This document shows positions 1 through 64,000 of a stretch of 64,000 bases of DNA, piece by piece. Origin of the DNA: Candidatus Foliamicus sp. (lineage in GTDB: Bacteria > Pseudomonadota > Gammaproteobacteria > Steroidobacterales > Foliamicaceae). How positions within the stretch are numbered: the stretch's first letter is position 1; every line of letters starts with the position of its first letter. Below the pieces are notes generated by a model. The model made no database searches. It had not been told where the DNA came from and was given only the letters and a program-made list of their open reading frames with translations. The DNA is taken from the NCBI GenBank assembly GCA_965238055.1, contig OZ250178.1, forward strand, positions 2,841,184 to 2,905,183, written 5' to 3'. The translations under genes were made by a program, and so were the position numbers.

Positions 1-894
<894 letters not shown>

Positions 895-897
895 AGC

Positions 898-2157
898 ATG
901 ACTACGATCGAAATCCGAACGCCGGAATTACCGGAGTCCGTGGCCGACGCCAAGGTGTTGGTCTGGCACAAGTCAGCCGGAGAAACCGTAACGCAGGATG
1001 AAAACCTCGCAGACCTTGAAACCGACAAGGTCGTGCTGGAAGTTCCGGCGCCCGTGGACGGCGTGCTGGAGAAAATCCTGGCGGAAACCGGCGCCGTTGT
1101 GAACGCGGGCGCCCCGCTGGCCACGATTGAACCGTCCGACGGCAGCGGAGCAGGGGCTTCTGAGGCGGCCGAGTCCAGCGGCGCGAGCAATGGCGCCGAC
1201 AGCACGGGCGAATCCACGCCGGCGCAAGAGTCGGTGGCGGTATCGCCCGCGGTTCGGCGGCTCCTGGAAGAGCATGATCTCGATATTTCCTCCATCAAGG
1301 GCACTGGCAGGAAGGGCCGGGTACTCAAGCGCGACGTTCTGGCGGTGCTGAGCAGCGCTTCAGGTGTGGCCACGGCAGCGCGGGTGGAAGAGCCGGAAAC
1401 CGCGGGAGTTGATGAGGGCGAGAGCGTTGAAGCCCCGGCCGGGGCGCCTCAGACCGCGCGCCAGGAGCGCCGGGAGACCATGAGCCGCTTGCGGGCGCGA
1501 ATCGCCCAGCGAATGGTGGAGTCGCAGCGCGAAGCGGCCATGCTGACCACCTTCAACGATGTGGACATGACCGCAGTTCTGGACCTGCGCCGCCGCCACG
1601 GCGACGCTTTCGAGTCCCGGCATGGCGTGCGCATGGGGTTCATGAGTTTTTTCGTGGCGGCCAGCGTTGCCGCTCTAAAGCGATACCCGGTGGTGAATGC
1701 CAGCGTAGAAGGCGACGAGATCATCTACCACGACTATTACGACATCGGGGTTGCGGTCTCCACCGACCGGGGGCTGCTAGTGCCGGTATTGCGTGATGCC
1801 GACAGGATGAGTTTCGCCACAGTTGAGCAGACCATCGGCGCCTTCGCTTCACGGGCGCGCGACGGGACCATTGGGCTGGATGAGTTGACCGGCGGAACCT
1901 TCACGATCACCAACGGCGGTGTGTTCGGATCATTGATGTCCACCCCGATTCTGAATCCTCCGCAAAGCGGCATCCTGGGAATGCACCGTTTCGAGCAGCG
2001 TGCCGTGGTGGTGGATGGAGAGATTGTTGCGAGGCCGATGATGCATCTGGCGCTGAGTTACGACCATCGGATCGTGGATGGCCGAGAAGCCGTGTTGTTC
2101 TTGACGACGGTGAAGAAAGTGATCGAAGAACCGGCCCGTCTTATTCTTGATACATAG
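898..2157 (+). CDS. sucB: dihydrolipoyllysine-residue succinyltransferase (E2o)
   Basis: N-terminal lipoyl domain (LADLETDKVVLEVPAP), Ala/Ser/Glu-rich linker, E3-binding region (SPAVRRLLEEHDLD) and catalytic domain ending in ...LSYDHRIVDGREAV. Starts 4 nt after sucA. Confidence 0.95.
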   Translation: MTTIEIRTPELPESVADAKVLVWHKSAGETVTQDENLADLETDKVVLEVPAPVDGVLEKILAETGAVVNAGAPLATIEPSDGSGAGASEAAESSGASNGADSTGESTPAQESVAVSPAVRRLLEEHDLDISSIKGTGRKGRVLKRDVLAVLSSASGVATAARVEEPETAGVDEGESVEAPAGAPQTARQERRETMSRLRARIAQRMVESQREAAMLTTFNDVDMTAVLDLRRRHGDAFESRHGVRMGFMSFFVAASVAALKRYPVVNASVEGDEIIYHDYYDIGVAVSTDRGLLVPVLRDADRMSFATVEQTIGAFASRARDGTIGLDELTGGTFTITNGGVFGSLMSTPILNPPQSGILGMHRFEQRAVVVDGEIVARPMMHLALSYDHRIVDGREAVLFLTTVKKVIEEPARLILDT

Positions 2158-2175
2158 TTGAGATATATTATATAG

Positions 2176-3603
2176 ATGACTGATAAATATGACTTAATCG
2201 TAATCGGTGGTGGACCCGCTGGTTACGTCGGGGCGATTCGCGCGGCGCAACTTGGCATGTCAGTGGCCTGCGTGGACGACTGGCGAGACGAGAAGGGCAA
2301 GGCCGCTTTGGGAGGCACCTGCCTTAATGCCGGTTGTATTCCATCGAAGGTATTACTTGAGTCGTCCGAGCTTTATCACCGGGCGCAATCCGAGTTCGCA
2401 GGTCACGGCATCATGATCTCGGAGACGAAGCTGGATCTCAAGGCGATGCAGGATCGCAAGAACCGCATTGTTCGCCAGCTGACCTCCGGCATCAATTCGC
2501 TGTTTCGCGCCAATGGCGTGACCGGCGTTGCCGGCCGGGGCCGCCTGCTGGCCGGCCGCGAGGTGGAAGTCACGCCGCATGACGGCGATCCGTATGTGCT
2601 CCACGCTGAGCATGTCATGTTGGCTGCGGGATCCCGCTCGGTGGAATTGTCGATCGCCCAATTCGACGGTGAGTACATCGTGGATTCGGAAGGAGCGCTT
2701 GAGTTCGAACGCCCGCCGCCGCGACTGGGCGTTATCGGTGGCGGCGTGATCGGGTTGGAACTGGGCAGCGTCTGGAACCGGCTCGGTTCCGAAGTCACCA
2801 TCCTGGAGGCCATGGACCGTTTCCTGTTCATGGCCGACAGCCAGGTGGCCCGCGAGGCCCAGCGGCAGTTCAAGCGCCAGGGGCTGGATACGCGCCTGGG
2901 CGCCCGCGTGGAGAGCGCCCGGCGTGTTGGCGACCAGGTCGAAGTTCGCTTCAGCGACCGGGAAGGTGATCATCACATCACCGTGGACCGGCTGGTAGTA
3001 GCGGTCGGCCGGGTGCCGGCTACCCATGGATTGATCGACGAGAACGCCGGTGTGGTGCTGACCGAAAGGGGCCATGTGCAGGTGGATGAGCAGTGCCGCA
3101 CCAGTGCCGACGGTGTCTGGGCGGTCGGCGACCTGGTTCGCGGGCCGATGCTGGCGCACAAGGGGTCCGAGGAAGGCATGATGGTTGCGGAAATCATTGC
3201 CGGGCGGTCGGCGGAAGTGAATTACGGGGCGATTCCGTCGGTGATCTATACCTCGCCGGAAATCGCCTGGGTGGGTAAGACCGAGGACGAGCTACAGGAA
3301 TCCGGCCAGCCGTACAAGGTGGGCGCATTCAATATGGCGGCCAATGGCCGAGCCAAGGCGATGGCGCAGGCCGCGGGGTTGGCGAAGTTCATTGCGGACC
3401 CGGATTCGGACGCGATCCTGGGCGTCCATATCGTCGGTCCGATGGCCGGCGAGCTGATCCAGGAGGCGGTACTGGCGATGGAGTTCGAAGCGAGCACCGA
3501 AGACTTGCAGCGAACCGTCCACGGCCATCCGACCCTATGCGAAGCGCTCCACGAGGCAGCGCTGTCCGTCGACAAGCGCGCAATCCACGCCATCAACCGC
3601 TGA
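2176..3603 (+). CDS. lpdA: dihydrolipoyl dehydrogenase (E3)
   Basis: FAD motif (VIGGGPAGY), redox-active disulfide (GGTCLNAGCIPSK), NAD motif (GVIGGGVIGLELG) and C-terminal HAHPTL-like HGHPTLCEA. Confidence 0.95.
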   Translation: MTDKYDLIVIGGGPAGYVGAIRAAQLGMSVACVDDWRDEKGKAALGGTCLNAGCIPSKVLLESSELYHRAQSEFAGHGIMISETKLDLKAMQDRKNRIVRQLTSGINSLFRANGVTGVAGRGRLLAGREVEVTPHDGDPYVLHAEHVMLAAGSRSVELSIAQFDGEYIVDSEGALEFERPPPRLGVIGGGVIGLELGSVWNRLGSEVTILEAMDRFLFMADSQVAREAQRQFKRQGLDTRLGARVESARRVGDQVEVRFSDREGDHHITVDRLVVAVGRVPATHGLIDENAGVVLTERGHVQVDEQCRTSADGVWAVGDLVRGPMLAHKGSEEGMMVAEIIAGRSAEVNYGAIPSVIYTSPEIAWVGKTEDELQESGQPYKVGAFNMAANGRAKAMAQAAGLAKFIADPDSDAILGVHIVGPMAGELIQEAVLAMEFEASTEDLQRTVHGHPTLCEALHEAALSVDKRAIHAINR

Positions 3604-3606
3604 GCC

Positions 3607-3630
3607 GGGAGGGAGGGCGTCCCGCCCTCT
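3607..3630. repeat. partial REP-like palindrome directly after the lpdA stop (GAGGGCG-TCC-CGCCCTC hairpin)
   Basis: 7-bp perfect stem at 3613-3619 / 3623-3629. Shares its core with the repeat family at 11085, 12429, 29474, 37678, 46445 and 47892. Possible terminator-like hairpin, but no T-tract follows. Confidence 0.5.
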
Positions 3631-3655
3631 TGGAAAGACATACTTAGCTCCTCGA

Positions 3656-3862
3656 CAATACGATAGCGAGCACGATGCAATACTCATAAGGGAAGACTAT
3701 CGGGATCCACCAACAACGGGGCCGTGGAAATACCCCGTGTTCAATGGATCTTTGATCGTTCACGAAGTCATGCACGCCGTCACCCAACAGACAGGAGACG
3801 TAGAGCATGGGTTGGTTGACGGGGCATGGAAGCTCTACATGTGGGAGGCGATGACGACAACG
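3656..3862 (+). pseudogene. orphan duplicated fragment of the downstream metalloprotease gene (HExxH region), no start codon
   Basis: 3656-3823 aligns to 5132-5299 with 8 mismatches by my manual alignment; a more diverged tail with a 2-nt indel follows. The fragment reads QYDSEHDAILIREDYRDPPTTGPWKYPVFNGSLIVHEVMHAVTQQTGDVEHGLVDG... but has no ATG or RBS. Confidence 0.6.
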
Positions 3863-3961
3863 CCCCTTCCACTCTGAAGTGCAACGCTCCGGGTACTTTT
3901 TCTGCTATGGTTGTGGGACCAAAAGAAACATAATGAAATTCAAACGAGTGAGAGTAGATCA

Positions 3962-5806
3962 ATGAAGAAGTTCGCTGTGATTGGGGTATCGTTGTTGGCG
4001 GCGCTTGCGGTTCTGACTTATGTTCTTTTGGCTGGCCATTCTGACGATGCGGAGGACAGGAAGGAAACCGCGCCTGCCGATACGCTTTCTGATAATTCGG
4101 CCGGCGCGGCGGCGACCGGTTCCGCTGGCGGGGAAGAGGCAGATGCGGCGTTACAGTTGATATTGGAAGGGCCAGTTCGGGATAGCGCCAAATCGGGCGC
4201 GAAAACGAAGTTTGACCTGTATCGTGGAGAAATCGGGTATGTGGACGTGGATTCCATTCTGCAAGACCGCGATCCGTACAGCATCGTTGCCTTGCTGCAG
4301 CAACACCGTGCTCATACTGGTGCAGGCGAATTGCTGGAACTGGAAATCGAGTCGACAGTTAGACTTCCCAGGGGATACAGCGCGGATTTCGTTCAAGTGA
4401 TTCGGGCCACGTCAACGGAAGCGAGAGGAACTGTGGCTTTCGACTCCAGCGGTGCGGTATACACCGTCTACGGCGATCTCTTCGATCCAGAAGCGGCGGG
4501 GGTTGGCAACATCGTTATTTTGCAAGCCGAGGCCGAAGCAAAAGCTCTTGAGGCCGCGCGCCGTTTTTCGGAACCCCGCCGGGTTGGGTTCGACGAACGC
4601 GGGGAGCCCTTGAAAATGGAGGCGTCGCCTGGGGAGTTGCGCTACGCTCTTGATCCGGGCAATGCATTGCGCGCGGAATGGCGTGTGCCGGTTTCGATAT
4701 ACGGTCCGCCCTTCAGTGTGGAGGTATTGGTGGCTGCGGAGACGGGTGAGGTTCTCAACGTGAAAAGTCTTATCGTACCAGCGGTCGCTTCGACGGGATG
4801 CTCGGAACTGACCTTCCGCGTGTGCGATGCATCAACGATGGTAACAAATAGTAGGTCATCATGCGGAGAAGGCGTTTTTGATGGTGGGAAACCCATACTT
4901 GACGGGGACAATTGCGTGGCGCCAGCAGGACAAAGGGACAAGTGCACAGAAGCCCGTTACACCGGCATCAGGAACAATGCCAACAAGATTCGGGATTACG
5001 TCAAGCGTATTGGCACGTCGGCCGAAACGGACTACCTTGCGGGCGTGGGGGGAGAAGATTGCAAGGTTGACATATTGATCAACGTGGATACGGATCTAAT
5101 GGAGCGCGTCCAGGGAAGACGCGCAGATGGGCAATACGATAGCGAGCAGGATTCAATACTCATTAGAGAAGACTATCGGGATCCACCAACAACGGGGCCG
5201 TGGAAATACCCCGTGTTCACGGAATCTTTGATCGTTCACGAAGTCATGCACGCCGTCACCCAACGGACAGGAGACGTAGAGCATGGGTTGGTTGACGGGA
5301 TGGAAGCGCTACACATGGGCGGCGACAACGACAGCAATTGGACGTACGGCAACAAGGATTTTACGAAGGGTCAGAAGATCTACGGACGGGATACGCATAC
5401 CGTTGTCGGTAACGCGATCTATCGCATTTACAAGAGAATGGGGGCTCAGCACAAGGACGAAGTGTTTCGATTTGCCTTGGAGGTTGAAAAAAAGAGGCCC
5501 ACCAGCTTGGGCGGCTTCCGGCAAGAGTTGACCACAGTGGCCAGGAGTTTTCCAGAGGCGTTTCAACGAGCGGTGGCCCACGTTCTGGTTGAAATGGGAA
5601 TCAACGACCCCGTGGCCGGTACGGTTCCGATATCCTTGCTGCGGTTCATCGCAGCCAAAATGAGAGAACTCGCCCTAATACTCCCGGGGGACGACGATGT
5701 GGCATGGGTAAGCGCGGCGGCGGAGGAAGCCGAGAGAGAGATTCGAAGGAGGTTGGGTTTGGACAACAATCAGGTTCTGAGAAATAGCCGCAGACGTGGG
5801 GGCTAG
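3962..5806 (+). CDS. secreted/membrane-anchored putative zinc metalloprotease (HExxH), family not recognised
   Basis: ATG at 3962 gives MKKFAVIGVSLLAALAVLTYVLLAG (signal/anchor). The HEVMHAV motif sits at about aa 390. The listed ORF start at 3911 is less likely. Confidence 0.7.
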   Translation: MKKFAVIGVSLLAALAVLTYVLLAGHSDDAEDRKETAPADTLSDNSAGAAATGSAGGEEADAALQLILEGPVRDSAKSGAKTKFDLYRGEIGYVDVDSILQDRDPYSIVALLQQHRAHTGAGELLELEIESTVRLPRGYSADFVQVIRATSTEARGTVAFDSSGAVYTVYGDLFDPEAAGVGNIVILQAEAEAKALEAARRFSEPRRVGFDERGEPLKMEASPGELRYALDPGNALRAEWRVPVSIYGPPFSVEVLVAAETGEVLNVKSLIVPAVASTGCSELTFRVCDASTMVTNSRSSCGEGVFDGGKPILDGDNCVAPAGQRDKCTEARYTGIRNNANKIRDYVKRIGTSAETDYLAGVGGEDCKVDILINVDTDLMERVQGRRADGQYDSEQDSILIREDYRDPPTTGPWKYPVFTESLIVHEVMHAVTQRTGDVEHGLVDGMEALHMGGDNDSNWTYGNKDFTKGQKIYGRDTHTVVGNAIYRIYKRMGAQHKDEVFRFALEVEKKRPTSLGGFRQELTTVARSFPEAFQRAVAHVLVEMGINDPVAGTVPISLLRFIAAKMRELALILPGDDDVAWVSAAAEEAEREIRRRLGLDNNQVLRNSRRRGG

Positions 5807-5974
5807 CAAGGGATTCCGGCAGCAAGAGGTTGCCCTGTTGCGATTGGGAGGTGCGCCAGAGTCGTAGCCGAACACTTTGTCTGGCCGCACGACTGAAGCC
5901 GTCCAGCAGACAAAGACAAGAGTGCTCAGTTTACCGGCGTAAGGGATCGGCGGTGCTGGTATCATGAGGGTCCC

Positions 5975-6712
5975 ATGGCGGGGCACTCAAAGTGGGCCAA
6001 TATCCAGCACCGCAAGGGCAGGCAGGACGCCAAACGCGGTCGGCTCTTTACACGCCTGGCGCGAGAGATTGCGGTAGCCGCGCGCATGGGCGGAGCGGAC
6101 CCGGTCAATAACCCGCAACTCAGGCTCGCGATCGAGAAAGCCCGCGCCCAGAGCCTTCCCAAGGACAACATCAATCGGGCGATTAGCCGTGGCGCGAGCG
6201 GCGGCGAGGGCGCGGACCTGGAAGAGGTCACTTATGAAGGTTACAGCGCCGGCGGAGCCGCCATCCTGCTGCGCTGCCTGACTGACAACCGTAACCGTAC
6301 GGTCGCCGACGTGCGGCACGCTTTCAGCCGTCATGGCGGTAACCTGGGCGCCGACGGCGCAGTGGCGTACCTGTTCAACGAAGTGGCCGTGTTCACCTAT
6401 TCTCCCGGTTGCGACGAGGCGGCGATAATCGACGCAGCGATCGAGGGCGGGGCCGAAGACGTGGTGAGCGATGACGACGGCACGGTGGAAGTGCTGGCGG
6501 ATCCGCGCGACTTTTCTGTCGTCCTTGAGGCGCTGCGCGGCGCGGAGCTACCCGCGGAAAATGCCGAAGTCACGATGCGCGCTTCCATGGACGCGCCCCT
6601 GGACACAAAGCGTTCCGAACAGGCGCTCAAACTGCTTGAGTATCTGCAGGACCTGGATGATGTGCAAGACGTTTGGACCAACGCCGAACTGCAACCGGTT
6701 GACGGCGGCTGA
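5975..6712 (+). CDS. yebC: YebC/PmpR family DNA-binding transcriptional regulator
   Basis: MAGHSKWANIQHRKGRQDAKRG... is the canonical YebC N-terminus. Located upstream of ruvC, as in many proteobacteria. Confidence 0.93.
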   Translation: MAGHSKWANIQHRKGRQDAKRGRLFTRLAREIAVAARMGGADPVNNPQLRLAIEKARAQSLPKDNINRAISRGASGGEGADLEEVTYEGYSAGGAAILLRCLTDNRNRTVADVRHAFSRHGGNLGADGAVAYLFNEVAVFTYSPGCDEAAIIDAAIEGGAEDVVSDDDGTVEVLADPRDFSVVLEALRGAELPAENAEVTMRASMDAPLDTKRSEQALKLLEYLQDLDDVQDVWTNAELQPVDGG

Positions 6713-6719
6713 CTGAACA

Positions 6720-7253
6720 ATGAGCGCGCCGGTCCGGATTATGGGTGTGGATCCCGGTTCCCGATTTACCGGCTGGGGCGTCATCAAGAGCGACGGTGTC
6801 GAAAGCCGCTATATAGCCAGCGGGCGCATTGTGCTTCCCGGCAGCCAGCCTATGGGAGAACGCCTGGTCAAAATCTTCACCGAACTGGGTGAAATCGCGC
6901 GGCAGCAGGAGGTGGAGGCGGCGGCGCTGGAGACCGTATTCATGCACAAGAATGCGCAAAGCGCGCTCAAACTTGGCCAGGCGCGCGGCGCCGCCCTTTG
7001 CTCGCTGATCATGGCCGGAGTGAACGAGACCGCCGAGTATTCGCCCAGGCGCGTCAAGCAGGCCGTTTGCGGCTACGGCGCCGCGGGTAAGGACCAGGTG
7101 AAGGCCATGGTTGCCCGCCTTCTGAACTATGACGGCGAACTGGCCGAGGACGAAGCGGATGGCCTGGCCCTGGGAATCTGCCATGCGCACCATCGACGCA
7201 TGGCTTTGCGGACCGGCGTGGCGCACGGTCAAACCGCGAAAGCCGCGTCATGA
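6720..7253 (+). CDS. ruvC: crossover junction endodeoxyribonuclease RuvC
   Basis: RIMGVDPGSRFTGWGVI N-terminus (catalytic Asp) and C-terminal DEADGLALGICHAH. Operon with ruvA and ruvB. Confidence 0.93.
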   Translation: MSAPVRIMGVDPGSRFTGWGVIKSDGVESRYIASGRIVLPGSQPMGERLVKIFTELGEIARQQEVEAAALETVFMHKNAQSALKLGQARGAALCSLIMAGVNETAEYSPRRVKQAVCGYGAAGKDQVKAMVARLLNYDGELAEDEADGLALGICHAHHRRMALRTGVAHGQTAKAAS

Positions 7254-7825
7254 TCGGTTCGCTGCGCGGAAAGCTGGTCGCCGTGGAGCCGCCGGTCATT
7301 CTGCTGGACGTGCATGGCGTGGGCTTTGAGCTGCAGATGCCTCTGAGCGACCTGTCGGAATTACCGCTTATCGGCGAAACCCTGAGCGTGACCACCGAGT
7401 TGGTTCAGCGCGACGACGAGCTCACCTTGTACGGCTTCAAGAAAGCCGCCGACCGCGCCTGGTTTCGGGAGCTTGTCCGCGTACCCGGTATCGGACCCAA
7501 GCTGGCGCTGAATATCGTGGCGCAGAGTGGGATTGCGGAGTTTGCCGAGCAGGTGCAGGCCGGCGACGTGAAAGCCCTGACTCGCCTGCCGGGCATCGGT
7601 CCCAAGACCGCCGGCCGCCTGATCGTGGAGATGCGGGGCCGTTTGGAGACCATGCCGGCGGACGGGCAATCCAGCGCAGCCAACCTGGCGCTCAAGGCAC
7701 TGACCGGACTGGGCTACACCGCGGTCGAGGCCGGGCGGATGCTCAAGCAGGTCGGCGATCCCGCTGGCCGGAAGGTGGAAGAGCTGGTGCGCGAAGCGCT
7801 AGCCGGAGGGCAGTCGGAATCGTGA
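7250..7825 (+). CDS. ruvA: Holliday junction branch migration complex subunit RuvA
   Basis: [10 protein letters not shown]... start and two HhH motifs ([21 protein letters not shown]). 4-nt overlaps with ruvC and ruvB. Confidence 0.93.
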
Positions 7826-8874
7826 GCGAGGCCATGGATAAGGAGCAGATTCTCTCTGCGCAGCCTCGCGCCGATGAAAAGGCAGTGGAAAACTCCGTCA
7901 GGCCACAACGCATGTCGGAATTTCTGGGTCAGAAGCAGGTCAAGGAACGCATCCAGATCAGCGTGACCGCAGCCTCCAGGCGAGGCGAGGCGATGGATCA
8001 CACGCTGCTGTATGGCCCGCCCGGACTGGGCAAGACCACCCTGGCCCAGGTGATTGCGCGCGAACTGGGAGTGAGCTTGAGGCATACCTCCGGCCCGGTA
8101 CTGGAGAGGCCCGGCGATCTCGCGGCCTTGCTGACGCAGCTCAGCGCCAAAGACGTATTGTTCGTGGACGAAATACATCGGCTGAACCCGGTCGTGCAGG
8201 AGTTGCTCTATCCGGCGATGGAGGATTTCCGGCTGGACATCGTTATCGGCGAGGGGCCGGCCGCCCACACCATGCGGCTGGAGCTCAAGCCCTTCACGCT
8301 TGTAGGGGCCACGACCCGCGCTGGTTTGCTCTCGTCGCCGCTGCGCGACCGTTTCGGGATCCAGGAGCGGCTTGAGTTGTACTCCAAGGAAGAGCTGCAA
8401 CGCATTGTGCTGCGCTCGGCGGGCATTATGGACATTCCCTGCACAGGCAACGGCGCGGCGGAACTCGCCGGCCGCGCCCGGGGCACGCCCCGGGTGGCCA
8501 ACCGGCTGCTGCGGCGGGCGCGCGATTACGCGGAAGTGCGAGCCGATGGAAGCGTCAGCGGCGAGACGGCGGCGGCGGCCATGAAGCTCTACAACGTGCA
8601 TGCAAACGGTCTCGACCGCATGGACCGCCGGCTGTTGGGCGTGCTGGTGGAGCGTTTCAACGGCGGACCGGCGGGTGTCGGCGCGCTGGCGGCTGCAATC
8701 GGCGAAGACCGTGGCACGATCGAGGACGTGTACGAGCCGTTTCTGGTTCGCGCAGGCTTCGTTTTGCGCACCGCGCGCGGCCGGGTTGCGGGGCCCGCGG
8801 CCTACTCGGCATTGGGGCTTAAGAAACCCGGCAGTCGGGGTGATAATCCGCTCCTTGAGGGCCTGGAAGATTGA
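7822..8874 (+). CDS. ruvB: Holliday junction branch migration DNA helicase RuvB
   Basis: Walker A ([11 protein letters not shown]), Walker B ([10 protein letters not shown]) and sensor ([16 protein letters not shown]). Confidence 0.96.
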
Positions 8875-8927
8875 GGAAGGTTTTATGAACACATTGAGGC
8901 GAAAAAGTGGGTGAAGTCAGCACAAAC

Positions 8928-9611
8928 ATGGAATTCTGGGACCTGATCGTCAGCGCCACACTAACGGTGCAGTTGGTTATGGCGCTGCTGCTGCTGGCTT
9001 CGATCGTGTCCTGGATCATCATCTTTCAGCGGCGGGTCCTGCTGAGCAAAGCCGAGCGTGACCTGGGGGATTTTGAACAGGCTTTCAAGGAGCGTGACAG
9101 CCTGGAATCGCTGTTTGTTGCACTTTCGCGCAAGAAGAGCCGCAGTTCGACCGGTATGGCTTGGGTGTTCGAGGCCGGAATGCGCGAATTTCATCGCCAG
9201 GCCGCGCGTGGGAAGACCGATCCCCAGCGTCTGGTGGAAGTGGGCCGCCGCGAAATGCGCCTGGCGCAGATGAACGAACTGGAGCGGCTGGAGCGCGGTC
9301 TGCCCTGGCTTGCCACTATCGGCTCGGTCAGCCCCTACGTGGGACTGTTCGGGACCGTGTGGGGCATCATGAATTCGTTCCGGGCTCTGGGTAATGTTGA
9401 ATCCGCCACCATCTCGCTGGTGGCGCCGGGGATCGCTGAGGCACTGATCGCAACGGCCATGGGCCTGTTCGCCGCAATCCCGGCGGTAATCGCCTATAAC
9501 CGTTATGCATACCGGGTGGGCAACCTGGAAATCCGCTACCAGGCGTACCGGGAAGAGTGCGTGACATTGTTGAGCGAGCACGCCCATACCGATTTTGAAC
9601 TGAGCGTTTAG
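8928..9611 (+). CDS. tolQ: Tol-Pal system protein TolQ (MotA/TolQ/ExbB proton channel)
   Basis: MEFWDLIVSATLTVQLVMALLLLASIVSWIIIFQR resembles the TolQ N-terminus; C-terminal ...GIAEALIATAMGLFAAIPAVIAYN. Alternative GTG start at 8907. No ybgC-like thioesterase lies between ruvB and tolQ. Confidence 0.92.
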   Translation: MEFWDLIVSATLTVQLVMALLLLASIVSWIIIFQRRVLLSKAERDLGDFEQAFKERDSLESLFVALSRKKSRSSTGMAWVFEAGMREFHRQAARGKTDPQRLVEVGRREMRLAQMNELERLERGLPWLATIGSVSPYVGLFGTVWGIMNSFRALGNVESATISLVAPGIAEALIATAMGLFAAIPAVIAYNRYAYRVGNLEIRYQAYREECVTLLSEHAHTDFELSV

Positions 9612-9620
9612 GAAGGTAAC

Positions 9621-10049
9621 GTGAAGCGCCGCCAGCTGGTCAATGAAATCAACGTCGTTCCGTACATCGACGTCATGCTGGTCCTGCTGGTGATCTTCAT
9701 GATCACCGCGCCATTGCTCACGCAGGGTATCCGTGTGGACCTGCCGCGGCTGGCCGCCGAGCCTTTGCCCCAGGACCTGATTCGCGAGAACAAGCCGCTG
9801 GTTCTTACCGTTGATGCCGAAGGAAAAATGTACCTGAACATTGGTGAGGACCCGCAGGAGGCCCTGGAGTCCCCGGTGGTGGTGGCACGTACTGCCGCCG
9901 TGCTGCAGCGCAGGCCGGACACGCCGGTACTGGTGCGCGCCAGTGAGCAGTTGCCGTATGGCGACGTGGTCACGGTAATGGGGCTTCTGGTTCGGGCCGG
10001 CGCGGACAAGGTGGGCCTGGTAACGCGGCCGCTTCCGATGGAGGAATGA
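9621..10049 (+). CDS. tolR: Tol-Pal system protein TolR (ExbD/TolR family)
   Basis: EINVVPYIDVMLVLLVIFMITAP with the conserved Asp in the TM helix. GTG start. Lies between tolQ and tolA. Confidence 0.9.
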   Translation: MKRRQLVNEINVVPYIDVMLVLLVIFMITAPLLTQGIRVDLPRLAAEPLPQDLIRENKPLVLTVDAEGKMYLNIGEDPQEALESPVVVARTAAVLQRRPDTPVLVRASEQLPYGDVVTVMGLLVRAGADKVGLVTRPLPMEE

Positions 10050-11065
10050 TGGACCGCCCCAAGGCGTTCGTTGCGCGTGCAATACAGGCCTTGCGTGTGG
10101 GCGCCAATCCCAGGACGCCCGGCGCCAATCCGCATGCGCCTCCGATTCCCATGTTGCGGCCCTGTTCCTACTCAGTGCTTGGGCATGTGGCGGTGGTGGC
10201 GTTCATGCTGATCGGCTTTACGGCGCGAACCCAGCCTGACGAACCAGCGTTCGGAACCATTGCCATTGACGGGGTGGTGCTGGACGACGAGGCGGTGAAG
10301 CGGGAGATCCAGCGTCTCGATGACCTGGAACGCGCCGCTGTCATTGAACGGGAAGAAGAGGTGGAGCGCCTCCGCAAGCAGATTAAGGAACAGCAGGAGC
10401 AACAGCAGCGCCGGGAAAGGGAGCTGAGCTCCTTGAGTTCGCAGACGGAGGAGGCCCGGCGAAACCTCAGCGAGCAGCAGACCCAGGCCAGCCGCCAACT
10501 CACGGAGATGCAAGAGCGCCAGGAGAAGGAGCGCGAGCGGCTGGCACAGATCGAACGGGACCGCAAGGCCGAGGAGGAGCGGGTCAAGGTGGCCGAAGCC
10601 GAGCGGCAAAAGGCCGAGGCGGAACGGCTAATAGCCCAGGAAGAAGCGAGCAAATTGACCGAGGAGGCCGAGGAAGCCGAACGTCGGCTTGCAGAAACCG
10701 AACGCAAGAAACGCGAAGCCGAGTTGGCCGAACAGATTCGTAAAGATATGGAGGCAGAGCGGCGCCAAAATATGATTGATTCCGGCCTGCTCGACGAGTA
10801 CAAGGCGCGGATTCGGCAAAGAATCGAGAGCAACTGGGTGCGGCCGGCAGCCACCCGCGAAGACCTGGTATGGGTCGTGCTGCTGGACGTGCTGCCGGGT
10901 AATGAGGTCGATGAAATCCATTTTGAGCAATTCAACGGAACGGACACGGATCGCCGATCTATCGAAGCTGCGATTCGCCGCTCTTCGCCATTGCCGGCGC
11001 CGCCGGAGCCAGAACTATTCGAGCGGCAATTGCGCTTACGTTATCCGCCCCCGGACTCGAACTGA
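10046..11065 (+). CDS. tolA: Tol-Pal system protein TolA
   Basis: N-terminal TM helix, a long E/K/R/A/Q-rich helical domain (ERERLAQIERDRKAEEERVKVAEAERQKAEAE...) and a C-terminal TolA-III-like domain. Position between tolR and tolB. Confidence 0.85.
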   Translation: MMDRPKAFVARAIQALRVGANPRTPGANPHAPPIPMLRPCSYSVLGHVAVVAFMLIGFTARTQPDEPAFGTIAIDGVVLDDEAVKREIQRLDDLERAAVIEREEEVERLRKQIKEQQEQQQRRERELSSLSSQTEEARRNLSEQQTQASRQLTEMQERQEKERERLAQIERDRKAEEERVKVAEAERQKAEAERLIAQEEASKLTEEAEEAERRLAETERKKREAELAEQIRKDMEAERRQNMIDSGLLDEYKARIRQRIESNWVRPAATREDLVWVVLLDVLPGNEVDEIHFEQFNGTDTDRRSIEAAIRRSSPLPAPPEPELFERQLRLRYPPPDSN

Positions 11066-12426
11066 TGCGACTGCACGCATCTCCGGGAACGAGGGCGTCC
11101 CTGGGAACGAGGGCGTCTCGCCCTCGACGAGCGCGAACACGCCGTCACTCCCAATTGATCATCCTCGGCTTCCTGGCGCTCCTCCCGCTCACCGCCTCGG
11201 CGCAGCTCGACGTGGTCATCACCCGCTCCACCCAGCGGGCGATACCCATCGCCGTGATCCCGTTCGAATGGAAAATAACCTTGGGCCTGCCCGAAGACTT
11301 GGCGCGAATCGTCGAAGCCGATCTGGAACGGACCGGGCAGTTTGAACCCCTGGGGCGCGAGCTGATGATCACGCGGCCCACCCGCTTCGCCGATATGCGC
11401 CTGGGCAACTGGCGCATCATGGACGTGGAAGCCGTGCTGATGGGGCAGGTGACCGGCAGCGAGACCGAAATGGTGGTCGAGTTCGATCTGGTGGACGTGT
11501 ATGCGGGGAAGTCTCTGCTTGCCTACCGGCTGCGAACTACGCGTGAAGGTTTGCGCGCCACGGCCCATCGAGTAGCGGACCTCGTATACGAACAACTCAC
11601 GGGTGCACCGGGAGCTTTCTCTACGCGCCTGGCCTACGTGCAGGTTGCCCCCGATCGCGAGGAATTCAGGCTGGTGGTGGCGGACGCAGACGGCCAGAAT
11701 CCGATCGTTGTGCTGCGTTCCACGGAGTCCATCATGTCGCCGAGCTGGTCGCCGAATGGTTCGCAGATCGCCTACGTTTCGTTTGAAGCCGGTTATGCCG
11801 AGGTGTTCGTGCAGGAGGTGGCGACCGGCCAGCGCCGCCCCCTGACGCCGGACCGGGTGACCAGCAGCGCTCCCGCGTGGTCCCCGGACAGCAAGTCCCT
11901 GGCGGTTGCCCGGAACGTCGGGGCCAACAGTGACATCTACATCTATCCGCTTGCGGGAGGAGAGCCGCTACGTTTGACGCGGCATTCCGCAACCGAGACC
12001 GAGCCGGAATTCTCCGCCGACGGGGGCGAGTTGTATTTCACTTCGGATCGCGGGATCGGCCCGCAGGTGTACGTCATTCCGTCCGGCGGCGGGCGAGCGC
12101 GCCGAGTGAGTTTTACCGGCAGCTACAACGCGCGTCCGCGGGTGCAGCCGGCGGGCAGGCAATTGGCCCTGGTCCACCAGCAGGACGGGCGTTTCCGGAT
12201 CGGCCTGCTGGATCCACGGGACGATTCACTGCGCTTGCTTACGAACGGGCCCCTGGATGAATCACCGAGCTTCGCCCCGAACGGCCGTGCGGTGATCTTC
12301 GCGGCCGGAACGACTGCCGGCCGGGGATTGGGTGTGTATTTCATCGACAGCGGCGTGCTGCGCCTGCTGCGCGCGCCCGAAGGCTTCCTGCGTGAACCCG
12401 CCTGGGGGCCCTATGAAACGAATTAA
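11065..12426 (+). CDS. tolB: Tol-Pal system beta-propeller protein TolB (start uncertain)
   Basis: WD-like TolB repeats (SPSWSPNGSQIAYVSFE, SAPAWSPDSKSLAV, EPEFSADGGELYFTSDR, SPSFAPNGRAVIF). The ATG overlaps the tolA stop (TGATG). Codons ~7-22 are encoded by a REP-like repeat; an in-frame TTG at 11155 is the alternative start. Confidence 0.9.
   Translation: MRLHASPGTRASLGTRASRPRRARTRRHSQLIILGFLALLPLTASAQLDVVITRSTQRAIPIAVIPFEWKITLGLPEDLARIVEADLERTGQFEPLGRELMITRPTRFADMRLGNWRIMDVEAVLMGQVTGSETEMVVEFDLVDVYAGKSLLAYRLRTTREGLRATAHRVADLVYEQLTGAPGAFSTRLAYVQVAPDREEFRLVVADADGQNPIVVLRSTESIMSPSWSPNGSQIAYVSFEAGYAEVFVQEVATGQRRPLTPDRVTSSAPAWSPDSKSLAVARNVGANSDIYIYPLAGGEPLRLTRHSATETEPEFSADGGELYFTSDRGIGPQVYVIPSGGGRARRVSFTGSYNARPRVQPAGRQLALVHQQDGRFRIGLLDPRDDSLRLLTNGPLDESPSFAPNGRAVIFAAGTTAGRGLGVYFIDSGVLRLLRAPEGFLREPAWGPYETN
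11085..11130. repeat. REP-like repeat (half unit + full unit CTGGGAACGAGGGCGTCTCGCCCTCGACGA)
   Basis: Direct sequence match to units at 12429, 29495 and 37699, and to reverse-complement units at 46469 and 47892. Confidence 0.8.
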
Positions 12427-12428
12427 CT

Positions 12429-12481
12429 CTGGGAACGAGGGCGTCCCGCCCTCGACGAGGACGAGACGTCCTCGCTCCCAG
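12429..12481. repeat. REP-like composite palindrome in the tolB-pal spacer
   Basis: CTGGGAACGAGGGCGTCCCGCCCTCGACGAGGACGAGACGTCCTCGCTCCCAG. The outer arms CTGGGAaCGAGG / CCTCGcTCCCAG pair, and there is an inner GAGGGCG/CGCCCTC hairpin. Confidence 0.8.
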
Positions 12482-12512
12482 CAAACCCGAAGTAACCATC
12501 AAAGGTGAACAC

Positions 12513-13103
12513 ATGAAATTCTTCAGCAAAACGAATGCCTGTCTTGTGGTCCTGCTGGCCGTAGTCCTGGCGGGTTGCGAGACTTCCTCCAGCTCCGCGC
12601 GTCCACAGCCGGGCGTGGATCAAGCAGGCGGGCCGGCGGCGCCCTCCGGCGGCGCTTCAACCGCAGGGGCCGGAGGCGGTGCGACGGCGACCGGTACGGT
12701 AATCAACAGGCCTGGACTTCGGACGCCGGCGCAACCCGGGCAGGGCGCTTCCGGAGAATGGCTGGGCGGCCCTTCAGGCACGCTGGTAATCTATTTCGAC
12801 TACGACCGCAGCACCATTCGCGCGGAATACGGCGAAGTCCTCCAGGCACACGGCGCCTGGCTGGCCGCGAATCCTGGCCGTGGCGTGCGGCTTGAGGGTC
12901 ATGCCGATGAACGCGGAACGCCGGAATACAACCTGGCCCTTGGGGCCAGAAGGTCGAATGCCGTAGCTCAAGCCCTCACGGCGCTGGGAGCGGGCAGTGG
13001 GCAATGGACCGCGGTAAGCTTCGGTGAGGAGAAGCCGGTGGCGGGCGGCGCCAATGAGGTAGCCTGGTCGAGGAACCGCCGCGTGGAGTTGTTGTATGAA
13101 TGA
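12513..13103 (+). CDS. pal: peptidoglycan-associated lipoprotein Pal (OmpA family)
   Basis: Lipobox LAGC, Gly/Ala-rich linker and an OmpA-like domain (IYFDYDRSTIR..., LEGHADERGTPEYNLALGARRSNAV..., NRRVEL). Confidence 0.92.
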   Translation: MKFFSKTNACLVVLLAVVLAGCETSSSSARPQPGVDQAGGPAAPSGGASTAGAGGGATATGTVINRPGLRTPAQPGQGASGEWLGGPSGTLVIYFDYDRSTIRAEYGEVLQAHGAWLAANPGRGVRLEGHADERGTPEYNLALGARRSNAVAQALTALGAGSGQWTAVSFGEEKPVAGGANEVAWSRNRRVELLYE

Positions 13104-13929
13104 GACAAGATGGCCGGTCCTGGCGGTAGCGCTGGCACTCGGCGTCACGCTGGCGGCGCCGGCCGATGCGCAGCGGCGTCGCGACCGCGACGTGCTGGCC
13201 GAACTGGAGACCCGGGTCGGCGTTCTGGAAGGACAGATTCGTGCCGACAACGTCGTAGCCCTGATCAACGCGCAGGATGAGTTACGGCGCGAGATAAAGG
13301 CGCTGCGCGACGCAGTAGAGCTGCTTGACCAGGACCTGCAACAGAATGCGGAGTTGCGGCGAAGCCAGTTTGCAGCGCTGGAAGAGCGCCTGGCGGCGCT
13401 CGAGGCTGGAGGCTTTTCGATTGTGCCGGTCGGCCCGCAGGCCCCGGAAGCGCAGCCTGGAGGTCCGGCCGGCGCAGCCAACCAGGGCGCCGGCGCGGCG
13501 CCCGGACAGCAGCCGGCGGGAACCGGCGAACCCGGGATTGCCGCAGGCAGCCAGCAAAATTATGAGCAGGCCCGAGACCTCCTTGGCCAGGGACAGTACC
13601 AGGCCGCCGCTGCAGAGTTTGTCCGCTACCTTGAGGCGGATTCTCCGGGGGGCCTGGCGGCCAATGCGCGCTACTGGTTGGGCGAAACCTACTACGTCCA
13701 GGGGCTCTACGCGGAGGCAGGCGCGGAATTCTCCCGGGTGGTCTCGGATTACCCCGACTCCAACAAGCTTCCGGACGCGCTCCTCAAGCTCGGATATACC
13801 CAGGATGAGCTGGGCGATACCGCCGCTGCGATGCAGACGCTGGAACGCGTACGCCAGGACTTCGCCGGCGCCGATTCGGCTAATCTGGCAACCATCCGCC
13901 TGGCCCAGATCGAGGCTCGCTCACGCTAG
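13096..13929 (+). CDS. cpoB: cell division coordinator CpoB (YbgF), TPR protein
   Basis: Signal peptide, coiled-coil N-domain and C-terminal TPR region (ARYWLGETYYVQGLYAEAGAEFSRVVSDYPDSNKLPDALLKLGY). Follows pal with an 8-nt overlap. Confidence 0.9.
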   Translation: MNETRWPVLAVALALGVTLAAPADAQRRRDRDVLAELETRVGVLEGQIRADNVVALINAQDELRREIKALRDAVELLDQDLQQNAELRRSQFAALEERLAALEAGGFSIVPVGPQAPEAQPGGPAGAANQGAGAAPGQQPAGTGEPGIAAGSQQNYEQARDLLGQGQYQAAAAEFVRYLEADSPGGLAANARYWLGETYYVQGLYAEAGAEFSRVVSDYPDSNKLPDALLKLGYTQDELGDTAAAMQTLERVRQDFAGADSANLATIRLAQIEARSR

Positions 13930-13948
13930 CACCGCAGGCGCGACTGCC

Positions 13949-14749
13949 ATGACCACACGTCGCACCCTCATCATGAACGGTCTTGTCCTGGGTTCGTCCG
14001 GCCTCCTCGGCGCCAGACTTTCAGGCGCCGCCGGTTCGGCGCGAGCCCCCGACGAAAACCCGCTCACCATTGCCGTCTTGGGGGCAACCGGGCGCACCGG
14101 TAAGCATGTTGTCGATGATCTCACTGCGCGCGGCCATGCGGTGCGCGGTATTTCCAGGAGCGCTGGCCAGCAGCCCCTGCGAGACGGCGTGGTTTGGATC
14201 AGCGCTGATGTGCGCAAACCGGAAACGCTACGCGCGGCGCTTGAGGACGTGGATGCGCTGGTGTATGCGGTGGGCGTGACCTTCTCCCAAGTCGAAGTCA
14301 GCGCGCTGTACGACGTGTATCACACAGGTGTTGCGGATACGGCGGATCTGGCCAGACAGGCAGGCGTAAGGCGCTTCGTGCTGCTTTCGTCTGCCGGCCG
14401 TTCGCCCGCCAGCGAAATGCCCGAGGAACTCCGTCCCTCGATGGATGCCAAGGCCAAAGGCGAAGCTGCGCTGCGCGCTTCCGGAATCCATTACACCATT
14501 TCGCGCACCCCCGGTTTGTGGAATCGGCCCGGCGGCGAATACGGCATCCTCTTTTTACAAACTGAGCCCATCCCGCCCGGCGGGCCCTACATGATCTGTC
14601 GGCAGGACAGCGCCTCGGTGCTGGCCGAATGCGCTGTTGGCGAAAACGCGATCAACAAGACCTTCACGGTCCTGAACGCCATCACCTACAAGGTTGGGGC
14701 CTGGCGCAACGCTTTGCCGTTTCTGCAAAAGGATCCCCCATCCGGGTAG
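13949..14749 (+). CDS. NAD(P)H-binding (NmrA/atypical SDR-like) protein with twin-arginine signal
   Basis: ATG at 13949 gives MTTRRTLIMNGLVLGSSGLLGARLSGAAGSARA (Tat-like), then the Rossmann motif IAVLGATGRTGKHVV. The listed 474-aa ORF from 13325 overlaps cpoB out of frame, so I rejected its 5' part. Confidence 0.75.
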   Translation: MTTRRTLIMNGLVLGSSGLLGARLSGAAGSARAPDENPLTIAVLGATGRTGKHVVDDLTARGHAVRGISRSAGQQPLRDGVVWISADVRKPETLRAALEDVDALVYAVGVTFSQVEVSALYDVYHTGVADTADLARQAGVRRFVLLSSAGRSPASEMPEELRPSMDAKAKGEAALRASGIHYTISRTPGLWNRPGGEYGILFLQTEPIPPGGPYMICRQDSASVLAECAVGENAINKTFTVLNAITYKVGAWRNALPFLQKDPPSG

Positions 14750-14812
14750 TCGCCAGGGGCTGCCACAGCACGCTCGAGCCGAATCACCTTCGCGGCTACA
14801 ATTGCCGCCCAC

Positions 14813-14885
14813 GGGTCGTTAGCTCAGTTGGCAGAGCATCTGGCTTTTAACCAGTTGGTCGCAGGTTCGATTCCTGCACGACCCA
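14813..14885 (+). tRNA. tRNA-Lys (anticodon UUU)
   Basis: GGGTCGTTAGCTCAGTTGGCAGAGCATCTGGCTTTTAACCAGTTGGTCGCAGGTTCGATTCCTGCACGACCCA. Acceptor GGGTCGT/ACGACCC, T-loop TTCGATT, anticodon loop CTTTTAA. CCA is not encoded. The same position relative to pal-cpoB as lysT in E. coli. Confidence 0.93.
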
Positions 14886-14981
14886 CTTAACTGAAACAGA
14901 AAAGTCTTATAAATCAAACACCACGAAACGGACCGTCAGTCTGTTTTGATTCTCCCCGTAACCTGGCCGGAGATACAAGGA

Positions 14982-15773
14982 ATGAAAGAGCTGTTCGGAT
15001 TTCTCGCGGCAAGCGCCTTGGCAATGGCAAGCGCGTTTGCCGATATCGTTGATCCTCGCTTGTACCTGCCGTCCCCGGGAGACCAGGTGATCGACAGCGG
15101 TGTAGTGAATGTATCCCGCAAGGGTCAACCCATTAGTAGTGAAGAATTCGAGGTTATTCGTCGCGCAGATGGGGGCCGGACGATTGTCAGCGTTGTGACC
15201 GCTGCTGATGGCAGCTTTGATGTTCAGGCGCGCTGGGACTATGACGCCGACGAAGAGGCCATAAGCGCAATAGGTTGGGGAAAGCATGCTGAGCGTGCGT
15301 TTGAAGTGACTTTGGCAAGAGACGCCGATGCAGCCACCATGTCGGTTGCATACGAGTCCGGCGAACGGGTGACGTATAAGGGAGAGTGCCCGCCAGGTTG
15401 TTTGATGGATATGATGCCGGGTGCTATACCGCAATTCACAATGTCGCGACGCTATGACACCGACAGGGCGGGAGTGCAGGATTTTCGCTGGATGGCTTTC
15501 GTGTTGAACCAGGATATGAGGTCATTCGACGTCGTTGTCAGCATTGATCATTTGCGGGATTCCAGGGTTACTCGCGCTGATGGATCAGAGATCGTCGTTC
15601 GTCATTTTGTGTTTGATGAGAAAGGTTCGCTGGACGGTGTCGGCGAGGGATACGAAACGCACTCAAATTTCTGGGTGGATACGATGCACCGCCCGATCAA
15701 ATTCAAGGTTGGCCAAACCATCGGTTTACGCGCGGGCTTTGAAGATATTGACGATAAGCTGGCGCCTCATTGA
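14982..15773 (+). CDS. hypothetical secreted protein
   Basis: ATG at 14982 after AAGGA. Signal peptide MKELFGFLAASALAMASAFA. No recognisable motif. Sits in a visibly more AT-rich stretch after tRNA-Lys. Confidence 0.55.
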   Translation: MKELFGFLAASALAMASAFADIVDPRLYLPSPGDQVIDSGVVNVSRKGQPISSEEFEVIRRADGGRTIVSVVTAADGSFDVQARWDYDADEEAISAIGWGKHAERAFEVTLARDADAATMSVAYESGERVTYKGECPPGCLMDMMPGAIPQFTMSRRYDTDRAGVQDFRWMAFVLNQDMRSFDVVVSIDHLRDSRVTRADGSEIVVRHFVFDEKGSLDGVGEGYETHSNFWVDTMHRPIKFKVGQTIGLRAGFEDIDDKLAPH

Positions 15774-15811
15774 GGATTAGCGCGGGCCAGGAAAACCGCC
15801 GCTTTGAGTCT

Positions 15812-16129
15812 TCACGCCACGGCACTCAGGCCGTTCTTTGCAACCAGCGTCAATAGCTTCAAGGAGGCGCCCCGAGGCCGCTTCTCGCCTCGCTCCCATT
15901 GGCTCACCAAGCCTGTGCTCACGTTGAGGTAGCGCGCGAAGACTGCTTGACTCGCATGCTCGCGGAGCCGTAGCGCACGAATTTCCTCCGCGGTTATTTC
16001 CTCGACCGGCGTGAGGCACATTTCGTCAAAGGTCCGCATGGTCTGTTTCGGCATAACCCCTGCGTCGTGCAACCCTAGCGCCACCTCGTGCGCGGCTGCC
16101 AAGGCCTCGCTTTTGTATCTCTTAGTCAT
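15812..16129 (-). CDS. XRE-family HTH antitoxin (HigA/NadS-like)
   Basis: C-terminal HTH (SQAVFARYLNVSTGLVSQWERGEKRPRGASLKLL). 8-nt overlap with the upstream toxin-like ORF. Confidence 0.8.
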   Translation of the reverse strand: MTKRYKSEALAAAHEVALGLHDAGVMPKQTMRTFDEMCLTPVEEITAEEIRALRLREHASQAVFARYLNVSTGLVSQWERGEKRPRGASLKLLTLVAKNGLSAVA

Positions 16130-16496
16130 CGCATGTCACCTCGACAATTGTTCCATTCGCCAAGGCAGCTTCCAGGCTCGCCCCCGCAAGATTTAGCATT
16201 TCGTCCGCAAGCCTCCGGTATGCCTTAAGTTCGTCTCGGCGGAGGTTTTTCCGGCTACTCTTGGCGAATCCATAGACGAAAAATGCCAGTTTGCCGCGCC
16301 GGAACAGCATGATGGCGCGGATTCCTCCCGATCTGCCACCTCCCTGCCGGGCGATGCGCTGCTTGATGACGCCGCCGCCGAGGTCAGCGTCGATCGCACC
16401 CGCTCGCACGCGTCGGGCCACTTCGCATAAGGCAGCATCCCTCAGTCCCTCGCGATCCGCGATACGGGCGAAAGCCTTCGTCTTGAAAGTCTGCAC
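16122..16496 (-). CDS. RelE/HigB-like type II toxin (toxin-first operon)
   Basis: 124 aa. ...GGVIKQRIARQGGGRSGGIRAIMLFRRGKLAFFVYGFAKSSRKNL... is typical of the RelE-fold toxins that pair with XRE antitoxins. Gene order and overlap fit a higBA-type module. Confidence 0.75.
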   Translation of the reverse strand: MQTFKTKAFARIADREGLRDAALCEVARRVRAGAIDADLGGGVIKQRIARQGGGRSGGIRAIMLFRRGKLAFFVYGFAKSSRKNLRRDELKAYRRLADEMLNLAGASLEAALANGTIVEVTCDD

Positions 16497-16868
16497 AACT
16501 CATCCTGAGTACGCCTTACATCATCCTCTATTGCAACACTAAGTGCGACCTTTTGTCAATCTCTCGTTCAGGACAGACGGGCATTGGGACAGTATTGGGG
16601 TGACACTTAAGGAGTCAACCGGACAACCCGGACACCAGCCCCACGGGCGCGCCAATCGGCATCAGAGGCCCTCCGTGGTATGGGGTTAGACAGCCAAAGA
16701 TCAGGAAAATTCTCAACCCTAATGGACCAGCCTATGGAGGGAAGATCAGATCAACCGACTCATCGAAGACAATTGATCGAAAGGGCTCGCATTTGCACTT
16801 GTGCTTGTTTCCCGATGCACTGGGGGGTTTTGCCTGGTGACCGCTGAGTCTTGGGTGAGTCGCCATGG

Positions 16869-17353
16869 TCACGGGTTCAAGACACGGGCGCCTCGGAGTG
16901 CGATTTCGACGATCTCTTGTTTCATGACTCTTTCCGGGAAGAAATAAGCTATCCGGTTGACGAATGCGAGCCAGAGTTCGTTGCTGGAGAACTTGTCTGC
17001 AGCGCTGATCTCCAGAAACGCATGTGCGTCGGCTCGCCGGATTCCCGTGGCGGTAATTGAAGCTCGCCTTCCCCGTAAGTCTGATCATGCGCCGGGCCCG
17101 CCATCGTTTCGCTCGACATCGAGTACTCCTGGCCTACGCAATGAATGAAGGTGCGGGGAAGGCCTTCCCAGCCTCCGTTTTGAAGTTCTAGCTGATCCGT
17201 CCAACCTCGCATGGGGTGGAGCGCAATCTTCTTTTTCAGCAGCGCCTGAATTTCGGTCTCGGAGTCCGGCGCCAGCATCTTGAGCGGGTAGGAATCGCAG
17301 TAGCTCATCTGGTAGCCGTCGACGAACTTCTTCCACCACGATTTCTTCGCCAA
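16869..17353 (-). pseudogene. frameshifted remnant, possibly the C-terminal half of an alpha/beta hydrolase
   Basis: Two minus-strand frames carry protein-like text: ...GLPRTFIHCVGQEYS..., then after a frame change RRADAHAFLEISAADKFSSNELWLAFVNRIAYFFPERVMKQEIVEIALRGARVLNP*. No intact ORF spans both. Confidence 0.3.
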
Positions 17354-17478
17354 GGCGCTCGCCAGGATCGCGCGAGGCTTTTGAACTGGATCTGGAACGC
17401 TACCCGGTCATTAACCGCCTCTGCTTCCGCGGTAATGTCGAAACCTCAAGCACATGGCCGAAAGGCGACAAGGGGCAT

Positions 17479-18225
17479 CTAGTCCCTTGAGTAGTCGAAT
17501 GCGATGCGGGCACTGGCCCATCGCTCAATCGGCACGTCATTGTGCAACAACGGATTGAATCTCGATTGCCTGAGGGCATTGGCAGCGGGACGCTCGAACA
17601 GAGGACTCAGCGTATTCTCGATGACACAGAGTTTGCGCACACTGCCGCCCGTACTGATGAGGACTTTGAACTCCACATAACCCTTGACGTCGGCATTGGC
17701 ACTAGCCCTCACGCATTGGATACGCGGGTACATTGGTTCTACCAAGAGGATTGGCACAGCTTCTTCAAGTGGTAGATCTTCAGCTTTCGGAATCTCGACT
17801 AGCGGAATCTCGACTAGTATGTCGCCATCCATTGCTGCAGGCTTCTCGGCTGTAGGGCTTCTTCGGTCATTCAATTGAAACACTATCCTGGTTTCGGCCC
17901 AGCGGTTCACAGTCACGCCATCGACCACCCGCGGCTTGAATTTCCAGAGTCGAACAGCCCGTAAGGTATTTACCTCGAAAACACAGCCTGGAGAAGACTC
18001 GGTTATCCTCGCGCGCAAGACAGAGCCATCGGTACCGATGAGCAGCTCAAGCTCTACGTAACCCTCTATGCCATCCCTCAGAGCCTCAGGAGGATACTGG
18101 GGTTCGACGAGGAGGTACGGCGCCGCATCCCCCTCTATATCTGTCAACGGAGTGTCAGGATGAGCCTTGCTGACGATAAACATTAACGCCAGCGCGATAA
18201 ATACCCTGCCGGAGCGCCAAGTCAA
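17479..18225 (-). CDS. secreted protein with two TonB C-terminal-like domains
   Basis: The two halves resemble each other and TonB_C: LLVEPQYPPEALRDGIEGYVELELLIGTDGSVLRARI...LWKFKPRVVDG, and LLVEPMYPRIQCVRASANADVKGYVEFKVLISTGGSV...RFNPLLHND. Signal-like VFIALALMFIVSKA. Start is TTG 18225 or ATG 18183. The rest of the listed 550-aa ORF overlaps the next gene and was rejected. Confidence 0.7.
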   Translation of the reverse strand: MTWRSGRVFIALALMFIVSKAHPDTPLTDIEGDAAPYLLVEPQYPPEALRDGIEGYVELELLIGTDGSVLRARITESSPGCVFEVNTLRAVRLWKFKPRVVDGVTVNRWAETRIVFQLNDRRSPTAEKPAAMDGDILVEIPLVEIPKAEDLPLEEAVPILLVEPMYPRIQCVRASANADVKGYVEFKVLISTGGSVRKLCVIENTLSPLFERPAANALRQSRFNPLLHNDVPIERWASARIAFDYSRD

Positions 18226-18296
18226 CGCACTTCGTTCACAGTCCTCTATCTTCGGCGAGCACAAGGGCAGAAGTCTCCGCGCAAAATCAGCGCACG

Positions 18297-19502
18297 CTAG
18301 GCCGGCTTGGTGGCGTTCATCACGCCGAAGCGCGGCAGGGCGACTGGCCCCTCCTCGTTGAGATCGAAACCGGCGGACCGGATGAGGTCCTGCAGCCCGT
18401 TGGTGCGGTACTTGATGGTCCACACCTCGTTGTTCCAGCGGTGGTCCCACCAGCGGCGGTACTGTCCGTATGCCGTGCGGGGACGTGGGTACTTCAGATT
18501 GAAGTCTATGGGGTAGAAAATTCCACCGGGGCGCGTGATGCGGTAGGCCTCGTTGACGATGTCCTTCGTGCCCTTGGGCGAGACTTCGTGGAACATGATG
18601 TAGCTGGTCACCAGGTCGAAGTAGTTGTCGGGAAACCGTGTGTCCTCGGCCAGGCGCTGGGCGAAGTTGACATCCTGCCCCCTTTCCACCGCGCGCAGGT
18701 GAGCGTAACGCACCATTGGGCCGCCCACATCGAGCCCCCACACTTCCGCATCCGGGAAACGCTCCTTGAGCGCCATGGCCAACTGGCCGATACCGGTGCC
18801 GATGTCGAGAATGCGTTTGACCTTGCCGTCCGCCGGGATCGGCAGACCGAGGGCAGCCGTCATGTGCAGTGCATCCTGTTCGTTGCGTCCGGTATAGAAG
18901 CCTTTGGTGCCGTAGTCGTACATGTGCCCGGCGAAGTCGTTGCCCACGTAGCCGCCCGGCTGGATATGGATCTCGTGGCGGGTGTAATCGGGCATCTCGA
19001 GGTCCGGGTTCAATTCCAGGGTTCCGGGCCCCCGGTTGTCGACCGCTTCCATCTCGCGCAGATAGGTGTCCGCGTTGTCCTCGCACTCGGTCTTGATGTT
19101 GTTCCATGACAATTGCTGCACCGACATCCACGTTCGGGTTCTGGCGCCTATTACAGGATCGTCTTCCAAAAGCGCGATGGCCTCTTGCAGCGGCAGCTCC
19201 GCCTCCGGCGAAATGCCCTTGCTGGCCAGAATATCGTTCGCCCGCCGGCCGGCGGCTTCGCTCATGGTCTGGTTGGCAAAGGTGCGGACCGACATCAGGA
19301 AATCCATCCTGCTTTCCAGGTCGATTTCGGGCAGGCGCTCCATGCGTCCGTTGCGCCCCCGGGGCGCTAGCGTGCCCGGCACACTTTCGGGCAGCTTTGG
19401 TGGGGGCGGCAGATCGGCCCGCGCAGAGCGGCTTGCGAACGGCGCCGCCACCAGGGATGCCATGCCGGCGAACAAACCCATTAAGGATCGGCGATTAATC
19501 AT
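18297..19502 (-). CDS. class I SAM-dependent methyltransferase-fold protein with Tat-type signal peptide
   Basis: N-terminus MINRRSLMGLFAGMASLVAAPFASRSARA. Motif I ILDIGTGIGQLAMAL, then ...DLVTSYIMFHEV...ITRPGGIFY. Paralog of 26260..27309. Confidence 0.8.
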   Translation of the reverse strand: MINRRSLMGLFAGMASLVAAPFASRSARADLPPPPKLPESVPGTLAPRGRNGRMERLPEIDLESRMDFLMSVRTFANQTMSEAAGRRANDILASKGISPEAELPLQEAIALLEDDPVIGARTRTWMSVQQLSWNNIKTECEDNADTYLREMEAVDNRGPGTLELNPDLEMPDYTRHEIHIQPGGYVGNDFAGHMYDYGTKGFYTGRNEQDALHMTAALGLPIPADGKVKRILDIGTGIGQLAMALKERFPDAEVWGLDVGGPMVRYAHLRAVERGQDVNFAQRLAEDTRFPDNYFDLVTSYIMFHEVSPKGTKDIVNEAYRITRPGGIFYPIDFNLKYPRPRTAYGQYRRWWDHRWNNEVWTIKYRTNGLQDLIRSAGFDLNEEGPVALPRFGVMNATKPA

Positions 19503-19860
19503 AGTCGGCTACCTCCTCGAACTGGCGTTCTTCGCCGAACGGACGAGCGTTCGACGTGTCGCGCGAAAGGACGCTGTATACCCGCTCGACCATTTCCATG
19601 CGCTCCGCCTCCCACGCCTCTTTCTCGGCGTCCGAGGGAACATAGGCCTCAATCATGCCGGCGGTGACCTTGCCCTCGGTTTCCAGAAGGCGCTCTAGCA
19701 CGCGCATGCGCTGGCGGCCGGCCCAGATCTCCGACCCGAGCGCGATTACCGCCGACATCAGGTTGTCGATATGCGGGTTACCCAGGAAGATGGCAGAGTC
19801 CGTATCCGCTGGAATGAAAGGCGCGGCTTTAGTGCGCCCCTTTTCGACTTTGTCGCTCAT
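19495..19860 (-). CDS. small conserved hypothetical protein (partner of the methyltransferase; paralog of 25971..26249)
   Basis: ATG at 19860 after GGGAGAA. 8-nt overlap with the methyltransferase start. HIDNLMSAVIALGSEIWAGRQRMRVLERLL aligns with VLDHLVETVMQLGSELWTTRRRLEVLEKAL of the paralog. Confidence 0.6.
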   Translation of the reverse strand: MSDKVEKGRTKAAPFIPADTDSAIFLGNPHIDNLMSAVIALGSEIWAGRQRMRVLERLLETEGKVTAGMIEAYVPSDAEKEAWEAERMEMVERVYSVLSRDTSNARPFGEERQFEEVADYD

Positions 19861-19904
19861 GGTGTTTTCTCCCAAGCCAAGCAACAGCATGAGTCGCTGT
19901 AATC

Positions 19905-22900
19905 CTACCGATTGTAAGTTCGCTCGGAACGCGACTCAATCCAATCATAAATCACAGGAAGCAGAACCAGCGTCAGCAAAGTAGAAGTAATGAGCCCGCC
20001 CACGACCACCGACGCAAGGGGCCGTTGGGTTTCAGCGCCAACTCCGGTGGACAGCAACATGGGCGCCAGGCCGAGAATTGCGACGCTGGCCGTCATCAAT
20101 ACCGGTCGCAGGCGCAGCTCGGCGCCCTGGCGCACGGCGTCATGCACCGACAGGCCTTTGTCCCGCAATTCATTGATGAAACTCACCAACACGATGCCGT
20201 TCAGCATGGCAACGCCAAAGACCGCAATAAAACCGATGGCCGATGGCACTGAGACGTATTGGCCGGTGATAAACAGCGCGATCAGGCCGCCAATGGTGGC
20301 AAACGGCACGTTGGCGATGATCAGCGTGGCGTACTTCACCGAGTTGAACGCGGTGTAGAGCAGCACAAATATGAAGAAGATCGTCAGCGGCACGATGATC
20401 GATAGCCGGGTGAGCGCGCGCTGCTGGTTCTCAAAGGCGCCGCCCCATTCGATCCAGTAGCCCGGCGGCAGATCGATCCTGTTCTCGATGGCCGCGTTGG
20501 CATCACGCACGAACCCGTCAACATCCCGGCCGCGCACGTCCATCTGGATCACCGCGTAACGCTGCAGTTGCTCCCGACGGATGAAGGAATAGCCTTCGGC
20601 AAGGCTGACATCGGCCACCGCCGAGAGCGGCACGATGGCGCCGCCGCTGGTCTTCAGCGCGATCCGTTGGATCGACTGCACCGACGATTTGGAGGCGTCA
20701 TCGAGCCGGGCCGTGATATCGAAGCGGCGCACGCCGTCGATCAGGGTCGACACGGGCTCGCCGCCTATGCCGGTGCGCACAACCGACAGGACATCGTCGG
20801 CATTCATCCCGAATCGGGCCAGCTGGTCCCGTTTCACCTCAATGCGGATCTGCGGCTTACCGACCTTGGCTTCCAGCGACAGGTCGGCGACACCGTCCAC
20901 ATTGGCGATGACATCCTTCACTTCCTCGCTCAAGCGATCGAGTTCCGTCAGTTCTTCACCATAAATCTTGGCGGCAAGGGTTGCGCGCACGCCCGAAATC
21001 AGTTCCTCGACACGCATCTGAATCGGCTGCGTGAATCCCACGACGGCCGTGGGGACAACCACTTCAAGTCGTTCGCGCATTGCGACAGCGAGTTCCTCGA
21101 TGTCGCGGCCGCCGGACCACTCCTTCTCGGGCTTGAGCTCGGTATAGATCTCCATGTAGTTCACATCGACCGTTTCGCCCTTCTCGGCACGCCCGATCAT
21201 CGCCACCGTGGTGATGACCTCGGGAAACTTCGACAGAGCATTCTCAATGTCCTTGGAAATTTCGATTGACTGTTCCAGGGAGGTGGACGGGATCGAAGTC
21301 ACCCGCCACATGATCGAACCTTCCTGCATTTGCGGCATGAACTCCTTGCCCAGCAACGGAAACAGCGCCAGGCTTGCCAGCAGTAGTCCGGCGGCGCCCG
21401 TGACCACGGTCTTCCTGTTATCGAGGGACCACGAGAGCAACGGCAGGTAACGGGCCTTGATTACCCGCACCAGCCAGGTATCGCGCTCCTGTTTGGGCTT
21501 GAGGATCAGGGCCGCCAATACCGGGATCAGCGTCAGTGTCAGAACCAGGGAGCCGGCCATGGCGAAACTGATGTTGAAGGCCATGGGTTTGAAGAGCTTG
21601 CCTTCCAGGCCTTCGAGCGCGAACAGCGGCAAAAACACAACGATGATGATCAGGATGGCGAACGCGATGGGGTTCGCGACCTCGCGCGCCGCCGCCAGGA
21701 CGGCTGAAGTCCGATTGACGGGCTGGCCCGTTTTCTTGCGCTCGGCCATGATGCGAAAGGTGTTCTCCACCATTACCACCGCCCCGTCGACCATCATTCC
21801 GATGCCGACAGCAAGCCCTGCCAGGGACATGAGATTGGCGGAAAGACCCACTTCGCCCATGAAGATGAAGGCGATCAACATTGCCATCGGCAATGCGGCG
21901 ATGACCACGATGGCCGCACGCAATTCGCCCAGGAAGAGAAACAGCACAATCGCAATCAGGATGGAGCCCTCCACGAGGGCTGTAACGGCGGTGCCCACGG
22001 CCTTGTCAACGAGGTCGGTACGGTCATACACCGGCCGCAGCGTGACGCCATCGGGCAGCGATTGATCGACAATGCCCACCTTTTCCTTGACCGCCTGGAC
22101 CACGTCGGCGGCATTCTCCCCGGCGCGGGCCAAGGCGATGCCAAGCACCACCTCCTTGCCGTCACGGGTCACGGCGCCGAATCGCAATCCGCCGGCCTGT
22201 TGGATTTTTGCGATATTTCGCAGGTAGACCGGCGTTCCGTCTTCCACTTTCACGACCATGTCGCCAATGTCGCGTTCGTTGGCGACGAGTCCCAGTCCCC
22301 GCACCAGGTACTGTTCGGATCCTATGTTGACGTACTGGCCGCCGACCTGGCGGTTGTTGGCCTCGATCACCTGCATCACATCGGTAAAGGTCAGGTCGTA
22401 CTTGATGAGGCTCAATGGAGCCATCACCACCTGGAACTGGCGCTCCTGTCCGCCCCAGGATGTGACGTCATCGACACCGGGCGCGGTACGCAAGATCAGG
22501 CGTACATTCCAGTCGTGCAGCGTGCGCAGGTCCATATCGGTGACCGCAGCGTTGAGTTCTTCATCCGCCCGCTCGAGCGTGTACCAGAACACCTGGCCGA
22601 GGCTGGATGTGTTCGGCCCCATCTCCGGCGTGCCGTAGCCCTCAGGAATACGATCGCCCACTTCCTGAAGACGCTCCATCACCAAACGGCGGGCAAAGTA
22701 GATGTCCATGTCGTCGGCGAAGAAGACCGTGACATAGGACAAGCCAAACAGGCTGACCGAACGGATTTCCTGGACCTTTGGCAGACCGGCCAGGCCCGAT
22801 TCGATCGGAAAGGTGAGCAGTTCCTCGACGTCCTCGGCCGCAAGCCCGGGTGATTCGGTGTAGATATTGACCTGGACAGGCGTTACGTCCGGAAAGGCAT

Positions 22901-23009
22901 CAATGGGGACGTTTATGACTGCACGCCACCCGAGGAACGCCACCACCGCGAAGATGATCAGCACCAGAAACTTGTAGCGCAGCGAGGCTTCAACAAGTTT
23001 TCTTAACAT
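19905..23009 (-). CDS. czcA: heavy-metal efflux RND permease, CzcA/CusA family
   Basis: 1034 aa, 12-TM RND layout. HME-type N-terminus (MLRKLVEASLRYKFLVLIIFAVVAFLGWRAV...PIDAFPDVTPVQVNIYT). Follows czcC and czcB. Confidence 0.95.
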   Translation of the reverse strand: MLRKLVEASLRYKFLVLIIFAVVAFLGWRAVINVPIDAFPDVTPVQVNIYTESPGLAAEDVEELLTFPIESGLAGLPKVQEIRSVSLFGLSYVTVFFADDMDIYFARRLVMERLQEVGDRIPEGYGTPEMGPNTSSLGQVFWYTLERADEELNAAVTDMDLRTLHDWNVRLILRTAPGVDDVTSWGGQERQFQVVMAPLSLIKYDLTFTDVMQVIEANNRQVGGQYVNIGSEQYLVRGLGLVANERDIGDMVVKVEDGTPVYLRNIAKIQQAGGLRFGAVTRDGKEVVLGIALARAGENAADVVQAVKEKVGIVDQSLPDGVTLRPVYDRTDLVDKAVGTAVTALVEGSILIAIVLFLFLGELRAAIVVIAALPMAMLIAFIFMGEVGLSANLMSLAGLAVGIGMMVDGAVVMVENTFRIMAERKKTGQPVNRTSAVLAAAREVANPIAFAILIIIVVFLPLFALEGLEGKLFKPMAFNISFAMAGSLVLTLTLIPVLAALILKPKQERDTWLVRVIKARYLPLLSWSLDNRKTVVTGAAGLLLASLALFPLLGKEFMPQMQEGSIMWRVTSIPSTSLEQSIEISKDIENALSKFPEVITTVAMIGRAEKGETVDVNYMEIYTELKPEKEWSGGRDIEELAVAMRERLEVVVPTAVVGFTQPIQMRVEELISGVRATLAAKIYGEELTELDRLSEEVKDVIANVDGVADLSLEAKVGKPQIRIEVKRDQLARFGMNADDVLSVVRTGIGGEPVSTLIDGVRRFDITARLDDASKSSVQSIQRIALKTSGGAIVPLSAVADVSLAEGYSFIRREQLQRYAVIQMDVRGRDVDGFVRDANAAIENRIDLPPGYWIEWGGAFENQQRALTRLSIIVPLTIFFIFVLLYTAFNSVKYATLIIANVPFATIGGLIALFITGQYVSVPSAIGFIAVFGVAMLNGIVLVSFINELRDKGLSVHDAVRQGAELRLRPVLMTASVAILGLAPMLLSTGVGAETQRPLASVVVGGLITSTLLTLVLLPVIYDWIESRSERTYNR

Positions 23010-23028
23010 GAGAATTTCCCGGTGCGCG

Positions 23029-24159
23029 TCAGTGCGCGTGGCCTGAGCCGATCGAAGACTTGAGCAGCAAGGACTTGAGATGGAACACGCCGTCGATGGC
23101 GACCTGATCGCCCTCGGCGAGTCCGGCCCTTACCTCGGTCCAATCGCCCACCGTAGGGCCCGAATCGATTTCGGCGGCGTGAAACTCATTGCCGTTTTCG
23201 AGCTTGAACACGGTGGGCGCGCCTTCGATCATGGTGACCGCGGAGTTGGGTACCGCGAGTGCCGGCGGGCGTGTGCCGGCCACGATTTCGGCCTCCACAA
23301 ACTGTCCCGGGTGCAAGCGATCGCCGGCATTGCCGACTTCGATGCGGAAGCCCTGTGTGCGGGTGGTTTCATCCAGAAGGTGATAGCGCTGGATGACCGT
23401 GCCCTCGAGCCAGATAGTCCCATCCAGACTGACCCGCGCCGTGGCGCCTTTATGGATGCCGGGCAATTCATTGACTACCGTCTGCGCTACGACCCAGACT
23501 ACCGATTCGTCACTGATGTCAAAAAGCTCGTGGCCCGGTTCAATCAACTCTCCGACAATGAATTCGTCGTGTAGAACCGTCCCGGCCTGCGGCGCCAACA
23601 GGTCGAACTCGCCGGTCGCCTTGCCGGCATCGCCCGACTGCACCAGTGCGCTCGCCTGCGATGGGGTCATGCCGTAGGCGAGTACTTTGGCATGAGCCAG
23701 TTGTTGGGCCACCTGGGTTTCGACGTAGCGCTGTTCGGAGACGGTTTCCCGGCCGAGTAACTTGACCCGCCGCCATTCGCGGTCAGCTACGATCAATGCA
23801 CCTTGCGCTTCGGACATCGCAACGCTCGATAGGGTCACCAATCGATCACCGACGCTCACTTCATCGCCCAACCTGGCGTGACGTGCAACGACTTGCGCAG
23901 TGATTCGCGGTGTGACCCGCGAGGAGCGGTAAGCGTTGATCACTACCTCGCCTGGCACGCGCAGGGTTTCGTTCAACGCACGCGGCCTGACGGTATCGAC
24001 GGTGATGCCTGCCATGTTGCGCTCCCGGAGCGTCATTTCGATGGCGCCGCCTTCTTCTTCCTGGTGATCCTCTTGATCGTCGCGCGCATCTTCCTGGCCG
24101 CACCCCGTGGCGATCAGCGCCAGACACAGACACATCGCCCAGAGCTTTGCGTGATTCAT
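23029..24159 (-). CDS. czcB: efflux RND periplasmic adaptor subunit (CzcB-like)
   Basis: ATG at 24159 after GGAGAA gives MNHAKLWAMCLCLALIATGCG (lipobox). Membrane-fusion-protein hairpin and beta-barrel text follow. The upstream part of the listed ORF was rejected. Confidence 0.9.
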   Translation of the reverse strand: MNHAKLWAMCLCLALIATGCGQEDARDDQEDHQEEEGGAIEMTLRERNMAGITVDTVRPRALNETLRVPGEVVINAYRSSRVTPRITAQVVARHARLGDEVSVGDRLVTLSSVAMSEAQGALIVADREWRRVKLLGRETVSEQRYVETQVAQQLAHAKVLAYGMTPSQASALVQSGDAGKATGEFDLLAPQAGTVLHDEFIVGELIEPGHELFDISDESVVWVVAQTVVNELPGIHKGATARVSLDGTIWLEGTVIQRYHLLDETTRTQGFRIEVGNAGDRLHPGQFVEAEIVAGTRPPALAVPNSAVTMIEGAPTVFKLENGNEFHAAEIDSGPTVGDWTEVRAGLAEGDQVAIDGVFHLKSLLLKSSIGSGHAH

Positions 24160-24197
24160 GGTGAGTTTCTCCAATCCGGTCATGGTCGTGGCCCGAT

Positions 24198-25457
24198 TCA
24201 TCGGTAGGTACCTTGTCCCAACCAGGCGTCCACCTGGCCGGACGCCCATAGCCATTCGAACCAGGCCCGCCAAAGCGCTTCGCGTAAACCCAGTGCGTTT
24301 TCCTGTACGTCGAGCGTGGCGGTCAGTTGCACCAGGTAGTCCGTGGTGCTTAGTTCACCCGCCTGCCAGAGCTTTTGCAGTTGCTCGGTTTGCCGCCTCA
24401 GACTGGCCTGGCCGGTGAGCTCCCAGTCGCCCCAGGCGCCGCGCGACAAGTTGTACCGCTCCTCGGCGCCGATGAGCCGGGCGTGCGCGCGTTGCAGCAC
24501 ATCATTGGCGATTTGTTGTGCCTGGCTGCGCTCGGCCATCGCGGCAGTGACTTCGTGACTGAATCGATTGCGCACAAACAGCGGAATCTTCAGGTTCAAG
24601 CCGATCAGAGTCTCGCCTTCTTCTTCGCCTCCTGCCAAATTCAGTGTCGGGTCAGGACGGCGTTCGCGCCGGCGCAGCTCAACGACCGCGTCCGCCATGG
24701 CCACCTGGCGCCGAGCGGCGAGCACTTCGGGTAGAGCGAGCACCAGCGCTTGTGGATCGGCGCTGGTGGGCAGCATTGGCATCGATGCCGGTAGAGCGGG
24801 CCACTGTGTCGCGGGTGTTCGCGGTGTCAGACTGCGCACGGCCTGGCGCGCTTCGGCAAGTCCCGCTGCCGTGGTGGCCTTTTGGATCCGCGCGTTGGTG
24901 GCGGATAGCCTGGCCAGGTCCAGCTCCACCTGGTTCAAGTCACCGGCCGCGAAGCGGCGTTCGGCAAGCACTGCAAAATCGTCCATCAACCGGCGCCGCG
25001 AGTTGGCCAGAGCTTCGCGCTCCACGCCGGTCTGATGCTGGGCAAGGCCGTTCAGCAATTCGACCGTGACATCCCAGCGTAAGGCCAGGTATTCCGCTTC
25101 GACGACCAGGCGATTGGACTCCGCGACGGCGGTGCGCGCCTTGCGCTTTCCGCCCCAATCGAGAGCCTGGCTGATGCCCAGGGTGCGCGTGTCGCCATCG
25201 GAGTTCTCAGCGTCCAGAATGAGTGTCGGGTTGTACAGGGGCCGGGAAGCGGCTTTGCGAAGTGCGCTGCTCGCCTCCAGCGCGGCACGAGCCGCACCTA
25301 CGCGCGGGTTCGCCTCCACCACGGATTCCACGAACCGGACTAGTTCGGGATCCGCCGGGGTAATGCCGGGCGTGTTGTTCTCGGCCGCCGTGGCAGTCCA
25401 CGGGAAAAATATCAGGGCGGCTAGCAACAAGGCCGGCCCATTACGTGCTTTGTGCAT
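24198..25457 (-). CDS. czcC: TolC-family outer membrane efflux protein (CzcC-like)
   Basis: Signal peptide (ALLLAALIFFPWTATA) and two OEP repeats. First large gene of the CBA cluster. Confidence 0.9.
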   Translation of the reverse strand: MHKARNGPALLLAALIFFPWTATAAENNTPGITPADPELVRFVESVVEANPRVGAARAALEASSALRKAASRPLYNPTLILDAENSDGDTRTLGISQALDWGGKRKARTAVAESNRLVVEAEYLALRWDVTVELLNGLAQHQTGVEREALANSRRRLMDDFAVLAERRFAAGDLNQVELDLARLSATNARIQKATTAAGLAEARQAVRSLTPRTPATQWPALPASMPMLPTSADPQALVLALPEVLAARRQVAMADAVVELRRRERRPDPTLNLAGGEEEGETLIGLNLKIPLFVRNRFSHEVTAAMAERSQAQQIANDVLQRAHARLIGAEERYNLSRGAWGDWELTGQASLRRQTEQLQKLWQAGELSTTDYLVQLTATLDVQENALGLREALWRAWFEWLWASGQVDAWLGQGTYR

Positions 25458-25537
25458 AAATTATCTTCCGGAAACGGTCCATCGGCATGCGCACCAAGCA
25501 CGGCTCGGTGTGCACAGTCCCCACTGGGGAAAACGCT

Positions 25538-25897
25538 TCAGATGTTGGGGGGAGGGGTAGGGGGCGCTTGCGCGAAATTCCGCACGTGGGCGGAACGGTC
25601 GGCCAGATGCTCGGATCCGCCAAAGGGAGTTACGGGCGCCGCGGCCGGCGCCAGAACGCCGACGGTGTGACCGTGGCAGCAGCGCTCGCAATGATCTCCG
25701 CCGGCATGACCGTGGCAATAACGCTCGCAATGATCCCCGCCGGGTTTGCTGTCGTGGTTCTGATCGTTCTCGAAGGTCGTGGACGCATGGCCGGCGCCAT
25801 CGCCATCGCCATCGCCATTGGTGACGCTATCAGCAGCGCCGTCCACGCTAATCAGGAACACGGACAAGATCACCGATAGGCACCAAAACGATCTCAC
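25538..25897 (-). CDS. small secreted His/Cys-rich putative metal-binding protein
   Basis: Signal MRSFWCLSVILSVFLISVDGAADS, a DGDGDGDG run, and tandem GGDHCERYCHGHA / GGDHCERCCHGHT motifs encoded by a 39-bp direct duplication (25667-25705 / 25706-25744). Lies 80 nt upstream of czcC on the same strand, in the position of czcI-like genes. Confidence 0.55.
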   Translation of the reverse strand: MRSFWCLSVILSVFLISVDGAADSVTNGDGDGDGAGHASTTFENDQNHDSKPGGDHCERYCHGHAGGDHCERCCHGHTVGVLAPAAAPVTPFGGSEHLADRSAHVRNFAQAPPTPPPNI

Positions 25898-25970
25898 AGC
25901 CGAACCATCCTACAGCAAGAAATTAGGCATAATCTGCGTCACAACCCGCTTGGCCGTGAAGAACGCACAA

Positions 25971-26249
25971 ATGAACGACCCGCAATATTTTGACCATCCG
26001 GTGCTGGATCACCTGGTGGAGACGGTGATGCAGCTTGGCAGCGAGTTGTGGACGACGAGGCGCCGTCTTGAGGTGCTGGAAAAAGCGCTTGCAGAGGCCG
26101 GTTCGCTGCCTCACACTGCTGTGGAGCTTTATTTGCCGTCCGCCGAGGAACTCAAGGAAGAGGCCGCGCAGCGCGACGCTTTCGTCCGGCGTTTGTACGC
26201 CGGGTTCGCCCGGGGCGGGGAAGAGCAAGAGGCCCCGCCGGAACCGTAG
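25971..26249 (+). CDS. small conserved hypothetical protein (paralog of 19495..19860)
   Basis: ATG at 25971 gives MNDPQYFDHPVLDHLVETVMQLGSELWTTRRRLEVLEKAL... Lies 10 nt upstream of the methyltransferase paralog and diverges from the His/Cys-rich gene across a 73-bp spacer. Confidence 0.6.
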   Translation: MNDPQYFDHPVLDHLVETVMQLGSELWTTRRRLEVLEKALAEAGSLPHTAVELYLPSAEELKEEAAQRDAFVRRLYAGFARGGEEQEAPPEP

Positions 26250-26259
26250 GAAGAAAAAT

Positions 26260-27309
26260 ATGGATCGAGGACAACTTGGCGGTCTGAACCGCCTTCCTTC
26301 ACTGGACGCCGAGCAGCGCCTTGGCTTTGCCCTGAGCTTGCGTACCCTGATAACCGCGGGCGGAGTGAGCGCCAAGTCGCGGGCAGCGGCCAGCGAAGCC
26401 TTAAAGGAGGCCGGAACGTCTGCGAACGACATTGAGGCGATTCGACGCGTCGTGGATCCTATCCCGCACACGCAGATCCGCAATCGAATGCTTCGCAGCC
26501 TGCAGGAAATGACCTGGGACTCCGCTTTTGGCGCCATCGCCGGTGATCGACAACGGCTTGAACGGGAATTGCATGCGGATTCGGACGATCCGCGCCTGCA
26601 GCTTGATCCTGAATTGAAGATGCCGGATTACCTGCAATTCGACTTTCACCTGCAGCCCGGCGGCTACGTGGGCGATACGCTGGCAGGCGAGGTTTATCAC
26701 CACGGCACCCAGGCCTTCTACATGGGGATGAATGAAGGCGACATGATCCACAACGGCCTGGTGGCATGCGGGCGCGAGCCTTTGAGCGGCGGCGTGGAGC
26801 GTGCGCTGGATCTGGCCACAGGCATCGGTCAATGCGCCACGGCGCTGAAGCAAAGGTATTCGGCGGCGGAGGTTTGGGGGCTGGATCCCTCCGAACCACT
26901 GCTCAGATACGCGCACAAGCGCGCCGAGCGCATGAACCTGCCGGTGTTCTTCAAGCAGGCCAGGGGCGAGGCAAGCGGTTTCGCGGACAGCTATTTCGAC
27001 GCAATCAACAGCTATATTCTGTTTCACGAGATTCCCTTCAGCGCCACCGAGAAGGTGGTGCACGAGATGTACCGGATCCTGCGGCCCGGCGGCGTGTTCA
27101 ATATCTACGATTTTCCTGTTGGGGATCCCATGACGCCTGAAACGCGCTACATGTTCGAGCTGGATCACCGCGACAATGGCGAGCCCTGGTCGATCGAACT
27201 GATGGAAAGCGATTTCGACGGACTGTTGAAGGCTGCGGGTTTTGAGATCACTCTCGGACCACGCCAGTTCCTGGTGGTCAAGACCTGGCATTGCCACAAG
27301 CCGGAATAG
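26260..27309 (+). CDS. class I SAM-dependent methyltransferase-fold protein (no signal peptide)
   Basis: ATG at 26260 after AGGAAG. Motif I ALDLATGIGQCATAL, then ...DAINSYILFHEI...ILRPGGVFN. Shares KMPDY..F.LQPGGYVGD..AG with 18297..19502. The listed ORF start at 26035 was rejected. Confidence 0.8.
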   Translation: MDRGQLGGLNRLPSLDAEQRLGFALSLRTLITAGGVSAKSRAAASEALKEAGTSANDIEAIRRVVDPIPHTQIRNRMLRSLQEMTWDSAFGAIAGDRQRLERELHADSDDPRLQLDPELKMPDYLQFDFHLQPGGYVGDTLAGEVYHHGTQAFYMGMNEGDMIHNGLVACGREPLSGGVERALDLATGIGQCATALKQRYSAAEVWGLDPSEPLLRYAHKRAERMNLPVFFKQARGEASGFADSYFDAINSYILFHEIPFSATEKVVHEMYRILRPGGVFNIYDFPVGDPMTPETRYMFELDHRDNGEPWSIELMESDFDGLLKAAGFEITLGPRQFLVVKTWHCHKPE

Positions 27310-27465
27310 GCTTCGGCCTGTTCATTCGCGGTGGCTAAAATAGTGCGTGGACTATACCTGTCCCGCGGGCGTTGCCTAGCCGGGTTTTTGTGATAAATTC
27401 GGTGGTCGGAATTCGGGGAGTCTCTTGCTACATTCGACGATCAGAAATCAAGGAGTCTGGTAATC

Positions 27466-29463
27466 ATGCGTAATTTCGACGGTCTCTATAAGTTTCCCTT
27501 AAGACATTTCATTGTTTCGATTACCGCAGGCGTTCTTCTGGCAGCCTGCGGAGGTTCCGGGGATGGTCCACCTCCCAGCCTTAGTGTTTCAGCAACCAGC
27601 ATTGACGCGGACGTGGGAGGCGAGAACGTTTCGGTAGACGTGTCCAACAGCGGCGGCGGGTCGCTGAGCTGGACGGCATCGATTCCCTCAAGCGTGAGCT
27701 GGGCGCGCATCTCCAGCGGCTCCAGCGGCGCCGACACCGGAACCGTACAGATCGAAGTGGACGCCAATACCGGCGCGGCCCGCGAATTTGATCTCACCGT
27801 GTCAGCAAGTGGCGCCACTTCGCGCACCGTCACCATCAGTCAGGCGGAGGCGCCGCCCGTTCTTGGCGTTACGGCACAGACCACGGAGTTAAGCGGAGAT
27901 GGCGGAAGCGTCAGCGTTGATGTCGCGAACACCGGCCGCGGCATGATGGAATGGACGGCTTCCTTGCCGGAAGATGTTGAATGGGCCTATATCGAAAGCG
28001 GTGAGACCGGGACCAACGCGGGCGAAGTGGTGGTGCGGTATTCCATAAACGGTGGCGCGGACCGGGAACTGGAAGTAACGGTAAGCGCCTCAGCGGCAAC
28101 GAATTCGCCACAAGCGGTGGCGCTTAGTCAGCCTTGGGTGGCAGCCGCTAACTGTACCTTCCCCCAAGGCCGAGCCGAAGCTCTGAATCTCATGCGTGAC
28201 GTTTACTACTTTAACGACGAGACCGAGCAGCAGGACAAGTACCAAGATATTGATCCTACAGACTACGGCAGCCTGACGGAGATGCTGGACTACCTGCAAT
28301 TTATGCCGGAAACCAGGGACCGTGGCTTTACTTACTGGCTCACCGAGGAGCAGTTTCGAATGGTCTTCGACGCACAAGCTTTTGTGTTTGGTTTTCGCCT
28401 GATTTTCATCGTCGACCAAGCTCAGGAGCCGGTGCATTTCGAGTTGCTGGACGTGTACGAGGGATCCCCGGCAGCAGATGCCGGCTTTGAACGTGGCGAC
28501 AAGGTACTGGCGATGAACGGCAAGGACATTTCCACCTTGACGATTGACCAGATCAACGCGGAGTTCGGCCCCAACGAGGACGGTTACGAGGTTACTTTCG
28601 AGTTGGAGAAGCCCGACGGAACGCGCACGACTCCCCTCGTACGCAAACGACTTGTTGAAGTTCCGACGGTGCCGGCCGAACACGTGCAGGTCTTCGACTC
28701 GGCCATGGGCAAGGTGGGCTACCTACATTTCCGCACCTTTTTTGGTGACGCCACAGAGCGGCTGCTCGACGAATTCTCCCGCTTCAACCGCGAAGGCGCC
28801 AGGCACGTCATTATCGATCTGCGCTACAACGGCGGCGGAAGCGTGCCTATCGCGCATGCCCTGGCTACGCTGGCCGGCGGTCCGGAATTGTTCGGACGCG
28901 TATTGGCGGAAACGCGCCACAACAGCTTTCTGGAGGCGTTTGGCTGGAACAGGACAGCGTTCTTCGATTGCGGCGTCTTCGGCGATGACTTGAGGGCAAA
29001 GTGCGAAAATGAGGGCGCGTTAGGCGGGCTGGAAAACGTCGTCTTCATTACCAGCCGAGGGTCGGCGTCCGCCAGTGAATTGGTAATCTCCGCCCTACAG
29101 CCTTACGAGAACGTAACGCTGGTGGGCGAGCGTACCTACGGCAAACCTGTTGGCCAGTACCTGTTCCCAATGTGCAAGGATGAAGAAGAAACGCCGCTGT
29201 TGCGGCTGGTGCCCGTTTCGTTCGCCACCGCGAATTCCGAGGGTTTTGCGGGCTACTACGAGGGCATTGCGGCCGATTGTGAAGTCCCGGATGACCGGGC
29301 TCATCAATTGGGTGACGCGGAGGAGGGCCGCCTCGCAGCGGCGCTGCGGTTCATTGAGACCGGCAGTTGCGAGGCGCCGGCGTCTGCACGGGCGGCGAGA
29401 GCGCAAGAGTCGATCCAGGTCATACCGCCACAGGACCCGATCAAGCAATTCGTCGGATACTAG
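27466..29463 (+). CDS. S41-family (C-terminal processing type) peptidase lipoprotein with two N-terminal BACON-like repeats and a PDZ domain
   Basis: Lipobox LLAACGG. Two ~90-aa repeats (GENVSVDVSNSGGGSLSWTASIP... / GGSVSVDVANTGRGMMEWTASLP...). PDZ (VYEGSPAADAGFERGDKVLAMNGKDI). S41 core (IIDLRYNGGGSV, TSRGSASASELVISAL, GERTYGKP). Confidence 0.85.
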   Translation: MRNFDGLYKFPLRHFIVSITAGVLLAACGGSGDGPPPSLSVSATSIDADVGGENVSVDVSNSGGGSLSWTASIPSSVSWARISSGSSGADTGTVQIEVDANTGAAREFDLTVSASGATSRTVTISQAEAPPVLGVTAQTTELSGDGGSVSVDVANTGRGMMEWTASLPEDVEWAYIESGETGTNAGEVVVRYSINGGADRELEVTVSASAATNSPQAVALSQPWVAAANCTFPQGRAEALNLMRDVYYFNDETEQQDKYQDIDPTDYGSLTEMLDYLQFMPETRDRGFTYWLTEEQFRMVFDAQAFVFGFRLIFIVDQAQEPVHFELLDVYEGSPAADAGFERGDKVLAMNGKDISTLTIDQINAEFGPNEDGYEVTFELEKPDGTRTTPLVRKRLVEVPTVPAEHVQVFDSAMGKVGYLHFRTFFGDATERLLDEFSRFNREGARHVIIDLRYNGGGSVPIAHALATLAGGPELFGRVLAETRHNSFLEAFGWNRTAFFDCGVFGDDLRAKCENEGALGGLENVVFITSRGSASASELVISALQPYENVTLVGERTYGKPVGQYLFPMCKDEEETPLLRLVPVSFATANSEGFAGYYEGIAADCEVPDDRAHQLGDAEEGRLAAALRFIETGSCEAPASARAARAQESIQVIPPQDPIKQFVGY

Positions 29464-29473
29464 CGACCAACCC

Positions 29474-29554
29474 CTGGGAGAGAGGGCGTCCCTCCTGGGA
29501 ACGAGGGCGTCTCGCCCTCGACACGCTCCGAGGGCGGGACGCCCTCTCTCCCAG
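29474..29554. repeat. REP-like composite palindrome between convergent genes
   Basis: A perfect 19-bp inverted repeat, CTGGGAGAGAGGGCGTCCC (29474-29492) / GGGACGCCCTCTCTCCCAG (29536-29554), encloses a further unit CTGGGAACGAGGGCGTCTCGCCCTCGAC (29495-29522). Confidence 0.85.
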
Positions 29555-29555
29555 A

Positions 29556-30986
29556 TTAGGCGGCGCGGGCCTGTAGTTGCGCGGCGGTCTGTTCGCCGAT
29601 CAGGCGGCCGAAGCTCATGGCCGGCATCAGCGACATGCCGCCCACGAATGCCGCGCCGGACAGGCGCGTAAATCCCAGAATTTCGCCGGCGGCGTACAAC
29701 CCGCTGATCGGCTTTTCCGATTCATCCAGCACTTGCAGGTTGCCGTTCACCTTGATTCCGCCCGGGCTGATCACGGTGATGCCGATGGCCTCGATTCCGT
29801 AGAAAGGCGGTTTCTCAACACGTCGCGGCAGGAACAGGCGTTCGAAATCGGGATCATCGCGGTTATCCACGGCCTCGTTGTAGCGCTTTACGGTCGCTGC
29901 GAGATTGTCCGGCGGAATGTCGAACCGGCCTGCCAGTTCTTCAATCGTATTCGCGCTCTGAAACGCGGGGTGGGTATTGAAATCCGGCGTCAGATCGCGT
30001 CCCTGTTTATCCAGTACCGTCATCGTTGGCGCGTTCTGGCGAATGGAGTCGTCATACACCATCACCATGCGCATGCCCGGCTGCTCCAACAGCGACGATT
30101 CGCTGTAGTGAATACTCGGATGGTCCTCGCGTAGAAAACGCTTGCCCTGGCCATCCACGTAGATTTCCCAGGGCGCCCGGTAGGCGGGCGCCAGGCTGAA
30201 GAACCAGGCGCTCAAGGGATTGCCGGGCTCAAGCAGAAAACCGGCAAAGGTGCACAGGAAGCGGTCTGTCTGATCCACCATGGCCCCGATGTCCCTGGCT
30301 GCAATGATTCCTTCGCCGCGGGAGTAGGGGTTGCAATGGGAATGCAGGGGCCAGGGGGTGACCTCGTTCCAGAGATCGGGATTGGCGGCGTAACCTCCGG
30401 TAGTCAGCGCGACTTTGGGCGCCCGGAACTCGAGGCTCTCGCCGGCGCACTCGGCGCGAATACCGATTACGCCTCCGGAAGAAGAGGTAATCAGGCCCGT
30501 CATCCGGGTCTGCAGCCTGAGATCAATAGCGCCGGATGCCACCAGTTCCCGGTGTCGCGGCTCGATTGCCTTGAGAACCGATATGCCCTGTTCATTGCCC
30601 CAGGTGTAGCGGCGCGTGCGAAAGGGCTCATGCACCATGCCCACCATCGGGGTTTCCGGCGCCATCTCCAGCCCCAGGTCCTGGAGCCAGTGAAGGGTCT
30701 CGGCGGCGTGCTCTGTCGCCAGGCGGCCGAGCACCGGATCGATTCCGCCGTGGGCAATACGCTGGGCGTCCTGATAGTGCTCCTCGGCGCTGTCTTCGAT
30801 GCCCAGGGCGGCTTGCTGGCGGGTCCCCGCGGCGCTCATCTGGCCGGATGACCAGTAGAGCGTGCCCCCTACGCGGCTGTCGGCATCAATCTGCAACACC
30901 CGGGCGCCGCCTTGCGCGGCGAAAATCGCTGCCGGGAGGCCGGCTGAACCGGCCCCCACCACAATCAGGTCGAATCCCTGGCTCAT
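29556..30986 (-). CDS. FAD-dependent oxidoreductase (fumarate reductase/KstD-like flavoprotein family)
   Basis: N-terminal [29 protein letters not shown] dinucleotide fold; C-terminal ...[14 protein letters not shown] overlap with the upstream SPFH gene. Confidence 0.85.
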
Positions 30987-31735
30987 TTATCGTCGTCGGC
31001 GAGCTTCAGCAAAGGCTTAATGAGATCGATGGGCAGCGGGAAGACTATGGTGGAGGTGCCCTCGTTAGCCACTTCGGTAAGCGTTTGCAGGTAACGCAAC
31101 TGCAAGGCCTGTCCCTGTTCAGCCAGTTTGGACGCGGCTTCGGCCAATTTCCCGGCGGCCTGACTCTCACCTTCGGCGTGAATGACCTTGGCGCGCCGCG
31201 CGCGCTCGGCTTCGGCCTGGGCCGCGATTGCCCGAATCATGCTCTCGTCGAGATCCACATGCTTGATCTCCACGTTCGACACCTTGATACCCCATGCGTC
31301 GGTATGCTGGTCGAGGATCAGCTGGATGTCCTGGTTCAGCTTGTCACGCTCGGAAAGCATCTCATCGAGTTCATGCTGGCCCAGCACCGACCTGAGGGTG
31401 GTTTGCGCGAGCTGGCTGGTGGCCTCGAACACGTTCGCCACCTGAATGATCGCCCGCTCCGGGTCCACGATGCGGAAATACACCACGGCGTTGACCTTTA
31501 CCGATACGTTATCGCGTGAGATCACGTCCTGGGTGGGAACGTCCATGACGATCACACGCAGATCAACCCGCACCATCCGTTGAACGATGGGGATCACGAT
31601 GATCAGGCCGGGGCCCTTGACCTTCCAGAACCGTCCCAGCAGGAATATCACGCCTCGCTCGTACTCCGAGAGAATTCGCACCGAGGCGATGATCAGCACG
31701 AGCACGATTACGGATGCAACAATAATTGTTAACAT
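30983..31735 (-). CDS. SPFH/band-7 (stomatin-like) membrane protein
   Basis: N-terminal TM helix, then ...[28 protein letters not shown].. and the Ala/Glu-rich coiled C-terminal part. Follows an NfeD gene, the classical pairing. Confidence 0.92.
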
Positions 31736-31745
31736 AATTAACCTC

Positions 31746-33341
31746 TTATCTTAGTTTCTTCAATAATGTCATTAAGTTTAAACGGGCCGGTTCGGCAGGC
31801 GGTGAATCGCCTACTTCCAGCTTGAGGCCCTCTACCGTGTGAACGTAGAGTTCCTGGCCTTTCTTCGCCGGCGAGGGGCTCTTTGCATGCCAGCGTTCGC
31901 CCTGCACCAGCACGGGGCCGGCTTCCTCAAAGTCCTCCAGCACGACGGCCCTCAGGCCGACAATGCCTTCCAGGCCACTCACCACCGGTCGGCGCCGGCT
32001 CTTGGCCAGCACGACCACCAGTCCCAGCATCAGCAGGCCGGCCGCGAGACCCACGCCTCCGATCAGCCTAAGCGGCGCCTCGAAGCCGGGAATGCCGGTG
32101 TTAAACAAAATGATTGAGCCCACAACGAAAGCCGCAACTCCTCCCAGTCCCAATACTCCAAAACTCGGCGTCAAGGCTTCTGCAATGATGAGGCCCACCC
32201 CCAGGAGCATTAGCGCCAGCCCGGCGTAGTTTACCGGCAGCAGGTTCAAAGCGTAAGCGCCCAGCAAAAGGCAAATGACTCCCACGATTCCAGGTACGAG
32301 GGAACCGGGGTTATATCCTTCCAGGAGAAGCCCATACATGCCGACCAGAAGTAGTCCGTAGGCTACGACCGGATTGGTGAGAATCGACAGGAACCTGGTT
32401 CTCCATCCGGGCTCAATCCGTTCTATCTGCAGCCCGGCTGTTTGCAATACAACCGTTTCGCCGTCGACATCAACTTCCCTGCCGTCTGCCTTCTCCAGCA
32501 GGTCCGCGACGTCCGAAGCGATGAAGTCGGCCACGTTCATTTCCACGGCCTCGGTGGCCTCCAGCGTGACGCCTTCGCGCACCGCTTTCTCGGCCCAATC
32601 CGCATTGCGGCCTCTCAGGATGGCAAACGACCGTATTTTTGCTACCGCGTCGTTTACGACTTTGCGCTTCATCGCTTCGGCATCCAGCTCTTCGGCGGTC
32701 TTGCCCGGCGAGTCTTCCGAATCTTCTGCGGACCCGTCGCTTTCGCCGGATTCGCCGGATTCGTCTTCATCCGAGGCCGGATCGTCATTGTCTTCGCCCG
32801 CGTCCTCGCTGTCGCCGGACGATGATTCACCTTCAGCAGCAGCGTCCGAATCGTCGAGCCGGAGCAAGTTGACCGGGACCGGCACGCCGCCTGCCTGTCC
32901 CAGGCTTACCGGCGTGGCTGCGCCTAGAGTCGTCGTTCGCGACATGGCTGCAACGTGGCTTGCGTACAGGATGAACGTGCCGGCACTGGCGGCCCTCGCT
33001 CCGTTCGGCGTCACATAAACCGCAACTGGTACGTCGGAAGCCAGCATCTCCTCTATCATGTCGTCCATGGCCGTCATCAGGCCGCCCGGAGTGTTGAGTT
33101 CGAGCACCAGGATGTTTGCCTTGCGCTCCTGCGCAATCTCAAGGCTGTCGATAAAAAACTCGGCGGTCGCCACGCCGATTGCATCGTCGATGGTGATGAC
33201 CAGCGCAACGGCGGAATTCTCGTCTTCGCCGGCCTCTTCCGGCGCCTCCTCGGCCGGTCCGGCACGCCACAGGAAGGCGCCGATCAGGACTAGCAGGGCG
33301 GACCGAAAAAGGTACTTGCGGGCGTTGAAAAATGCTTGCAT
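31746..33341 (-). CDS. NfeD-family membrane-bound ClpP-class serine protease (long form)
   Basis: ATG at 33341 gives [25 protein letters not shown]. ClpP-like region (LNTPGGLM...ASAGTFI), multi-TM block and a C-terminal OB-like tail ([12 protein letters not shown]). Carries an unusual acidic insert. Confidence 0.85.
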
Positions 33342-33423
33342 AAAGGGCGTAGCATCATAGCACGCACGCGGGTTGCCGTTAGAATTCGCAGTTCGTCGGG
33401 CGATTTGCCTGGGGAGCGGAACC

Positions 33424-34314
33424 ATGAAACGTTTACTGACCATTGCTGGAATGATTTTCGCGCTGTCAGCCGGCGCTCAGCAGGACATGGACAACGTGAC
33501 CATCAGCTCGGTTCCGGTCGCCGATGGCTTGTACATGCTCGTGGGTGCGGGCGGCAACATCGGCCTGTTTGCGGGTGAGGACGGCGTATTCATGATCGAC
33601 GACCAGTTCGCTGATCTGTCACCCAGGATCACGGCGGCCGTGGAAGAGCTCGCCGGCAGGCCGGTGGACGTGCTCTTCAACACCCACTGGCACTTCGACC
33701 ATACCGGCGGCAACGAGAACTTCGGCAAGGCCGGGGCGATGATCTTCGCCCACGACAACGTGCGGGTACTGATGAGCGAACCGCAGACGCTTGCGAGATT
33801 CGGCGCAGAGCTGCCGGCCGCGCCCAAGGTGGCGTTGCCGGTGGTCACCTTCGGCGAGATCATGCAGTTCCATCTCAATGGCGATACCGTGCGGGCGGTG
33901 CATGTGCCAAACGCGCACACGGACGGGGACGTGATTCTCTACTTCGAGAATGCCAACGCCGTGCATACCGGCGACGTGTACATCACGCTCGGTTATCCGT
34001 TCATCGATGCACAGCACGGTGGTCATATCGATGGTCTGATCAACGGCGTCGGGCAGGTGCTGGAATGGTCCGACGAGGAAACCAAGATCATGCCCGGTCA
34101 CGGCACATTGTCGAACCGCGAGGAAATCAGGGAATTCCACGACATGCTGGTCGAATGCCGGGGCAGGGTGCAGGCCCTGCTGGATGAGGGCAAGACAGCC
34201 GGCGAAATTGTCGCTTCCAGCCCTTTGGCGGACCTGGATGCGCGCTGGAGTAGCGGGTTCATTGACGGAGAAGAGTTCACGCGGGCGATACTCTCGGGTC
34301 TGACAGGATTGTGA
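33424..34314 (+). CDS. MBL-fold metallo-hydrolase, secreted
   Basis: ATG at 33424 gives the signal MKRLLTIAGMIFALSAGAQQ. HWHFDHTGG metal motif, then later ...HTDGD... and ...PGHG. Confidence 0.85.
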   Translation: MKRLLTIAGMIFALSAGAQQDMDNVTISSVPVADGLYMLVGAGGNIGLFAGEDGVFMIDDQFADLSPRITAAVEELAGRPVDVLFNTHWHFDHTGGNENFGKAGAMIFAHDNVRVLMSEPQTLARFGAELPAAPKVALPVVTFGEIMQFHLNGDTVRAVHVPNAHTDGDVILYFENANAVHTGDVYITLGYPFIDAQHGGHIDGLINGVGQVLEWSDEETKIMPGHGTLSNREEIREFHDMLVECRGRVQALLDEGKTAGEIVASSPLADLDARWSSGFIDGEEFTRAILSGLTGL

Positions 34315-35681
34315 CTGCAATCTTCACATTGAAGGAATCGCCGGCGCCGGACCACTGGAGTCCGGACAGTTGGTGCGATCGCGAGACCGCGCAACAGCCC
34401 GAGTACCGGGATACGGCGGCGCTGGATGCTGCGCTCAAGGAGCTCGGCGCATTGCCGCCGATCGTGACCAGCTGGGAGGTGGAATCGCTGCGCGAGTCCA
34501 TCGCACTGGCGCAACGCGGCGAAGGCTTCGTATTGCAGGGAGGTGACTGCGCCGAGACCTTCCAGGAATGCACCTCCGACATCATCGTGGCCCGGCTGAA
34601 GGTGTTGCTTCAGATGAGCCTTGTACTCAGCTACGGGTTGCGCAAGCCCATTGTCCGGATCGGACGCATGGCCGGACAATATGCAAAACCACGGTCGGCG
34701 CCGCTTGAGTCCCGGGAGGAAGTCTCGCTGCCCAGTTTCCGCGGCGACCTCGTCAACAAGGAATCATTCACCTCCCCGGACCGCGAGCCGGACCCGAACT
34801 TGTTGTTGCGGGGTTATGAGCGCGCGGCCCTGACGCTCAATTTCATCCGCTCGCTGGTGGACGGCGGTTTTGCCGATCTGCACCACCCGGAGAACTGGAA
34901 TCTCGATTGGGTGAATCATTCGCCGCAGGCGCAGGCCTACGAGTCGATCGTGGACCGGATTACACGGTCGCTGGATTTCATTGAGCATTCCACCGGAAGC
35001 GACATCAGCCGCCTGCGCCGGACCGATTTCTACACGTCGCATGAAGGACTGCTGTTGCACTATGAGCAGGCGCAGACCCGCCATCTTGAACACCGTGGAC
35101 TCTGGTACAACCTGACCACTCACTTCCCCTGGATCGGGATGCGCACGGCGCAGCTGGATGGCGGACACGTCGAGTTCTTCCGCGGCGTCGCCAATCCAAT
35201 GGGGATCAAGATCGGTCCAGGCATGACACCGGAGTGGCTGCTGGAACTGCTCAAGGTCCTGAATCCCGACAACCAGCCGGGACGCATTACGCTGATTCAC
35301 CGCATGGGCGCAGGACGAGTCAGCGAGGTGCTCCCGCCGCTGATTGAGGCGGTCCAGCAGGCAGGGTCGCTGGTGTTGTGGATGTGCGACCCGATGCACG
35401 GCAACACTGAAACGGCCGCTAACGGACGCAAGACGCGCAGGCTGGACAAGATCGAAGAGGAACTCAGCCAGGCCTTTGAGGCCCATGCCAAGGCCGGTAC
35501 CTGGCTGGGTGGGGCCCATCTTGAGCTGACCGGTGAAAATGTGACCGAATGCGTAGGCGGCGCCCGGGGCTTGAACGAAGCGGACCTCGACCGCAGTTAC
35601 CGGACCCAGGTTGACCCGCGCTTGAATTATGAGCAGGCCATGGAACTGGCCATGCTGATTTCCCAGCAGGGGACAGCTTAG
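34311..35681 (+). CDS. class II 3-deoxy-7-phosphoheptulonate (DAHP) synthase
   Basis: ~455 aa with WSPDSW...QQPEY..., FVLQGGDCAETF, GRMAGQYAKPRS, and CDPMHGNT near the C-terminus, typical of plant/actinobacterial-type DAHPS. GTGA overlap with the MBL gene. Confidence 0.9.
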   Translation: MTAIFTLKESPAPDHWSPDSWCDRETAQQPEYRDTAALDAALKELGALPPIVTSWEVESLRESIALAQRGEGFVLQGGDCAETFQECTSDIIVARLKVLLQMSLVLSYGLRKPIVRIGRMAGQYAKPRSAPLESREEVSLPSFRGDLVNKESFTSPDREPDPNLLLRGYERAALTLNFIRSLVDGGFADLHHPENWNLDWVNHSPQAQAYESIVDRITRSLDFIEHSTGSDISRLRRTDFYTSHEGLLLHYEQAQTRHLEHRGLWYNLTTHFPWIGMRTAQLDGGHVEFFRGVANPMGIKIGPGMTPEWLLELLKVLNPDNQPGRITLIHRMGAGRVSEVLPPLIEAVQQAGSLVLWMCDPMHGNTETAANGRKTRRLDKIEEELSQAFEAHAKAGTWLGGAHLELTGENVTECVGGARGLNEADLDRSYRTQVDPRLNYEQAMELAMLISQQGTA

Positions 35682-35842
35682 TGTCGTGTCCCAAAAATAC
35701 CTTCGCTAATCTGCGGTCCTTTTCTCTCCCCGGCAGCGTTGCTCCTCCTTATGTGGGGCCTACCACACTGCGTCGTCGCGCCTTGCCGGGAAGAGAACAT
35801 GCCTCGCATCTTGAGCAAAGTTACTTGTGGGACACGACACTA
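35679..35842. mobile_element. MITE-like element: 15-bp perfect terminal inverted repeats bracketing the whole DAHPS-uvrC spacer
   Basis: TAGTGTCGTGTCCCA (35679-35693) and TGGGACACGACACTA (35828-35842). Can equally be read as 13-bp TIRs flanked by a TA/TA duplication. Only one copy is seen in this window. Confidence 0.35.
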
Positions 35843-35847
35843 GCGCC

Positions 35848-37674
35848 GTGAGCGCCGATCACGAACAGCACTTCGATCCGAAGCCGTTTCTCGATAGTCT
35901 GACGCAAAGTTCTGGCGTCTACCGGATGCTGGACCACAAGGGCGGCATCCTGTACGTCGGGAAGGCCAAGAACTTGAGGCGCCGGGTATCTTCCTACTTC
36001 GGCTCGCGAAGCCATCAGCCGCGGATCCAGAAGCTGATGAACCGCACCCGCAAAGTGGAAGTGACCGTCACTTCAACGGAGCAGGAAGCGCTGCTGCTGG
36101 AATGCAACCTGATCAAGCGCCACAAGCCGAGGTTCAACGTTTACCTGCGGGATGACAAGAGCTATCCGTACGTGTACGCGTCAACCCGTGAGCCTTTTCC
36201 CCGATTTGCCTTTCACCGGGGGGCACGGCGCGGGAAGGGCCGTTACCTCGGACCCTTCTCCAATGCCGGGGCGGTGCGAGCGGCGCTCAGCCAGGCACAG
36301 AAGCTGTTCCGCATACGTTTATGCGAGAACTCGTATTTCCGGCACCGGGAACGCCCTTGCCTGCAATACCAGCTGGACCGCTGCACGGCCCCCTGCGTGG
36401 GGTTGGTGAGCGAAGAGGAATACGCCGCGGATGCGTCCCAGGCCTTGTTGTTCCTGGAGGGGAAGAACGAAGCCGTGCTTGAGGACCTGCTGGCGCGCAT
36501 GGAGAAATCGGCATCGGACCTGGACTACGAGCGAGCAGCCCTGCTTCGCGACCGCGTGGCCGCCCTGCAGCGCATCCAGGCCAGTCAATCAGTGGCCGGC
36601 GCGGCTGCGCGGGACCTGGACGTGGTTGCCGTGGAAGAGAGTGGCGGCTTGTACTGCGTGGCCGTCTTGTGGATACGCCGCGGGACACTGAGCGGTAGCC
36701 GGCTGTTCTTCCCGCGTGTCATGCCTGGTGTGGAGTCCGGGGAGGTCTTGAGCGCGTTTATTGCTCAGCACTATTTCGAGCGCGGCGCCCCGCGTGAAAT
36801 CATCACCGACGGCCAAATAGGCGGATGCGAACTCCTGGAAAGCGCGTTGACCTTGCAAAGCAGTCATGCGGTGCAGGTGCGCTGGAAAGTGCGCGGATGG
36901 CGCCGCCGCTGGATTGAACTGGCGCGTCAGAATGCGGAAGCGGGCGCTCTTCAGCAGGCCGCGGGGGCCCGCGGCCTGGCCTCGCAGCTCAGGGCGCTAG
37001 CCAAAGAGCTGCGGCTCATGCGGCCGCCGGAACGCATCGAGTGCTTTGACATCAGCCATACGGGGGGCGAGTCTCCGGTCGCTTCCTGCGTGGTTTTCTC
37101 GCCGGAAGGCGCATCCCGATCCGAGTACCGCCGTTTCAACATCAAGACCGCGGCGAGCGGTGACGACTATGCGGCTATCGCCGAGGCCGTACGCCGGCGG
37201 TATGCGCGCCGGGTAAAGGAAGAGGCGCCCTTGCCGGAATTATTGCTGATTGACGGCGGTCGCGGTCAATTGAATGCTGCCCGCGCCGAACTGGAAGCGC
37301 TCGACCTGGCAAGCCTGCCGGTGGCCGCCGTAGCCAAGGGGTTCGGCCGGCGCACCGGCCGGGAGCGAATTTACCTGCCGGATTTCGCTCGTCCACTGGT
37401 TCCGGGTCATAACTCTGCGGCGCTCAAATTGATCGCGCGAATACGGGACGAGGCCCACCGTTTCGCTCTGGAGGGCCATCGACGGCGGCGACAAGGCGCG
37501 CGCAAGTCGTCGGTGCTGGATGAAGTACCCGGGCTGGGGCCGAAACGGCGCCGTCAACTGCTGCGGCATTTCGGCGGACTGCGCGGTGTTGAGTCGGCGC
37601 CCATGGAAGACTTGCGCAAGCTCCCGGGCATCGGCCCGGAACTCGCCCAGCGCATCTACGGCGCCCTCCATTAG
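35848..37674 (+). CDS. uvrC: excinuclease ABC subunit C
   Basis: GTG at 35848 gives (M)SADHEQHFDPKPFLDSLTQSSGVYRMLDHKGGILYVGKAKNLRRRVSSYF (GIY-YIG). UVR domain, Endo V-like domain and C-terminal (HhH)2 (VPGLGPKRRRQLL...LPGIGPELAQRI). Confidence 0.95.
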   Translation: MSADHEQHFDPKPFLDSLTQSSGVYRMLDHKGGILYVGKAKNLRRRVSSYFGSRSHQPRIQKLMNRTRKVEVTVTSTEQEALLLECNLIKRHKPRFNVYLRDDKSYPYVYASTREPFPRFAFHRGARRGKGRYLGPFSNAGAVRAALSQAQKLFRIRLCENSYFRHRERPCLQYQLDRCTAPCVGLVSEEEYAADASQALLFLEGKNEAVLEDLLARMEKSASDLDYERAALLRDRVAALQRIQASQSVAGAAARDLDVVAVEESGGLYCVAVLWIRRGTLSGSRLFFPRVMPGVESGEVLSAFIAQHYFERGAPREIITDGQIGGCELLESALTLQSSHAVQVRWKVRGWRRRWIELARQNAEAGALQQAAGARGLASQLRALAKELRLMRPPERIECFDISHTGGESPVASCVVFSPEGASRSEYRRFNIKTAASGDDYAAIAEAVRRRYARRVKEEAPLPELLLIDGGRGQLNAARAELEALDLASLPVAAVAKGFGRRTGRERIYLPDFARPLVPGHNSAALKLIARIRDEAHRFALEGHRRRRQGARKSSVLDEVPGLGPKRRRQLLRHFGGLRGVESAPMEDLRKLPGIGPELAQRIYGALH

Positions 37675-37677
37675 CAC

Positions 37678-37752
37678 CCTGGGAAGGAAGACGTCCCCCT
37701 GGGAACGAGGGCGTCCCGCCCTCGGCGAAGGCGAGACGCCTTCGTTCCCAGG
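37678..37752. repeat. REP-like composite palindrome after uvrC
   Basis: CCTGGGAAGGAAGACGTCCCC + CTGGGAACGAGGGCGTCCCGCCCTCGGC + inverted GAAGGCGAGACGCCTTCGTTCCCAGG. Confidence 0.8.
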
Positions 37753-37797
37753 TGTTGCGCGCGAGCATGATGCAAAGGGATTCGCTATAGTTGCGGC

Positions 37798-38364
37798 ATG
37801 AACCTGGCCATACTTTTAACCTGGTTTCGCGTCGCGGCCATGCCCACCATCGTGGCCCTTTTTTACCTGCCATATTCCTGGGCGCACCCCGTTGCCGGCC
37901 TGGTCTTTGCCACCGCCGCGTTGACCGATTGGGCGGACGGCTGGGTAGCGAGGCGCTTCGACCAGGGATCGCGTTTCGGCGCCTTCCTGGACCCGGTAGC
38001 GGACAAGCTGCTGGTCATCGCCGCGCTGTTGCTTCTGGTACAGGCCAACCCGGGGATGGTGCTGGCGCTGGTTGCCATCGTGATAATCGGGCGGGAAGTG
38101 GCGGTGTCCGCGCTCCGCGAGTGGATGGCGGCGCTGGGCAAGCGTGGTCGCGTCAACGTCATACAACTGGCCAAGTACAAGTCGACCGGTCAGATGGTCG
38201 CTTTGTCCTGCATGCTGTATGAAGAACCGCTCGGGTTCCTCCCGGTCTACGAGATCGGCTACATCCTGTTGCTCCTGTCGGCAGCGCTAACTCTTCTGAC
38301 CGGCGGCCTGTACATGCTTCGCGCCCGATCGGCGGTCCGCAACCCGTTGGCGGGAGAGGGATGA
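37798..38364 (+). CDS. pgsA: CDP-diacylglycerol--glycerol-3-phosphate 3-phosphatidyltransferase
   Basis: CDP-alcohol phosphatidyltransferase motif DWADGWVARRFDQGSRFGAFLDPVADK. uvrC-pgsA synteny. Confidence 0.93.
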   Translation: MNLAILLTWFRVAAMPTIVALFYLPYSWAHPVAGLVFATAALTDWADGWVARRFDQGSRFGAFLDPVADKLLVIAALLLLVQANPGMVLALVAIVIIGREVAVSALREWMAALGKRGRVNVIQLAKYKSTGQMVALSCMLYEEPLGFLPVYEIGYILLLLSAALTLLTGGLYMLRARSAVRNPLAGEG

Positions 38365-39788
38365 TCGTGCCTGCATTTGCGGGTAATTCTTCGGCCAGAT
38401 TGGCAATGCCCTGCATCCTGATGGCGCTCGCTGTCGGCGCTTGCGACTCCCCGGACGATACTGTGCAATCCGGCATAGCGATCAGCAATGTGACCGTTGT
38501 TGATGCGGTTGGCGGCGAACGCTCCGGGCAGACCGTGCTCATTGAGGGCGACCGGATTGTTGCCGTCGGCCCTGCAGATTCGATTTCTTACAGTGCGGCC
38601 GAAACGATCGACGGCGCTGGCAAGTTCCTGATCCCCGGTCTGTGGGACATGCATGTTCACCTCACCTTTGATGACCGGTTTACGGCCATGATGCCGGCGA
38701 CGTTCATACGTTACGGCATCACCAGCGTGCGTGATACCGGTGGATTGATGGCGAAGATGGCGCCGGTAGTCGAGCGCATGCGTGCCCAAGGCGCGATTGC
38801 GCCGCGAGTGTTCTTCAGCGGGCCGTTACTCGATGGAGTACCGGTGGTATACGATGGAATCGATGCTCCCGAAATCGGCGTGCCAAATCCTACGGTTGAG
38901 ATTGCCCGGTCGCGTGTTGCGGATCTGAAGTCGCAGGGCGTGGACTTCATCAAGATCTACGAGATGGTTAGTCCCGAGGTTTTTTCGGCCTTCGTCGACG
39001 CTGCCCAGGAACATCGTTTGCCGATTGCAGCACATGTGCCCCTTTCGATGCGCGCATCTACTGCCGGTCCGCACGTGAACTCCATGGAACACCTGCGTAA
39101 TGTTGAATTGGACTGCGCGGGCAATGCGGAAGCACTGCATAAGACCCGGCTGCAAATCTTGTTGGAAGGCAAGGAGAGCTCGGGGATGAAACTGCGCACA
39201 GCCATGCACAGTCTGCAAAGATTGGACGCGGTAGCCGCGTTGGACGAAAAACGCTGCGCGGATGTTCTCGCGGAGCTGTCAGACACCATTCAGGTGCCGA
39301 CGGCACGCTTGAATGCGCTCTCGATGTTTCCGGTCTTCGAGCGGGATGACTGGGAGGAGGCGCTCGCTGAGATGCCGCCGGAGGTGCAAGAGGAATGGGG
39401 CGGTCCATCGCCGTGGGTCAATCGGGATCCAGCGCAGCGCGATCTAAGATTCGCACAGTACACGCTGGACATGATTGGACGCATGCATAGGGCCGGCGTT
39501 CCGATCGGCGCCGGAACCGACACACCGATAGCGCTCGCAATCCCCGGATACAGCCTTCACAACGAGCTGGAAATACTGGTCGCCGGGGGGCTTACCCCGC
39601 GTGAGGCACTGGGCTCCGCCACCGTGCAGCCCGCGAAGTTCTTCTCGCTGGAGGATGAGATGGGTTCAATTGCCCCGGGAATGCGGGCGGATCTCGTATT
39701 GCTCGATGCCAACCCCCTCACAGATATTCGAAATACGAGAAAAATAGACCGCGTGATCGCGCGTGGGCGCCTCATGCCGGTCAACTGA
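38361..39788 (+). CDS. amidohydrolase-family metallo-hydrolase (lipoprotein/secreted)
   Basis: Lipobox-like LAVGAC. NVTVVDAVGG...ILIEGDRIVAVG, then LIPGLWDMHVHL (HxH metal site); C-terminal ...GSIAPGMRADLVLLDANPL. ATGA overlap with pgsA. Confidence 0.85.
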   Translation: MIVPAFAGNSSARLAMPCILMALAVGACDSPDDTVQSGIAISNVTVVDAVGGERSGQTVLIEGDRIVAVGPADSISYSAAETIDGAGKFLIPGLWDMHVHLTFDDRFTAMMPATFIRYGITSVRDTGGLMAKMAPVVERMRAQGAIAPRVFFSGPLLDGVPVVYDGIDAPEIGVPNPTVEIARSRVADLKSQGVDFIKIYEMVSPEVFSAFVDAAQEHRLPIAAHVPLSMRASTAGPHVNSMEHLRNVELDCAGNAEALHKTRLQILLEGKESSGMKLRTAMHSLQRLDAVAALDEKRCADVLAELSDTIQVPTARLNALSMFPVFERDDWEEALAEMPPEVQEEWGGPSPWVNRDPAQRDLRFAQYTLDMIGRMHRAGVPIGAGTDTPIALAIPGYSLHNELEILVAGGLTPREALGSATVQPAKFFSLEDEMGSIAPGMRADLVLLDANPLTDIRNTRKIDRVIARGRLMPVN

Positions 39789-39828
39789 GCGGCTCGGCAG
39801 CATGCCGTTCTTTCCCGAAGGAGAAACA

Positions 39829-40464
39829 ATGAGAACATCGTGTCTGGTCGTGTGCGGACTGCTCTTTCTTGGAGAGGGTTCCGCCGAAACGCTTAAGTGG
39901 GATGCGTCGAGCTATTCGCAGGAAGTCACGCCATGCGATCTGGTGGCGACTCACGGCTCCGACCCCAATGCCGCGGCGCCGGGCGCGTCTGGAAGCGAGA
40001 TGGACTTTCCCAGGGCAATAGCGGCTTGCGAGGCTGCAGTTGCCGTAGATTCTGGAAACCCAAGGCTTCGTTACCAGCTCGCCCGGGTCTACACGTATGC
40101 CGGGGAGCCTGAGAAGGGCAAACCCCACATGGACGCCGCGGTCGCGGCGGAATACCCTCAGGCCTTGTTTGTAGAGGGCTATATGCAATATCTCGGCATC
40201 CAGAAAAGGTCCGGGGATTCCTGCAAGGCCGCGAAGTTGCTTCGGCGCTCGGCCCAATACGGGCGACTGGCTGCGCAAATCGGTTACGCCGGGTATGCAT
40301 TGGATGGCGGATTCGATGAATGTGGCGAGGCTGCGGAACCGGAGGAATTACGGAGTTTTCTTGCTTCAGCGGCGGGCGCTACGGACAACTACTACCGAAG
40401 CATGCTCATCGGCATGCTGCAAGAGGAAGTGGACGCGACGTGGCCCGTAACAAAAGGTAATTGA
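39829..40464 (+). CDS. hypothetical secreted protein, possibly Sel1/TPR-like repeats
   Basis: ATG at 39829 after GAAGGAGAA. Signal MRTSCLVVCGLLFLGEGSA. Weak Sel1-like periodicity (YQLARVYTYAGE..., QALFVEGYMQYLG..., AAQIGYAGYALDG). Confidence 0.45.
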   Translation: MRTSCLVVCGLLFLGEGSAETLKWDASSYSQEVTPCDLVATHGSDPNAAAPGASGSEMDFPRAIAACEAAVAVDSGNPRLRYQLARVYTYAGEPEKGKPHMDAAVAAEYPQALFVEGYMQYLGIQKRSGDSCKAAKLLRRSAQYGRLAAQIGYAGYALDGGFDECGEAAEPEELRSFLASAAGATDNYYRSMLIGMLQEEVDATWPVTKGN

Positions 40465-40475
40465 TGCCCCTTTCG

Positions 40476-40500
40476 GGCCAGGAAACAAGGTGTCCTGGCC
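40476..40500 (+). terminator. stem-loop GGCCAGGA-N9-TCCTGGCC after the preceding CDS
   Basis: Perfect 8-bp stem at 40476-40483 / 40493-40500, 12 nt after the stop codon. No clear T-tract, hence low confidence. Confidence 0.3.
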
Positions 40501-40553
40501 GCCGCTTCTATTGAATCGAAAGAGGCGTTACTGCTAGACTCATCGCCCTTAAG

Positions 40554-40628
40554 GCGGGAATAGCTCAGTGGTAGAGCACAACCTTGCCAAGGTTGGGGTC
40601 GCGGGTTCAAATCCCGTTTCCCGCTCCA
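40554..40628 (+). tRNA. tRNA-Gly (anticodon GCC)
   Basis: GCGGGAATAGCTCAGTGGTAGAGCACAACCTTGCCAAGGTTGGGGTCGCGGGTTCAAATCCCGTTTCCCGCTCCA. All four stems pair and CCA is encoded. Confidence 0.95.
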
Positions 40629-40677
40629 TTTTTTCAGCAAGATTCAGCGTCCTTCGGCGCGTCCTGCGGAAAAGCCG

Positions 40678-40751
40678 GGCCAGGTGGCAGAGTGGCGATG
40701 CAGCGGACTGCAAATCCGTGTACGCCGGTTCAATTCCGGCCCTGGCCTCCA
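40678..40751 (+). tRNA. tRNA-Cys (anticodon GCA)
   Basis: GGCCAGGTGGCAGAGTGGCGATGCAGCGGACTGCAAATCCGTGTACGCCGGTTCAATTCCGGCCCTGGCCTCCA. Acceptor GGCCAGG/CCTGGCC and CCA encoded. Confidence 0.95.
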
Positions 40752-40820
40752 GTTATCTATTTCTAGTGATTCAGCATAGTTACAATCGAATGTCCTTTCT
40801 CCTGTAGCTGGACAGAAGAC

Positions 40821-41393
40821 ATGGCAACAATAGCAACTCATTTCTCAAAGCTGGAAACTGTTGCGACGGAGTCGAGTGACCGCGCTGCGAGCATATTGTC
40901 CTTGCTCTATCAGGAGCATGTTGCAGTCTTTTGGACTGTGTCTGCTCCCTTTGTGCTTTCCGCCAAAATGCGGGAAGTTCGCCGGGGACTGGTTGAAGTT
41001 AATCAATTGATTGCGCCACTCGTTGTTGAAACGGATGAAGACCGTTCGTGGTATAGAGACAAAGCCAGGAAGTTCTCCGATCTTTCCAGAAAAATTGATG
41101 ATGTAAGAGAGAGATCTCCCGAAAGTGAGTTTTATTTTTTCTTTCGGCAGTGGGCTGATGATGCGGCCTGCCTGTCGGAAGATGTGGCGGAAACGCTTGC
41201 GTTAGCCGCGAGCCCAGAATTCACGAGGCTGCTTGAGGAAAACCTGGAAGCAGCAGATGCAACCCCGAAAGCTGGCCAAGACCTCGTCTCCTCCTTTTCT
41301 TTGATTTCTGCGGGCAGTCTATCTGATGGGCGCGGCGGCGTTTCGATGCTCCGCAACGCTGTGGGCGCCAACCGGCGGGGCTCAGATCAATAG
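40821..41393 (+). CDS. hypothetical protein
   Basis: 190-aa ORF in a more AT-rich stretch right after tRNA-Cys. No motif recognised. The 3' end overlaps the convergent CDGSH gene by 7 nt. Confidence 0.45.
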   Translation: MATIATHFSKLETVATESSDRAASILSLLYQEHVAVFWTVSAPFVLSAKMREVRRGLVEVNQLIAPLVVETDEDRSWYRDKARKFSDLSRKIDDVRERSPESEFYFFFRQWADDAACLSEDVAETLALAASPEFTRLLEENLEAADATPKAGQDLVSSFSLISAGSLSDGRGGVSMLRNAVGANRRGSDQ

Positions 41394-42457
41394 TTGATTG
41401 AGGGATTGTCGCCGGGAAAGATCACCCCGGCCACCAGCATTCCGTCCGTGCTGGTGCATTCCAGTGAGTGTCGCTGTTTGCGGGGAAGAAAAATTACGTC
41501 GCCCGGGCCAACCGGCGTCTTGACTTTTTCCGTCCATAGACACCCCTCGCCGGAGACCACAATCAGTGTTTCCTCGTAAAGGTGTCGGTGGGCAACCGCC
41601 TTCGATTGCGGGATCTCGCCGATGAATTGCGCGCCGTTCTCGAACCCCTGGCGCTTGTCGATCAGCACCTGGAAAAAACGGTCCGCCATGGGAGTGGCGC
41701 TGGCCTTGTCCATGCCGATGGTGCGGTCCGGATAGTCGCCATCGAAGTGGTCCGGTGCGGTGTCACGCCACTGAGGGCCGTCAGAATGCGGGAAAACGCT
41801 GGCATAGACGCCCAGCGACCGGTCAGGCGGGGCAGTCAGCGTAAACGCTTCTCCGGGGCGGACGAACGCGCCGGTGCAGGAATCGAGCGGAAACTCATGG
41901 GACCCGATGGTGAGTTCACCCGAGCCGTTGGGGACGAAAAGGAGTACCTGGCGGCCCGGAAACTCCATGGCCTGCGAATAGCCGGGCGCAAGCAACAGGT
42001 GAAATTGCGACTGGTACCGGGCGCCGTCCTCCGGGCTGATCAGCTTGCGGACCTCTACCGTTCCCGTGCCCTCCTCGGGCAGCTGCTCAAAGTGAGCGAC
42101 CTGGCAACCGCCATCCAGCACTACACGTCCCGGTGCAACTGCATCAGCATGCTCAATGGCCTGGTTCTCCGGACTCAAGGGGTCGTCGGTCTCGTATTTT
42201 TCGCGAAGGTTGTTGTGACTGCCGTCACAAAACGGCGCATCAGCGGTGTGCTTGCAGCCGCAGAATAGGACTTCCTCGCCGTCCGTCTGCGCCTGGTACG
42301 GTATCGGAACCAGGCCGGTTCCCTTGTGCGAGCCGTCGCAATACGGCTGGTTCTTCGAGCGCCCGCAGGCGCACCAGAAATACCGTTTGCCCTGCTCAAG
42401 CTCGGCGTAGTAGGGCTTGTACCTGGCGATCTTCACGCCCTCGTTAGTGCTGCTCAT
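41387..42457 (-). CDS. CDGSH-type iron-sulfur domain (x2) fused to a bicupin-like region
   Basis: ATG at 42457 gives MSSTNEGVKIARYKPYY..., with two C-x-C-x(n)-CDGSH motifs (FWCACGRSKNQPYCDGSHKG, LFCGCKHTADAPFCDGSHNN). The C-terminal ~270 aa has cupin-like strands (GDVIFLPRKQRHSLE). Confidence 0.8.
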   Translation of the reverse strand: MSSTNEGVKIARYKPYYAELEQGKRYFWCACGRSKNQPYCDGSHKGTGLVPIPYQAQTDGEEVLFCGCKHTADAPFCDGSHNNLREKYETDDPLSPENQAIEHADAVAPGRVVLDGGCQVAHFEQLPEEGTGTVEVRKLISPEDGARYQSQFHLLLAPGYSQAMEFPGRQVLLFVPNGSGELTIGSHEFPLDSCTGAFVRPGEAFTLTAPPDRSLGVYASVFPHSDGPQWRDTAPDHFDGDYPDRTIGMDKASATPMADRFFQVLIDKRQGFENGAQFIGEIPQSKAVAHRHLYEETLIVVSGEGCLWTEKVKTPVGPGDVIFLPRKQRHSLECTSTDGMLVAGVIFPGDNPSINY

Positions 42458-42595
42458 GTGAGGAATGTACTCAGGTAGTGATTGGTGCGACCCGAAGGAT
42501 GCCGGATTTCGACGCAATTCTAACGCTCGCGCTCTCTTGCTACAGACGGGCAGCACGCTTTGCGCCTTGCAGTGGATTGTGAGTATCCTTCCGCG

Positions 42596-44191
42596 ATGAC
42601 TATGAAAGCCACGGCAAGAATCAAGGTCCACCTGGCCTTTATCGCGTTCCTGGCGGTCGTTGCGCAGCCGGGCGTGACATTGGCAGAAAATTCCGAAGGG
42701 CCGCGGCCCAATATTGTGCTGATCGTTGCGGACAATCAGCCGGCACGCTTGCTGGGGGCCTACGGCAACCGGGATATCGCAACGCCCAACATCGACGAGC
42801 TGGCCCGTGACGGGGTGCTGTTCCGCAACGCCTTTGCCGCCAGCGGGGTTTGTTCGCCTTCACGCGCAAGCATGCTGACCGGCCTGATGCCTTCGCAAAC
42901 CGGGATTCACGTGGCCCTGCCGCCGCAGCCGGAAGTGCCGGACTGGTCGGCCATTGCCGAGTTTCGCAATTTGCCCCAGACACTGGCCGACGCCGGATAC
43001 GTGACCGGGCTGGTGGGCAAGTACCACCTGGGACGCCATGAACGCCCGCAACTGGGTTTTTCTACGTGGGTGACCTTTCCCTCGGGGCATACCACGACCT
43101 TCTACGATCAGGAAGTCATCGACAACGGCCGCAGTTACCGGGTCAGCGAACACCTGACGGATTTCTGGACCGGCAAGGCAATCGAGTTTATCGAGGCCCG
43201 CCAGGGCGAGGAGAAGCCCTTCTTTCTGTACCTGTCATACAACGGGCCTTACATGTTGCCGCCAACTGTCCTGCTGCCGCCTCGCAACCGGCACGCGGAG
43301 CGCTACCGGCAGAATCCGCCGGCCATGCCGCATGAACCTGTCCATCCGTACCTGGAAGCCTGGGCAAGAGGGCGCGGTCCAACGGCTGAGATGGTGGATG
43401 ACGGCACAACAGCCTGGCGGGCGATCAACGCGACCAACAATCCGGTGGCGATGATCAATACGGCGGCCGAGACTTCCATGGTGGATGATGGAGTAGGGCG
43501 CCTGGTTGCGGCGCTGGAAGAGCTGGGTCTTTCCGAAGACACACTGGTGATCTACACCTCGGACCAGGGCGCGCGCTACGGACACGGCGGAATGTGGGGC
43601 AACACGTCCTGGAGCTTTCCGTTTATCGTGCACGGGGTCAACATGGAAGTGCCATTGATGTTTTCCCAGCCCGGACGGCTCCCCGAAGGCGTTGTGCGTG
43701 ACGAATTCATCAACCAGTTCGATCTGTTTCCCACCTTGCTTGAGTACGTGGGTTTGGGGGACCTTGAGATTCAGGACTCACCCGGAAAAAGCTTCGCCCC
43801 GGTACTCGCGGGCGGTAGCCTCGACTGGGAGGACATGGCTTTCTTCGAGTTCGTTACGGTGCGGGTTGTGAGAACCAAGCGCTGGAAATACATGAAGCGC
43901 TTCGATACGGAGGAACCCCACACGCTCTTTGATCTGATCAATGATCCTCAGGAGAAACGCAATCTTGTGGACGATCCTGCACACTCCGAGATTGTTTCGG
44001 AACTCGACCGGCGCCTTACCGGGTTCTTTGCTCAATACGCTGCAGCCAAGTACGACTTGTGGACGGGCGGATCGGCCAAGGCCATCCTCCTGGACAAGCA
44101 TTACGGGCGTAACGACATCTTTCGCGATCGATTCCCCGGATGGCGAGAGCCTTTCGTCGAGCCGGTAAGGTCCGTGTTCAGGGATCGATGA
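42596..44191 (+). CDS. sulfatase (formylglycine-dependent arylsulfatase family), secreted
   Basis: ATG at 42596, signal peptide, NIVLIVADNQ, and the sulfatase signature CSPSRASMLTGLMPSQTG (C-x-P-x-R). Confidence 0.9.
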   Translation: MTMKATARIKVHLAFIAFLAVVAQPGVTLAENSEGPRPNIVLIVADNQPARLLGAYGNRDIATPNIDELARDGVLFRNAFAASGVCSPSRASMLTGLMPSQTGIHVALPPQPEVPDWSAIAEFRNLPQTLADAGYVTGLVGKYHLGRHERPQLGFSTWVTFPSGHTTTFYDQEVIDNGRSYRVSEHLTDFWTGKAIEFIEARQGEEKPFFLYLSYNGPYMLPPTVLLPPRNRHAERYRQNPPAMPHEPVHPYLEAWARGRGPTAEMVDDGTTAWRAINATNNPVAMINTAAETSMVDDGVGRLVAALEELGLSEDTLVIYTSDQGARYGHGGMWGNTSWSFPFIVHGVNMEVPLMFSQPGRLPEGVVRDEFINQFDLFPTLLEYVGLGDLEIQDSPGKSFAPVLAGGSLDWEDMAFFEFVTVRVVRTKRWKYMKRFDTEEPHTLFDLINDPQEKRNLVDDPAHSEIVSELDRRLTGFFAQYAAAKYDLWTGGSAKAILLDKHYGRNDIFRDRFPGWREPFVEPVRSVFRDR

Positions 44192-44264
44192 GCCGCGCTG
44201 TATTGCTTCCTCTTACGCAAGGATGCATGCTCCGCAACACAAGACACTACTTGACGACGCAAAT

Positions 44265-45437
44265 ATGAAATGGCCGGCTGACCGCATTACACAGAGCTCG
44301 GAAAAGAGCTTCGGCATGTACGAGGAAGCGCTGCCGCTGATGGCGCGGGGCATCGACGTGATCCACCTGGAGGTGGGCATGCCCAGCTTCGATACGCCGG
44401 TGCATATCAAGGAGGCATGCAAGGCCGCCCTTGATGCCGGTCTCGTGCACTACGGCGACTTCCTGGGTAACGAAGGGTTTCGCCAGGCGCTGGTGAAAAA
44501 GCTGGCGTCTCGGAACGGCATTCAGGCCGCGGCCGATGAGATTCTGGTGACCAGCGGTTTGACGCACGGCGCCTACATCACCTGCATGGCCGCGCTGGAT
44601 CCGGGCGATGAGGTGATGCTGTTGTCGCCGTATTACCCTCAGCACATAAACAAGATTGAGCTGGCCGGGGGTGTGGTCGTGACCGCCCCGCTGGATCGCA
44701 CGCGGGGCTTTGCGCTGGACGCCGACGCTATTCGGGAGCGTCTCAGTTCACGCACGCGCATGATCATCCTGGTAAACCCGGCTAATCCGACCGGTCGCGT
44801 TTACAGCCGCGAGGAACTTCAGGGGTTGGCCGATATCGCTATCGAGCACGATCTGCTGGTGATGTCGGACGAGGTCTATGAGCAGATCGTGTTCGACGAC
44901 GCCCGGCATATCAGCATTGCTTCGCTGCCGGGCATGTGGGAACGCACGATAACGCACTTCGCCTTCACCAAGGCATACGCCATGGACGGATGGCGCATGG
45001 GCTACGCCGCGGCGCCCAAGCGGTTCATCGACGCCATGCTGAAGATTTCCAAGAACGATATCGCCCACGTCAACGTGTTTATCCAGGAGGGCGGGCGCGC
45101 GGCGGTGTCGGGTCCGCAGGAAGCGGTTGCGGAGATGGTGCGCGAGGACTGCCGGCGGCGGGACCTGATCGTGGAGCGCCTGAACGCGATGGCGGGCGTG
45201 CGGTGTCCGGCGCCGGAAGGCAGCATTTACGCGTTTCCGGATATTTCGGAGACAGGCTGGGAGGCCGGCGCGCTGGCGCGAGAGCTGTTGAGCAAGACGA
45301 GCGTCTGTGTAGAGGAAGGAACCTTCTACGGAGCGGAAGGTGAAGGACATTTGCGGGTCTGCTTCGGCGCCGAACCATACGAGCGCCTGGAAGACGCCAT
45401 GGAGCGCCTGCACGCCTTCTTTGCCGCCGGCGCCTAG
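44265..45437 (+). CDS. pyridoxal-phosphate-dependent aminotransferase (class I/II)
   Basis: ...ILVNPANPTGRVYSREEL..., SDEVYEQIVFD, and FTKAYAMDGWRMGY (PLP Lys in a SxxK-like context). Start is ATG 44265 or 44223. Confidence 0.88.
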   Translation: MKWPADRITQSSEKSFGMYEEALPLMARGIDVIHLEVGMPSFDTPVHIKEACKAALDAGLVHYGDFLGNEGFRQALVKKLASRNGIQAAADEILVTSGLTHGAYITCMAALDPGDEVMLLSPYYPQHINKIELAGGVVVTAPLDRTRGFALDADAIRERLSSRTRMIILVNPANPTGRVYSREELQGLADIAIEHDLLVMSDEVYEQIVFDDARHISIASLPGMWERTITHFAFTKAYAMDGWRMGYAAAPKRFIDAMLKISKNDIAHVNVFIQEGGRAAVSGPQEAVAEMVREDCRRRDLIVERLNAMAGVRCPAPEGSIYAFPDISETGWEAGALARELLSKTSVCVEEGTFYGAEGEGHLRVCFGAEPYERLEDAMERLHAFFAAGA

Positions 45438-45539
45438 TGTGCTGTCCCGCAAATAACGTTGCTTGATCGTTCCGCTTTGGCGAGGATGGAATTTGCACAG
45501 CCCATTTGCTCGCTGGATGCCGATCAGTCAACAAAGTCC

Positions 45540-45587
45540 TATTCGGCTCACAAATAGTGATTTACTAGCCTGATAATGAGCCGAATA
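45540..45587. promoter_or_regulatory. 11-bp perfect inverted repeat with embedded GATAATGA (Fur-box-like half) about 200 bp upstream of the ChuX-like gene
   Basis: TATTCGGCTCA (45540-45550) ... TGAGCCGAATA (45577-45587), in an AT-rich spacer. TGATAATGAG lies at 45571-45580. Confidence 0.25.
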
Positions 45588-45787
45588 TACCTATGCTCGT
45601 TACTGCACGGCGAAAACTTATGCCAGTTATTTGCGGGTCATCACACTAGGGCCTGCACGCTCGCGCGGTTCATTTCCGAAACCGCCCCCGCCTCGGGCTC
45701 GCTGTTCGCCGGTACTCCCGCCGAAGATACAATCGATCCTCGGACCGGCCGGCCGATCGGTCGCGTCCGGATAAGGAGAATAAGCTC

Positions 45788-46426
45788 ATGAGAACAAGCA
45801 ATGGTTTCCTTTCCATTACGCTCGCCCTCGCCGGGGTGATGGTCTCGGGCGCAGTTCAGGCGGCGGATATCTGCGCCACGGAGCAAGAAAGAGAGCAGGT
45901 GCGCGTCTTTTTTGACGAGAACCCCGGCGCCTTGCCGTTCACTGCCGCAAGACGTTTGGGAATACGTGAGGCCAAGGTCGTCGCCGCGCTTTCGGCAGAG
46001 CAGGCGGTTTCCGCACCGGGCAGCGCGTTTGCGGAGGTGTGGGCGCCACTGTCCAAAGTTTCACAGGCCACCTTCCTGATCACCAAGGGGAACAATGTAT
46101 TTGAGGTGTTGAGCGGGGTTTCGCCGGGTGCGCCGTCCACGCGAAGCAAGTACTTCAACATCGAGTACACAAAGCCGCTCCGGGGCCACTTGCGGCCCGA
46201 CGAGTATGCGGCGATCTATGCCATAGACCTTGAGACCGGCGATGGCGAAGGCCGGGTGCAAGGCGTCTTGTTCTACGACGGCGAGGGCGAGCTCGTATTC
46301 GGCGTGTTCGTGTCCGGCGAAGCGCTGGCGGTCACGGCAGAGAACAAGGCGCACTTTGCCTCGGTCAAGGCTCTGATAGCCGCCAAGCCGTCCGTATGTG
46401 AGGCGCCGGAGGGGGATGGGGCGTAG
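45788..46426 (+). CDS. ChuX/HutX-like putative heme-binding protein with signal peptide
   Basis: AAGGAGA RBS. Signal ...LALAGVMVSGAVQA. Pattern ...VWAPLSKVSQATFLITKGNNVFEV...YFNIEY..PLRGHLRPDEYAAIYAI... resembles the ChuX family from memory. Confidence 0.55.
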   Translation: MRTSNGFLSITLALAGVMVSGAVQAADICATEQEREQVRVFFDENPGALPFTAARRLGIREAKVVAALSAEQAVSAPGSAFAEVWAPLSKVSQATFLITKGNNVFEVLSGVSPGAPSTRSKYFNIEYTKPLRGHLRPDEYAAIYAIDLETGDGEGRVQGVLFYDGEGELVFGVFVSGEALAVTAENKAHFASVKALIAAKPSVCEAPEGDGA

Positions 46427-46444
46427 TTAGAGACACCCCGGCGT

Positions 46445-46520
46445 GGGCGGGGACGCCTGGTTTCTAGCGTCGAGGGCGGGACGCCCTCGTTCCCAGGGGG
46501 GCGCCTTCTTTCCCAGGGGG
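46445..46520. repeat. REP-like repeat (reverse-orientation unit GTCGAGGGCGGGACGCCCTCGTTCCCAG plus degenerate half units)
   Basis: 46469-46496 is the reverse complement of the unit at 12429, apart from flanking bases. Lies between convergent genes. Confidence 0.8.
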
Positions 46521-46526
46521 GGGGGA

Positions 46527-47861
46527 TTAGTGGTTGACGGGGAGGTTTAGGGTGGAGCGGTCGATGATACGGCCGGCCTTGATGACCTCCACGATAGCTT
46601 TTGCGTTGTTGATGTCCTCGGCGGGGTTGGCGTCAAGGAGCACCATGTCGGCATGCTTGCCGAGCTCGATGGAGCCGAGTTCGTGCTCCAGGCCGAGGAA
46701 TACCGCGCCGTTCAACGTGGCGATGCGAATGATGTCGGCAGCCGAAATCCCGGCGTCCTGCAAAAGCTCCAGTTCCCGGTGCGCCGCGGGTCCGGAACTC
46801 TGGTCGGAGCCCGCGACCAGCACGCCACCGGCGGCATGAATCATACGCACGTTTTCCTGGGCGATTGTGGTCATGACCTTCATCCACCAGGTCCAGGGGC
46901 GTTCCTGGTATTCGGCCCGGGTGACCGTCTTGAGTATCTCGATTTCTTCCGAGGTCAGAGTGGCCCGGTATAACGCTTCGTCCAGGTACTCGGGATGCTC
47001 CGCCAGCCGCGAGTAGTTCTCGCCGATTGTGAGCGTAGTCACCATGGGGACGCGCTTGGCGGCCATAAGCCGGGCAAATTCTTCGGTGATCGGACCCTGA
47101 ATGATGGGATGCGCCAGCGTGTCCACGCCGGCGAAGATCGCCTGGCGAGCGCGCAATTCGCTGGAGGTGTGAACGGTAGTGCGGATGCCCCGGTCGTTGT
47201 AATACTCGACGATCAGTTGCATCAGGTCGACCGGAAGGCGAGGGATGGTCGGCCGGGAGCCCCAGCCGCGCTCCTCGTAAGTGAGCTTGAGTACGTCGGG
47301 CTCGCGCGCGATATGCGCGTCCAGCAACGGCTTGGCTTCCGGCCAGTCGTCAACCAGCGTGGCGCCGGCGGAGCTACCGTGGCTGCCCGGGTAGGTCACG
47401 ATTCCTCCAGTTGCGAAAATACGGGGGCTTGTAATTTCTCCCGCGCGTTCCTGTTTCCTTAGTTCCAGAATGAAGTCCGGGTTATTTCCGGCGTCGTACA
47501 GCGTGGTCACCCCACTGTAGAGGTAGCCATGTAGCGCCTGAAGGCCCTCTTCGAAATCGTGCGACGGCGGTTCCTGCAATCCTTCGGGAGCAGCCCGCAC
47601 GCCGCCGCGCAGGTGGATGTGCATGTCAACCATTCCCGGCATCAGGTAGCGCCCCTCCCCATTGAGTGTTACCGCGCCCTCCGGGGCATTCAGCGGCGCA
47701 TTGTCGACCGCGGTGATACGCCCGTCCTCCACGGCAATCCATGCCCCGGCAATCGCCGGCGCGCCGGTGCCGTCGAGCAGCGTGACGTTTTCGATCAGCA
47801 GATTCTGGGCGCCGGCAGTGGAGGCGGTGGCAAGGGACAGGAGCAGCGCAGCGCAGCGCAA
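46527..47861 (-). CDS. amidohydrolase-family metallo-hydrolase, secreted (start uncertain)
   Basis: NVTLLDGTG..., LMPGMVDMHIHL (HxH), and C-terminal GSIELGKHADMVLLDANP. The in-frame TTG at 47861 gives the signal MRCAALLLSLATASTAGA. The listed ATG at 47939 would translate a REP copy. Confidence 0.85.
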   Translation of the reverse strand: MRCAALLLSLATASTAGAQNLLIENVTLLDGTGAPAIAGAWIAVEDGRITAVDNAPLNAPEGAVTLNGEGRYLMPGMVDMHIHLRGGVRAAPEGLQEPPSHDFEEGLQALHGYLYSGVTTLYDAGNNPDFILELRKQERAGEITSPRIFATGGIVTYPGSHGSSAGATLVDDWPEAKPLLDAHIAREPDVLKLTYEERGWGSRPTIPRLPVDLMQLIVEYYNDRGIRTTVHTSSELRARQAIFAGVDTLAHPIIQGPITEEFARLMAAKRVPMVTTLTIGENYSRLAEHPEYLDEALYRATLTSEEIEILKTVTRAEYQERPWTWWMKVMTTIAQENVRMIHAAGGVLVAGSDQSSGPAAHRELELLQDAGISAADIIRIATLNGAVFLGLEHELGSIELGKHADMVLLDANPAEDINNAKAIVEVIKAGRIIDRSTLNLPVNH

Positions 47862-47891
47862 TCTTGAAAAACTGGTTCTCGTGCGCGCTTT

Positions 47892-47921
47892 GTCGAGGGC
47901 GGGGACGCCCTCGCTCCCGGG
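47892..47921. repeat. REP-like repeat unit (GTCGAGGGCGGGGACGCCCTCGCTCCCGGG)
   Basis: Variant of the family, sitting between the two tandem amidohydrolase genes if the TTG start is used. Confidence 0.75.
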
Positions 47922-47941
47922 GTTATTAATGCAAGTCATAT

Positions 47942-49300
47942 CTAGTGCTCCGGGTGTTTGAATACGATGCCATCGCGCATTACAACGTGTACTTCCAGCA
48001 CCGCCTGAATGTCGTCGAGTGGATTGGCTGGCATCGCGACCAGGTCGGCCGCCATGCCGGGCTGCAAGGCGCCGGTAAGATCGGCAATGCCCGCTGCGTC
48101 GGCAGCGTTAACGGTGCCCGCCATCAAGGCCTGCATGGGCGTCATTCCGGCGTTGACATACTCGATGAACTCATTGGCGTTCTCACCGTGCGGCGAGACG
48201 GCGGAATCCGTGCCCAGTGCGACCTTGACGCCCATGCTGTGGGCCAGAGCAACCATGTCCTTGGGCTGACGGCCCAGTGCCAGCAATTTCGCCATGATGG
48301 GCGGAGGCAAGTCACCGAAGGGCCCGGCCTTCATCTTCTCGGGGGTGTCGCCTACGGCGGTGATCGGGTACACCGTGGGCACCATCCACGCGTCCTTCTC
48401 CAGAAACAGTTCCATGGTGCGTTCGTCGGCCCACATGGAATGCTCGATGGAGTCGAAGCCGGCTCGCAAGGCTGCTTCTATACCTTCCTTCGCGTGTGCG
48501 TGCGCGGTGACCTTGCGGCCCAGGGCATGAGCGGTCTCCGCGATCGCATTGAGTTCTTCCTGGGTGAACTGCTGGCCGGTGCCGGTTGCGGTCTCGCTCA
48601 GCACGCCCCCGGTGGCCGTTACCTTGATGACGTCGGCGCCACGCTTGACCATCTGCCGCACAGCGCGCCGGCAGTCGTCGGGGCCGTCGCAGGTGCCCAG
48701 AGCGGGCAGGGCGGCAAGCACTTCAGTGCGATACCCGTGAATATCACCGTGGCCGCCACTCGGTGTGATCGCCTGGCCTGCCGCCAGGATGCGAGGTCCG
48801 GGAACCAGGCCGTCACGCACAGCGTCACGCAGCGCAAAGATCGCCTCGCCTCGCGCGCCCAGGTCCCGCACAGTCGTAAAGCCGGCGTCCAGCGTCCAGC
48901 GCGCGTACTGTGAGCCCTGCAGTGCAAAGTACGAGTCCGGGCGGGTGACATAGTCCACCTTGCGGGCGCCGCCGGACTGCGAGAGCAGGTGCACATGCAG
49001 GTCGATAAAGCCGGGCATCACAAAGTAGTCTCGCAAATCCAGCACCATGGCCGGGGCGTCAGCTTTGGCTTCCACCCATCCGTCTTCGACCGCCACTACC
49101 CGGCCATTCCGGATCACAATGGTCTGCTGTTTGGTTACCGGTCCGCCAGGAGTAGCCAGCAGCGTGCCGGCTTGCACCAGGGTGTAGCCGGCAAACGTCC
49201 GGTAATCGGGCGGTCGGTCGTAGTCGGCGGCGGAAAGCGTCCCTGCGGCCGCAAGGCAAGCGGCCGCAACCGTGAATATTGCGCGGATGTGGCTTTGCAT
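47942..49300 (-). CDS. amidohydrolase-family metallo-hydrolase, secreted
   Basis: Signal MQSHIRAIFTVAAACLAAAGTLSA. VMPGFIDLHVHL, ...KVTAHAH..., and C-terminal GALQPGMAADLVAMPANPL. Confidence 0.88.
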   Translation of the reverse strand: MQSHIRAIFTVAAACLAAAGTLSAADYDRPPDYRTFAGYTLVQAGTLLATPGGPVTKQQTIVIRNGRVVAVEDGWVEAKADAPAMVLDLRDYFVMPGFIDLHVHLLSQSGGARKVDYVTRPDSYFALQGSQYARWTLDAGFTTVRDLGARGEAIFALRDAVRDGLVPGPRILAAGQAITPSGGHGDIHGYRTEVLAALPALGTCDGPDDCRRAVRQMVKRGADVIKVTATGGVLSETATGTGQQFTQEELNAIAETAHALGRKVTAHAHAKEGIEAALRAGFDSIEHSMWADERTMELFLEKDAWMVPTVYPITAVGDTPEKMKAGPFGDLPPPIMAKLLALGRQPKDMVALAHSMGVKVALGTDSAVSPHGENANEFIEYVNAGMTPMQALMAGTVNAADAAGIADLTGALQPGMAADLVAMPANPLDDIQAVLEVHVVMRDGIVFKHPEH

Positions 49301-49464
49301 GGAGCCCTCCTCAAGAATTTTGGGTCAGTGTAGCAGCCTTTCCGAATTGGATTTTGCGGCGAGTACTGAGGCCCCGACGGGCAAAGTGGGCCAATTCCCG
49401 CTGCTCAAAAATCCACCAGCTGCGTGCTAGAATCATTGTCCTTTCTAACGGGAGAAATACTGCC

Positions 49465-51894
49465 ATGAGGCTTCGTCTATCAATTCTGGGAGCCGCGGCG
49501 CTGACGCTGGTTGCGGTTCCGTCCCTGGCTCAGGACACCGGCGGTACGCTGGAGGAAATCGTCGTTACGGCCCGTAAGTTCGGCGCCGAGCGTCTTCAGG
49601 ACGTGCCTATTTCGGTGACCGCGATTACCGAAGAAACACTGCGGGACATGCAAGTGCTCGACTTCGAAGATTTCGCCTACCAGGTGCCAGGCCTCACCTT
49701 CCTCGACACAGGCCCCGGACAGCGCCGCTACGTGATGCGCGGAATTCAGTCGGCGGGGCAGCAGCAGGTGGCGGTGTATTACGACGAAGTACCTCTACCG
49801 GGTGTTCAAAGTGCAAGTTCCAACAGCGGTTCGCAGACCACCGATCTCAAGCTGTTCGACATGGAGCGGATTGAAGCATTGCGTGGGCCGCAAGGCACCA
49901 CCTATGGCGCAAATTCACAAAGCGGCACGATGCGCTTTATTACCGCCAAACCGGATCTTGATGCGTTCAGCGCCACGCTGGGCGGTCAACTGGGACAGAC
50001 CTCGCACTCCAACGACTACAACTGGAGTGGGCACGGTGTGTTCAACATTCCCCTTTCCGACGTCATGGGAATGCGCCTGGTAGCGTACAACGTCGAAGAT
50101 GCGGGCTGGCTGGAGAATAATCGCTGCCGCCCGGTCAATGCAGCGGAAGATCCGCGCGATCCAGGCGTCGAGCTGGCCTGCCTGAACCTTCAGGATTTCA
50201 ATTACGTGGACACAAGAGGACTTCGTGCGAATTTCCTGTGGCGGCCGAGCGACACGTTCTCACTCACCGCCCAGTACTGGTGGCAGGACCGCTACCTGGC
50301 CGGAGACAACCGGTATCATCCGTACGACACGTACGATGAGCGGGGCGTTAGTGATAACGCCGATAACGATAATGTTGCCGGCTTTACGCATTTTCACACC
50401 GGCGAATTCCTGGTTGGAGACTATGCTCAAACCTTCAAGCCGGACGAGCAACAGATTTTCAGCCTGACCGGCGACTGGGACTTGGGATTCGCAACCCTGA
50501 CCGCGACTGCATCCCGTTACGAGCGGGATTTCGAGTTCAAGTTCGATTCCACCTGGATCATCACTTTTCTTTACGAAAACAACAGCAGCGATGCATTCAA
50601 CTTCTTTACCGAGCGCGCCGACCTGATCTATGCGCTTACCGACCAGCGCCAGAGCCTGGATCAAGACGCTATCGAGGTACGCCTTACGTCGGCCGGGGAT
50701 AGTGCGCTGCAGTGGGTTGGCGGAGTATTCTGGCGTGAGCGGAACACCGACTTCCAGAGTTTTGTGCCGGTGATCAACTCAGACGGCCTGACCTACGACC
50801 CGGGCACGCCGTTTACGATTCCCCCGACCAGCAATCCCGGCGCGGGTATTCCCGGCTGTCATCCCTGCGTTTTTGCGCGTTTCGCTGACAAGAACATCGC
50901 TGAGAATGCGGTCTTCGCCGACGCAAGTTATCAGCTGAATGAGCAATGGGAGCTGGGCGTGGGCGTGCGCTGGTTCAAGGTGGAGCAGTTCGAGATTGGC
51001 GACACCGTCTTCAATTTCGCGGCCTTTGCGCCCAACCCGCCTGACGGTCGTACCGACGATCTCGAAATCGACGATGATGAAATCACCACCAAGGTCGTGC
51101 TCCGCTGGCAGCCGAACGAAAGGTTGACCCTGTACGGGACACGCTCAGAGGGCTTTCGACTGGGCGGTACCAATAATCCCGGCATCATCAACAATCCGGC
51201 ATCGGCCGAGGCGGGCGTGCCGCCCCTGTTCGAAGCCGACAAGGTCACCAGTTACGAAGTGGGCATGAAGTCGCAGTGGATGGAAGGCGCAGTGCAGTGG
51301 AACAACGCGGCTTTCTTCATGCAATGGGAAAACCTGCAGGTGGACGGAGACGATCCTACCGGAGCATTTGGATTCATCGGTAACGCAGGTGAGGCCGAAG
51401 TGACAGGTATAGAGACCGAACTTATTGGCCGCTTCGGAAACCTGGATCTCACCGCGGCCTTGACCTATCTCGGCAAGCGGGAGCTTACCGAAGATCAGGT
51501 TTCCGAGTCCGTACTTGCGCCCGGCAAGGCCGGCGACGATATTCCGCAGATTCCCGAGCTGACCGCCAGTTTCATGGCGCAATACAACTTCCAACCGCCC
51601 ATCACCGGCTGGGACGCCTTCGTTCGTTTGGAAGGCAGTCACAAGGGAAGTTCCTGGACCCAGTTGCGGCCCGACGCAGGAAACAATCGTTTCAAAGACT
51701 CCTACGCGTTGTTCAACGCCCGTCTGGGTTTCCGCAACGAGGAAAGGGCATTGGACGTTCAATTGTTCCTGGAGAACATTGCCGACGAAGCTCCGGATAT
51801 CGCGATAGGCACCGGTGGCGGGCAGCCTACCAGCAAGATCACCAGCCGTCCGCGCACGATCGGCCTGGCGGTAACGCAGGCGTTCGGCGGCTAA
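49465..51894 (+). CDS. TonB-dependent receptor
   Basis: ATG at 49465. Signal MRLRLSILGAAALTLVAVPSLAQ, TonB-box/plug (LEEIVVTARK...IEALRGPQGTTYGANSQSGTMRF), beta-barrel, and a C-terminal aromatic (...GLAVTQAFGG). Confidence 0.92.
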   Translation: MRLRLSILGAAALTLVAVPSLAQDTGGTLEEIVVTARKFGAERLQDVPISVTAITEETLRDMQVLDFEDFAYQVPGLTFLDTGPGQRRYVMRGIQSAGQQQVAVYYDEVPLPGVQSASSNSGSQTTDLKLFDMERIEALRGPQGTTYGANSQSGTMRFITAKPDLDAFSATLGGQLGQTSHSNDYNWSGHGVFNIPLSDVMGMRLVAYNVEDAGWLENNRCRPVNAAEDPRDPGVELACLNLQDFNYVDTRGLRANFLWRPSDTFSLTAQYWWQDRYLAGDNRYHPYDTYDERGVSDNADNDNVAGFTHFHTGEFLVGDYAQTFKPDEQQIFSLTGDWDLGFATLTATASRYERDFEFKFDSTWIITFLYENNSSDAFNFFTERADLIYALTDQRQSLDQDAIEVRLTSAGDSALQWVGGVFWRERNTDFQSFVPVINSDGLTYDPGTPFTIPPTSNPGAGIPGCHPCVFARFADKNIAENAVFADASYQLNEQWELGVGVRWFKVEQFEIGDTVFNFAAFAPNPPDGRTDDLEIDDDEITTKVVLRWQPNERLTLYGTRSEGFRLGGTNNPGIINNPASAEAGVPPLFEADKVTSYEVGMKSQWMEGAVQWNNAAFFMQWENLQVDGDDPTGAFGFIGNAGEAEVTGIETELIGRFGNLDLTAALTYLGKRELTEDQVSESVLAPGKAGDDIPQIPELTASFMAQYNFQPPITGWDAFVRLEGSHKGSSWTQLRPDAGNNRFKDSYALFNARLGFRNEERALDVQLFLENIADEAPDIAIGTGGGQPTSKITSRPRTIGLAVTQAFGG

Positions 51895-51930
51895 ACGAGT
51901 TCATCCCCTTTTCGAGGAGGGGAGTCCTCT

Positions 51931-52010
51931 ATCGCTCCCCCCTCAAAGGGAGAGCGACCTCCCCCCTCAAAGGGAGAGCGACCTCCCCCCGCAAAGGGGG
52001 AGCGACCTCC
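51931..52010. repeat. 24-bp tandem direct repeat, ~3.3 copies (unit GCGACCTCCCCCCTCAAAGGGAGA)
   Basis: GCGACCT recurs at 51954, 51978 and 52002 (period 24). A degenerate first copy starts at about 51931. Sits between the TBDR stop and the NSS transporter start. Confidence 0.8.
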
Positions 52011-52042
52011 CTCTGTAACGGAGGGAGTGGCATCTTTTGCCC

Positions 52043-53407
52043 ATGACGACTGAAACCTGGTCATCCACGCGTGGCTTCCTCATGGCCTCGGTGGGCGCGG
52101 CTGTCGGCCTGGGCAACCTGTGGCGCTTCCCCTACATTGCCGGCAGCAACGGCGGCAGCGCATTCGTGCTGGTGTACATGGGCTGGGTGCTGGCGCTGGG
52201 ACTGCCGCTGGTAATCGGTGAATTGGCCCTGGGACGGCGCGGCGGACTCAATGCCGTACACACGATGCGCGAAGTCGCGCTCAGGGAAGGGCGAAGCAGC
52301 GGCTGGGTAGTGGTCGGGTGGCTTTCCATCCTGGTCCCGCTGGTGGGGATCACCTACTACAGCATCGTTGCCGGCTGGTCTTTGAACTACACCGTGCTGG
52401 CGGCCCAGGGAAGTTTCCGGGGAATCACAGCGCAGGGATCGCAAGAACTGTTCGGCGAACTGTTGTCCAGCCCGTTGCGGATGATGTTCTGGCACGGTCT
52501 GTTCATCGCTGTCGTGGTGGCCGTGATTGCCGCCGGCGTGCGCCGAGGACTCGAGTTGGCGAGCAAGCTGATGATGCCGGGCCTGTTCGTCCTGCTGGTC
52601 CTGCTGGTGATCTGGGCGGCCATTGCCGGCGATTTTCGCCAGGGCATGTCGTTCCTGTTCAGCGCGGATTTCTCGGCACTCACTATGGACGGCGTCCTGA
52701 TGGCGCTGGGCCAGGCGCTCTTTTCGCTGGCGATCGGCGTGGGCATGCTGATCACCTACGGCGCCTATGTCCCCAGGAACGTATCGCTGCCAAGGGCCGG
52801 GGCGATTATTGCCGGCGCCGACTCGCTCGTAGCCCTGCTGGCGGGCATGGCCATTTTCCCGGTGGTGTTCTCAGTGGGCCTGGAGGCGAACAGCGGTCCG
52901 GGCCTGATTTTCGAGACCCTGCCCGTGGCCTTTGCGGGGATGCCGGGCGGGGTCGTGCTGGGGACGCTGTTCTTTGTAATGCTCAGCCTGGCCGCAATCA
53001 CCACCGGATTCGGAATGATCGAGCCTGCAGTGGCCTGGATGTCGCGCAGCACGTCACTGTCGCGTCCTGTCAGCACCGTGGTTGTCGGCCTCCTGACCTG
53101 GTTGGTGGGGCTGATCTTTGTATTTTCCTTCAATGTGTGGGGCGACCTGAGACCTCTGGGCGGTGTCTTCAGCGAAATGGGACTGTTTCAGCTCGTGGAT
53201 TTCCTGGTGGCGAATGTGCTGTTACCGGTCAACGCCTTGCTGTTGGCGGCTTTCCTGGGCTATTTCTGGGCGCTGAAGTCCGCTTCTTCGGAGACTGGAT
53301 TGAGTGGTTCCCTGCTGCGAGTCTGGCGGGTGCTGCTCTGGTTGGCGCCGATCCTCATTCTGCTCGTTCTCTGGGGTCTGTTGAGAGATTTCCTGCCCGG
53401 CGCATAA
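52043..53407 (+). CDS. sodium-dependent transporter, neurotransmitter:sodium symporter (NSS/SNF) family
   Basis: WSSTRGFLMASVGAAVGLGNLWRFPYIAGSNGGSAFVLVY is the NSS signature; multi-TM throughout. Start is ATG 52043 (TTG 52037 listed). Confidence 0.92.
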   Translation: MTTETWSSTRGFLMASVGAAVGLGNLWRFPYIAGSNGGSAFVLVYMGWVLALGLPLVIGELALGRRGGLNAVHTMREVALREGRSSGWVVVGWLSILVPLVGITYYSIVAGWSLNYTVLAAQGSFRGITAQGSQELFGELLSSPLRMMFWHGLFIAVVVAVIAAGVRRGLELASKLMMPGLFVLLVLLVIWAAIAGDFRQGMSFLFSADFSALTMDGVLMALGQALFSLAIGVGMLITYGAYVPRNVSLPRAGAIIAGADSLVALLAGMAIFPVVFSVGLEANSGPGLIFETLPVAFAGMPGGVVLGTLFFVMLSLAAITTGFGMIEPAVAWMSRSTSLSRPVSTVVVGLLTWLVGLIFVFSFNVWGDLRPLGGVFSEMGLFQLVDFLVANVLLPVNALLLAAFLGYFWALKSASSETGLSGSLLRVWRVLLWLAPILILLVLWGLLRDFLPGA

Positions 53408-53433
53408 GACGGCTTTGTTAAACTTGCCTCCCA

Positions 53434-53746
53434 GCCCGGGTGGCGAAATTAGGTATACGCAGGGGACTTGATATTGAGCGCCGGTTGGGAAACCGCCGGA
53501 TGCACCAGGAGTCAAATTCGGGGAAACCTCAGCACCTAAGGTGGTGGCAATCCCGAGCTAAGCCCCGTTACGGGGAAAGTGTAGAGACTTGACGGCTCCG
53601 GCCTACGTCGCCGCCAGGCGATAGGGCAGAGGGAAAGTCCAGACCCCAAAAGGAGCGCACGGCGCATCCTGCGGCGAAAGTCGTAGAGGGTAAGAAAATC
53701 CCCCGGAGGAAACTCCGTGCCGGTTCGAGTCCGGCCCCGGGCACCG
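53434..53746 (+). tRNA. tRNA-Leu (anticodon UAA) interrupted by a group I intron between U34 and A35
   Basis: 5' exon is 53434-53469 (GCCCGGGTGGCGAAATTAGGTATACGCAGGGGACTT). 3' exon is 53695-53743 (AAAATCCCCCGGAGGAAACTCCGTGCCGGTTCGAGTCCGGCCCCGGGCA), then CC. Joined, they give a class II tRNA: acceptor GCCCGGG/CCCGGGC, anticodon stem GGGGA/TCCCC, loop CTTAAAA, long variable arm CGGAG-GAAA-CTCCG, T-arm GCCGG-TTCGAGT-CCGGC. Confidence 0.85.
53470..53694 (+). ncRNA. group I intron (IC3-like, no ORF), ~225 nt
   Basis: The exon ends in U; CUU can pair with the intron GAG at 53476-53478 to form P1 with a U-G wobble. The intron ends in G (53694). Core blocks GTCAAATTCGGGGAAACCTCAGC (53511-) and GTGTAGAGACTTGACGG (53579-53595) closely resemble the P3/P4 and P7 regions of the Azoarcus tRNA-Ile intron as I remember it. 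Confidence 0.8.
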
Positions 53747-53753
53747 TACTGCG

Positions 53754-53882
53754 GGGCAAGGCAAACTGACGGTCAAAAAGGTCCGGGTGATTAATGAACC
53801 GGGCTTGTACGGCGACGGCAATACCCTGTACTTGAGAGTGGCGTCCGGCGGATCCAAGCAATGGGTCCAGCGGCTCACCATC
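53754..53882 (+). pseudogene. 5' fragment (~43 codons) of a P4-type tyrosine integrase (arm-binding domain), no start codon, truncated
   Basis: GQGKLTVKKVRVINEPGLYGDGNTLYLRVASGGSKQWVQRLTI matches the usual ..KLT...V......G.y.DG.gLyL.V...GSK.W..R pattern. It starts within ~10 nt of the tRNA 3' end, and similarity stops at about 53882. Confidence 0.6.
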
Positions 53883-54450
53883 GCACGCAGCGTATCTCGC
53901 CCAGCCTGCATCCGGTCAGCAGGAGCAACCGCACCGCCGCAACGCAGACCGGGCTTTCCGCTTCGCACAGGGGCAGGATCGCGCCGAGCCTCGCAAGGTC
54001 GACCGCGCCGAGCAGCCGCCCGCGCGGCGGTCGCCGGTAGCGGACGATGCCCCTGCGTGGGTTCCCGGCAGCTTCGGGCTGATGGCCCTACGCGATGGCG
54101 CGGTCGAACATGTTGCGCAGTATGTCATGACTTCGATTCGCGCCGCCCGGCTTTCTGCGTCCATATTCGTGGAAGAAGCGGGCAATATCGGCGCACACGG
54201 CCGATCCGACGCGGAGATGGCCGAGCGCGAACAAATATCCAGCACCGCACGGCATGCGCGTAGCTTTCCCGCGTCGCCAGCTTCGCGTGTTCCGAGCGTC
54301 TGCCTAACAACGGAGCCGTTGCAGCGCCGATGCCGGATCCACGTCTTGCGCCCGTCCGGTCGCGGCCCCAGATTGAGCGCATCTATCCTGGCAACGGTGT
54401 TTTTCACGCTCCCGTAGCCTGCCCGGGCAAACGCCGCTATCATATGACCA
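53878..54450 (-). pseudogene. decayed tyrosine integrase (N-terminal half only): frameshift, in-frame TAG, 3' truncation
   Basis: One frame reads ...RPDGRKTWIRHRRCNGSVVRQTLGTRE... A second frame reads ...LGHLRVGSAVCADIARFFHEYGRRKPGGANRSHDILRNMFDRAIA*GHQPEAAGNPRRGIVRYRRPPRGRLLGAVDLARLGAILPLCEAESPVCVAAVRLLLLTGCRLGEIRCVRW. The TAG at 54088-54090 sits where Trp is expected. The catalytic domain beyond the first Arg is missing. Confidence 0.6.
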
Positions 54451-54459
54451 GTTTCATGA

Positions 54460-54714
<255 letters not shown>

Positions 54715-54732
54715 TACCGGCCGTCATCTCGA

Positions 54733-55182
54733 ATGCGCTATTTCGACACCAGTTTCCTCGTACCCCTCGTCCTCCCCGAGACCACCAGCGAGCCGATCGC
54801 CGCTTTTTTCGAGGGCCTGCCGGGTGAAGAGCTGGCGGTCAGCCATTGGACCCGGGTCGAATTCGCTTCGCTTCTGGCCCGCGAAGTCCGTATGGACAGG
54901 CTGCCCGCCTCGGCGGCGCGCGAGGCGGGCTCAAGGTTCGAAATGATGGTCCGCGAGTCGTTCGTCGTGCTGTTGCCGAATCGCAGCGACTTTGATCGGG
55001 CAAGGGACTGGCTCGGCCAATTCGAGACCGGTTTGAGAGCCGGCGATGCGCTGCACCTCGCTATTGCGGGCAACCGCGGGGCGGATGCCATCTACACGCT
55101 GGACAAGCTTATGATCGTGGCGGGCGAGAGGCTGGACTTGCCGACCAGCGCAGGCATCCGCCTCCCAGGCTACGGCGATTGA
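54733..55182 (+). CDS. vapC: PIN-domain ribonuclease toxin VapC
   Basis: MRYFDTSFLVPL (Asp5), ...AGDALHLAIA..., ...IYTLDKLM. The acidic residues sit in the usual PIN positions. Confidence 0.88.
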   Translation: MRYFDTSFLVPLVLPETTSEPIAAFFEGLPGEELAVSHWTRVEFASLLAREVRMDRLPASAAREAGSRFEMMVRESFVVLLPNRSDFDRARDWLGQFETGLRAGDALHLAIAGNRGADAIYTLDKLMIVAGERLDLPTSAGIRLPGYGD

Positions 55183-55489
55183 TGGCTTCCAGGATCCTCC
55201 GCGTATGCTGGGGCTCAAGCAACTCTCGATAACATCTCCGCTCGCAATGGATCGACGGCCAATTGCGGTGATTGCCATTGCTTCTTGGGTGTTGTCCGCG
55301 CAGTAGAGAGGCGATTGATGGCACCGGCCAACGCGGTCACGGAGCTGACAATCGATGTGGTGGACTTTCCGTGTAACGATGAGTCGCGGTTGACCGTTAC
55401 CTCGTAGTTCGAGCCGTTTCTGATAGGGAGTACCGTCACTCACCGTTCCGCAAGGCTTGAGCGGCTTGGTGTGCAACATCACATGGATG

Positions 55490-58222
55490 CTATTGTCGGC
55501 GAGCGGCGGTTGCGAGACGGCGATAAGCTTCGGATTGAACCAGCGTTGGCGCGATCCTTCGGATTTGCTCGAGTGCGTCACCCAAGTAATAGGGGATCGT
55601 CGCATTGTCGGCGCGGGAGATAGTCAAATCAAGAAGGCGAAGCAACGCTCTGGCTTTTGGTTCCTCATTGATCATGGCAAGAGTTGGTCTCTCGCCAGCA
55701 TTATGGAAGTCATAAGAGCGTAGGGACCAACAATCAAACGGCGTAAGGAATCGTTCAATAGTAATTGCCGCCTCAGCGAATTCCTGTCCTGCTGCGACTG
55801 GCAGTTCCGCCAATTTTTCACTAACACTGGAGGAGGCCAGGGAGCGTTCCTGTGGCCATATGGTTTCAAGGAAAGGTCTGGCGACTGATTGAAACAGATC
55901 CTCCTTCGATACGGGGCCCGGAGGCTGATGCTCTGCGTTTACGAAACGAACTATGGCTCCCGCGCAGTACGCCCGTACCTCGTCTTCCAGCAATCGGATC
56001 ATTTGCTGAATTCGCTCTCGCGTCACTTTCGAATTACGCCTTCCCCGTAGCGCATGAAGAGAATCGATCACAACGCTGAACGCAAGCGAGCGGCGGGTTT
56101 TACGACCAAGCCTAGGGTCCGTCGCTCGATAGGCCATATCGTTGCCAATCACTTCTAATACATGAGCAACTCGCGTCCGCCGACCTACGGCGCGCCAAAG
56201 CGCCAGCGCCTCAGAGTCGTCTGCGCGTAGCGGCTCAATAAGATGCTCTTGGGTCCATTCTTCGTCGGACCGCAAAAAGTAATCTAACGCTTCAATCATC
56301 CGATGCTTGGCAATCAATTCTGAGCGCCCGTTAGCATCAATAATTTTTTCGCGCAAAACCGCAAAGTCGTCGGCTCCGTCAAATGGACGAGGCTCCTTGT
56401 TTAGGTTAGGGCAAGCGGCCAAGAAGACGCCGACGAGCTTACCCACAGGCGTGTTCAGCGTATCAAGATCCATAGGATCATCGGAATTGGTTTGCGCAAC
56501 GACATTTAGGTCAGGCTCTTCGTCCGGAGACTGCATGGCATTTGTTGCTTCAACTGCCCTGGGCCAAACGCGGTGCCACACCACCGGCCAATTTCGAGCC
56601 GAGAAAAGTTGTTGCTTCCACGAGTCGAGCCAATTGGAAATTCCTTGGATGGCTTTCGTTATTACGTCATCGGGCAACTCTAGTATGAGAGCAAGCACCC
56701 GACGTGCCTCCGAAGATAAATCGCGCGCTTCATTTTCCTGCGATTTATCTGACGGAGGTGAATGCACCCAACCGAAGCGTTCCCATACCACAGGGTATTG
56801 CGCTCCGCAATCCGCGGTTGATTCGATATCACTCAAAACACTAATGGAATTGCCTTTCTCTGCCAGCCAAGCGTCAGCAGAAAACCCGAAGTTGGATGCC
56901 GCGCGTCGGCTTGCTACGTTCCCGGTGCCAAACGCGCCTTCAAGCACCTGTAGACGGGCGTCGCCTTGCAGATTATCCAGCGAGCGGTCGGGGTGCTCCG
57001 CGACCAACTCCCCGCGTGGGGAATCCAAGTCCAGAAATCCTTCGTCGATTCGATCCATTTCCACCAAGTCAGGAAACTGGCCAATCTTCGAGTCGAGCCA
57101 TTCCTTGGCGCGTTGCGAAAGAGCGGCGCCGGCAATTTCGATCCGCTTTAGTTCCCGAACGACCCAATAGAGGCGGGCCTGTTCAATTTGGTCTGCTCCT
57201 AAATGCCCGCGCCATAAATTTCGGGGCGGCCTCCTGCGTATTCTCCTGATGACCGCCTTTTGCGTCGTGTCGTCAAATTCTGCGAACCGGCGGGCACGCA
57301 GCTCGGCAATCTCCGGATGATGATTGACATCCCAGAACACCCCAAAATCCAATTGAAGAAAAAATTCGCCGACCTCGCCGGCCGGAGTAATCCGAGAATC
57401 ACGCGACATAGCGGCCCACAGTCGCAGGTGCATTGGAGAGTCCGTATGCTTCCAGCGGCGTACAAAGCCCAGTGCTGAAGGTCCATCAATATCAAATAGC
57501 CGCGAAACAACGGCATACAGAAGCTTGACCGATGGCGCAAAGCCTGGGCCACCACCATCGAGCACCCTGTCTTCTTCGCCGCTTTCTGGCTCTGTAACGT
57601 AATGCACGCGACGCAAGTAAAGATGCACCCGCATCCATCCGATGCGCCGCGCAATTCCCAGACCGCGCAAAACCGCAGCGTCTAGCGCATTAGCCAGAGA
57701 AAGTAGAAATTCACCCTCATCCAATTGCGCCAAAGCACTGGCCAGTTGTCGAGAGGTCGAATGGATTTCATCTCCGCTCGTTATCGTGGCGAGCAGGAGA
57801 TCCCGGAATGTTCTTGGAGACTCGCGCAAACCGTAGAATTGCGCATGCCAACTTTGATATTTATCAACCTTCAGTCTCGGCGCAACAAGATCAACAATGG
57901 CCGAAACAAGCGCCCCCGATCGTTCTCCGGAGCGTATCCGATCTTGAACCATTACCGGCTGTATTCCGTAGCGGTCCACCGCTGGCTCATTCCAACTTTC
58001 CTGAATAAGCCTCCATGTGGAACGCCAGGGTTCACGCAGGTTCGTTCCTTCGGGCCGGCTGAGCAGTTCCAGAATTGCATGGCGCTTGATCAGGTCGCCC
58101 GGTAGAAGATGCAATGCCCATTCGACGGTTTCTTTTTTCTCCAGCCGGCCTTCCAGAAACGTGACCGCGGCGCGCATCATCGCTTCATCCCTGTCGTTCA
58201 ACACTGAGCGCAGAAAACTCAC
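55490..58222 (-). CDS. large (~910 aa) uncharacterised protein, translationally coupled to the upstream SIR2-like gene
   Basis: A long uninterrupted ORF in a more AT-rich region. The GTG at 58222 shares 1 nt with the SIR2 TAG stop, and GGAGG lies 7 nt upstream. No Walker A, HExxH, nuclease or other motif found by eye. Leu/Arg/Glu/Ala/Trp-rich, probably helical. Confidence 0.8.
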   Translation of the reverse strand: MSFLRSVLNDRDEAMMRAAVTFLEGRLEKKETVEWALHLLPGDLIKRHAILELLSRPEGTNLREPWRSTWRLIQESWNEPAVDRYGIQPVMVQDRIRSGERSGALVSAIVDLVAPRLKVDKYQSWHAQFYGLRESPRTFRDLLLATITSGDEIHSTSRQLASALAQLDEGEFLLSLANALDAAVLRGLGIARRIGWMRVHLYLRRVHYVTEPESGEEDRVLDGGGPGFAPSVKLLYAVVSRLFDIDGPSALGFVRRWKHTDSPMHLRLWAAMSRDSRITPAGEVGEFFLQLDFGVFWDVNHHPEIAELRARRFAEFDDTTQKAVIRRIRRRPPRNLWRGHLGADQIEQARLYWVVRELKRIEIAGAALSQRAKEWLDSKIGQFPDLVEMDRIDEGFLDLDSPRGELVAEHPDRSLDNLQGDARLQVLEGAFGTGNVASRRAASNFGFSADAWLAEKGNSISVLSDIESTADCGAQYPVVWERFGWVHSPPSDKSQENEARDLSSEARRVLALILELPDDVITKAIQGISNWLDSWKQQLFSARNWPVVWHRVWPRAVEATNAMQSPDEEPDLNVVAQTNSDDPMDLDTLNTPVGKLVGVFLAACPNLNKEPRPFDGADDFAVLREKIIDANGRSELIAKHRMIEALDYFLRSDEEWTQEHLIEPLRADDSEALALWRAVGRRTRVAHVLEVIGNDMAYRATDPRLGRKTRRSLAFSVVIDSLHALRGRRNSKVTRERIQQMIRLLEDEVRAYCAGAIVRFVNAEHQPPGPVSKEDLFQSVARPFLETIWPQERSLASSSVSEKLAELPVAAGQEFAEAAITIERFLTPFDCWSLRSYDFHNAGERPTLAMINEEPKARALLRLLDLTISRADNATIPYYLGDALEQIRRIAPTLVQSEAYRRLATAARRQ

Positions 58223-59496
58223 TACCAACCCTCCCGCTGATCCTCCAACGGCACGCTCACAATGGCATTCAGCCATCCCAGTTCCGCCTTTTGCCTGGAA
58301 ATCACCTTGGACAGGCGAACACGCTCGCTCGGGTCGCTGCGTCGAATTAGATGGTCGAAAAAATCACGCTGCTCATCGCTTGCTTCCGATCTTCTTGTGC
58401 TCACGATTCTCTTTAGTTCACGTTCGACCTGGCTTCTGCTTGCGCCAATTGAAAGAACTCCGGCCCATCGCTCCAATGTGTGCTCAAGCTGCGAATGATC
58501 GCCATTCTGAATTCTGTAAGGAATTGGCGTGATTCCTTGAGCCCTCCAGTCCTCCAACTCCACCGAATCATCATTTGTCATCCCATGGAATATGAAACGC
58601 TCCTTTAGATCCGGAAAATGGGCCCTGTCTGCAGCGACGGCGTTCAGAAGGTATCTCATTGGCGGATCGTTGGCGCTGTACCCCACCAGCACCAGGTTAT
58701 ACAAACGCGCGGCATCGTAAATCAGGTCGGGCACGACCCGCCTGCGCAAATAGAATTCACCAAAGTCCTGATCGGAAATGATCAGGTCCGTCGTTCTCTT
58801 GGGATTCCGGTCCAGCGCGCCGTGAATGTGCAGGACACCGCTGAATTCCGGCCTTAGCGATGGCCTGGGAATGCTTCCCAGAGCATACGTCTGAATAGGC
58901 TGCCTCATGTTTCTCGCAGCATTTTCCAGGAGCAAATCGAAATTCGTCGTGATGATGGTCGACGCTGCGCCACGGTCCGAAAGACGCATCAATGCCCGAT
59001 GAATCGGTGCTGGCTTTGGTTTACCGGAACGCAGCACGTCCTTGTTCTCATCTGTGCCATCGGAGCAGGGGCCACCAGACTTTGGTTTACCGGAACGCAG
59101 CACATCCCCAATCGCTTGTCGGATCGGACTGTCAGCGCTTGATTTTCCTTCCAGCCTTCGCTCAAGCATTCCCAATACAACATCGTACTCCTGCCTCCGA
59201 AAACGCCTGACCTCCGCCTGTTGCGCCGCTAGCAGGCCAGTTAGCTCAAGTTCTTCGGGATTGCAACCTGATTCCTCGTTCGTGGCAATCTCGGAAAACA
59301 CGGCTTTGTCTAATTCTTCATACACCCTTAGGACAAGACATCGAAAGTCGGGCAATCCCGCAGACCTCGAAACGCCGGCGCCAGCTACAAATAGAACCCT
59401 GCCTTGCGCATGTGCAAGAAGCAGCCGCTCAGGAATCGGGATCAATGATGGTCCCAGCAAAATGTTCCTGCCGCCAGTGGTGGGGGGTTGCGTCAT
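58222..59496 (-). CDS. SIR2-like (SIR2_2 family) putative NAD+-consuming protein
   Basis: VLFVAGAGVSRSAGLPDF, TTNFDLLLE, LHIHGAL and LVLVGYSANDP occur in the canonical order. Contains an in-frame internal duplication (DVLRSGKPK x2). Confidence 0.85.
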   Translation of the reverse strand: MTQPPTTGGRNILLGPSLIPIPERLLLAHAQGRVLFVAGAGVSRSAGLPDFRCLVLRVYEELDKAVFSEIATNEESGCNPEELELTGLLAAQQAEVRRFRRQEYDVVLGMLERRLEGKSSADSPIRQAIGDVLRSGKPKSGGPCSDGTDENKDVLRSGKPKPAPIHRALMRLSDRGAASTIITTNFDLLLENAARNMRQPIQTYALGSIPRPSLRPEFSGVLHIHGALDRNPKRTTDLIISDQDFGEFYLRRRVVPDLIYDAARLYNLVLVGYSANDPPMRYLLNAVAADRAHFPDLKERFIFHGMTNDDSVELEDWRAQGITPIPYRIQNGDHSQLEHTLERWAGVLSIGASRSQVERELKRIVSTRRSEASDEQRDFFDHLIRRSDPSERVRLSKVISRQKAELGWLNAIVSVPLEDQREGW

Positions 59497-59567
59497 TCTC
59501 GAGCGTGCCCCATCCGTAGAGCCATTGAGTTAAATGGCGCCGCCAGCATCAACGCCTCGTCTGGCCT

Positions 59568-60380
59568 CTAAAGCGCCTGATTCGCGTCGACGCTGAAACC
59601 GGCGGCCTTCAACTCTCGCAATAGCTGCATTTTCCACCCGTCCTCATTGTCTAGAGGAACATAGAGGATGCCATCGCAGTCCGAGGGTCTTTCAACATTT
59701 CCTTTCGACAATGCACAGACTCTCTCCCGGCCTAATTTCCCGATGAAGTACCCAAACTCGAAAACGACATTCTGCCGTGCGCGAGGCTTGAGGTTGCGCC
59801 GCTGTTCCCTGAGCGCACCCATGTCGTCCGGCGTTAGCAGGACGACGGCAAACGTGACGTCTCCGTAGTCCTCGAACTTCTCGATAATTGTGCGCCCTTC
59901 ATTCGGCTGTTCGTGCAAGATAACCGGTTTGAGTTTCAGTTTTTCGAGGAATCGCGCAACCGTTTCCCGAGCCGATTTGTCGTGGCCATGGATCACAAAG
60001 ACCTTGTTCGTATTCTTCTGAACCTTGACTTGAGAATCGGAGGTTTTTGACGATTCCTCGTCGTCTTCCCAGTATTCCTTGATCTCCTCTATCATGGATT
60101 CGAGTACAGACGCAGCTCTATCCAAGCCCCGCCGATATGCCGCTTCGAACTCTGAATCCGGTGTGCCCATCGCAAGTGCCATCAGCGAATAGCGGATGCT
60201 ATTGAAGTCCACAACGTGGCTTGACTTGCGGCCGAACGTATTGGCAATAGCCACTCGTGCGTTCCTGCGCCATTTGTTGAACTCCGGTGATTGGCGTCGC
60301 AGCCTCTTCAATTCAGGCACTTCGTCCAGTACTCTCCTCAGGCGTTGAATAGACTTCGCTTTATTCGGACGGGCCATCAA
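59568..60380 (-). CDS. TIR-like nucleotide-binding domain protein (COG4271 / Cap12-PycTIR-type) with ~130-aa N-terminal domain of unknown function
   Basis: The C-terminal half VFVIHGHDKSARETVARFLEKLKLKPVILHEQ...FAVVLLTPDDMG...RARQNVVFEFGYFIGKLGRERVCAL...ERPSDCDGILY matches the conserved pattern of this TIR-like family as I remember it. Confidence 0.85.
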   Translation of the reverse strand: MMARPNKAKSIQRLRRVLDEVPELKRLRRQSPEFNKWRRNARVAIANTFGRKSSHVVDFNSIRYSLMALAMGTPDSEFEAAYRRGLDRAASVLESMIEEIKEYWEDDEESSKTSDSQVKVQKNTNKVFVIHGHDKSARETVARFLEKLKLKPVILHEQPNEGRTIIEKFEDYGDVTFAVVLLTPDDMGALREQRRNLKPRARQNVVFEFGYFIGKLGRERVCALSKGNVERPSDCDGILYVPLDNEDGWKMQLLRELKAAGFSVDANQAL

Positions 60381-60709
60381 CTCAGTTCCTTGATATTTAA
60401 GTCCTGGATTCCTCGGTCATCCACGATCTTCAGAATGGTCTTATCAATTGCCACGGGTGTTTTCTACTCATATCGTCCCGTGGGTTTGATTCTGGCGCCA
60501 ATGATAGTCGGTCGACTCGCTACCGCGGAATTTCCGTGTTGTTGGACAGTTTCTCCACACTGGCCTGCCTCCAGAAATTGTTGATCACACACAACAAATT
60601 GTCTTGTTGCTCGTGTGCTCGTTCTGAATCGATCCCGCCCGCATCGTCGGATCCTCCTCCCCAAAGTCGAGAAGTTGCAGGGAATGCTCAAGCCCCGAAA
60701 GCAATACGA

Positions 60710-63511
60710 TCATCGCTTTCGGCGTCGTTTGCCCTTTATGTCAGCCGCAAGCGGCGTTCGCATCTTTTCATAGAGTGCGAACAAATGTTCGACGCGCTGG
60801 CGCTCCGACGCGAAACCGGAGCGGCGATAGAGTTGATCAACCGCACGGTCGAGCGCTTGATGCGCCTTACGCAGGTTCGGCGGCATCAGGTCGGGATCGT
60901 AGAGATTGGCGAGGGTGGACGTGAGCCATTCGGCGCGGGCGTCGAGGACGGCCTGCGCGAGAGTCTCTATCTTTGACAAGTCAAGGTCTCGGTTGGTGAA
61001 GTCGGGTGGAGTCGGGAACGTGTTGTAAACGAGGCCGATGGAGTATCGAAAATCGCTCTTTAGCCGTCCACCGACATGGCACAGCCACGTCATGTGCATG
61101 GAAGATGTCAGCAGCGCGAAATCTGCCAGCGTAGCGTTTTCAAGTACGCGCACAAGATTGCTTGGTATCACGGGTGGCTCAAGCCAGCCGATAGGTACGT
61201 ATTCCCGCCGTTCGGAACTGACTTCGGGAATCACCAGGAACGACTCCGTCGGAAGCACGTTCACGTGATAGAGCGTCGGCGTTTCGGCCAGCTTGATCGT
61301 GGGTTTGCTCTTGCTGGCTTGCCTGTAGGCGCGAACGGCTGCGATCCGTTCACGCACAAGCGGCAATTCGGCAAGTGTGTGCGGGGGCGCGTCGTGCAGC
61401 GCGAGAATCCAGCGGTCTCCGCCTTGCAGGTACTCGCGTGCACCCACAAATGGGCGCAGAAGAGGGGCTGCGCCGGGTTCTTTCTCAAGAAAAATCTCTC
61501 TTTCTTCGGCGTTGAATATGTAATGGCCGCCGTCAATAGGCTTGGAACCGATAATCAGTTTCGGCATGCCGTTGATCGGCTGGCTTTCCCCGCGCACGGT
61601 CAGATGCGAGTCGCCCAATCGGCTTGCGTCGAATAGATAGGGCGATAGAACTGTGTGGCGGGTTTCCTCCGGCTCGCCCTGGATGTCGGGATAGCTGAAC
61701 AGGCGTTTCTCGGCATGCACACGGTCGCGTCGGTTGAGGCCCAGAATCGCTACATGAACATGCGCCTTGCCGCGCGCATCCGACCCCCACGCGAAGGTGC
61801 GGTGAGCGAAGGCGATTTCCAGCTTGCAGCGATCGAACAAGATCGGCCAGAGCTGCGCCACCTGCTCGCCCTGGGTAATCGAGTTGGTGGCGACAAAGCC
61901 GATACGGGCGTGGCCTGACTGCACGTACTCGCCTGCCTTGATGAACCAAGCAGTGACGTAGTCGAGCGTGCCCCCGCTCCCGCCCAAGGCAGCGATTCGG
62001 CGCACCTGCGCTCGTTGCTCCGCCGTCTGAAACTTTGCGCCAACGAACGGGGGATTGCCGAACACGAACGAGCACTCTTCGGGCAGAAGGACTTCTCGCC
62101 AATCCATTTCCAGCGCGTCACCGTGCACGATGTGCGGCGAGGTTTCCAACGGAATGCGCGCGTAGGTCTGGCCGAACTCCAGGCTCAGCCGGTTGTTCAT
62201 GATGTGATCCATCATCCACATGGCGGTCTCCGCAATGCGCGCGGGAAATTCGCTGATTTCCATGCCGTTGTACTGATCCACGTCGATCAGCGAAAGCGTG
62301 GCGGCGTCAAGCTCCTCTTGACCAAGCCTGGCGGCCGTGGTGCGGAGTTCGCGGATCACCTCGAGCTCCAAAAGCCGCAGTTCGCGGTAGGCGATGATGA
62401 GAAAGTTGCCGCAGCCGCAGGCGGGGTCGAAGAAGCGCATGCGGCCCAGCTTTTCCTGAAAACGCCGAAGGTCTGCCCTGCGGCGGCTGTCCTTGCGGGA
62501 CTTTAGACGCTCGAATTCCGCCCGCAGATCGTCCATGAACAGCGGTTCGATCACCTTGAGGATGTTCTTTTCGGTGGTGTAGTGCGCCCCCTGGGCGCGG
62601 CGTTGCTCCGGCTTCATGACGGACTGGAACAGCGCCCCGAATATGGCGGGCGAAATGTTCGACCAGTCGAAGCGGCACACCTCCAGCAGTGCTTCGCGCA
62701 TGGAAGCGTTGAAGGATGGAGTGCGCAGGTGCTCGCGAAACAGGTCGCCGTTGACGTACGGGAAACGCGCCAGGTCCTCGTCAAGGAGCGGACTGCGCTC
62801 CTCTTCGGGCGAATTCAGGACCTCGAACAGTTGTCGCAGCCACGGTCCCAGGTCAGCGCCGTCTTCGCTGGTGCGAGTTTCGATGAACTCCAGGAAGATG
62901 TCACGGGGCTCAAAGATGCCGGTGTCGTCGGCGAACAGGCAGAACACGATGCGCACCAGGAAGCGTTCGAGGTCGTGGCCCCGATAGTTGGCGGCATGCA
63001 GCGCGTCGTGCAGTCGTCCAACCAGTTCCGCAGCCTTGATGTTGGCGGGATCCTGATCGCGGAAGGTGCGCTTCTGCACGCCGAGGATGAAGCCGAAATG
63101 CTCTACGTGGGCGGGAAGGTCCTTGAGGCTGAATCGGACCTCTGTGCGCTCGTCCAGATCGTGCAACTCGAAGGTCTGGAAATCGCTGACCAGGATGTAG
63201 CGGGGACGGTCTCGCTCCTTGAGTGCGTCGAAGTATTCTCCGGCCTGACCGTAGGCTTTGCTGAGATCACGCCCGGCGCTCTTCTGTTCGATGATCAGGA
63301 CGCCGGGCCAGAACAGGTCGATGAAGCCGGAACTGTTGTCGAGCTTTGCTACATGCTCCTCATAGCGTGCCACCGAGCGACGCTCCACGCCGAATGCCCG
63401 GAAGAAGGCATTGTAGAAGCTGTGGGTTTCGCTTGTCTCGCGAACCGCGTTGCTCCATTCGTCGGCGAATGTGGCCGCGCGGACCCGGACCTCGTTCCAT
63501 GAAAGGCGCAT
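60710..63511 (-). CDS. MmeI-family type IIL restriction-modification enzyme (fused endonuclease, N6-adenine methyltransferase and target-recognition domain)
   Basis: 933 aa. N-terminal PD-(D/E)xK-like FIDLFWPGVLIIEQKSAGRDL, methyltransferase motif I FFDPACGCGNFLI and motif IV FGNPPFVG, plus a long C-terminal TRD. No separate M or S gene is nearby. Confidence 0.88.
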   Translation of the reverse strand: MRLSWNEVRVRAATFADEWSNAVRETSETHSFYNAFFRAFGVERRSVARYEEHVAKLDNSSGFIDLFWPGVLIIEQKSAGRDLSKAYGQAGEYFDALKERDRPRYILVSDFQTFELHDLDERTEVRFSLKDLPAHVEHFGFILGVQKRTFRDQDPANIKAAELVGRLHDALHAANYRGHDLERFLVRIVFCLFADDTGIFEPRDIFLEFIETRTSEDGADLGPWLRQLFEVLNSPEEERSPLLDEDLARFPYVNGDLFREHLRTPSFNASMREALLEVCRFDWSNISPAIFGALFQSVMKPEQRRAQGAHYTTEKNILKVIEPLFMDDLRAEFERLKSRKDSRRRADLRRFQEKLGRMRFFDPACGCGNFLIIAYRELRLLELEVIRELRTTAARLGQEELDAATLSLIDVDQYNGMEISEFPARIAETAMWMMDHIMNNRLSLEFGQTYARIPLETSPHIVHGDALEMDWREVLLPEECSFVFGNPPFVGAKFQTAEQRAQVRRIAALGGSGGTLDYVTAWFIKAGEYVQSGHARIGFVATNSITQGEQVAQLWPILFDRCKLEIAFAHRTFAWGSDARGKAHVHVAILGLNRRDRVHAEKRLFSYPDIQGEPEETRHTVLSPYLFDASRLGDSHLTVRGESQPINGMPKLIIGSKPIDGGHYIFNAEEREIFLEKEPGAAPLLRPFVGAREYLQGGDRWILALHDAPPHTLAELPLVRERIAAVRAYRQASKSKPTIKLAETPTLYHVNVLPTESFLVIPEVSSERREYVPIGWLEPPVIPSNLVRVLENATLADFALLTSSMHMTWLCHVGGRLKSDFRYSIGLVYNTFPTPPDFTNRDLDLSKIETLAQAVLDARAEWLTSTLANLYDPDLMPPNLRKAHQALDRAVDQLYRRSGFASERQRVEHLFALYEKMRTPLAADIKGKRRRKR

Positions 63512-63580
63512 CAGTTCGTGTCGCTAGCCTTATTCAGTGTGCGGGACAGCTCATATGGCGTCGGGCTCACAGCCATCGAG

Positions 63581-63832
63581 TCATCCGAAAAGCGTTTCAC
63601 GGACCTCGCTCTTTGGCCGATCCAGGAAATCCGCGACGTCGGACACGATTCCATCCGGGGTATCAATGTGCAAATCCCGGTGCCTTGGCACTGTCACGCT
63701 GTGCCGCTTCGCGTCCGCGTTCGTGCGCGTGACAGGCATGTGACTTCCCTTCGTTCGGGTCACACGATACCCGTAGTGCCGAGCGAGCAGCCTTGCGACC
63801 TTCTCACCGGAGAGGTCGCGCGGAACCTTCAT
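63581..63832 (-). CDS. hicA: HicA-family mRNA interferase toxin
   Basis: 83 aa. ...LSGEKVARLLARHYGYRVTRTKGSHM... is the HicA dsRBD-like signature. ATGA overlap with the upstream HicB-like ORF. Confidence 0.85.
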   Translation of the reverse strand: MKVPRDLSGEKVARLLARHYGYRVTRTKGSHMPVTRTNADAKRHSVTVPRHRDLHIDTPDGIVSDVADFLDRPKSEVRETLFG

Positions 63833-64000
63833 ACGGCGATGGCGTCCTCTCTTACCAGGTGCAATCGGATGACTCTCGGCACCTCCGTTTCATCGAAGTG
63901 ACAGAGGACGGCATCCCGCGCCATTACCTTCAACTCGGGCCAGTCCTCGCCCTGGGTGAAGATGCTATGCCCCAGGGCACGCGCTTCGTATCCGCCTTCC
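63829..64000 (-). CDS. hicB: HicB-like antitoxin, C-terminal part only (5' end beyond window)
   Basis: The minus-strand frame is open to the window edge: ...EGGYEARALGHSIFTQGEDWPELKVMARDAVLCHFDETEVPRVIRLHLVREDAIAV*. Its stop overlaps the hicA ATG. Confidence 0.7.
   Translation of the reverse strand, partial: EGGYEARALGHSIFTQGEDWPELKVMARDAVLCHFDETEVPRVIRLHLVREDAIAV

Follow-up and report, generated by a model that had tools for sequence, protein, structure and literature searches.

Williams (2020, bioRxiv 10.1101/2020.01.27.920355) assembled 5292 tRNA-borne group I introns from weak matches to the Rfam family RF00028 combined with split-tRNA calls. One of the four classical IC3 types is Leu.3Ug, in which intron and exons meet as CUU/...g/AAAA (Williams 2020, 10.1101/2020.01.27.920355); its seeds include the non-cyanobacterial Ncf2.Leu.3Ug. 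The cyanobacterial and plastid trnL(UAA) intron (Anabaena/Nostoc type) lies in the same gene, at the same point between U34 and A35, and belongs to the same subgroup. The IC3 intron of the Azoarcus pre-tRNA-Ile(CAU) occupies another tRNA, at position 5 of the anticodon loop rather than position 3, and is small, GC-rich, furnished with GAAA loops and free of ORFs. As for gammaproteobacteria, Vepritskiy et al. reportedly described, in 2002, the intron of a deep-subsurface member of the class. In BOGUAY ('Ca. Maribeggiatoa') and Ca. Thiomargarita nelsonii, of the gammaproteobacterial Beggiatoaceae, the tRNA-Leu-TAA gene had escaped annotation and turned up with a putative group I intron inside it (Flood et al. 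2016, PMC4853749).

Here we analyzed a 64-kb stretch of gammaproteobacterial DNA (the window). We conclude that it very probably carries a functional tRNA-Leu(UAA) gene split at position 34/35 by a 225-nt group I intron of subgroup IC3, and that this intron, though divergent, is typical of a class already catalogued. With the Leu.3Ug introns, including those of 77 genomes listed below, it has in common the tRNA, the insertion point CUU/...g/AAAA, U-1 and the omega-G; with the cyanobacterial and plastid intron it shares gene, site, subgroup and a homologous core, and with the Azoarcus intron its small size, GC-richness, GAAA loops and absence of an ORF. BOGUAY and Ca. Thiomargarita nelsonii are gammaproteobacteria like the window's host but of another lineage, and their introns are likened to ours by description; the gamma-type cluster that holds the window intron also includes a Thiotrichaceae representative (L103). 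The locus adds one uncultured gammaproteobacterial lineage to a widely documented ribozyme class and opens no new question.

The split tRNA-Leu(UAA) gene

Run in intron mode, ARAGORN called tRNA-Leu(taa) i(37,225) at positions 53434-53743 of the window, on the plus strand, as are all features of the gene and intron given below. The 5′ exon (53434-53469) comprises the acceptor arm, the D arm and the 5′ strand of the anticodon stem, and ends in C32, U33 and U34. The 3′ exon (53695-53743) supplies A35 and A36, the 3′ anticodon stem, a long variable arm, the T arm, the acceptor stem and the discriminator A, and is directly followed by CC at 53744-53745. The locus thus reads GCCCGGGTGGCGAAATTAGGTATACGCAGGGGACTT / 225-nt insert / AAAATCCCCCGGAGGAAACTCCGTGCCGGTTCGAGTCCGGCCCCGGGCA, then CC, the insert (53470-53694) separating U34 from A35 and having a G at both ends. 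The initial annotation had located the insertion between these two nucleotides, the trnL site of cyanobacteria and plastids, and both the intron-mode call and the spliced fold bear out this point and the coordinates. When joined, the exons gave a clean 87-nt class II tRNA-Leu(UAA) with a 7-bp acceptor stem, a 3-bp D stem, a GGGGA/UCCCC anticodon stem, a 14-nt variable arm and discriminator A; the anticodon loop CU-UAA-AA within a complete class II tRNA, as originally proposed, is confirmed on the spliced form. Of 5426 E. coli genomes, 5424 have annotated tRNA-Leu genes to which the joined exons are ~79% identical.

The locus is invisible to ARAGORN under default settings, which called just three other tRNAs in the 64-kb window, and Rfam at gathering thresholds returned no match there. 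A genome scanned with default tRNA finders and Rfam gathering thresholds would therefore seem to be without a tRNA for UUA, and a split tRNA missed in this way would mislead tRNA-based completeness checks and island finders. The gene begins 26 nt past the stop codon of an upstream Na+ symporter gene, and a consensus scan for promoters and terminators around it found none.

Gene calling on the source contig placed no gene across the tRNA and its intron, which is overlapped by short mechanical ORFs of 50-121 aa. The insert is, as had been supposed, too short at 225 nt for a homing endonuclease ORF, and so probably lacks the feature by which a mobile group I intron is recognized.

Assignment to the IC3 group I introns

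To place the insert in a family, we built an nhmmer profile from 77 other tRNA-Leu(UAA) introns, with the window's own clade excluded. The profile had a single match in the 64-kb window, at 53470-53696, which covered model positions 8-228 of 228 with 134.4 bits (E=8e-41). RF00028 also aligned end to end (model positions 1-253), with 33.2 bits and E=1e-6 in a local E-value search of 601 nt. This score lies below the 50-bit gathering score of the family, so that the curated threshold was not reached, and it is for this reason that default Rfam scans miss the intron. None of the RF00028 seeds is bacterial, and the cut-offs used for tRNA-borne introns were ~18-20 bits, combined with a split-tRNA call (Williams 2020, bioRxiv 10.1101/2020.01.27.920355). 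A significant RF00028 match, on which the initial annotation had staked part of its case, was therefore obtained by local E-value but not by the gathering score; we consider the shortfall outweighed by the family profile and by the covariation described below.

Two core blocks, at 53511-53528 and 53579-53595, are each one base off the Azoarcus-type intron Aol6.Ile2.5Ug of the Williams seed alignment. The first, spanning P3-J3/4-P4, has 17 of 18 bases the same and the second, spanning J6/7-P7-J7/3, 16 of 17, in keeping with the near-identity to the Azoarcus intron that had been proposed for them. The combined exon-plus-core pattern was absent from all 100 shuffles of the window. Collectively, the family profile, the covarying fold and the split-tRNA call uphold the group I (IC3) reading of the insert, and at the level of sequence it is confirmed to carry every hallmark of subgroup IC3. 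We assign nucleotides 53470-53694 to class Leu.3Ug on the strength of the RF00028 and nhmmer matches and of covariation.

Predicted secondary structure and covariation

P1 to P9 were drawn by hand on Williams's consensus, and pairs were counted on an 82-sequence MAFFT alignment. For the 44 modelled pairs, the P3/P7 pseudoknot included, 97.3% of the cells were standard pairs, compared to 28-42% in controls in which the partner was slid by 1-3 columns. Compensatory changes were seen in 30 of the 44 pairs, and none of 500 shuffles equalled any observed measure. The alignment has 48 invariant columns, which the window shares by definition; they include J3/4 AAA, J4/5 AA, J7/3 GAC, the omega-G, and the G-C pairs and bulged A of P7. 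A consistent P3-P8 core fold, named beforehand as something that a genuine intron should possess, was thus found, with covariation across the 82 sequences. The minimum free energy of the intron alone had a z-score of -1.92, too modest for thermodynamics by itself to establish the fold.

In P1 (53467-53478), exon CUU and intron G1 pair with the guide U6-G7-A8-G9, U-1 (53469) forming a wobble with G7 (53476). For the window this helix (CUUG/UGAG) was set by hand from the UUGAG guide of two relatives (L122 and L126), the script having preferred another, longer-range pairing. The conserved guide is UUGAG; a P1 containing the U·G wobble is possible in each of the 82 homologues, and a UU 5′ of the guide G, able to make P10, is present in 70 of 82. 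In the window, intron U5-U6 can pair with A+1 and A+2 of the 3′ exon to give P10. The CUU/GAG pairing with a U-G pair put forward at the outset thus holds, its geometry being possible in every homologue and its placement in the window being hand-assigned.

P2 (53481-53499) is a hairpin with a bulged U16 and a GAAA tetraloop at 53489-53492. The three pairs nearest the loop form in 91.9% of cells, each with compensatory changes, and the MFE fold (RNAfold) agrees. A second candidate for P2, CGGTT-GGGA-AACCG, was rejected, being 35.6% paired in the family, no better than the slid controls. This GGGA-capped hairpin had been singled out in the initial annotation and was mis-assigned there, since the conserved P2 is shifted and GAAA-capped.

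The 5′ strand of P3 (GGAGUC, 53508-53513) pairs with its 3′ strand (GGCUCC, 53594-53599); J3/4 AAA follows the former at 53514-53516 and J7/3 GAC precedes the latter at 53591-53593. P3 is 99.8% paired, with compensatory changes in four of its six pairs and up to four pair types per pair. The stretch 53518-53556 is made up of P4 (53518-53523 with 53551-53556), J4/5 AAA, the P5/P5a hairpin (53527-53547) and J5/4 CAA, as placed by pair counts and shared invariant columns; P4 and P5 are each 100% paired in the alignment. P6 (GCU/AGU) and the P6a hairpin (CCCCG-UUA-CGGGG) occupy 53557-53580 and show covariation: P6a is 98.4% paired, and the closing pair of P6 is CG in 65 sequences, UA in 14 and GC in 3. 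As a separate observation, two homologues (L048 and L021) hint at an alternative register of P5, with U60·G78, C61-G77 and A62-U76, while the canonical pairs C58-G78 and C59-G77 are 100% paired.

The 5′ strand of P7, G-(A)-GACUU with the bulged A116 (53584-53590), pairs with 53635-53640; the 3′ strand AAGUCC and the preceding J8/7 (GAGGGA) together span 53629-53640, as judged from the alignment and pair counts. Pairs G115-C171 and G117-C170, beside the A116 bulge, show no variation across the 82 sequences, and the last pair of P7 covaries (AU 59, UA 15, CG 5, GC 3). With the hallmark G-C pairs and bulged A in place, P7 is predicted to be the guanosine-binding helix. The P8 hairpin (53600-53628), placed by pair counts, has an internal loop, CCUACG/UAGGG, for which a tetraloop-receptor role may be proposed; its outer pairs form in 97.3% of cells and show compensatory changes, and many homologues have the loop in the form CCUAAG/UAUGG. 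Both this loop and its counterpart CCUCAG/GGUGG in P5 differ from the canonical 11-nt GAAA receptor. P9 (53643-53691) branches into P9a and P9b (GCGGC-GAAA-GUCGU, with the GAAA loop at 53676-53679), and again by pair counts P9, P9a and P9b are 93.3%, 88.4% and 95.1% paired, with compensatory changes in each. The last intron nucleotide is the omega-G (53694), a terminal G noted from the start, which is present and followed by AA in 77 of 77 homologous Leu(UAA) introns among the matches listed.

Set against the Leu.3Ug class, the window intron has the same P1-P9, the GAAA loop of P2, a two-hairpin P9 (one hairpin being gcggc-GAAA-gccgu in the class) and the same invariant core, and Ncf2 in the Williams seed alignment has the same layout helix by helix. 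Its identity to Leu.3Ug introns outside its own clade is nevertheless at most 74% over well-aligned columns, among the introns listed. It departs from the class in a very short P1 (4 bp with a 4-nt loop), the bulged U of P2, a G·U in P9b where the class has G-C, and a 'gamma-type' combination of P3 GGAGUC/GGCUCC, P6 GCU/AGU and P7 GACUU/AAGUC. The cyanobacterial introns of our sample form a separate, distant cluster, with P7 GACUC/GAGUC, P4 CUCAGG, P9 AUUCUC/GAGAAU and P5/P6 that are usually longer than those of the window. In the Azoarcus intron, unlike in the window's, P5 and P8 contain canonical 11-nt receptors, and P9 is simpler.

Proposed splicing pathway

The intron most likely splices itself out, by steps that we infer from the established group I pathway. 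The precursor would be transcribed, possibly by read-through from the upstream Na+ symporter gene, given that no promoter consensus was found and that the tRNA gene lies so close behind the symporter stop codon. The intron would then fold into P1-P9, its 5′ splice site fixed by the U-1·G7 wobble in P1. Free guanosine, bound in P7, would attack the 5′ splice site after U34, whereupon the omega-G would take its place in P7 while P1 and P10, both formed on the guide UUGAG, hold the exons. The 3′ OH of U34 would attack the 3′ splice site after G225, joining CUU to AAAA, and the ligated tRNA, a reader of UUA/UUG, would regain its 7-nt anticodon loop. As in the Azoarcus intron, P8 and P5 are the probable docking sites for the two GAAA loops, those capping P2 and P9b; this tertiary docking is the least certain step because the receptor-like loops of the window's P5 and P8 are non-canonical. 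We infer autocatalysis by this intron, its tertiary contacts and the gene's essential role.

The same non-canonical loops, together with the modest thermodynamic signal (z=-1.92), could speak for a genuine intron that lacks efficient autocatalysis and depends in vivo on an RNA chaperone or a protein cofactor, in the manner of the plastid trnL introns, which are generally not known to self-splice in vitro. We regard such dependence as unlikely. Every invariant of the catalytic core and both GAAA loops are kept, the intron shares its compactness and GC-richness with the robustly self-splicing Azoarcus intron, from which its two core blocks are one base off each, and the relatives described below have no conserved candidate maturase gene adjoining the locus.

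Distribution of the class and inheritance in the clade

The species-representative genomes were scanned with a narrow, exon-anchored core pattern, ACTT...AAAYTCRGNGAA...AGAGACYNGAYGG, which matched at least 120 genomes. Among the matches listed, ARAGORN in intron mode found the tRNA-Leu(taa) gene split at the same place in 77 of 120. By record title, the hosts of these 77 are 33 Alphaproteobacteria, 17 Acidobacteriota, 10-11 Gammaproteobacteria, 5 Cyanobacteria, 3 Betaproteobacteria, 3 Eremiobacterota, 2 Bacteroidota, 2 unclassified Pseudomonadota and 1 Binatia. The gammaproteobacterial hosts listed include Steroidobacter flavus, Halioglobus, Carnimonas nigrificans, Ca. Rariloculaceae, Thiotrichaceae and Pseudomonadales. 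The rarity initially ascribed to such an intron was consequently overstated, in view of at least 77 genomes with an intron at the exact site, the Leu.3Ug class of Williams and the Beggiatoaceae reports. None of the 120 species genomes among the matches listed shares the window's flanking genes.

In a rough neighbor-joining tree, the introns grouped by host phylum with a few exceptions, forming clusters from Gamma-, Alpha- and Betaproteobacteria, Acidobacteriota, Eremiobacterota and Cyanobacteria, and the window's clade fell within a mostly gammaproteobacterial cluster. Halioglobus, Carnimonas and Porisulfidus have introns of the alpha type. That the host is itself a gammaproteobacterium, as first suggested, is supported by its UvrC, which is 80-90% identical to proteins of ~20 MAG contigs (86% to that of a 'Chromatiales bacterium' MAG), against 53-59% for the next named relatives, Gammaproteobacteria and Woeseiaceae.

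Closer relatives were reached via the Na+ symporter upstream of the tRNA (80-87% identical), which led to seven loci, with five different sequences, in uncultured gammaproteobacterial genomes. An intron-bearing tRNA-Leu(UAA) gene lies just downstream of the symporter gene in seven of the seven, and tRNA plus intron are 90-94% identical to those of the window. By eye, substitutions are mostly in the hairpin loops of P2, P5, P6a, P8 and P9a rather than in the core. Since the same intron is found at the syntenic site in relatives at 90-94% identity, we conclude that it has been inherited vertically and is under purifying selection in the clade.

Requirement for the tRNA

In 14 window genes, UUA accounts for 12 of 7758 codons (~0.15%; the genome is 60% G+C). 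Because UUA codons are in use, the cell needs a tRNA-Leu(UAA). ARAGORN found no tRNA-Leu behind the tRNA-Gly/tRNA-Cys cluster usual in gammaproteobacteria, which lies at 40554-40751 and follows uvrC-pgsA; in E. coli this position is occupied by leuZ. The arrangement is a hint that there may be no copy besides the split gene. If it were the sole tRNA-Leu(UAA), decoding of the rare codon UUA would depend wholly on a guanosine-dependent ribozyme, and splicing could act as a GTP- or Mg2+-sensitive gate on the few genes that contain UUA, comparable to bldA in Streptomyces. On another point, the phylum-wise clustering of the introns is compatible with a trnL intron much older than the cyanobacterial lineage. 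We consider these far-reaching readings distinctly unlikely.

Conversely, the split gene might be a decaying, non-functional copy, UUA/UUG being read by an intact tRNA-Leu(UAA) elsewhere in the 3.37-Mb genome. Its position at the edge of a mobile island (see below) would fit such a history, but exons and intron are 90-94% conserved in the relatives against 80-87% for the flanking protein, the core is invariant, and the changes look loop-biased or compensatory. The tRNA-Gly/tRNA-Cys cluster without a following tRNA-Leu also argues against decay, as do the Beggiatoaceae, in which the tRNA-Leu-TAA missing from annotation turned out to be the interrupted copy. On this evidence decay is highly improbable, and a functional split gene remains our reading. 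That the default tRNA and Rfam scans are silent at the locus might even suggest a chance resemblance, or an unrelated insertion in a tRNA pseudogene, an idea of negligible probability that is refuted by the covariation supporting all helices and by the match to an independent family profile (E=8e-41), with the pattern recurring in 0 of 100 shuffles.

A variable island 3′ of the tRNA gene

Downstream of the gene, the window contains the left part (53746-64000) of a ~19.5-kb variable island of defence and mobile-element genes, which extends to ~73.3 kb on the source contig (a 3.37-Mb contig of ENA metagenome assembly ERZ26166901). The first feature is a putative remnant of the N-terminal arm-binding domain of a tyrosine integrase (53787-53890, plus strand), for which ~27 residues matched Pfam Arm-DNA-bind_3 below the cut-off (E=0.007, 16.9 bits). 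It is followed by Phd/YefM and PIN genes, by genes for a 928-aa protein and SIR2_2, for a CAP12/Pycsar-type TIR protein and for an MmeI-family restriction-modification enzyme and, beyond the window, by HicA, IS21, AbiE and Fic genes and then a dienelactone hydrolase gene. In one relative (L128) the dienelactone hydrolase gene directly follows the tRNA, which provides an empty site, and the window genome therefore carries a 19.5-kb insertion.

A search of the window and of the full island for a direct repeat of the tRNA 3′ end (att) found none, the best match being 11 nt long (E=0.16). The proposal that the gene serves as an island integration site is thus supported in part, by the insertion, the integrase remnant and the empty site, but not by an att repeat. 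The cargo 3′ of the tRNA differs in each relative, and homology stops within 1-2 nt of the discriminator base. The 3′ flank of the tRNA behaves as an integration hot spot: in this clade an intron of the class is passed on vertically, even as a defence island keeps changing immediately 3′ of the tRNA.

A defence island adjoins tRNA-Leu(UAA)

The intron-bearing tRNA-Leu(UAA) gene is directly followed by an island of defence and mobile-element genes of roughly 19.5 kb, which occupies positions 53746-64000 of the window and continues to about 73.3 kb of the source contig, L129. Inside the window the island encodes an integrase remnant, Phd/YefM-PIN, a 928-aa protein beside one with a SIR2_2 domain, a TIR protein of the CAP12/Pycsar type and a restriction-modification enzyme of the MmeI family; past the window end, HicA, IS21, NERD/LysM, AbiEii/AbiEi and Fic genes follow on L129. 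In relative L128 the site is empty. Neither the window nor the full island yielded an att repeat when searched.

The gene for the 928-aa protein (55490-58276, minus strand), for which Pfam gave no match, overlaps the start of the SIR2_2-domain gene (58222-59496) on the same strand. Together the two genes look like a candidate two-gene SIR2-based defence module.

At the tRNA-flanking site of two related genomes (L123, 11804-18816, and L124), two HigB/HTH toxin-antitoxin pairs lie at either side of the cargo and enclose genes whose products have RNase_T, DCD, NYN and SLFN/AlbA_2 domains. This cargo is defence-like and differs from that of the window island, while the hot spot is the same.

Genomic setting of the tRNA gene

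Upstream, 26 nt separate the stop codon of the Na+ symporter gene from the tRNA start (53407-53434), and no promoter consensus was seen in this spacer, which measures about 300 nt in relatives L126 and L127. Co-transcription of the tRNA with the symporter gene is possible. The intron-bearing gene is the only tRNA-Leu(UAA) within the window and lies 12.7 kb from an arrangement of uvrC, pgsA, tRNA-Gly(GCC) and tRNA-Cys(GCA) (35827-40751). This arrangement is similar to the glyW-cysT-leuZ neighbourhood of E. coli but is without tRNA-Leu(UAA).

Related introns in other tRNA genes and hosts

Among the matches listed from an exon-anchored intron-core scan (120 genomes), 35 genomes carry comparable group I introns in genes that ARAGORN called as tRNAs for Phe, Ser, Thr, Arg, Cys, Ile, Gly, Asn or other Leu, and 8 received no tRNA call. 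The assignments of isotype and site are uncurated and approximate. These genomes include loci L003, L004, L009, L013, L016-L018, L022, L024, L029, L034 and L040.

In a rough NJ tree, alphaproteobacterial-type trnL introns occurred in three gammaproteobacterial hosts, L039 (Halioglobus), L041 (Carnimonas) and L045 (Ca. Porisulfidus), and gamma-type introns in two Acidobacteriota, L005 and L042 (Pyrinomonadaceae); these five introns may have been transferred horizontally. The remaining trnL introns grouped by host phylum.

Follow-up and report, generated by a model that had tools for sequence, protein, structure and literature searches.

A probable split form of the defence-associated sirtuin DSR1, made as two polypeptides, in Candidatus Foliamicus

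Does a stand-alone SIR2 gene that is translationally coupled to a gene for a ~910-aa protein without a Pfam domain encode a new NADase defence system, or a known one in an unusual form? This question is raised by a locus in the window analysed here, a stretch of 64,000 nucleotides from Candidatus Foliamicus sp. (contig OZ250178.1). A preliminary description made from the sequence had held that the locus fits none of the known SIR2 systems, and had offered a split DSR-like design and a new system as its two options. Here, we argue from profile searches, profile-profile alignment, structure prediction and a survey of homologous loci that the pair is probably a two-polypeptide ('split') member of the lineage of defence-associated sirtuin 1 (DSR1), a family reportedly described by Gao et al. 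in 2020 and Garb et al. in 2022.

The coupled arrangement, with its TAG/GTG overlap, was confirmed at the coordinates first proposed (Table 1). The SIR2 stop TAG (58224-58222) and the sensor start GTG (58222-58220) have one base in common, a GGAGG at 58234-58230 precedes the GTG with a 7-nt spacer (junction letters ...GGGAGGGTTGGTAGTGAGT), and the two overlapping ORFs lie in different frames. Read from its first ATG the large ORF spans 55490..58276 (-) and encodes 928 aa, whereas the GTG gives 910 aa; the public gene call for the same genome (P0001, 100% identity) likewise has the 910-aa GTG start. Homologous junctions (n = 53) show a 4-nt overlap (ATGA) in 28 cases and a 1-nt overlap in 18, the remainder ranging from -11 to +2 nt. 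As one or the other geometry thus recurs in 46 of the 53, the coupled junction is more than chance. A Shine-Dalgarno (SD)-like motif is present at -16..-4 in 26 of 51 junctions, against a background of 10.6%.

Table 1. Features of the gene pair and its surroundings, in positions of the window.
Feature	Position	Strand	Remarks
SIR2 effector gene	58222..59496	(-)	424 aa, stand-alone SIR2_2 NADase-type sirtuin; ~ DSR1 residues 3-397
Sensor gene	55490..58222	(-)	910-aa all-alpha solenoid; ~ DSR1 residues 388-1275 (middle + C-terminal sensor region)
Translational-coupling junction	58220..58235	(-)	GGGAGGG 58235-58229, TAG/GTG 1-nt overlap (sequence read)
GAGVS NAD-binding loop, residues 39-43	59368..59382	(-)	G39, A40, S43 invariant in 115 family members, same in E. 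coli Dsr1
TTNFD, residues 183-187	58936..58950	(-)	T183, T184, N185, F186 invariant (115 members), common to E. coli Dsr1
HIHG, residues 223-226	58819..58830	(-)	H223, H225, G226 invariant (115 members); H225 and G226 common to E. coli Dsr1
VGYSANDP, residues 271-278	58663..58686	(-)	G272, Y273, A275, D277 invariant (115 family members)
TIR gene, CAP12/Pycsar-type, PDC-S35	59568-60380	same as SIR2	71 nt upstream of SIR2 gene
MmeI-type IIG R-M enzyme	60710-63511		
Phd/PIN TA module	54475-55182		
HicA	63581-63832		
tRNA-Leu(UAA) with group I intron	53434-53743		followed by degraded P4-type integrase

The 424-aa protein matches Pfam SIR2_2 (8e-20) and the Dsr1 models of PADLOC (4.7e-44) and NCBIfam (2.9e-55), and in BLASTP it is 30% identical to E. 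coli Dsr1 over Dsr1 residues 10-296 (E 9e-43). The SIR2_2 signature noted at the outset is there in order, and its key residues are invariant among 115 family members; N185 and H225 correspond to the SIR2 catalytic Asn and His. The best 120 of its 1444 homologues are all stand-alone proteins of ~372-438 aa. The partner had been read as helical or repeat-like without a P-loop or nuclease motif, which holds: a Pfam search of the 910-aa protein gave no match at E<=0.01, and its AlphaFold2 (AF2) model is all-alpha with ~55 helices (pLDDT 80.7). Foldseek with this model returned generic HEAT/ARM solenoids only, with no DSR2 chain among the matches, from compared structures that included no DSR or Avs, and a profile of the sensor family found no relative among PDB sequences. 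Among the best 120 sensor homologues, 118 are stand-alone (761-930 aa, mostly ~890-930) and the other two are fusions.

Together the two proteins cover DSR1 from end to end. Both match each of three Dsr1 HMMs at complementary positions: in PADLOC PDLC02183 (1275 positions) the SIR2 protein on 56-322 and the large protein on 899-1273, in NCBIfam NF041818 (1263 positions) on 56-324 and 894-1262, respectively. The C-terminal matches of the large protein reach 1.1e-24 and 4e-20 for the PADLOC models and 9.6e-34 for NCBIfam Dsr1. With hhalign, the SIR2 family aligns to Dsr1 residues 3-397 (100% probability, E 3e-43) and the sensor family, against a 5-sequence Dsr1 profile, to residues 388-1275 (99.35%, E 6.6e-21, 842 columns), at only ~17% identity. 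DSR1 has a SIR2_2 N-terminal domain with NAD loop and catalytic Asn/His and a helical middle plus C-terminal sensor region, all of which are found here by HMMs and hhalign, but carries effector and sensor on one polypeptide where this locus has two ORFs. On NF041818 the SIR2 protein scores 187.6 bits and the sensor 116.3 bits, short of the curated equivalog cutoff of 1400 bits; a fused member of the clade, P0037, is also far under it (317.7 bits). Since the pair matches DSR1 over its full length with the parts in unchanged order, what is new about it is the architecture; it is not a new NADase system. Of the two options offered initially, the split design was thus the right one, specifically for DSR1, whereas the statement that the locus fits no known system was wrong, as homology to DSR1 extends over the whole length. 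DSR1 as described is a one-gene model rather than a two-gene system, so that one ground for rejection named beforehand, a match of both genes to a described model with the same two-gene architecture, does not arise.

How stable is the two-gene state? Some 50 loci keep two ORFs, spread over more than 10 phyla and one archaeon at 29-86% identity; their hosts include Latescibacterota, Nitrospirota, Rhizobiales, Planctomycetota, Desulfobacterota, Chlorobiaceae, Actinomycetota and a Methanosarcinales archaeon. In nearly every one of these full-length loci the SIR2 ORF immediately precedes the sensor. Loss of synteny had been named beforehand as grounds for giving up the pairing, and since the order is conserved in ~50 loci those grounds do not arise. 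The two proteins co-diverge, as identities of SIR2 and sensor are correlated (Mantel r 0.90; 0 of 2000 permutations as high), and in 99% of pairs it is the effector that has changed less. Both genes are under purifying selection, with dN/dS ~0.22 for each against the Ca. Foliamicus copy. Sensor matches at E<=1e-30 fall into 390 clusters (50% identity) that come from many phyla, an archaeon, and both Ti and symbiosis plasmids. About 90% of full-length family representatives are split; the natural fusions (~1300 aa) make up ~10% and sit at 12 scattered tips of a neighbour-joining (NJ) tree of the clade. The concatenated SIR2 and sensor proteins align without a gap at the junction to the fusions P0037 (60% identity) and P0099 (55%).

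The surroundings of the pair are mobile and rich in defence genes. It lies inside a lower-GC island (0.54-0.57 versus ~0.60-0.66), and the early claim of an island at a tRNA is true, given the tRNA-Leu(UAA) and integrase remnant; an ARAGORN run made no call of this intron-interrupted tRNA. The R-M enzyme, the TIR-like gene and two TA modules named as neighbours are all present, and they are separate systems. Elsewhere, homologous pairs adjoin DUF1156/HmaB methylases, MADS, Zorya, type I R-M, DRT, Schlafen-like genes, integrases and transposases, and some are carried on Ti and symbiosis plasmids; many other genes in this plain listing of neighbours are housekeeping genes. In the closest relative, a canonical Dsr1 directly adjoins the split pair.

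Could the split be an accident, or the similarity misleading? A single-chain DSR1 gene broken by a frameshift, a nonsense mutation or a sequencing error would explain overlapping ORFs in different frames; fused ~1300-aa relatives do exist and some genomes carry broken copies (L018, L044, L047, L050, L052 and L061). Those truly broken copies, however, are interrupted at other, scattered positions, whereas the ~50 diverged loci have the same break point with a start codon and SD-like motif, dN/dS is 0.22 on either side of it, and an independent assembly yields identical gene products. We therefore give a pseudogene or artefact next to no weight, and the conserved break point, dN/dS and independent assembly effectively refute it. 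An NADase system unrelated to the DSR families would be in keeping with a large protein that has no Pfam domain, no relative among solved structures and the RefSeq label 'hypothetical protein', but full-length, same-order Dsr1 homology in three independent HMMs and in profile-profile alignment refutes this option, whose probability we consider negligible. It is also very improbable that the pair has a role other than defence, for instance as a protein deacylase or ADP-ribosyltransferase with a regulatory scaffold. The SIR2 fold allows several chemistries and some loci lie among housekeeping genes; against this stand the demonstrated anti-phage NADase activity of the SIR2_2/DSR1 lineage (bioRxiv 10.1101/2021.12.14.472415), a patchy taxonomic distribution that looks like horizontal transfer, carriage on plasmids, and association with integrases, transposases and R-M genes.

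Two further readings accept the pair as a defence system and differ in how it would work. Thoeris consists of a TIR protein and a SIR2 protein, and the TIR gene just upstream on the same strand, together with the same trio in the closest relative (L006), could suggest a Thoeris-like three-gene system in which a TIR-made signal activates SIR2. Yet the TIR protein is the PADLOC single-gene candidate PDC-S35 (5.7e-95) with a Pfam CAP12/Pycsar TIR domain and has no ThsB match in PADLOC, and a Pfam search of the SIR2 protein found no SLOG or other nucleotide-sensing domain. PDC-S35 occurs once (L006) among the 95 nearest neighbours of 53 loci, and L001, L003, L069 and L071 have no TIR gene. The presence of a TIR-like gene thus stood but its membership of the system did not, since just one of 53 related loci has it next to the pair, and we regard a three-gene system as hardly probable. 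Less remote, though still unlikely in our judgement, is that the split is not neutral and that the two-polypeptide design brings a regulation distinct from that of single-chain DSR1: a free sensor would inhibit or chaperone SIR2 in trans, antitoxin-like, holding it inactive in a hetero-complex until a phage protein releases or re-arranges it into an active oligomer or filament with NADase activity, and sensors would be exchangeable. Such an activation logic is doubtful but would fit a two-gene state kept across deep divergence and in ~90% of full-length representatives, although one base change at the junction would fuse the genes, and a tight translational coupling that suggests controlled stoichiometry. 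The weak Foldseek neighbours of the SIR2 model include, besides DSR2, the filament-forming defence sirtuins KomC, HAM-SIR2 and FAM118B, but these come from a low-confidence model (pLDDT 59.6). The recurrence of fusions within the clade indicates that covalent linkage is tolerated, which argues against an obligatory release of SIR2, and one orphan sensor without SIR2 (L038) may also count against the reading. If a release or re-arrangement of SIR2 did occur, the split would be no trivial gene fission, and the clade would stand as a system with a mechanism of its own.

How, then, might a split DSR1 act? The first gene encodes a predicted SIR2_2 NADase whose NAD-binding loop and catalytic Asn/His are intact, and the second, coupled to it, the predicted ~900-aa alpha-solenoid that in canonical DSR1 follows the SIR2 domain on the same chain, at its C-terminus. 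The two would form a stoichiometric complex in which the helical C-terminal ~100 aa of SIR2 and the N-terminus of the sensor take the place of the covalent linker. By analogy to DSR1, the solenoid may bind a structural protein that the phage produces in the infected cell; in E. coli, the Dsr1 sensor responds to the major capsid protein of the phage (PMC12803255). Binding would turn on the NADase, so that NAD+ is cleaved and the phage is starved, whether or not the host dies. NAD+ depletion and anti-phage protection by DSR1 are documented, and in a Bacillus DSR1 the depletion was only transient and without culture collapse (bioRxiv 10.1101/2021.12.14.472415). NAD+ depletion is thus likely for the split pair as well by analogy with its lineage, whereas the abortive outcome that had been proposed along with it is uncertain. 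As the clade is distant from canonical Dsr1, both trigger and outcome may differ.

Although widespread and conserved, the split form goes unrecognised in genome annotation: RefSeq labels the pair 'SIR2 family protein' and 'hypothetical protein'. Single-gene DSR1 models probably miss the split pair, given that both halves score far under the curated threshold, and DSR1-type immunity may therefore be undercounted. The natural split and the natural fusions make this a Rosetta-stone pair that places the border between effector and sensor in DSR1 near residue 390. To our knowledge no structure has been solved for the DSR1 family, and the split pair offers separable effector and sensor proteins for its biochemistry. 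It also raises the question of why the genes stay separate if one base change at their junction is enough to fuse them.

Similar to SIR2-HerA (Nezha), SPARSA and Thoeris, the pair has its SIR2 effector and the sensor or regulator encoded by separate genes of one operon, and SPARSA (SIR2-APAZ and pAgo) itself has both fused and split forms. The partner here, however, belongs to none of their partner types (HerA ATPase, pAgo, SLOG/TIR signalling pair): it is all-alpha, with no ATPase domain in Pfam or PADLOC searches and no pAgo match in PADLOC. PADLOC models of these systems match weakly and on the SIR2 core only: ThsA models at 2.3e-8, the SLOG/Macro and ThsB feature of Thoeris being absent, and Aga_SIR2 models at ~5e-7, short of the SPARSA architecture. 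DSR2 consists of SIR2, MID and an alpha-solenoid CTD on a single chain and senses the phage tail tube; its general logic, a SIR2 NADase controlled through the binding of a phage structural protein to a large alpha-solenoid, may be common to the split pair, which differs in being two proteins and gave no match to the PADLOC Dsr2 models at E<=0.01. The Dsr1-type sensor, a bilobed TPR sensor, is homologous to that at the C-terminus of Avs7 and occurs with many different effectors, according to a preprint whose methods mention that 'split proteins' with adjacent genes were analysed (PMC12803255). By transitivity through Dsr1 only, the 910-aa protein would carry the same sensor; unlike Avs7, the locus has no STAND NTPase and its effector is a separate protein. 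The closest likeness is to DSR1. One ~1260-aa chain there is replaced here by two translationally coupled genes that break at about Dsr1 residue 390, and the clade is distant (~30% identity in SIR2, ~17% in the sensor, scores far under the equivalog cutoff). Nonetheless, the NAD-loop, Asn and His motifs of the SIR2_2 effector are identical, a helical middle and sensor region of ~870 aa follows in the same order so that Dsr1 is covered over its whole length, and both have a mobile, defence-island lifestyle.

The SIR2 protein and the large protein encoded behind it (hereafter the sensor) together span the whole of DSR1, with its order preserved and a cut near residue 390, as judged by profile comparison. 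On a profile of five annotated canonical plasmid-borne Dsr1 proteins (E. coli, Pantoea, Shewanella, Ralstonia, Agrobacterium), the alignment of the SIR2 family (A3) falls on columns 3-397 (100% probability, E 3e-43) and that of the large-protein family (A1) on columns 388-1275 (99.35%, E 6.6e-21, 842 aligned columns). Both proteins of the window also match a single family model, Dsr1, at complementary positions in PADLOC and NCBIfam alike: SIR2 at 56-322 (4.7e-44) and the large protein at 899-1273 (1.1e-24) of PDLC02183 (1275 positions), and at 56-324 (2.9e-55) and 894-1262 (9.6e-34), respectively, of NF041818 (1263 positions). The "split DSR-like" option of the preliminary description can thus be narrowed to DSR1 specifically.

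The gene arrangement read earlier by eye, with a 424-aa SIR2 ORF, ordered motifs, a stop and start codon overlapping by one base and a GGAGG 7 nt upstream, was confirmed as written. The coding-strand junction reads GGGAGGGTTGGTAGTGAGT in the window sequence; counted from its GTG, the large product has 910 aa, and the public gene call uses the same start (P0001, 100% identity to the 910-aa protein). The SIR2 motifs are G39AGVS43, T183TNFD187, H223IHG226 and V271GYSANDP278, and Pfam assigns the 424-aa protein to SIR2_2 (8e-20) and gives zero matches on the 910-aa protein. The public SIR2 gene call (P0121, 377 aa) begins at Leu48 and leaves out 59356-59496 (minus strand), and with it the GAGVS NAD-binding loop; SIR2 homologues align starting at residue 1 of the 424-aa ORF, and the start codon on deposit has very likely been misassigned. 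Residues 135-156 of SIR2 (~59029-59094, minus strand) form a 22-aa loop insertion derived from an internal duplication (DVLRSGKPK...DVLRSGKPK), common only to the metagenomic homologue P0122 (85% identical) and missing in the copy of the closest relative, L006 (Ca. Foliamicus MAG OZ253475.1), and in every other family member. A scan for promoters and terminators gave results no better than chance.

Coordinates of the pair, its junction and the neighbouring features in the window
Feature	Position	Strand	Remarks
SIR2 ORF, 424 aa	58222..59496	-	ORF table
Large ORF	ends 55490, open from 58276	-	ORF table; other frame than SIR2 ORF
TAG stop of SIR2 gene	58224-58222	-	sequence read
GTG start of large gene	58222-58220	-	one base common to TAG stop and GTG
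GGAGG	58234-58230	-	7 nt upstream of GTG
tRNA-Leu(UAA), intron-interrupted	53434-53743	+	exon 1 53434-53469, intron 53470-53694, exon 2 53695-53743
ORF, probable degraded integrase	53787-54263	+	
Phd/YefM-PIN (VapBC-like) module	54475-55182	+	sensor side
TIR protein, 270 aa	59568-60380	-	SIR2 side; C-terminal CAP12/Pycsar-type TIR domain (3e-41)
MmeI-type IIG R-M enzyme	60710-63511	-	SIR2 side; complete, five/five MmeI domains
HicA toxin	63581-63832	-	SIR2 side

Is the split into two genes real, or could it stem from a frameshift artefact or a pseudogene? Large-protein homologues number 536 at E<1e-5. The top 120, at 48-100% identity, comprise 2 fusions with SIR2_2 (~1300 aa) and 118 stand-alone proteins, mostly ~890-930 aa long; the best 120 SIR2 homologues are stand-alone without exception (120/120). 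A scan of GTDB genomes returned 62 loci, and in these custom HMMs place a SIR2 ORF, separate from the sensor ORF, immediately upstream of the sensor at practically all full-length loci. The two ORFs overlap by 4 nt (ATGA) in 28/53 junctions and by 1 nt (TGATG or TAGTG) in 18/53, the remainder lying between -11 and +2 nt. A Shine-Dalgarno (SD)-like motif is present at -16..-4 in 26/51 junctions compared with 10.6% within SIR2 coding sequence, but the binomial p-values for this difference treat junctions as independent and are overstated, because the sequences are phylogenetically related. The split is still present at 29-31% identity (Devosia, Agrobacterium). Across 45 intact pairs, sensor identities track SIR2 identities (Mantel r 0.90, reached by 0/2000 permutations), and dN/dS relative to the Ca. 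Foliamicus copy is nearly equal in the two genes (SIR2 0.217, sensor 0.218). Taken together, the stand-alone homologues, the recurrent junction, the co-divergence and a dN/dS of ~0.22 exclude an artefact or a pseudogene, and on these sequence data we consider the two-gene split real. In the same 45 pairs SIR2 is the better conserved protein in 99% of comparisons (mean identity 61.5% vs 48.8%), the pattern expected of an effector and its putative sensor.

Fused forms do occur. An exhaustive search of representatives returned 1544 proteins at E<=1e-3 (791 at <=1e-10, 390 at <=1e-30), and the best 150 of these 1544 include 10 fused proteins (1294-1345 aa) and 98 full-length stand-alone ones (860-945 aa). 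When SIR2 and sensor are concatenated and compared with two natural fusions, P0037 and P0099, the junction aligns gap-free. The fused forms are spread across a neighbour-joining tree of 50%-identity representatives, two of them branching beside E. coli Dsr1 and a 1190-aa Rhizobium protein, which served as fused outgroups. This would fit a fission in the ancestor and repeated re-fusion afterwards, although the tree is star-like and without support values, so that it is only suggestive as to how many fusions and fissions took place and in which direction. Re-fusion is easy where the junction overlaps.

AF2 models the 910-aa protein confidently (pLDDT 80.7) and with helices almost throughout, in agreement with the earlier description of a helical protein. 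Foldseek matched only generic HEAT/ARM alpha-solenoids (karyopherins, condensin, CAND1; TM <= 0.34), and these predicted similarities are uninformative on function. Searching the PDB with the sensor, by sequence and by profile, returned no match and hence no solved relative. The SIR2 model is poor (pLDDT 59.6), and its Foldseek matches to KomC, DSR2, HAM-SIR2 and SIR2-HerA lend only weak support.

How might two separate polypeptides act together? DSR1 depletes NAD+ and protects against phage, and with one DSR1 expressed in Bacillus the depletion was transient, without collapse of the culture (bioRxiv 10.1101/2021.12.14.472415). E. coli Dsr1 has a bilobed TPR sensor in common with Avs7, and its trigger is the major capsid protein of the phage (PMC12803255). 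By homology to DSR1 the pair may work alike: the 910-aa solenoid would bind a phage protein and, in a non-covalent complex, switch on the SIR2 NADase, with translational coupling setting the stoichiometry of the two. Alternatively, the sensor could hold SIR2 back in trans and then release it; we regard this as unlikely, as the toleration of fusions speaks against an obligatory release of SIR2. Activation of SIR2 within a complex is the reading that we prefer.

The pair lies in an island with GC of 0.54-0.57 around it, against ~0.60-0.66. The tRNA-Leu marks the attachment site of the island and, together with the degraded integrase, lies ~1.2-2 kb downstream of the pair, on the sensor side. It carries a group I intron of 225 nt, inserted between U34 and A35 at the classic cyanobacterial/plastid site, in a genome that appears to be gammaproteobacterial and related to Ca. 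Foliamicus (Rfam Intron_gpI, 33.2 bits, E 1e-6, full model covered); its acceptor stem, anticodon stem, variable arm and T arm were read by eye. ARAGORN, and Rfam at gathering thresholds, reported zero RNA genes at the island border, and the split tRNA was revealed solely by the E-value mode of Rfam. L006 has the same intron-bearing tRNA-Leu, mostly identical in sequence, at the equivalent place. The ORF immediately after the tRNA opens with MINEPGLYGDGNTLYLRVASGGSKQWVQRL, resembling the N-terminus of a P4-type (DUF4102) integrase; its remainder is unlike an integrase, and it is probably a degraded one. On the SIR2 side, the TIR protein corresponds along its whole length to PDC-S35, a single-gene candidate system in PADLOC (5.7e-95). 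The TIR gene adjoins the pair only in the window and in L006, and is therefore a system separate from the pair. Past the window end there is a small ORF that may encode HicB, along with an HTH_3 protein and transposases of the rve_3 and Mu types.

Related pairs occur in several settings. One relative neighbours GmrSD, a DUF1156 methylase, ApeA and DUF499, and another an integrase, transposases and Vsr/Dcm. Split DSR1-like pairs are also borne by Agrobacterium Ti plasmids and rhizobial symbiosis plasmids or megaplasmids (L071, L069 and plasmid hits H2-H6), among them pTi_CFBP2407 (L071), where the pair adjoins a 957-aa N6-DNA methylase, and the Bradyrhizobium symbiosis plasmid p1S06B (L069), where it is surrounded by IS elements. 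Among the ORFs nearest to the pair at 53 loci (95 in all), families linked to defence and mobility turn up repeatedly (HmaB/DUF1156, MADS, Zorya, type I R-M, DRT, Schlafen-like proteins and integrases), along with many housekeeping genes, these being plain counts and not enrichment. An orphan sensor, intact at 915 aa with no SIR2 gene upstream, is found in a Sedimentisphaerales MAG (L038, 9100-12721) and could result from rearrangement or chimeric assembly. In two loci (L044, 7558-9983; L050, 7465-9980) a ~1.2 kb insertion, probably an IS element, interrupts the SIR2 gene, and sensors are frameshifted in L018, L047, L052 and L061; decay of the system is thus common. Directly downstream of the split pair in L006 (13867-17698, plus strand), at the position held by Phd/PIN in the window, lies a canonical Dsr1 (NCBIfam 1166 + 465 bits, in sum above the 1400 cutoff), which is broken into two ORFs at ~model position 835, either through a frameshift or through an indel in the assembly. 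One island thus holds both the split and the canonical form of DSR1.

In RefSeq the SIR2 gene is labelled 'SIR2 family protein' and the sensor gene 'hypothetical protein'. Within the literature searched, no paper describes DSR1 in split form, the sole trace being a methods remark on 'split proteins' in the Avs7/Dsr1 preprint (PMC12803255). The pair is homologous to DSR1 and has the same order from effector to sensor. However, DSR1 is a single polypeptide whereas the pair consists of two, and on this count falls outside the family as defined; it also stays below the NCBIfam equivalog threshold of 1400 bits, with 188 + 116 bits, and so does even a fused member of the clade, at only 318 bits. We rate the pair as a new architectural variant of DSR1, a known kind of system.

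Follow-up and report, generated by a model that had tools for sequence, protein, structure and literature searches.

A TIR-like gene that lies directly beside a SIR2-like gene and a third, large gene raises the question of whether the three form one defence system or whether the TIR-like gene acts by itself. This arrangement is found in a defence island of Candidatus Foliamicus sp., within a stretch of 64,000 nucleotides that was analysed as a whole and is referred to here as the window. A sequence-only reading had allowed for both options and had drawn an analogy with Thoeris. The features discussed below are collected in Table 1.

Table 1. Features of the TIR-like gene and its neighbours, in window positions
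Feature	Position	Strand	Remarks
TIR-like gene	59568..60377	minus	269 aa plus stop; ATG start; gene caller on the source contig agrees
N-terminal helical domain	60063..60377	minus	aa 1-105; proposed sensor/regulatory module
Acidic, variable, disordered linker	60012..60062	minus	aa 106-122; pLDDT <50 for residues 107-122
CAP12/Pycsar-type TIR domain	59571..60011	minus	aa 123-269; PF10137; predicted NAD+ hydrolase effector
Active-site motif R201-Q-N203-V-V-F-E207	59757..59777	minus	aligns with RDNVVFE of SfSTING
D233	59679..59681	minus	counterpart of SfSTING D110; PSD aligns with PTD of SfSTING
25-codon frame GTG...TGA	60377..60454	minus	stop overlaps the TIR start as TGATG; mod 3'-end fossil
Remainder of the ~190-nt 5' flank	60455..60567	minus	conserved across loci with different upstream genes
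MmeI-type IIG restriction-modification enzyme	60710..63511	minus	330 nt upstream, co-directional; neighbour
SIR2 subunit of probable split Dsr1	58222..59496	minus	neighbour, not part; NCBIfam Dsr1 NF041818 positions 56-324, E=2.9e-55
C-terminal subunit of probable split Dsr1	55490..58222	minus	neighbour, not part; Dsr1 positions 894-1262, E=1e-33

The TIR-like open reading frame was confirmed as a real gene. It had been listed as 59568..60380 on the minus strand, with 270 aa and a TTG start, and an ATG lies one codon inside this TTG. All homologues start with MARP.K in the alignment and an AAGGA box is present upstream of the ATG at 60377; the product is therefore most likely the 269-aa protein. 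A sequence search returned more than 7,800 full-length homologues of about 270 aa in which both domains are conserved. The PADLOC model PDLC05005 for PDC-S35 matched residues 7-268 of the protein with profile positions 3-261 of 264 (E=5.7e-95), and four further PDC-S35 models matched as well. Judged by these profile matches, the protein belongs, over its full length, to PDC-S35, a candidate family already catalogued.

The PADLOC candidate (PDC) set consists of genes embedded in other defence systems (10.1101/2024.01.29.577857), the sources being BREX, DISARM and type I systems (Payne et al., 10.1101/2024.01.29.577857). PDC-S35, which the window protein matches end to end, is embedded in other defence systems as the PDC set is generally. 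Nevertheless, it is a bioinformatic candidate only, the context that prevails here is type III mod...res rather than BREX, DISARM or type I, and the window copy adjoins a type IIG enzyme instead of lying inside an operon. In the searchable literature, we found no experimental work on this family and no paper naming PDC-S35, and nothing specific on COG4271 or on TIR proteins in connection with type III, embedded or anti-restriction genes. PF10137 appears there in general TIR surveys only. The sequence-only reading was silent on membership of PDC-S35 and on restriction-modification and MNT-HepT neighbours, including the MmeI-type gene upstream.

With regard to the C-terminal domain, its earlier assignment to the TIR-like type of Cap12 and PycTIR was borne out by profile searches. 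PF10137 matched residues 126-244 with profile positions 1-118 of 119, far beyond chance (E=3e-41; 140.6 bits with a cut-off of 24.7). A profile search of the domain against PDB sequences returned Cap12 (9lmq, 1.3e-8; 7un8, 6e-7) and PycTIR (8jsj, 1.6e-4). In the model of the full-length protein, this domain reached a moderate pLDDT of about 70; its best Foldseek matches were the TIR-STING structures 9lmq, 9lmr and 7un8 (E=1.7e-5 to 2e-3, with 9lmq and 7un8 at 1.7e-5 to 7e-4), and other TIR domains came next. In SfSTING, the NAD+ pocket is lined by R78, N80 and the catalytic E84, and the active site is completed by D110, contributed by the other TIR of the dimer (PMC9402430). The corresponding residues of the window protein are R201, N203, E207 and D233, which follow one another (R/N/E/D) at the same intervals of 2, 4 and 26 residues and are invariant among the 30 homologues aligned. 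The protein is thus predicted from its sequence to be an NADase and, by analogy, its activation would be triggered by oligomerisation.

Cap12/TIR-STING (SfSTING, 7UN8, 9LMQ) belongs to the same PF10137 subfamily, is the best match in both sequence and fold, and shares the R-x-N-x3-E motif together with the trans-acting aspartate, which requires TIR-TIR assembly. In Cap12, however, the TIR domain is N-terminal, whereas in the window protein it is C-terminal and located behind a helical bundle. Unlike the Cap12 CBASS effector, the window protein has neither a STING domain nor a CD-NTase, and the NCBIfam Cap12 models match its TIR core only (39.5 and 38.1 bits, cut-off 450). PycTIR (8JSJ) exhibits the same module order, with a regulatory domain at the N-terminus and a PF10137 TIR at the C-terminus; the PDB profile match to it (E=1.6e-4) spans the whole TIR domain, and the PADLOC PycTIR model also matched (1.1e-12). 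In contrast to PycTIR, the N-domain of the window protein gave no Pfam match of any kind, and hence none to a cyclic-nucleotide-binding domain, and no pyrimidine cyclase lies nearby. The lack of a cyclase partner noted within the window also holds beyond it: among the genes called in the 10 kb to either side on the source contig, no Pfam match to a cyclase or CD-NTase domain was found. Across other genomes, the annotated recurrent neighbour clusters comprise restriction-modification, MNT, HepT, AAA_15 or housekeeping genes, and no cyclase.

The N-terminal domain, which had been left unassigned, is a predicted helical bundle with helices at residues 6-18, 20-24, 31-48, 53-59 and 74-102. Modelled alone with AlphaFold2, it reached a pLDDT of 91.6 and a pTM of 0.83. 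Not a single Pfam match was obtained even at E<=10, and structure searches of the PDB (best E=0.3) and of BFVD yielded nothing significant; the top PDB match, an Ocr chain, was rejected as spurious (TM 0.24). The linker that joins it to the TIR domain varies in length and sequence among the homologues aligned. The N-domain is present in 739 clusters at 50% identity. Among the best 150 of these 739 clusters, 62 have a PF10137-type TIR attached and 22 have other C-termini, the alternative partners being TIR_2, a DpnII-MboI-type REase, PNP_UDP_1, Hypoth_Ymh, AbiJ_NTD4, Nuc_deoxyrib_tr and a membrane segment. The variants inspected stand alone, beside toxin-antitoxin genes. These architectures show the N-domain to be a swappable module that is reused with other toxic effectors, and domain-architecture logic suggests that it serves as a sensor. 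The AbiJ-NTD and DpnII-MboI-NTD (Anantharaman et al. 2013, PMC3710099) are of the same ~100-aa size and mostly helical, and their logic corresponds to that seen here, with an N-module that is joined in different proteins to a TIR, an REase, a Ymh HEPN or a nucleoside deoxyribosyltransferase domain. Five diverse N-domains were compared with Pfam, the AbiJ_NTD models included, and no match was found at E<=10.

The products of the SIR2-like gene and the large gene match the N- and C-terminal parts of Dsr1, respectively, and the pair is most likely a split Dsr1. Dsr1 is a self-sufficient known system that works as a single protein. The SIR2 subunit also matches the PADLOC Dsr1 model (E=4.7e-44), and the large subunit comprises 910 aa from a GTG at 58222, in agreement with the gene caller; as separate polypeptides, both halves fall well short of the 1400 bits set as the equivalog cut-off. 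A frameshift artefact was rejected as the cause of the split, given that the SIR2 stop and the GTG of the large gene overlap as TAGTG behind a GGGAGGG box and that the split is kept in two relatives (L082 and L085).

These data bear directly on the proposal that the TIR protein makes or senses a signal for the SIR2 and large proteins in a three-gene, Thoeris-like system. Several features of the window agree with it: the TIR and SIR2 genes are co-directional, the gap of 71 nt reported for them is correct (SIR2 start at 59496), no predicted terminator was found between them, and the order MmeI-TIR-SIR2-large is kept in the same two relatives, at 84-87% identity. However, none of the 80 other genome loci that carry a TIR homologue has a homologue of either the SIR2 or the large subunit within 10 kb. 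In a further relative with 82% identity, L086, the MmeI-TIR pair is kept at the same SNF/TonB-receptor chromosomal site and Dsr1 is absent. The likeness to Thoeris (ThsB TIR and ThsA SIR2-SLOG) comes down to a TIR-family gene adjoining a SIR2-family gene. In the window, the TIR domain is of the effector CAP12/Pycsar type and matched PF10137 only, with no match to a ThsB-type Pfam model, whereas the SIR2 protein corresponds to the N-terminal part of Dsr1, with weak ThsA matches confined to the SIR2 core. No SLOG domain was found in it, as had been observed earlier. Furthermore, the TIR gene carries a 5' flank of its own from elsewhere, as described below. Taken together, the comparative data show that the TIR gene is linked neither to the SIR2/Dsr1 pair nor to any cyclase; they largely refute the three-gene proposal, which we regard as extremely improbable, and the Thoeris analogy is likewise unsupported. 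The alternative put forward alongside it, a stand-alone sensor-effector, is the one that the evidence favours.

The sequence between the MmeI and TIR genes points to the origin of the cassette. The product of the 25-codon frame, which ends in ...LKIVDDRGIQDLNIKELS before the stop, resembles the C-terminus (...AVKIVDDRGIESLKIVEL before the stop) of the Mod protein encoded ahead of the TIR gene in type III operons; residues 1063-1078 of the Mod of L013, which has 1079 aa, are 75% identical to it over 16 aa. By this resemblance, the frame is a fossil: it preserves the 3' end of what was once a type III mod gene. An independent regulatory peptide was also considered for this frame and set aside, as the fossil Mod C-terminus explains it better, although the frame may be translated. 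The flank is common to loci with MmeI upstream (the window, L082 and L085) and to loci with hsdS upstream (L084 and L001), and its remainder may hold the TIR gene's own promoter or leader. Between 55300 and 63700, fewer promoter and terminator sites were predicted than in shuffled controls, with no promoter-like site above chance, and co-transcription of the TIR gene with the MmeI or Dsr1 genes is therefore possible. No RNA families were found by Rfam in 52000-64000.

The family is linked to restriction-modification genes and to MNT-HepT. Restriction-modification genes lie within 3 kb of the homologue in at least 38 of the 80 loci, mostly as type III mod-TIR-res; in nearly all of them mod lies upstream and res downstream on the same strand. 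Stop and start codons often overlap in these operons, with mod for example in L002 and L005. All eight loci of the closest relatives (79-89% identity) place the TIR gene directly after an MmeI- or type I-kind restriction-modification gene: the MmeI gene stays beside it in L082, L083, L085, L086 and L087, and it follows a type I hsdS in L084 and L001 (79% identity). In the window, the upstream gene matches all five MmeI Pfam domains and the PADLOC REase_MTase_IIG model (1167.7 bits).

This habit recalls PrrC and RloC, latent suicidal enzymes within restriction-modification operons (PMC3710099), and suggests that the TIR protein might be a guard that is held inactive by the adjacent restriction enzyme, or that monitors this enzyme or the restriction state. 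As an explanation of the window gene, we consider such coupling unlikely. It is similarly unlikely that the NADase fires when a phage disables restriction, for example by an anti-restriction protein, in which case it would back up the MmeI enzyme here, and type III or type I enzymes elsewhere, as a second line. The placement of the homologues described above, the stop/start overlaps, the precedent of PrrC and the fossil, which indicates that the cassette came to lie beside restriction genes again after leaving a type III operon, all argue for a guard. On the other hand, no restriction-modification gene could be detected close to about half of the loci, where housekeeping genes are the neighbours. 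Three unrelated restriction types occur within one clade (64-100% identity), with at least 17 context switches among 82 sequences, which speaks against a specific protein-protein partnership. Proteins that combine the N-domain with other effectors stand alone, and Payne et al. treat embedded genes as independent systems (10.1101/2024.01.29.577857). The likeness to PrrC and RloC is one of genomic habit, whereas the proteins are unrelated: a predicted TIR NADase in one case, a HEPN anticodon nuclease with an ABC ATPase in the other.

An MNT gene lies directly downstream of the TIR gene in 28 of the 80 loci, often with a 4-nt overlap, and is followed by HepT in 22 of these 28. In the type I relatives, MNT-HepT shares an operon with the TIR gene, and eight of the 28 MNT-linked loci have no restriction-modification gene nearby. 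This association could reflect a TIR-MNT-HepT module in which MNT regulates the TIR protein, for example by nucleotidylation, as it does HepT; the window copy would then be degenerate or re-wired and would have lost this control. Against this, MNT and HepT form a known toxin-antitoxin pair that is complete in itself and frequently lies within restriction operons (PMC3710099), and the TIR protein is fully conserved in the 52 loci, and in the window, where an adjacent MNT is absent. We therefore judge the module to be quite improbable. No partner gene is universal for the PDC-S35 homologues among the 80 loci. Nevertheless, because restriction and MNT neighbours are frequent, the description as a single gene may understate functional coupling.

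The protein might also have no part in defence and be a housekeeping nucleotide-binding or nucleoside-processing enzyme, with a flavodoxin-like TIR/deoxyribosyltransferase fold, that merely resides in variable regions. Relatives of the TIR-like domain are labelled merely as "nucleotide-binding protein" by NCBI, and the neighbours at many loci are housekeeping genes, both of which would fit. However, conservation extends to the residues of the NADase active site, the trans-acting aspartate among them, and the N-domain is common to nuclease and other toxin domains. The gene is also patchy across phyla, switches context, and is found in restriction operons and in islands with toxin-antitoxin and Abi genes. 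A non-defence role thus appears very improbable.

Our preferred explanation is that the TIR-like gene, PADLOC candidate PDC-S35, is a self-contained single-protein abortive-infection module, that is, a stand-alone sensor-effector NADase, and we consider this reasonably probable. The C-terminal TIR domain would act as an NAD+ hydrolase whose active site is completed by TIR-TIR assembly, as in TIR-STING, and the N-terminal helical bundle, connected to it by the disordered acidic linker, would keep the enzyme off. Upon an infection cue, the N-domain would allow oligomerisation, and the oligomerised TIR would deplete NAD+ such that the infected cell no longer supports the phage. The gene probably travels as its own cassette together with its 5' flank of about 190 nt, which would go back to a copy situated between the mod and res genes of a type III operon. 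In the window, this cassette appears to have landed between the MmeI-type IIG enzyme and the split Dsr1 in a defence island, and it would act independently of both.

A broader and more speculative reading concerns the N-domain itself, which could represent a family of infection sensors, so far uncharacterised, with a tie to restriction-modification and with the window gene as a PrrC-like second line behind the MmeI enzyme; we hold this to be rather unlikely. In such a family, the domain would report the failure, the inhibition or a by-product of restriction and would thereby switch on the fused toxic domain, a mode of action that is equally doubtful. The range of toxic domains under such control would comprise the TIR NADase, REase, nucleosidase, HEPN and a membrane segment, which is again a conjecture to which we give little weight. 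It is no more likely that selection for restriction coupling has repeatedly brought the cassette next to type III, type I and type IIG enzymes.

In summary, the TIR-like gene beside SIR2 is not a new Thoeris-like three-gene system. Instead, the island is predicted to stack two independent NAD+-targeting defences, the PDC-S35 gene and the split Dsr1, together with a type IIG restriction enzyme. For a family with thousands of members, this provides a concrete hypothesis: an NADase that depends on oligomerisation and for which four catalytic residues can be named, with a confidently folded N-module that also occurs with other toxins and a strong tendency to reside in restriction operons. If the link to restriction is functional, the family would be a second widespread suicide enzyme that backs up restriction, after PrrC.

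This analysis revealed that the TIR gene stays with restriction genes, and that Dsr1, encoded downstream of it by a SIR2 ORF and a large ORF, comes and goes. This follows from the comparison of 80 loci and of close relatives. The 80 loci came from species-representative genomes encoding a homologue with 43-79% identity and comprised as much as 10 kb of flanking sequence per side; tblastn found neither the SIR2 subunit nor the 910-aa subunit of the window at any of them (0/80). Among the closest relatives, L082 and L085 (84-87% identity), repeat the order MmeI-TIR-split Dsr1. At the chromosomal site that the window occupies, marked by flanking genes for an SNF transporter and a TonB-dependent receptor, another relative, L086 (82% identity), has MmeI, a 284-aa gene and the TIR gene but no Dsr1, and loci L084 and L001 (79% identity) show the order hsdR-hsdM-MNT-HepT-hsdS-TIR. 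The sequence-only reading had considered either a stand-alone sensor-effector or a three-gene TIR-like/SIR2/large-protein system, with homologues that might co-occur with the SIR2 pair. The three-gene system does not hold up, and the stand-alone option stands; the TIR gene is independent of Dsr1 and of any cyclase. The reported absence of a cyclase partner was borne out: on the source contig, none of the genes called within ±10 kb has a cyclase domain in its Pfam hits, and this stretch, which extends 10 kb past the window end, contains HicAB, an HTH gene, IS21 and rve transposases, NERD and AbiEii.

With regard to the SIR2 and large ORFs, they align with Dsr1 positions 56-324 and 894-1262, respectively. 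The SIR2 stop overlaps the GTG start of the second gene (TAGTG) behind a GGGAGGG box, the gene caller predicts 910 aa for this second gene, and the split is retained in two relatives; this therefore appears to be a genuine two-gene Dsr1. A frameshift was rejected as the cause of the split on the basis of the overlap and the retained split, and the SIR2 protein is not taken for a ThsA. The analogy to Thoeris does not hold up either. The island stacks the type IIG enzyme, the TIR gene and the split Dsr1, surrounded by HicAB and VapBC-type modules. In L086 (contig KELL22-1 scaffold_237), a DUF433/DUF5615 pair and the unannotated 284-aa gene replace Dsr1 and a PIN/PhdYeFM pair; the site behaves like a variable defence hotspot.

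The frame originally listed for the TIR gene is present, as is the 71-nt gap to the co-directional SIR2 ORF, and only the start had to be changed. The TTG was replaced by the ATG at 60377, because the homologues all begin with MARP.K in the alignment, an AAGGA box precedes this ATG, and the gene caller gives a product of 269 aa on the source contig.

Coordinates of the features discussed
Feature	Sequence	Position	Strand
TIR gene, ATG start	window	59568..60377	-
Mechanical ORF, TTG start, 270-aa frame	window	59568..60380	-
SIR2 ORF	window	58222..59496	-
Split Dsr1	window	55490-59496	-
MmeI-type IIG restriction-modification enzyme, complete, upstream of TIR gene	window	60710..63511	
25-codon frame, last 78 nt of 5' flank	window	60377..60454	
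Stretch compared with L086	window	49279-60380	
Split Dsr1 of a relative	L082	9323-12822	
Split Dsr1 of a relative	L085	9377-12876	
4-nt overlap with neighbour	L002	2349-2352	
MNT locus	L002	3164-3541	
MNT locus	L005	10795-11172	
MNT locus	L058	10807-11467	
ATPase and ~190-aa protein pair	L022	11118-13477	
DNA methylase-HNH fusion locus	L046	8187-9851	
DNA methylase-HNH fusion locus	L053	8184-9890	
Plasmid N-domain protein WP_001527023.1	NZ_CP132684.1 (L093)	74288-75082	

The assignment of the C-terminal half to the Cap12/PycTIR type was confirmed by a match to the whole of Pfam PF10137 (CAP12/Pycsar effector TIR domain; E=3e-41). Residues 7-268, the whole protein, match PADLOC PDC-S35 (E=5.7e-95), four further PDC-S35 models also hit the protein, and the TIR gene is a new member of this catalogued candidate family. 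PDC systems are no more than candidates, and their definition rests on genes that lie within BREX, DISARM and type I restriction-modification systems (Payne et al., 10.1101/2024.01.29.577857); a literature search found no publication naming PDC-S35. The family comprises more than 7,800 matching proteins, the best 120 of which are all about 270 aa long and 59-100% identical over their full length, with a variable acidic linker between two conserved domains. Among solved structures, the family profile matches Cap12/TIR-STING (9lmq, 1.3e-8; 7un8, 6e-7) and PycTIR (8jsj, 1.6e-4). The full-length AlphaFold2 model (mean pLDDT 71.8; about 70 for the TIR part) retrieved TIR-STING best with Foldseek, followed by TRAM, SARM1 and SPARTA TIR domains.

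The NAD+ pocket of SfSTING comprises R78, N80, the catalytic E84, and D110, which the other TIR in the dimer contributes (PMC9402430). In the family-profile alignment these correspond to R201, N203, E207 and D233, identically spaced (2, 4 and 26 residues), and all four are invariant in 30 homologues. A composite active site that depends on a partner TIR fits the assembly-dependent NADase mechanism described for the CAP12/Pycsar-type TIR clade.

The N-terminal domain was rightly described as unassigned: no Pfam model hits the first ~105 aa, even at E<=10. A model of this domain on its own, built with 56 diverse sequences, predicts a confident helical bundle (pLDDT 91.6, pTM 0.83; helices 6-18, 20-24, 31-48, 53-59 and 74-102), and a fold search returned nothing significant in PDB (best E=0.3) or BFVD. 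Residues 1-110 retrieved 739 clusters from 1.84 billion cluster representatives. The best 150 comprise 62 with a PF10137-type TIR, 66 short fragments and 22 with different C-termini: TIR_2 (4), DpnII-MboI-type REase (4), PNP_UDP_1, Hypoth_Ymh, AbiJ_NTD4, Nuc_deoxyrib_tr, a tail-collar domain and membrane segments. Those REase- and TIR_2-fused variants that were inspected are stand-alone genes, with HicAB-like genes or an integrase next to them. In the other direction, plasmids commonly encode the TIR-like domain behind different N-termini (1,167 records, annotated 'nucleotide-binding protein'). The same two-way modularity characterizes Abi-type proteins with helical N-terminal domains of ~100 aa (Anantharaman et al., PMC3710099); the likeness noted here is one of architecture. 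In two relatives' proteins, P0190 (398 aa) and P0239 (378 aa), the N-domain is duplicated in tandem ahead of one TIR-like domain. Its only plasmid match is a 264-aa hypothetical protein of Klebsiella pneumoniae, located in a duplicated filamentous-phage-like element with Zot, a pII/X replication protein and GspD.

Restriction genes are frequent neighbours of the family. According to neighbour clustering, 25 loci have a type III Mod (N6_N4_Mtase) as the gene directly upstream and about 21 have a type III Res on the downstream side, and 4-nt overlaps with neighbours are frequent (for example in L002 and L005). With a small query set, a restriction-modification gene was detected within 3 kb in at least 38 of the 80 genome loci, almost all of them with an upstream mod and a downstream res in the same orientation. 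Such a gene is also present in each of the seven additional loci taken from close relatives. Otherwise the upstream neighbours are a mixed group, for the most part housekeeping genes (CTP synthase, DapB, amidotransferases). Such proximity could reflect functional coupling of the TIR protein to restriction, on the model of PrrC; we consider this main alternative improbable. A neighbour-joining tree of 82 sequences implies at least 17 changes of restriction context, with type III, type I and MmeI contexts all within one clade. Such a pattern is at odds with a fixed protein partnership and suits a mobile cassette with a preference for, or retention in, restriction loci.

The 5' flank bears on this mobile cassette. 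About 190 nt before the start codon are conserved between MmeI-context and type I-context loci despite a different upstream gene, and they end in a frame of 25 codons, the TGA of which shares bases with the TIR ATG (TGATG). Its product, ...LKIVDDRGIQDLNIKELS*, matches the extreme C-terminus, ...AVKIVDDRGIESLKIVEL*, of type III Mod proteins preceding the gene elsewhere; in L013, whose Mod has 1079 aa, the identity to residues 1063-1078 is 75% (16 aa). It follows that the window gene derives from a copy that lay behind a type III mod gene, the 3' end of which was carried along when the TIR gene moved. This mod fossil is direct evidence of the TIR gene travelling as its own unit.

A small MNT nucleotidyltransferase lies directly downstream of the TIR-like gene in 28 of the 80 loci, often with a 4-nt overlap; HepT follows in 22 of these, and eight have no restriction gene nearby. 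MNT, usually with HepT, might be a toxin-antitoxin pair that travels along with the TIR-like gene, or might regulate the TIR protein; both are absent from the window. In five genomes (L022, L026, L040, L045 and L051), the interval from type III mod to res holds, besides the TIR-like gene, an embedded gene pair for an AAA_15/AAA_21 ATPase (about 470-590 aa) and a ~190-aa protein that lacks annotation; this pair resembles ATPase-plus-small-partner defence pairs. Two Dehalococcoidia genomes carry upstream an N6_N4 DNA methylase-HNH nuclease fusion, another restriction-like partner type. Uncultured MAGs make up most of the closest genome hits, and many of them derive from projects on sponge, other host-associated or marine samples (Entotheonella, Dehalococcoidia, Caldilineaceae, Nitrospirales, Binatia, Latescibacterota); judged from record titles, the subfamily seems enriched in such communities, although this may reflect sampling bias.

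We propose that the TIR protein would be a latent NADase, whose N-domain and linker would keep the TIR domains from assembling. On sensing an infection cue, the N-domain would permit TIR-TIR assembly; this would complete the active site, E207 being joined by D233 in trans, and NAD+ depletion would abort the infection. PADLOC already lists the PDC-S35 family; specific, testable leads come from its habit of being embedded in restriction loci, from the mod fossil and from the N-domain as a reusable module.
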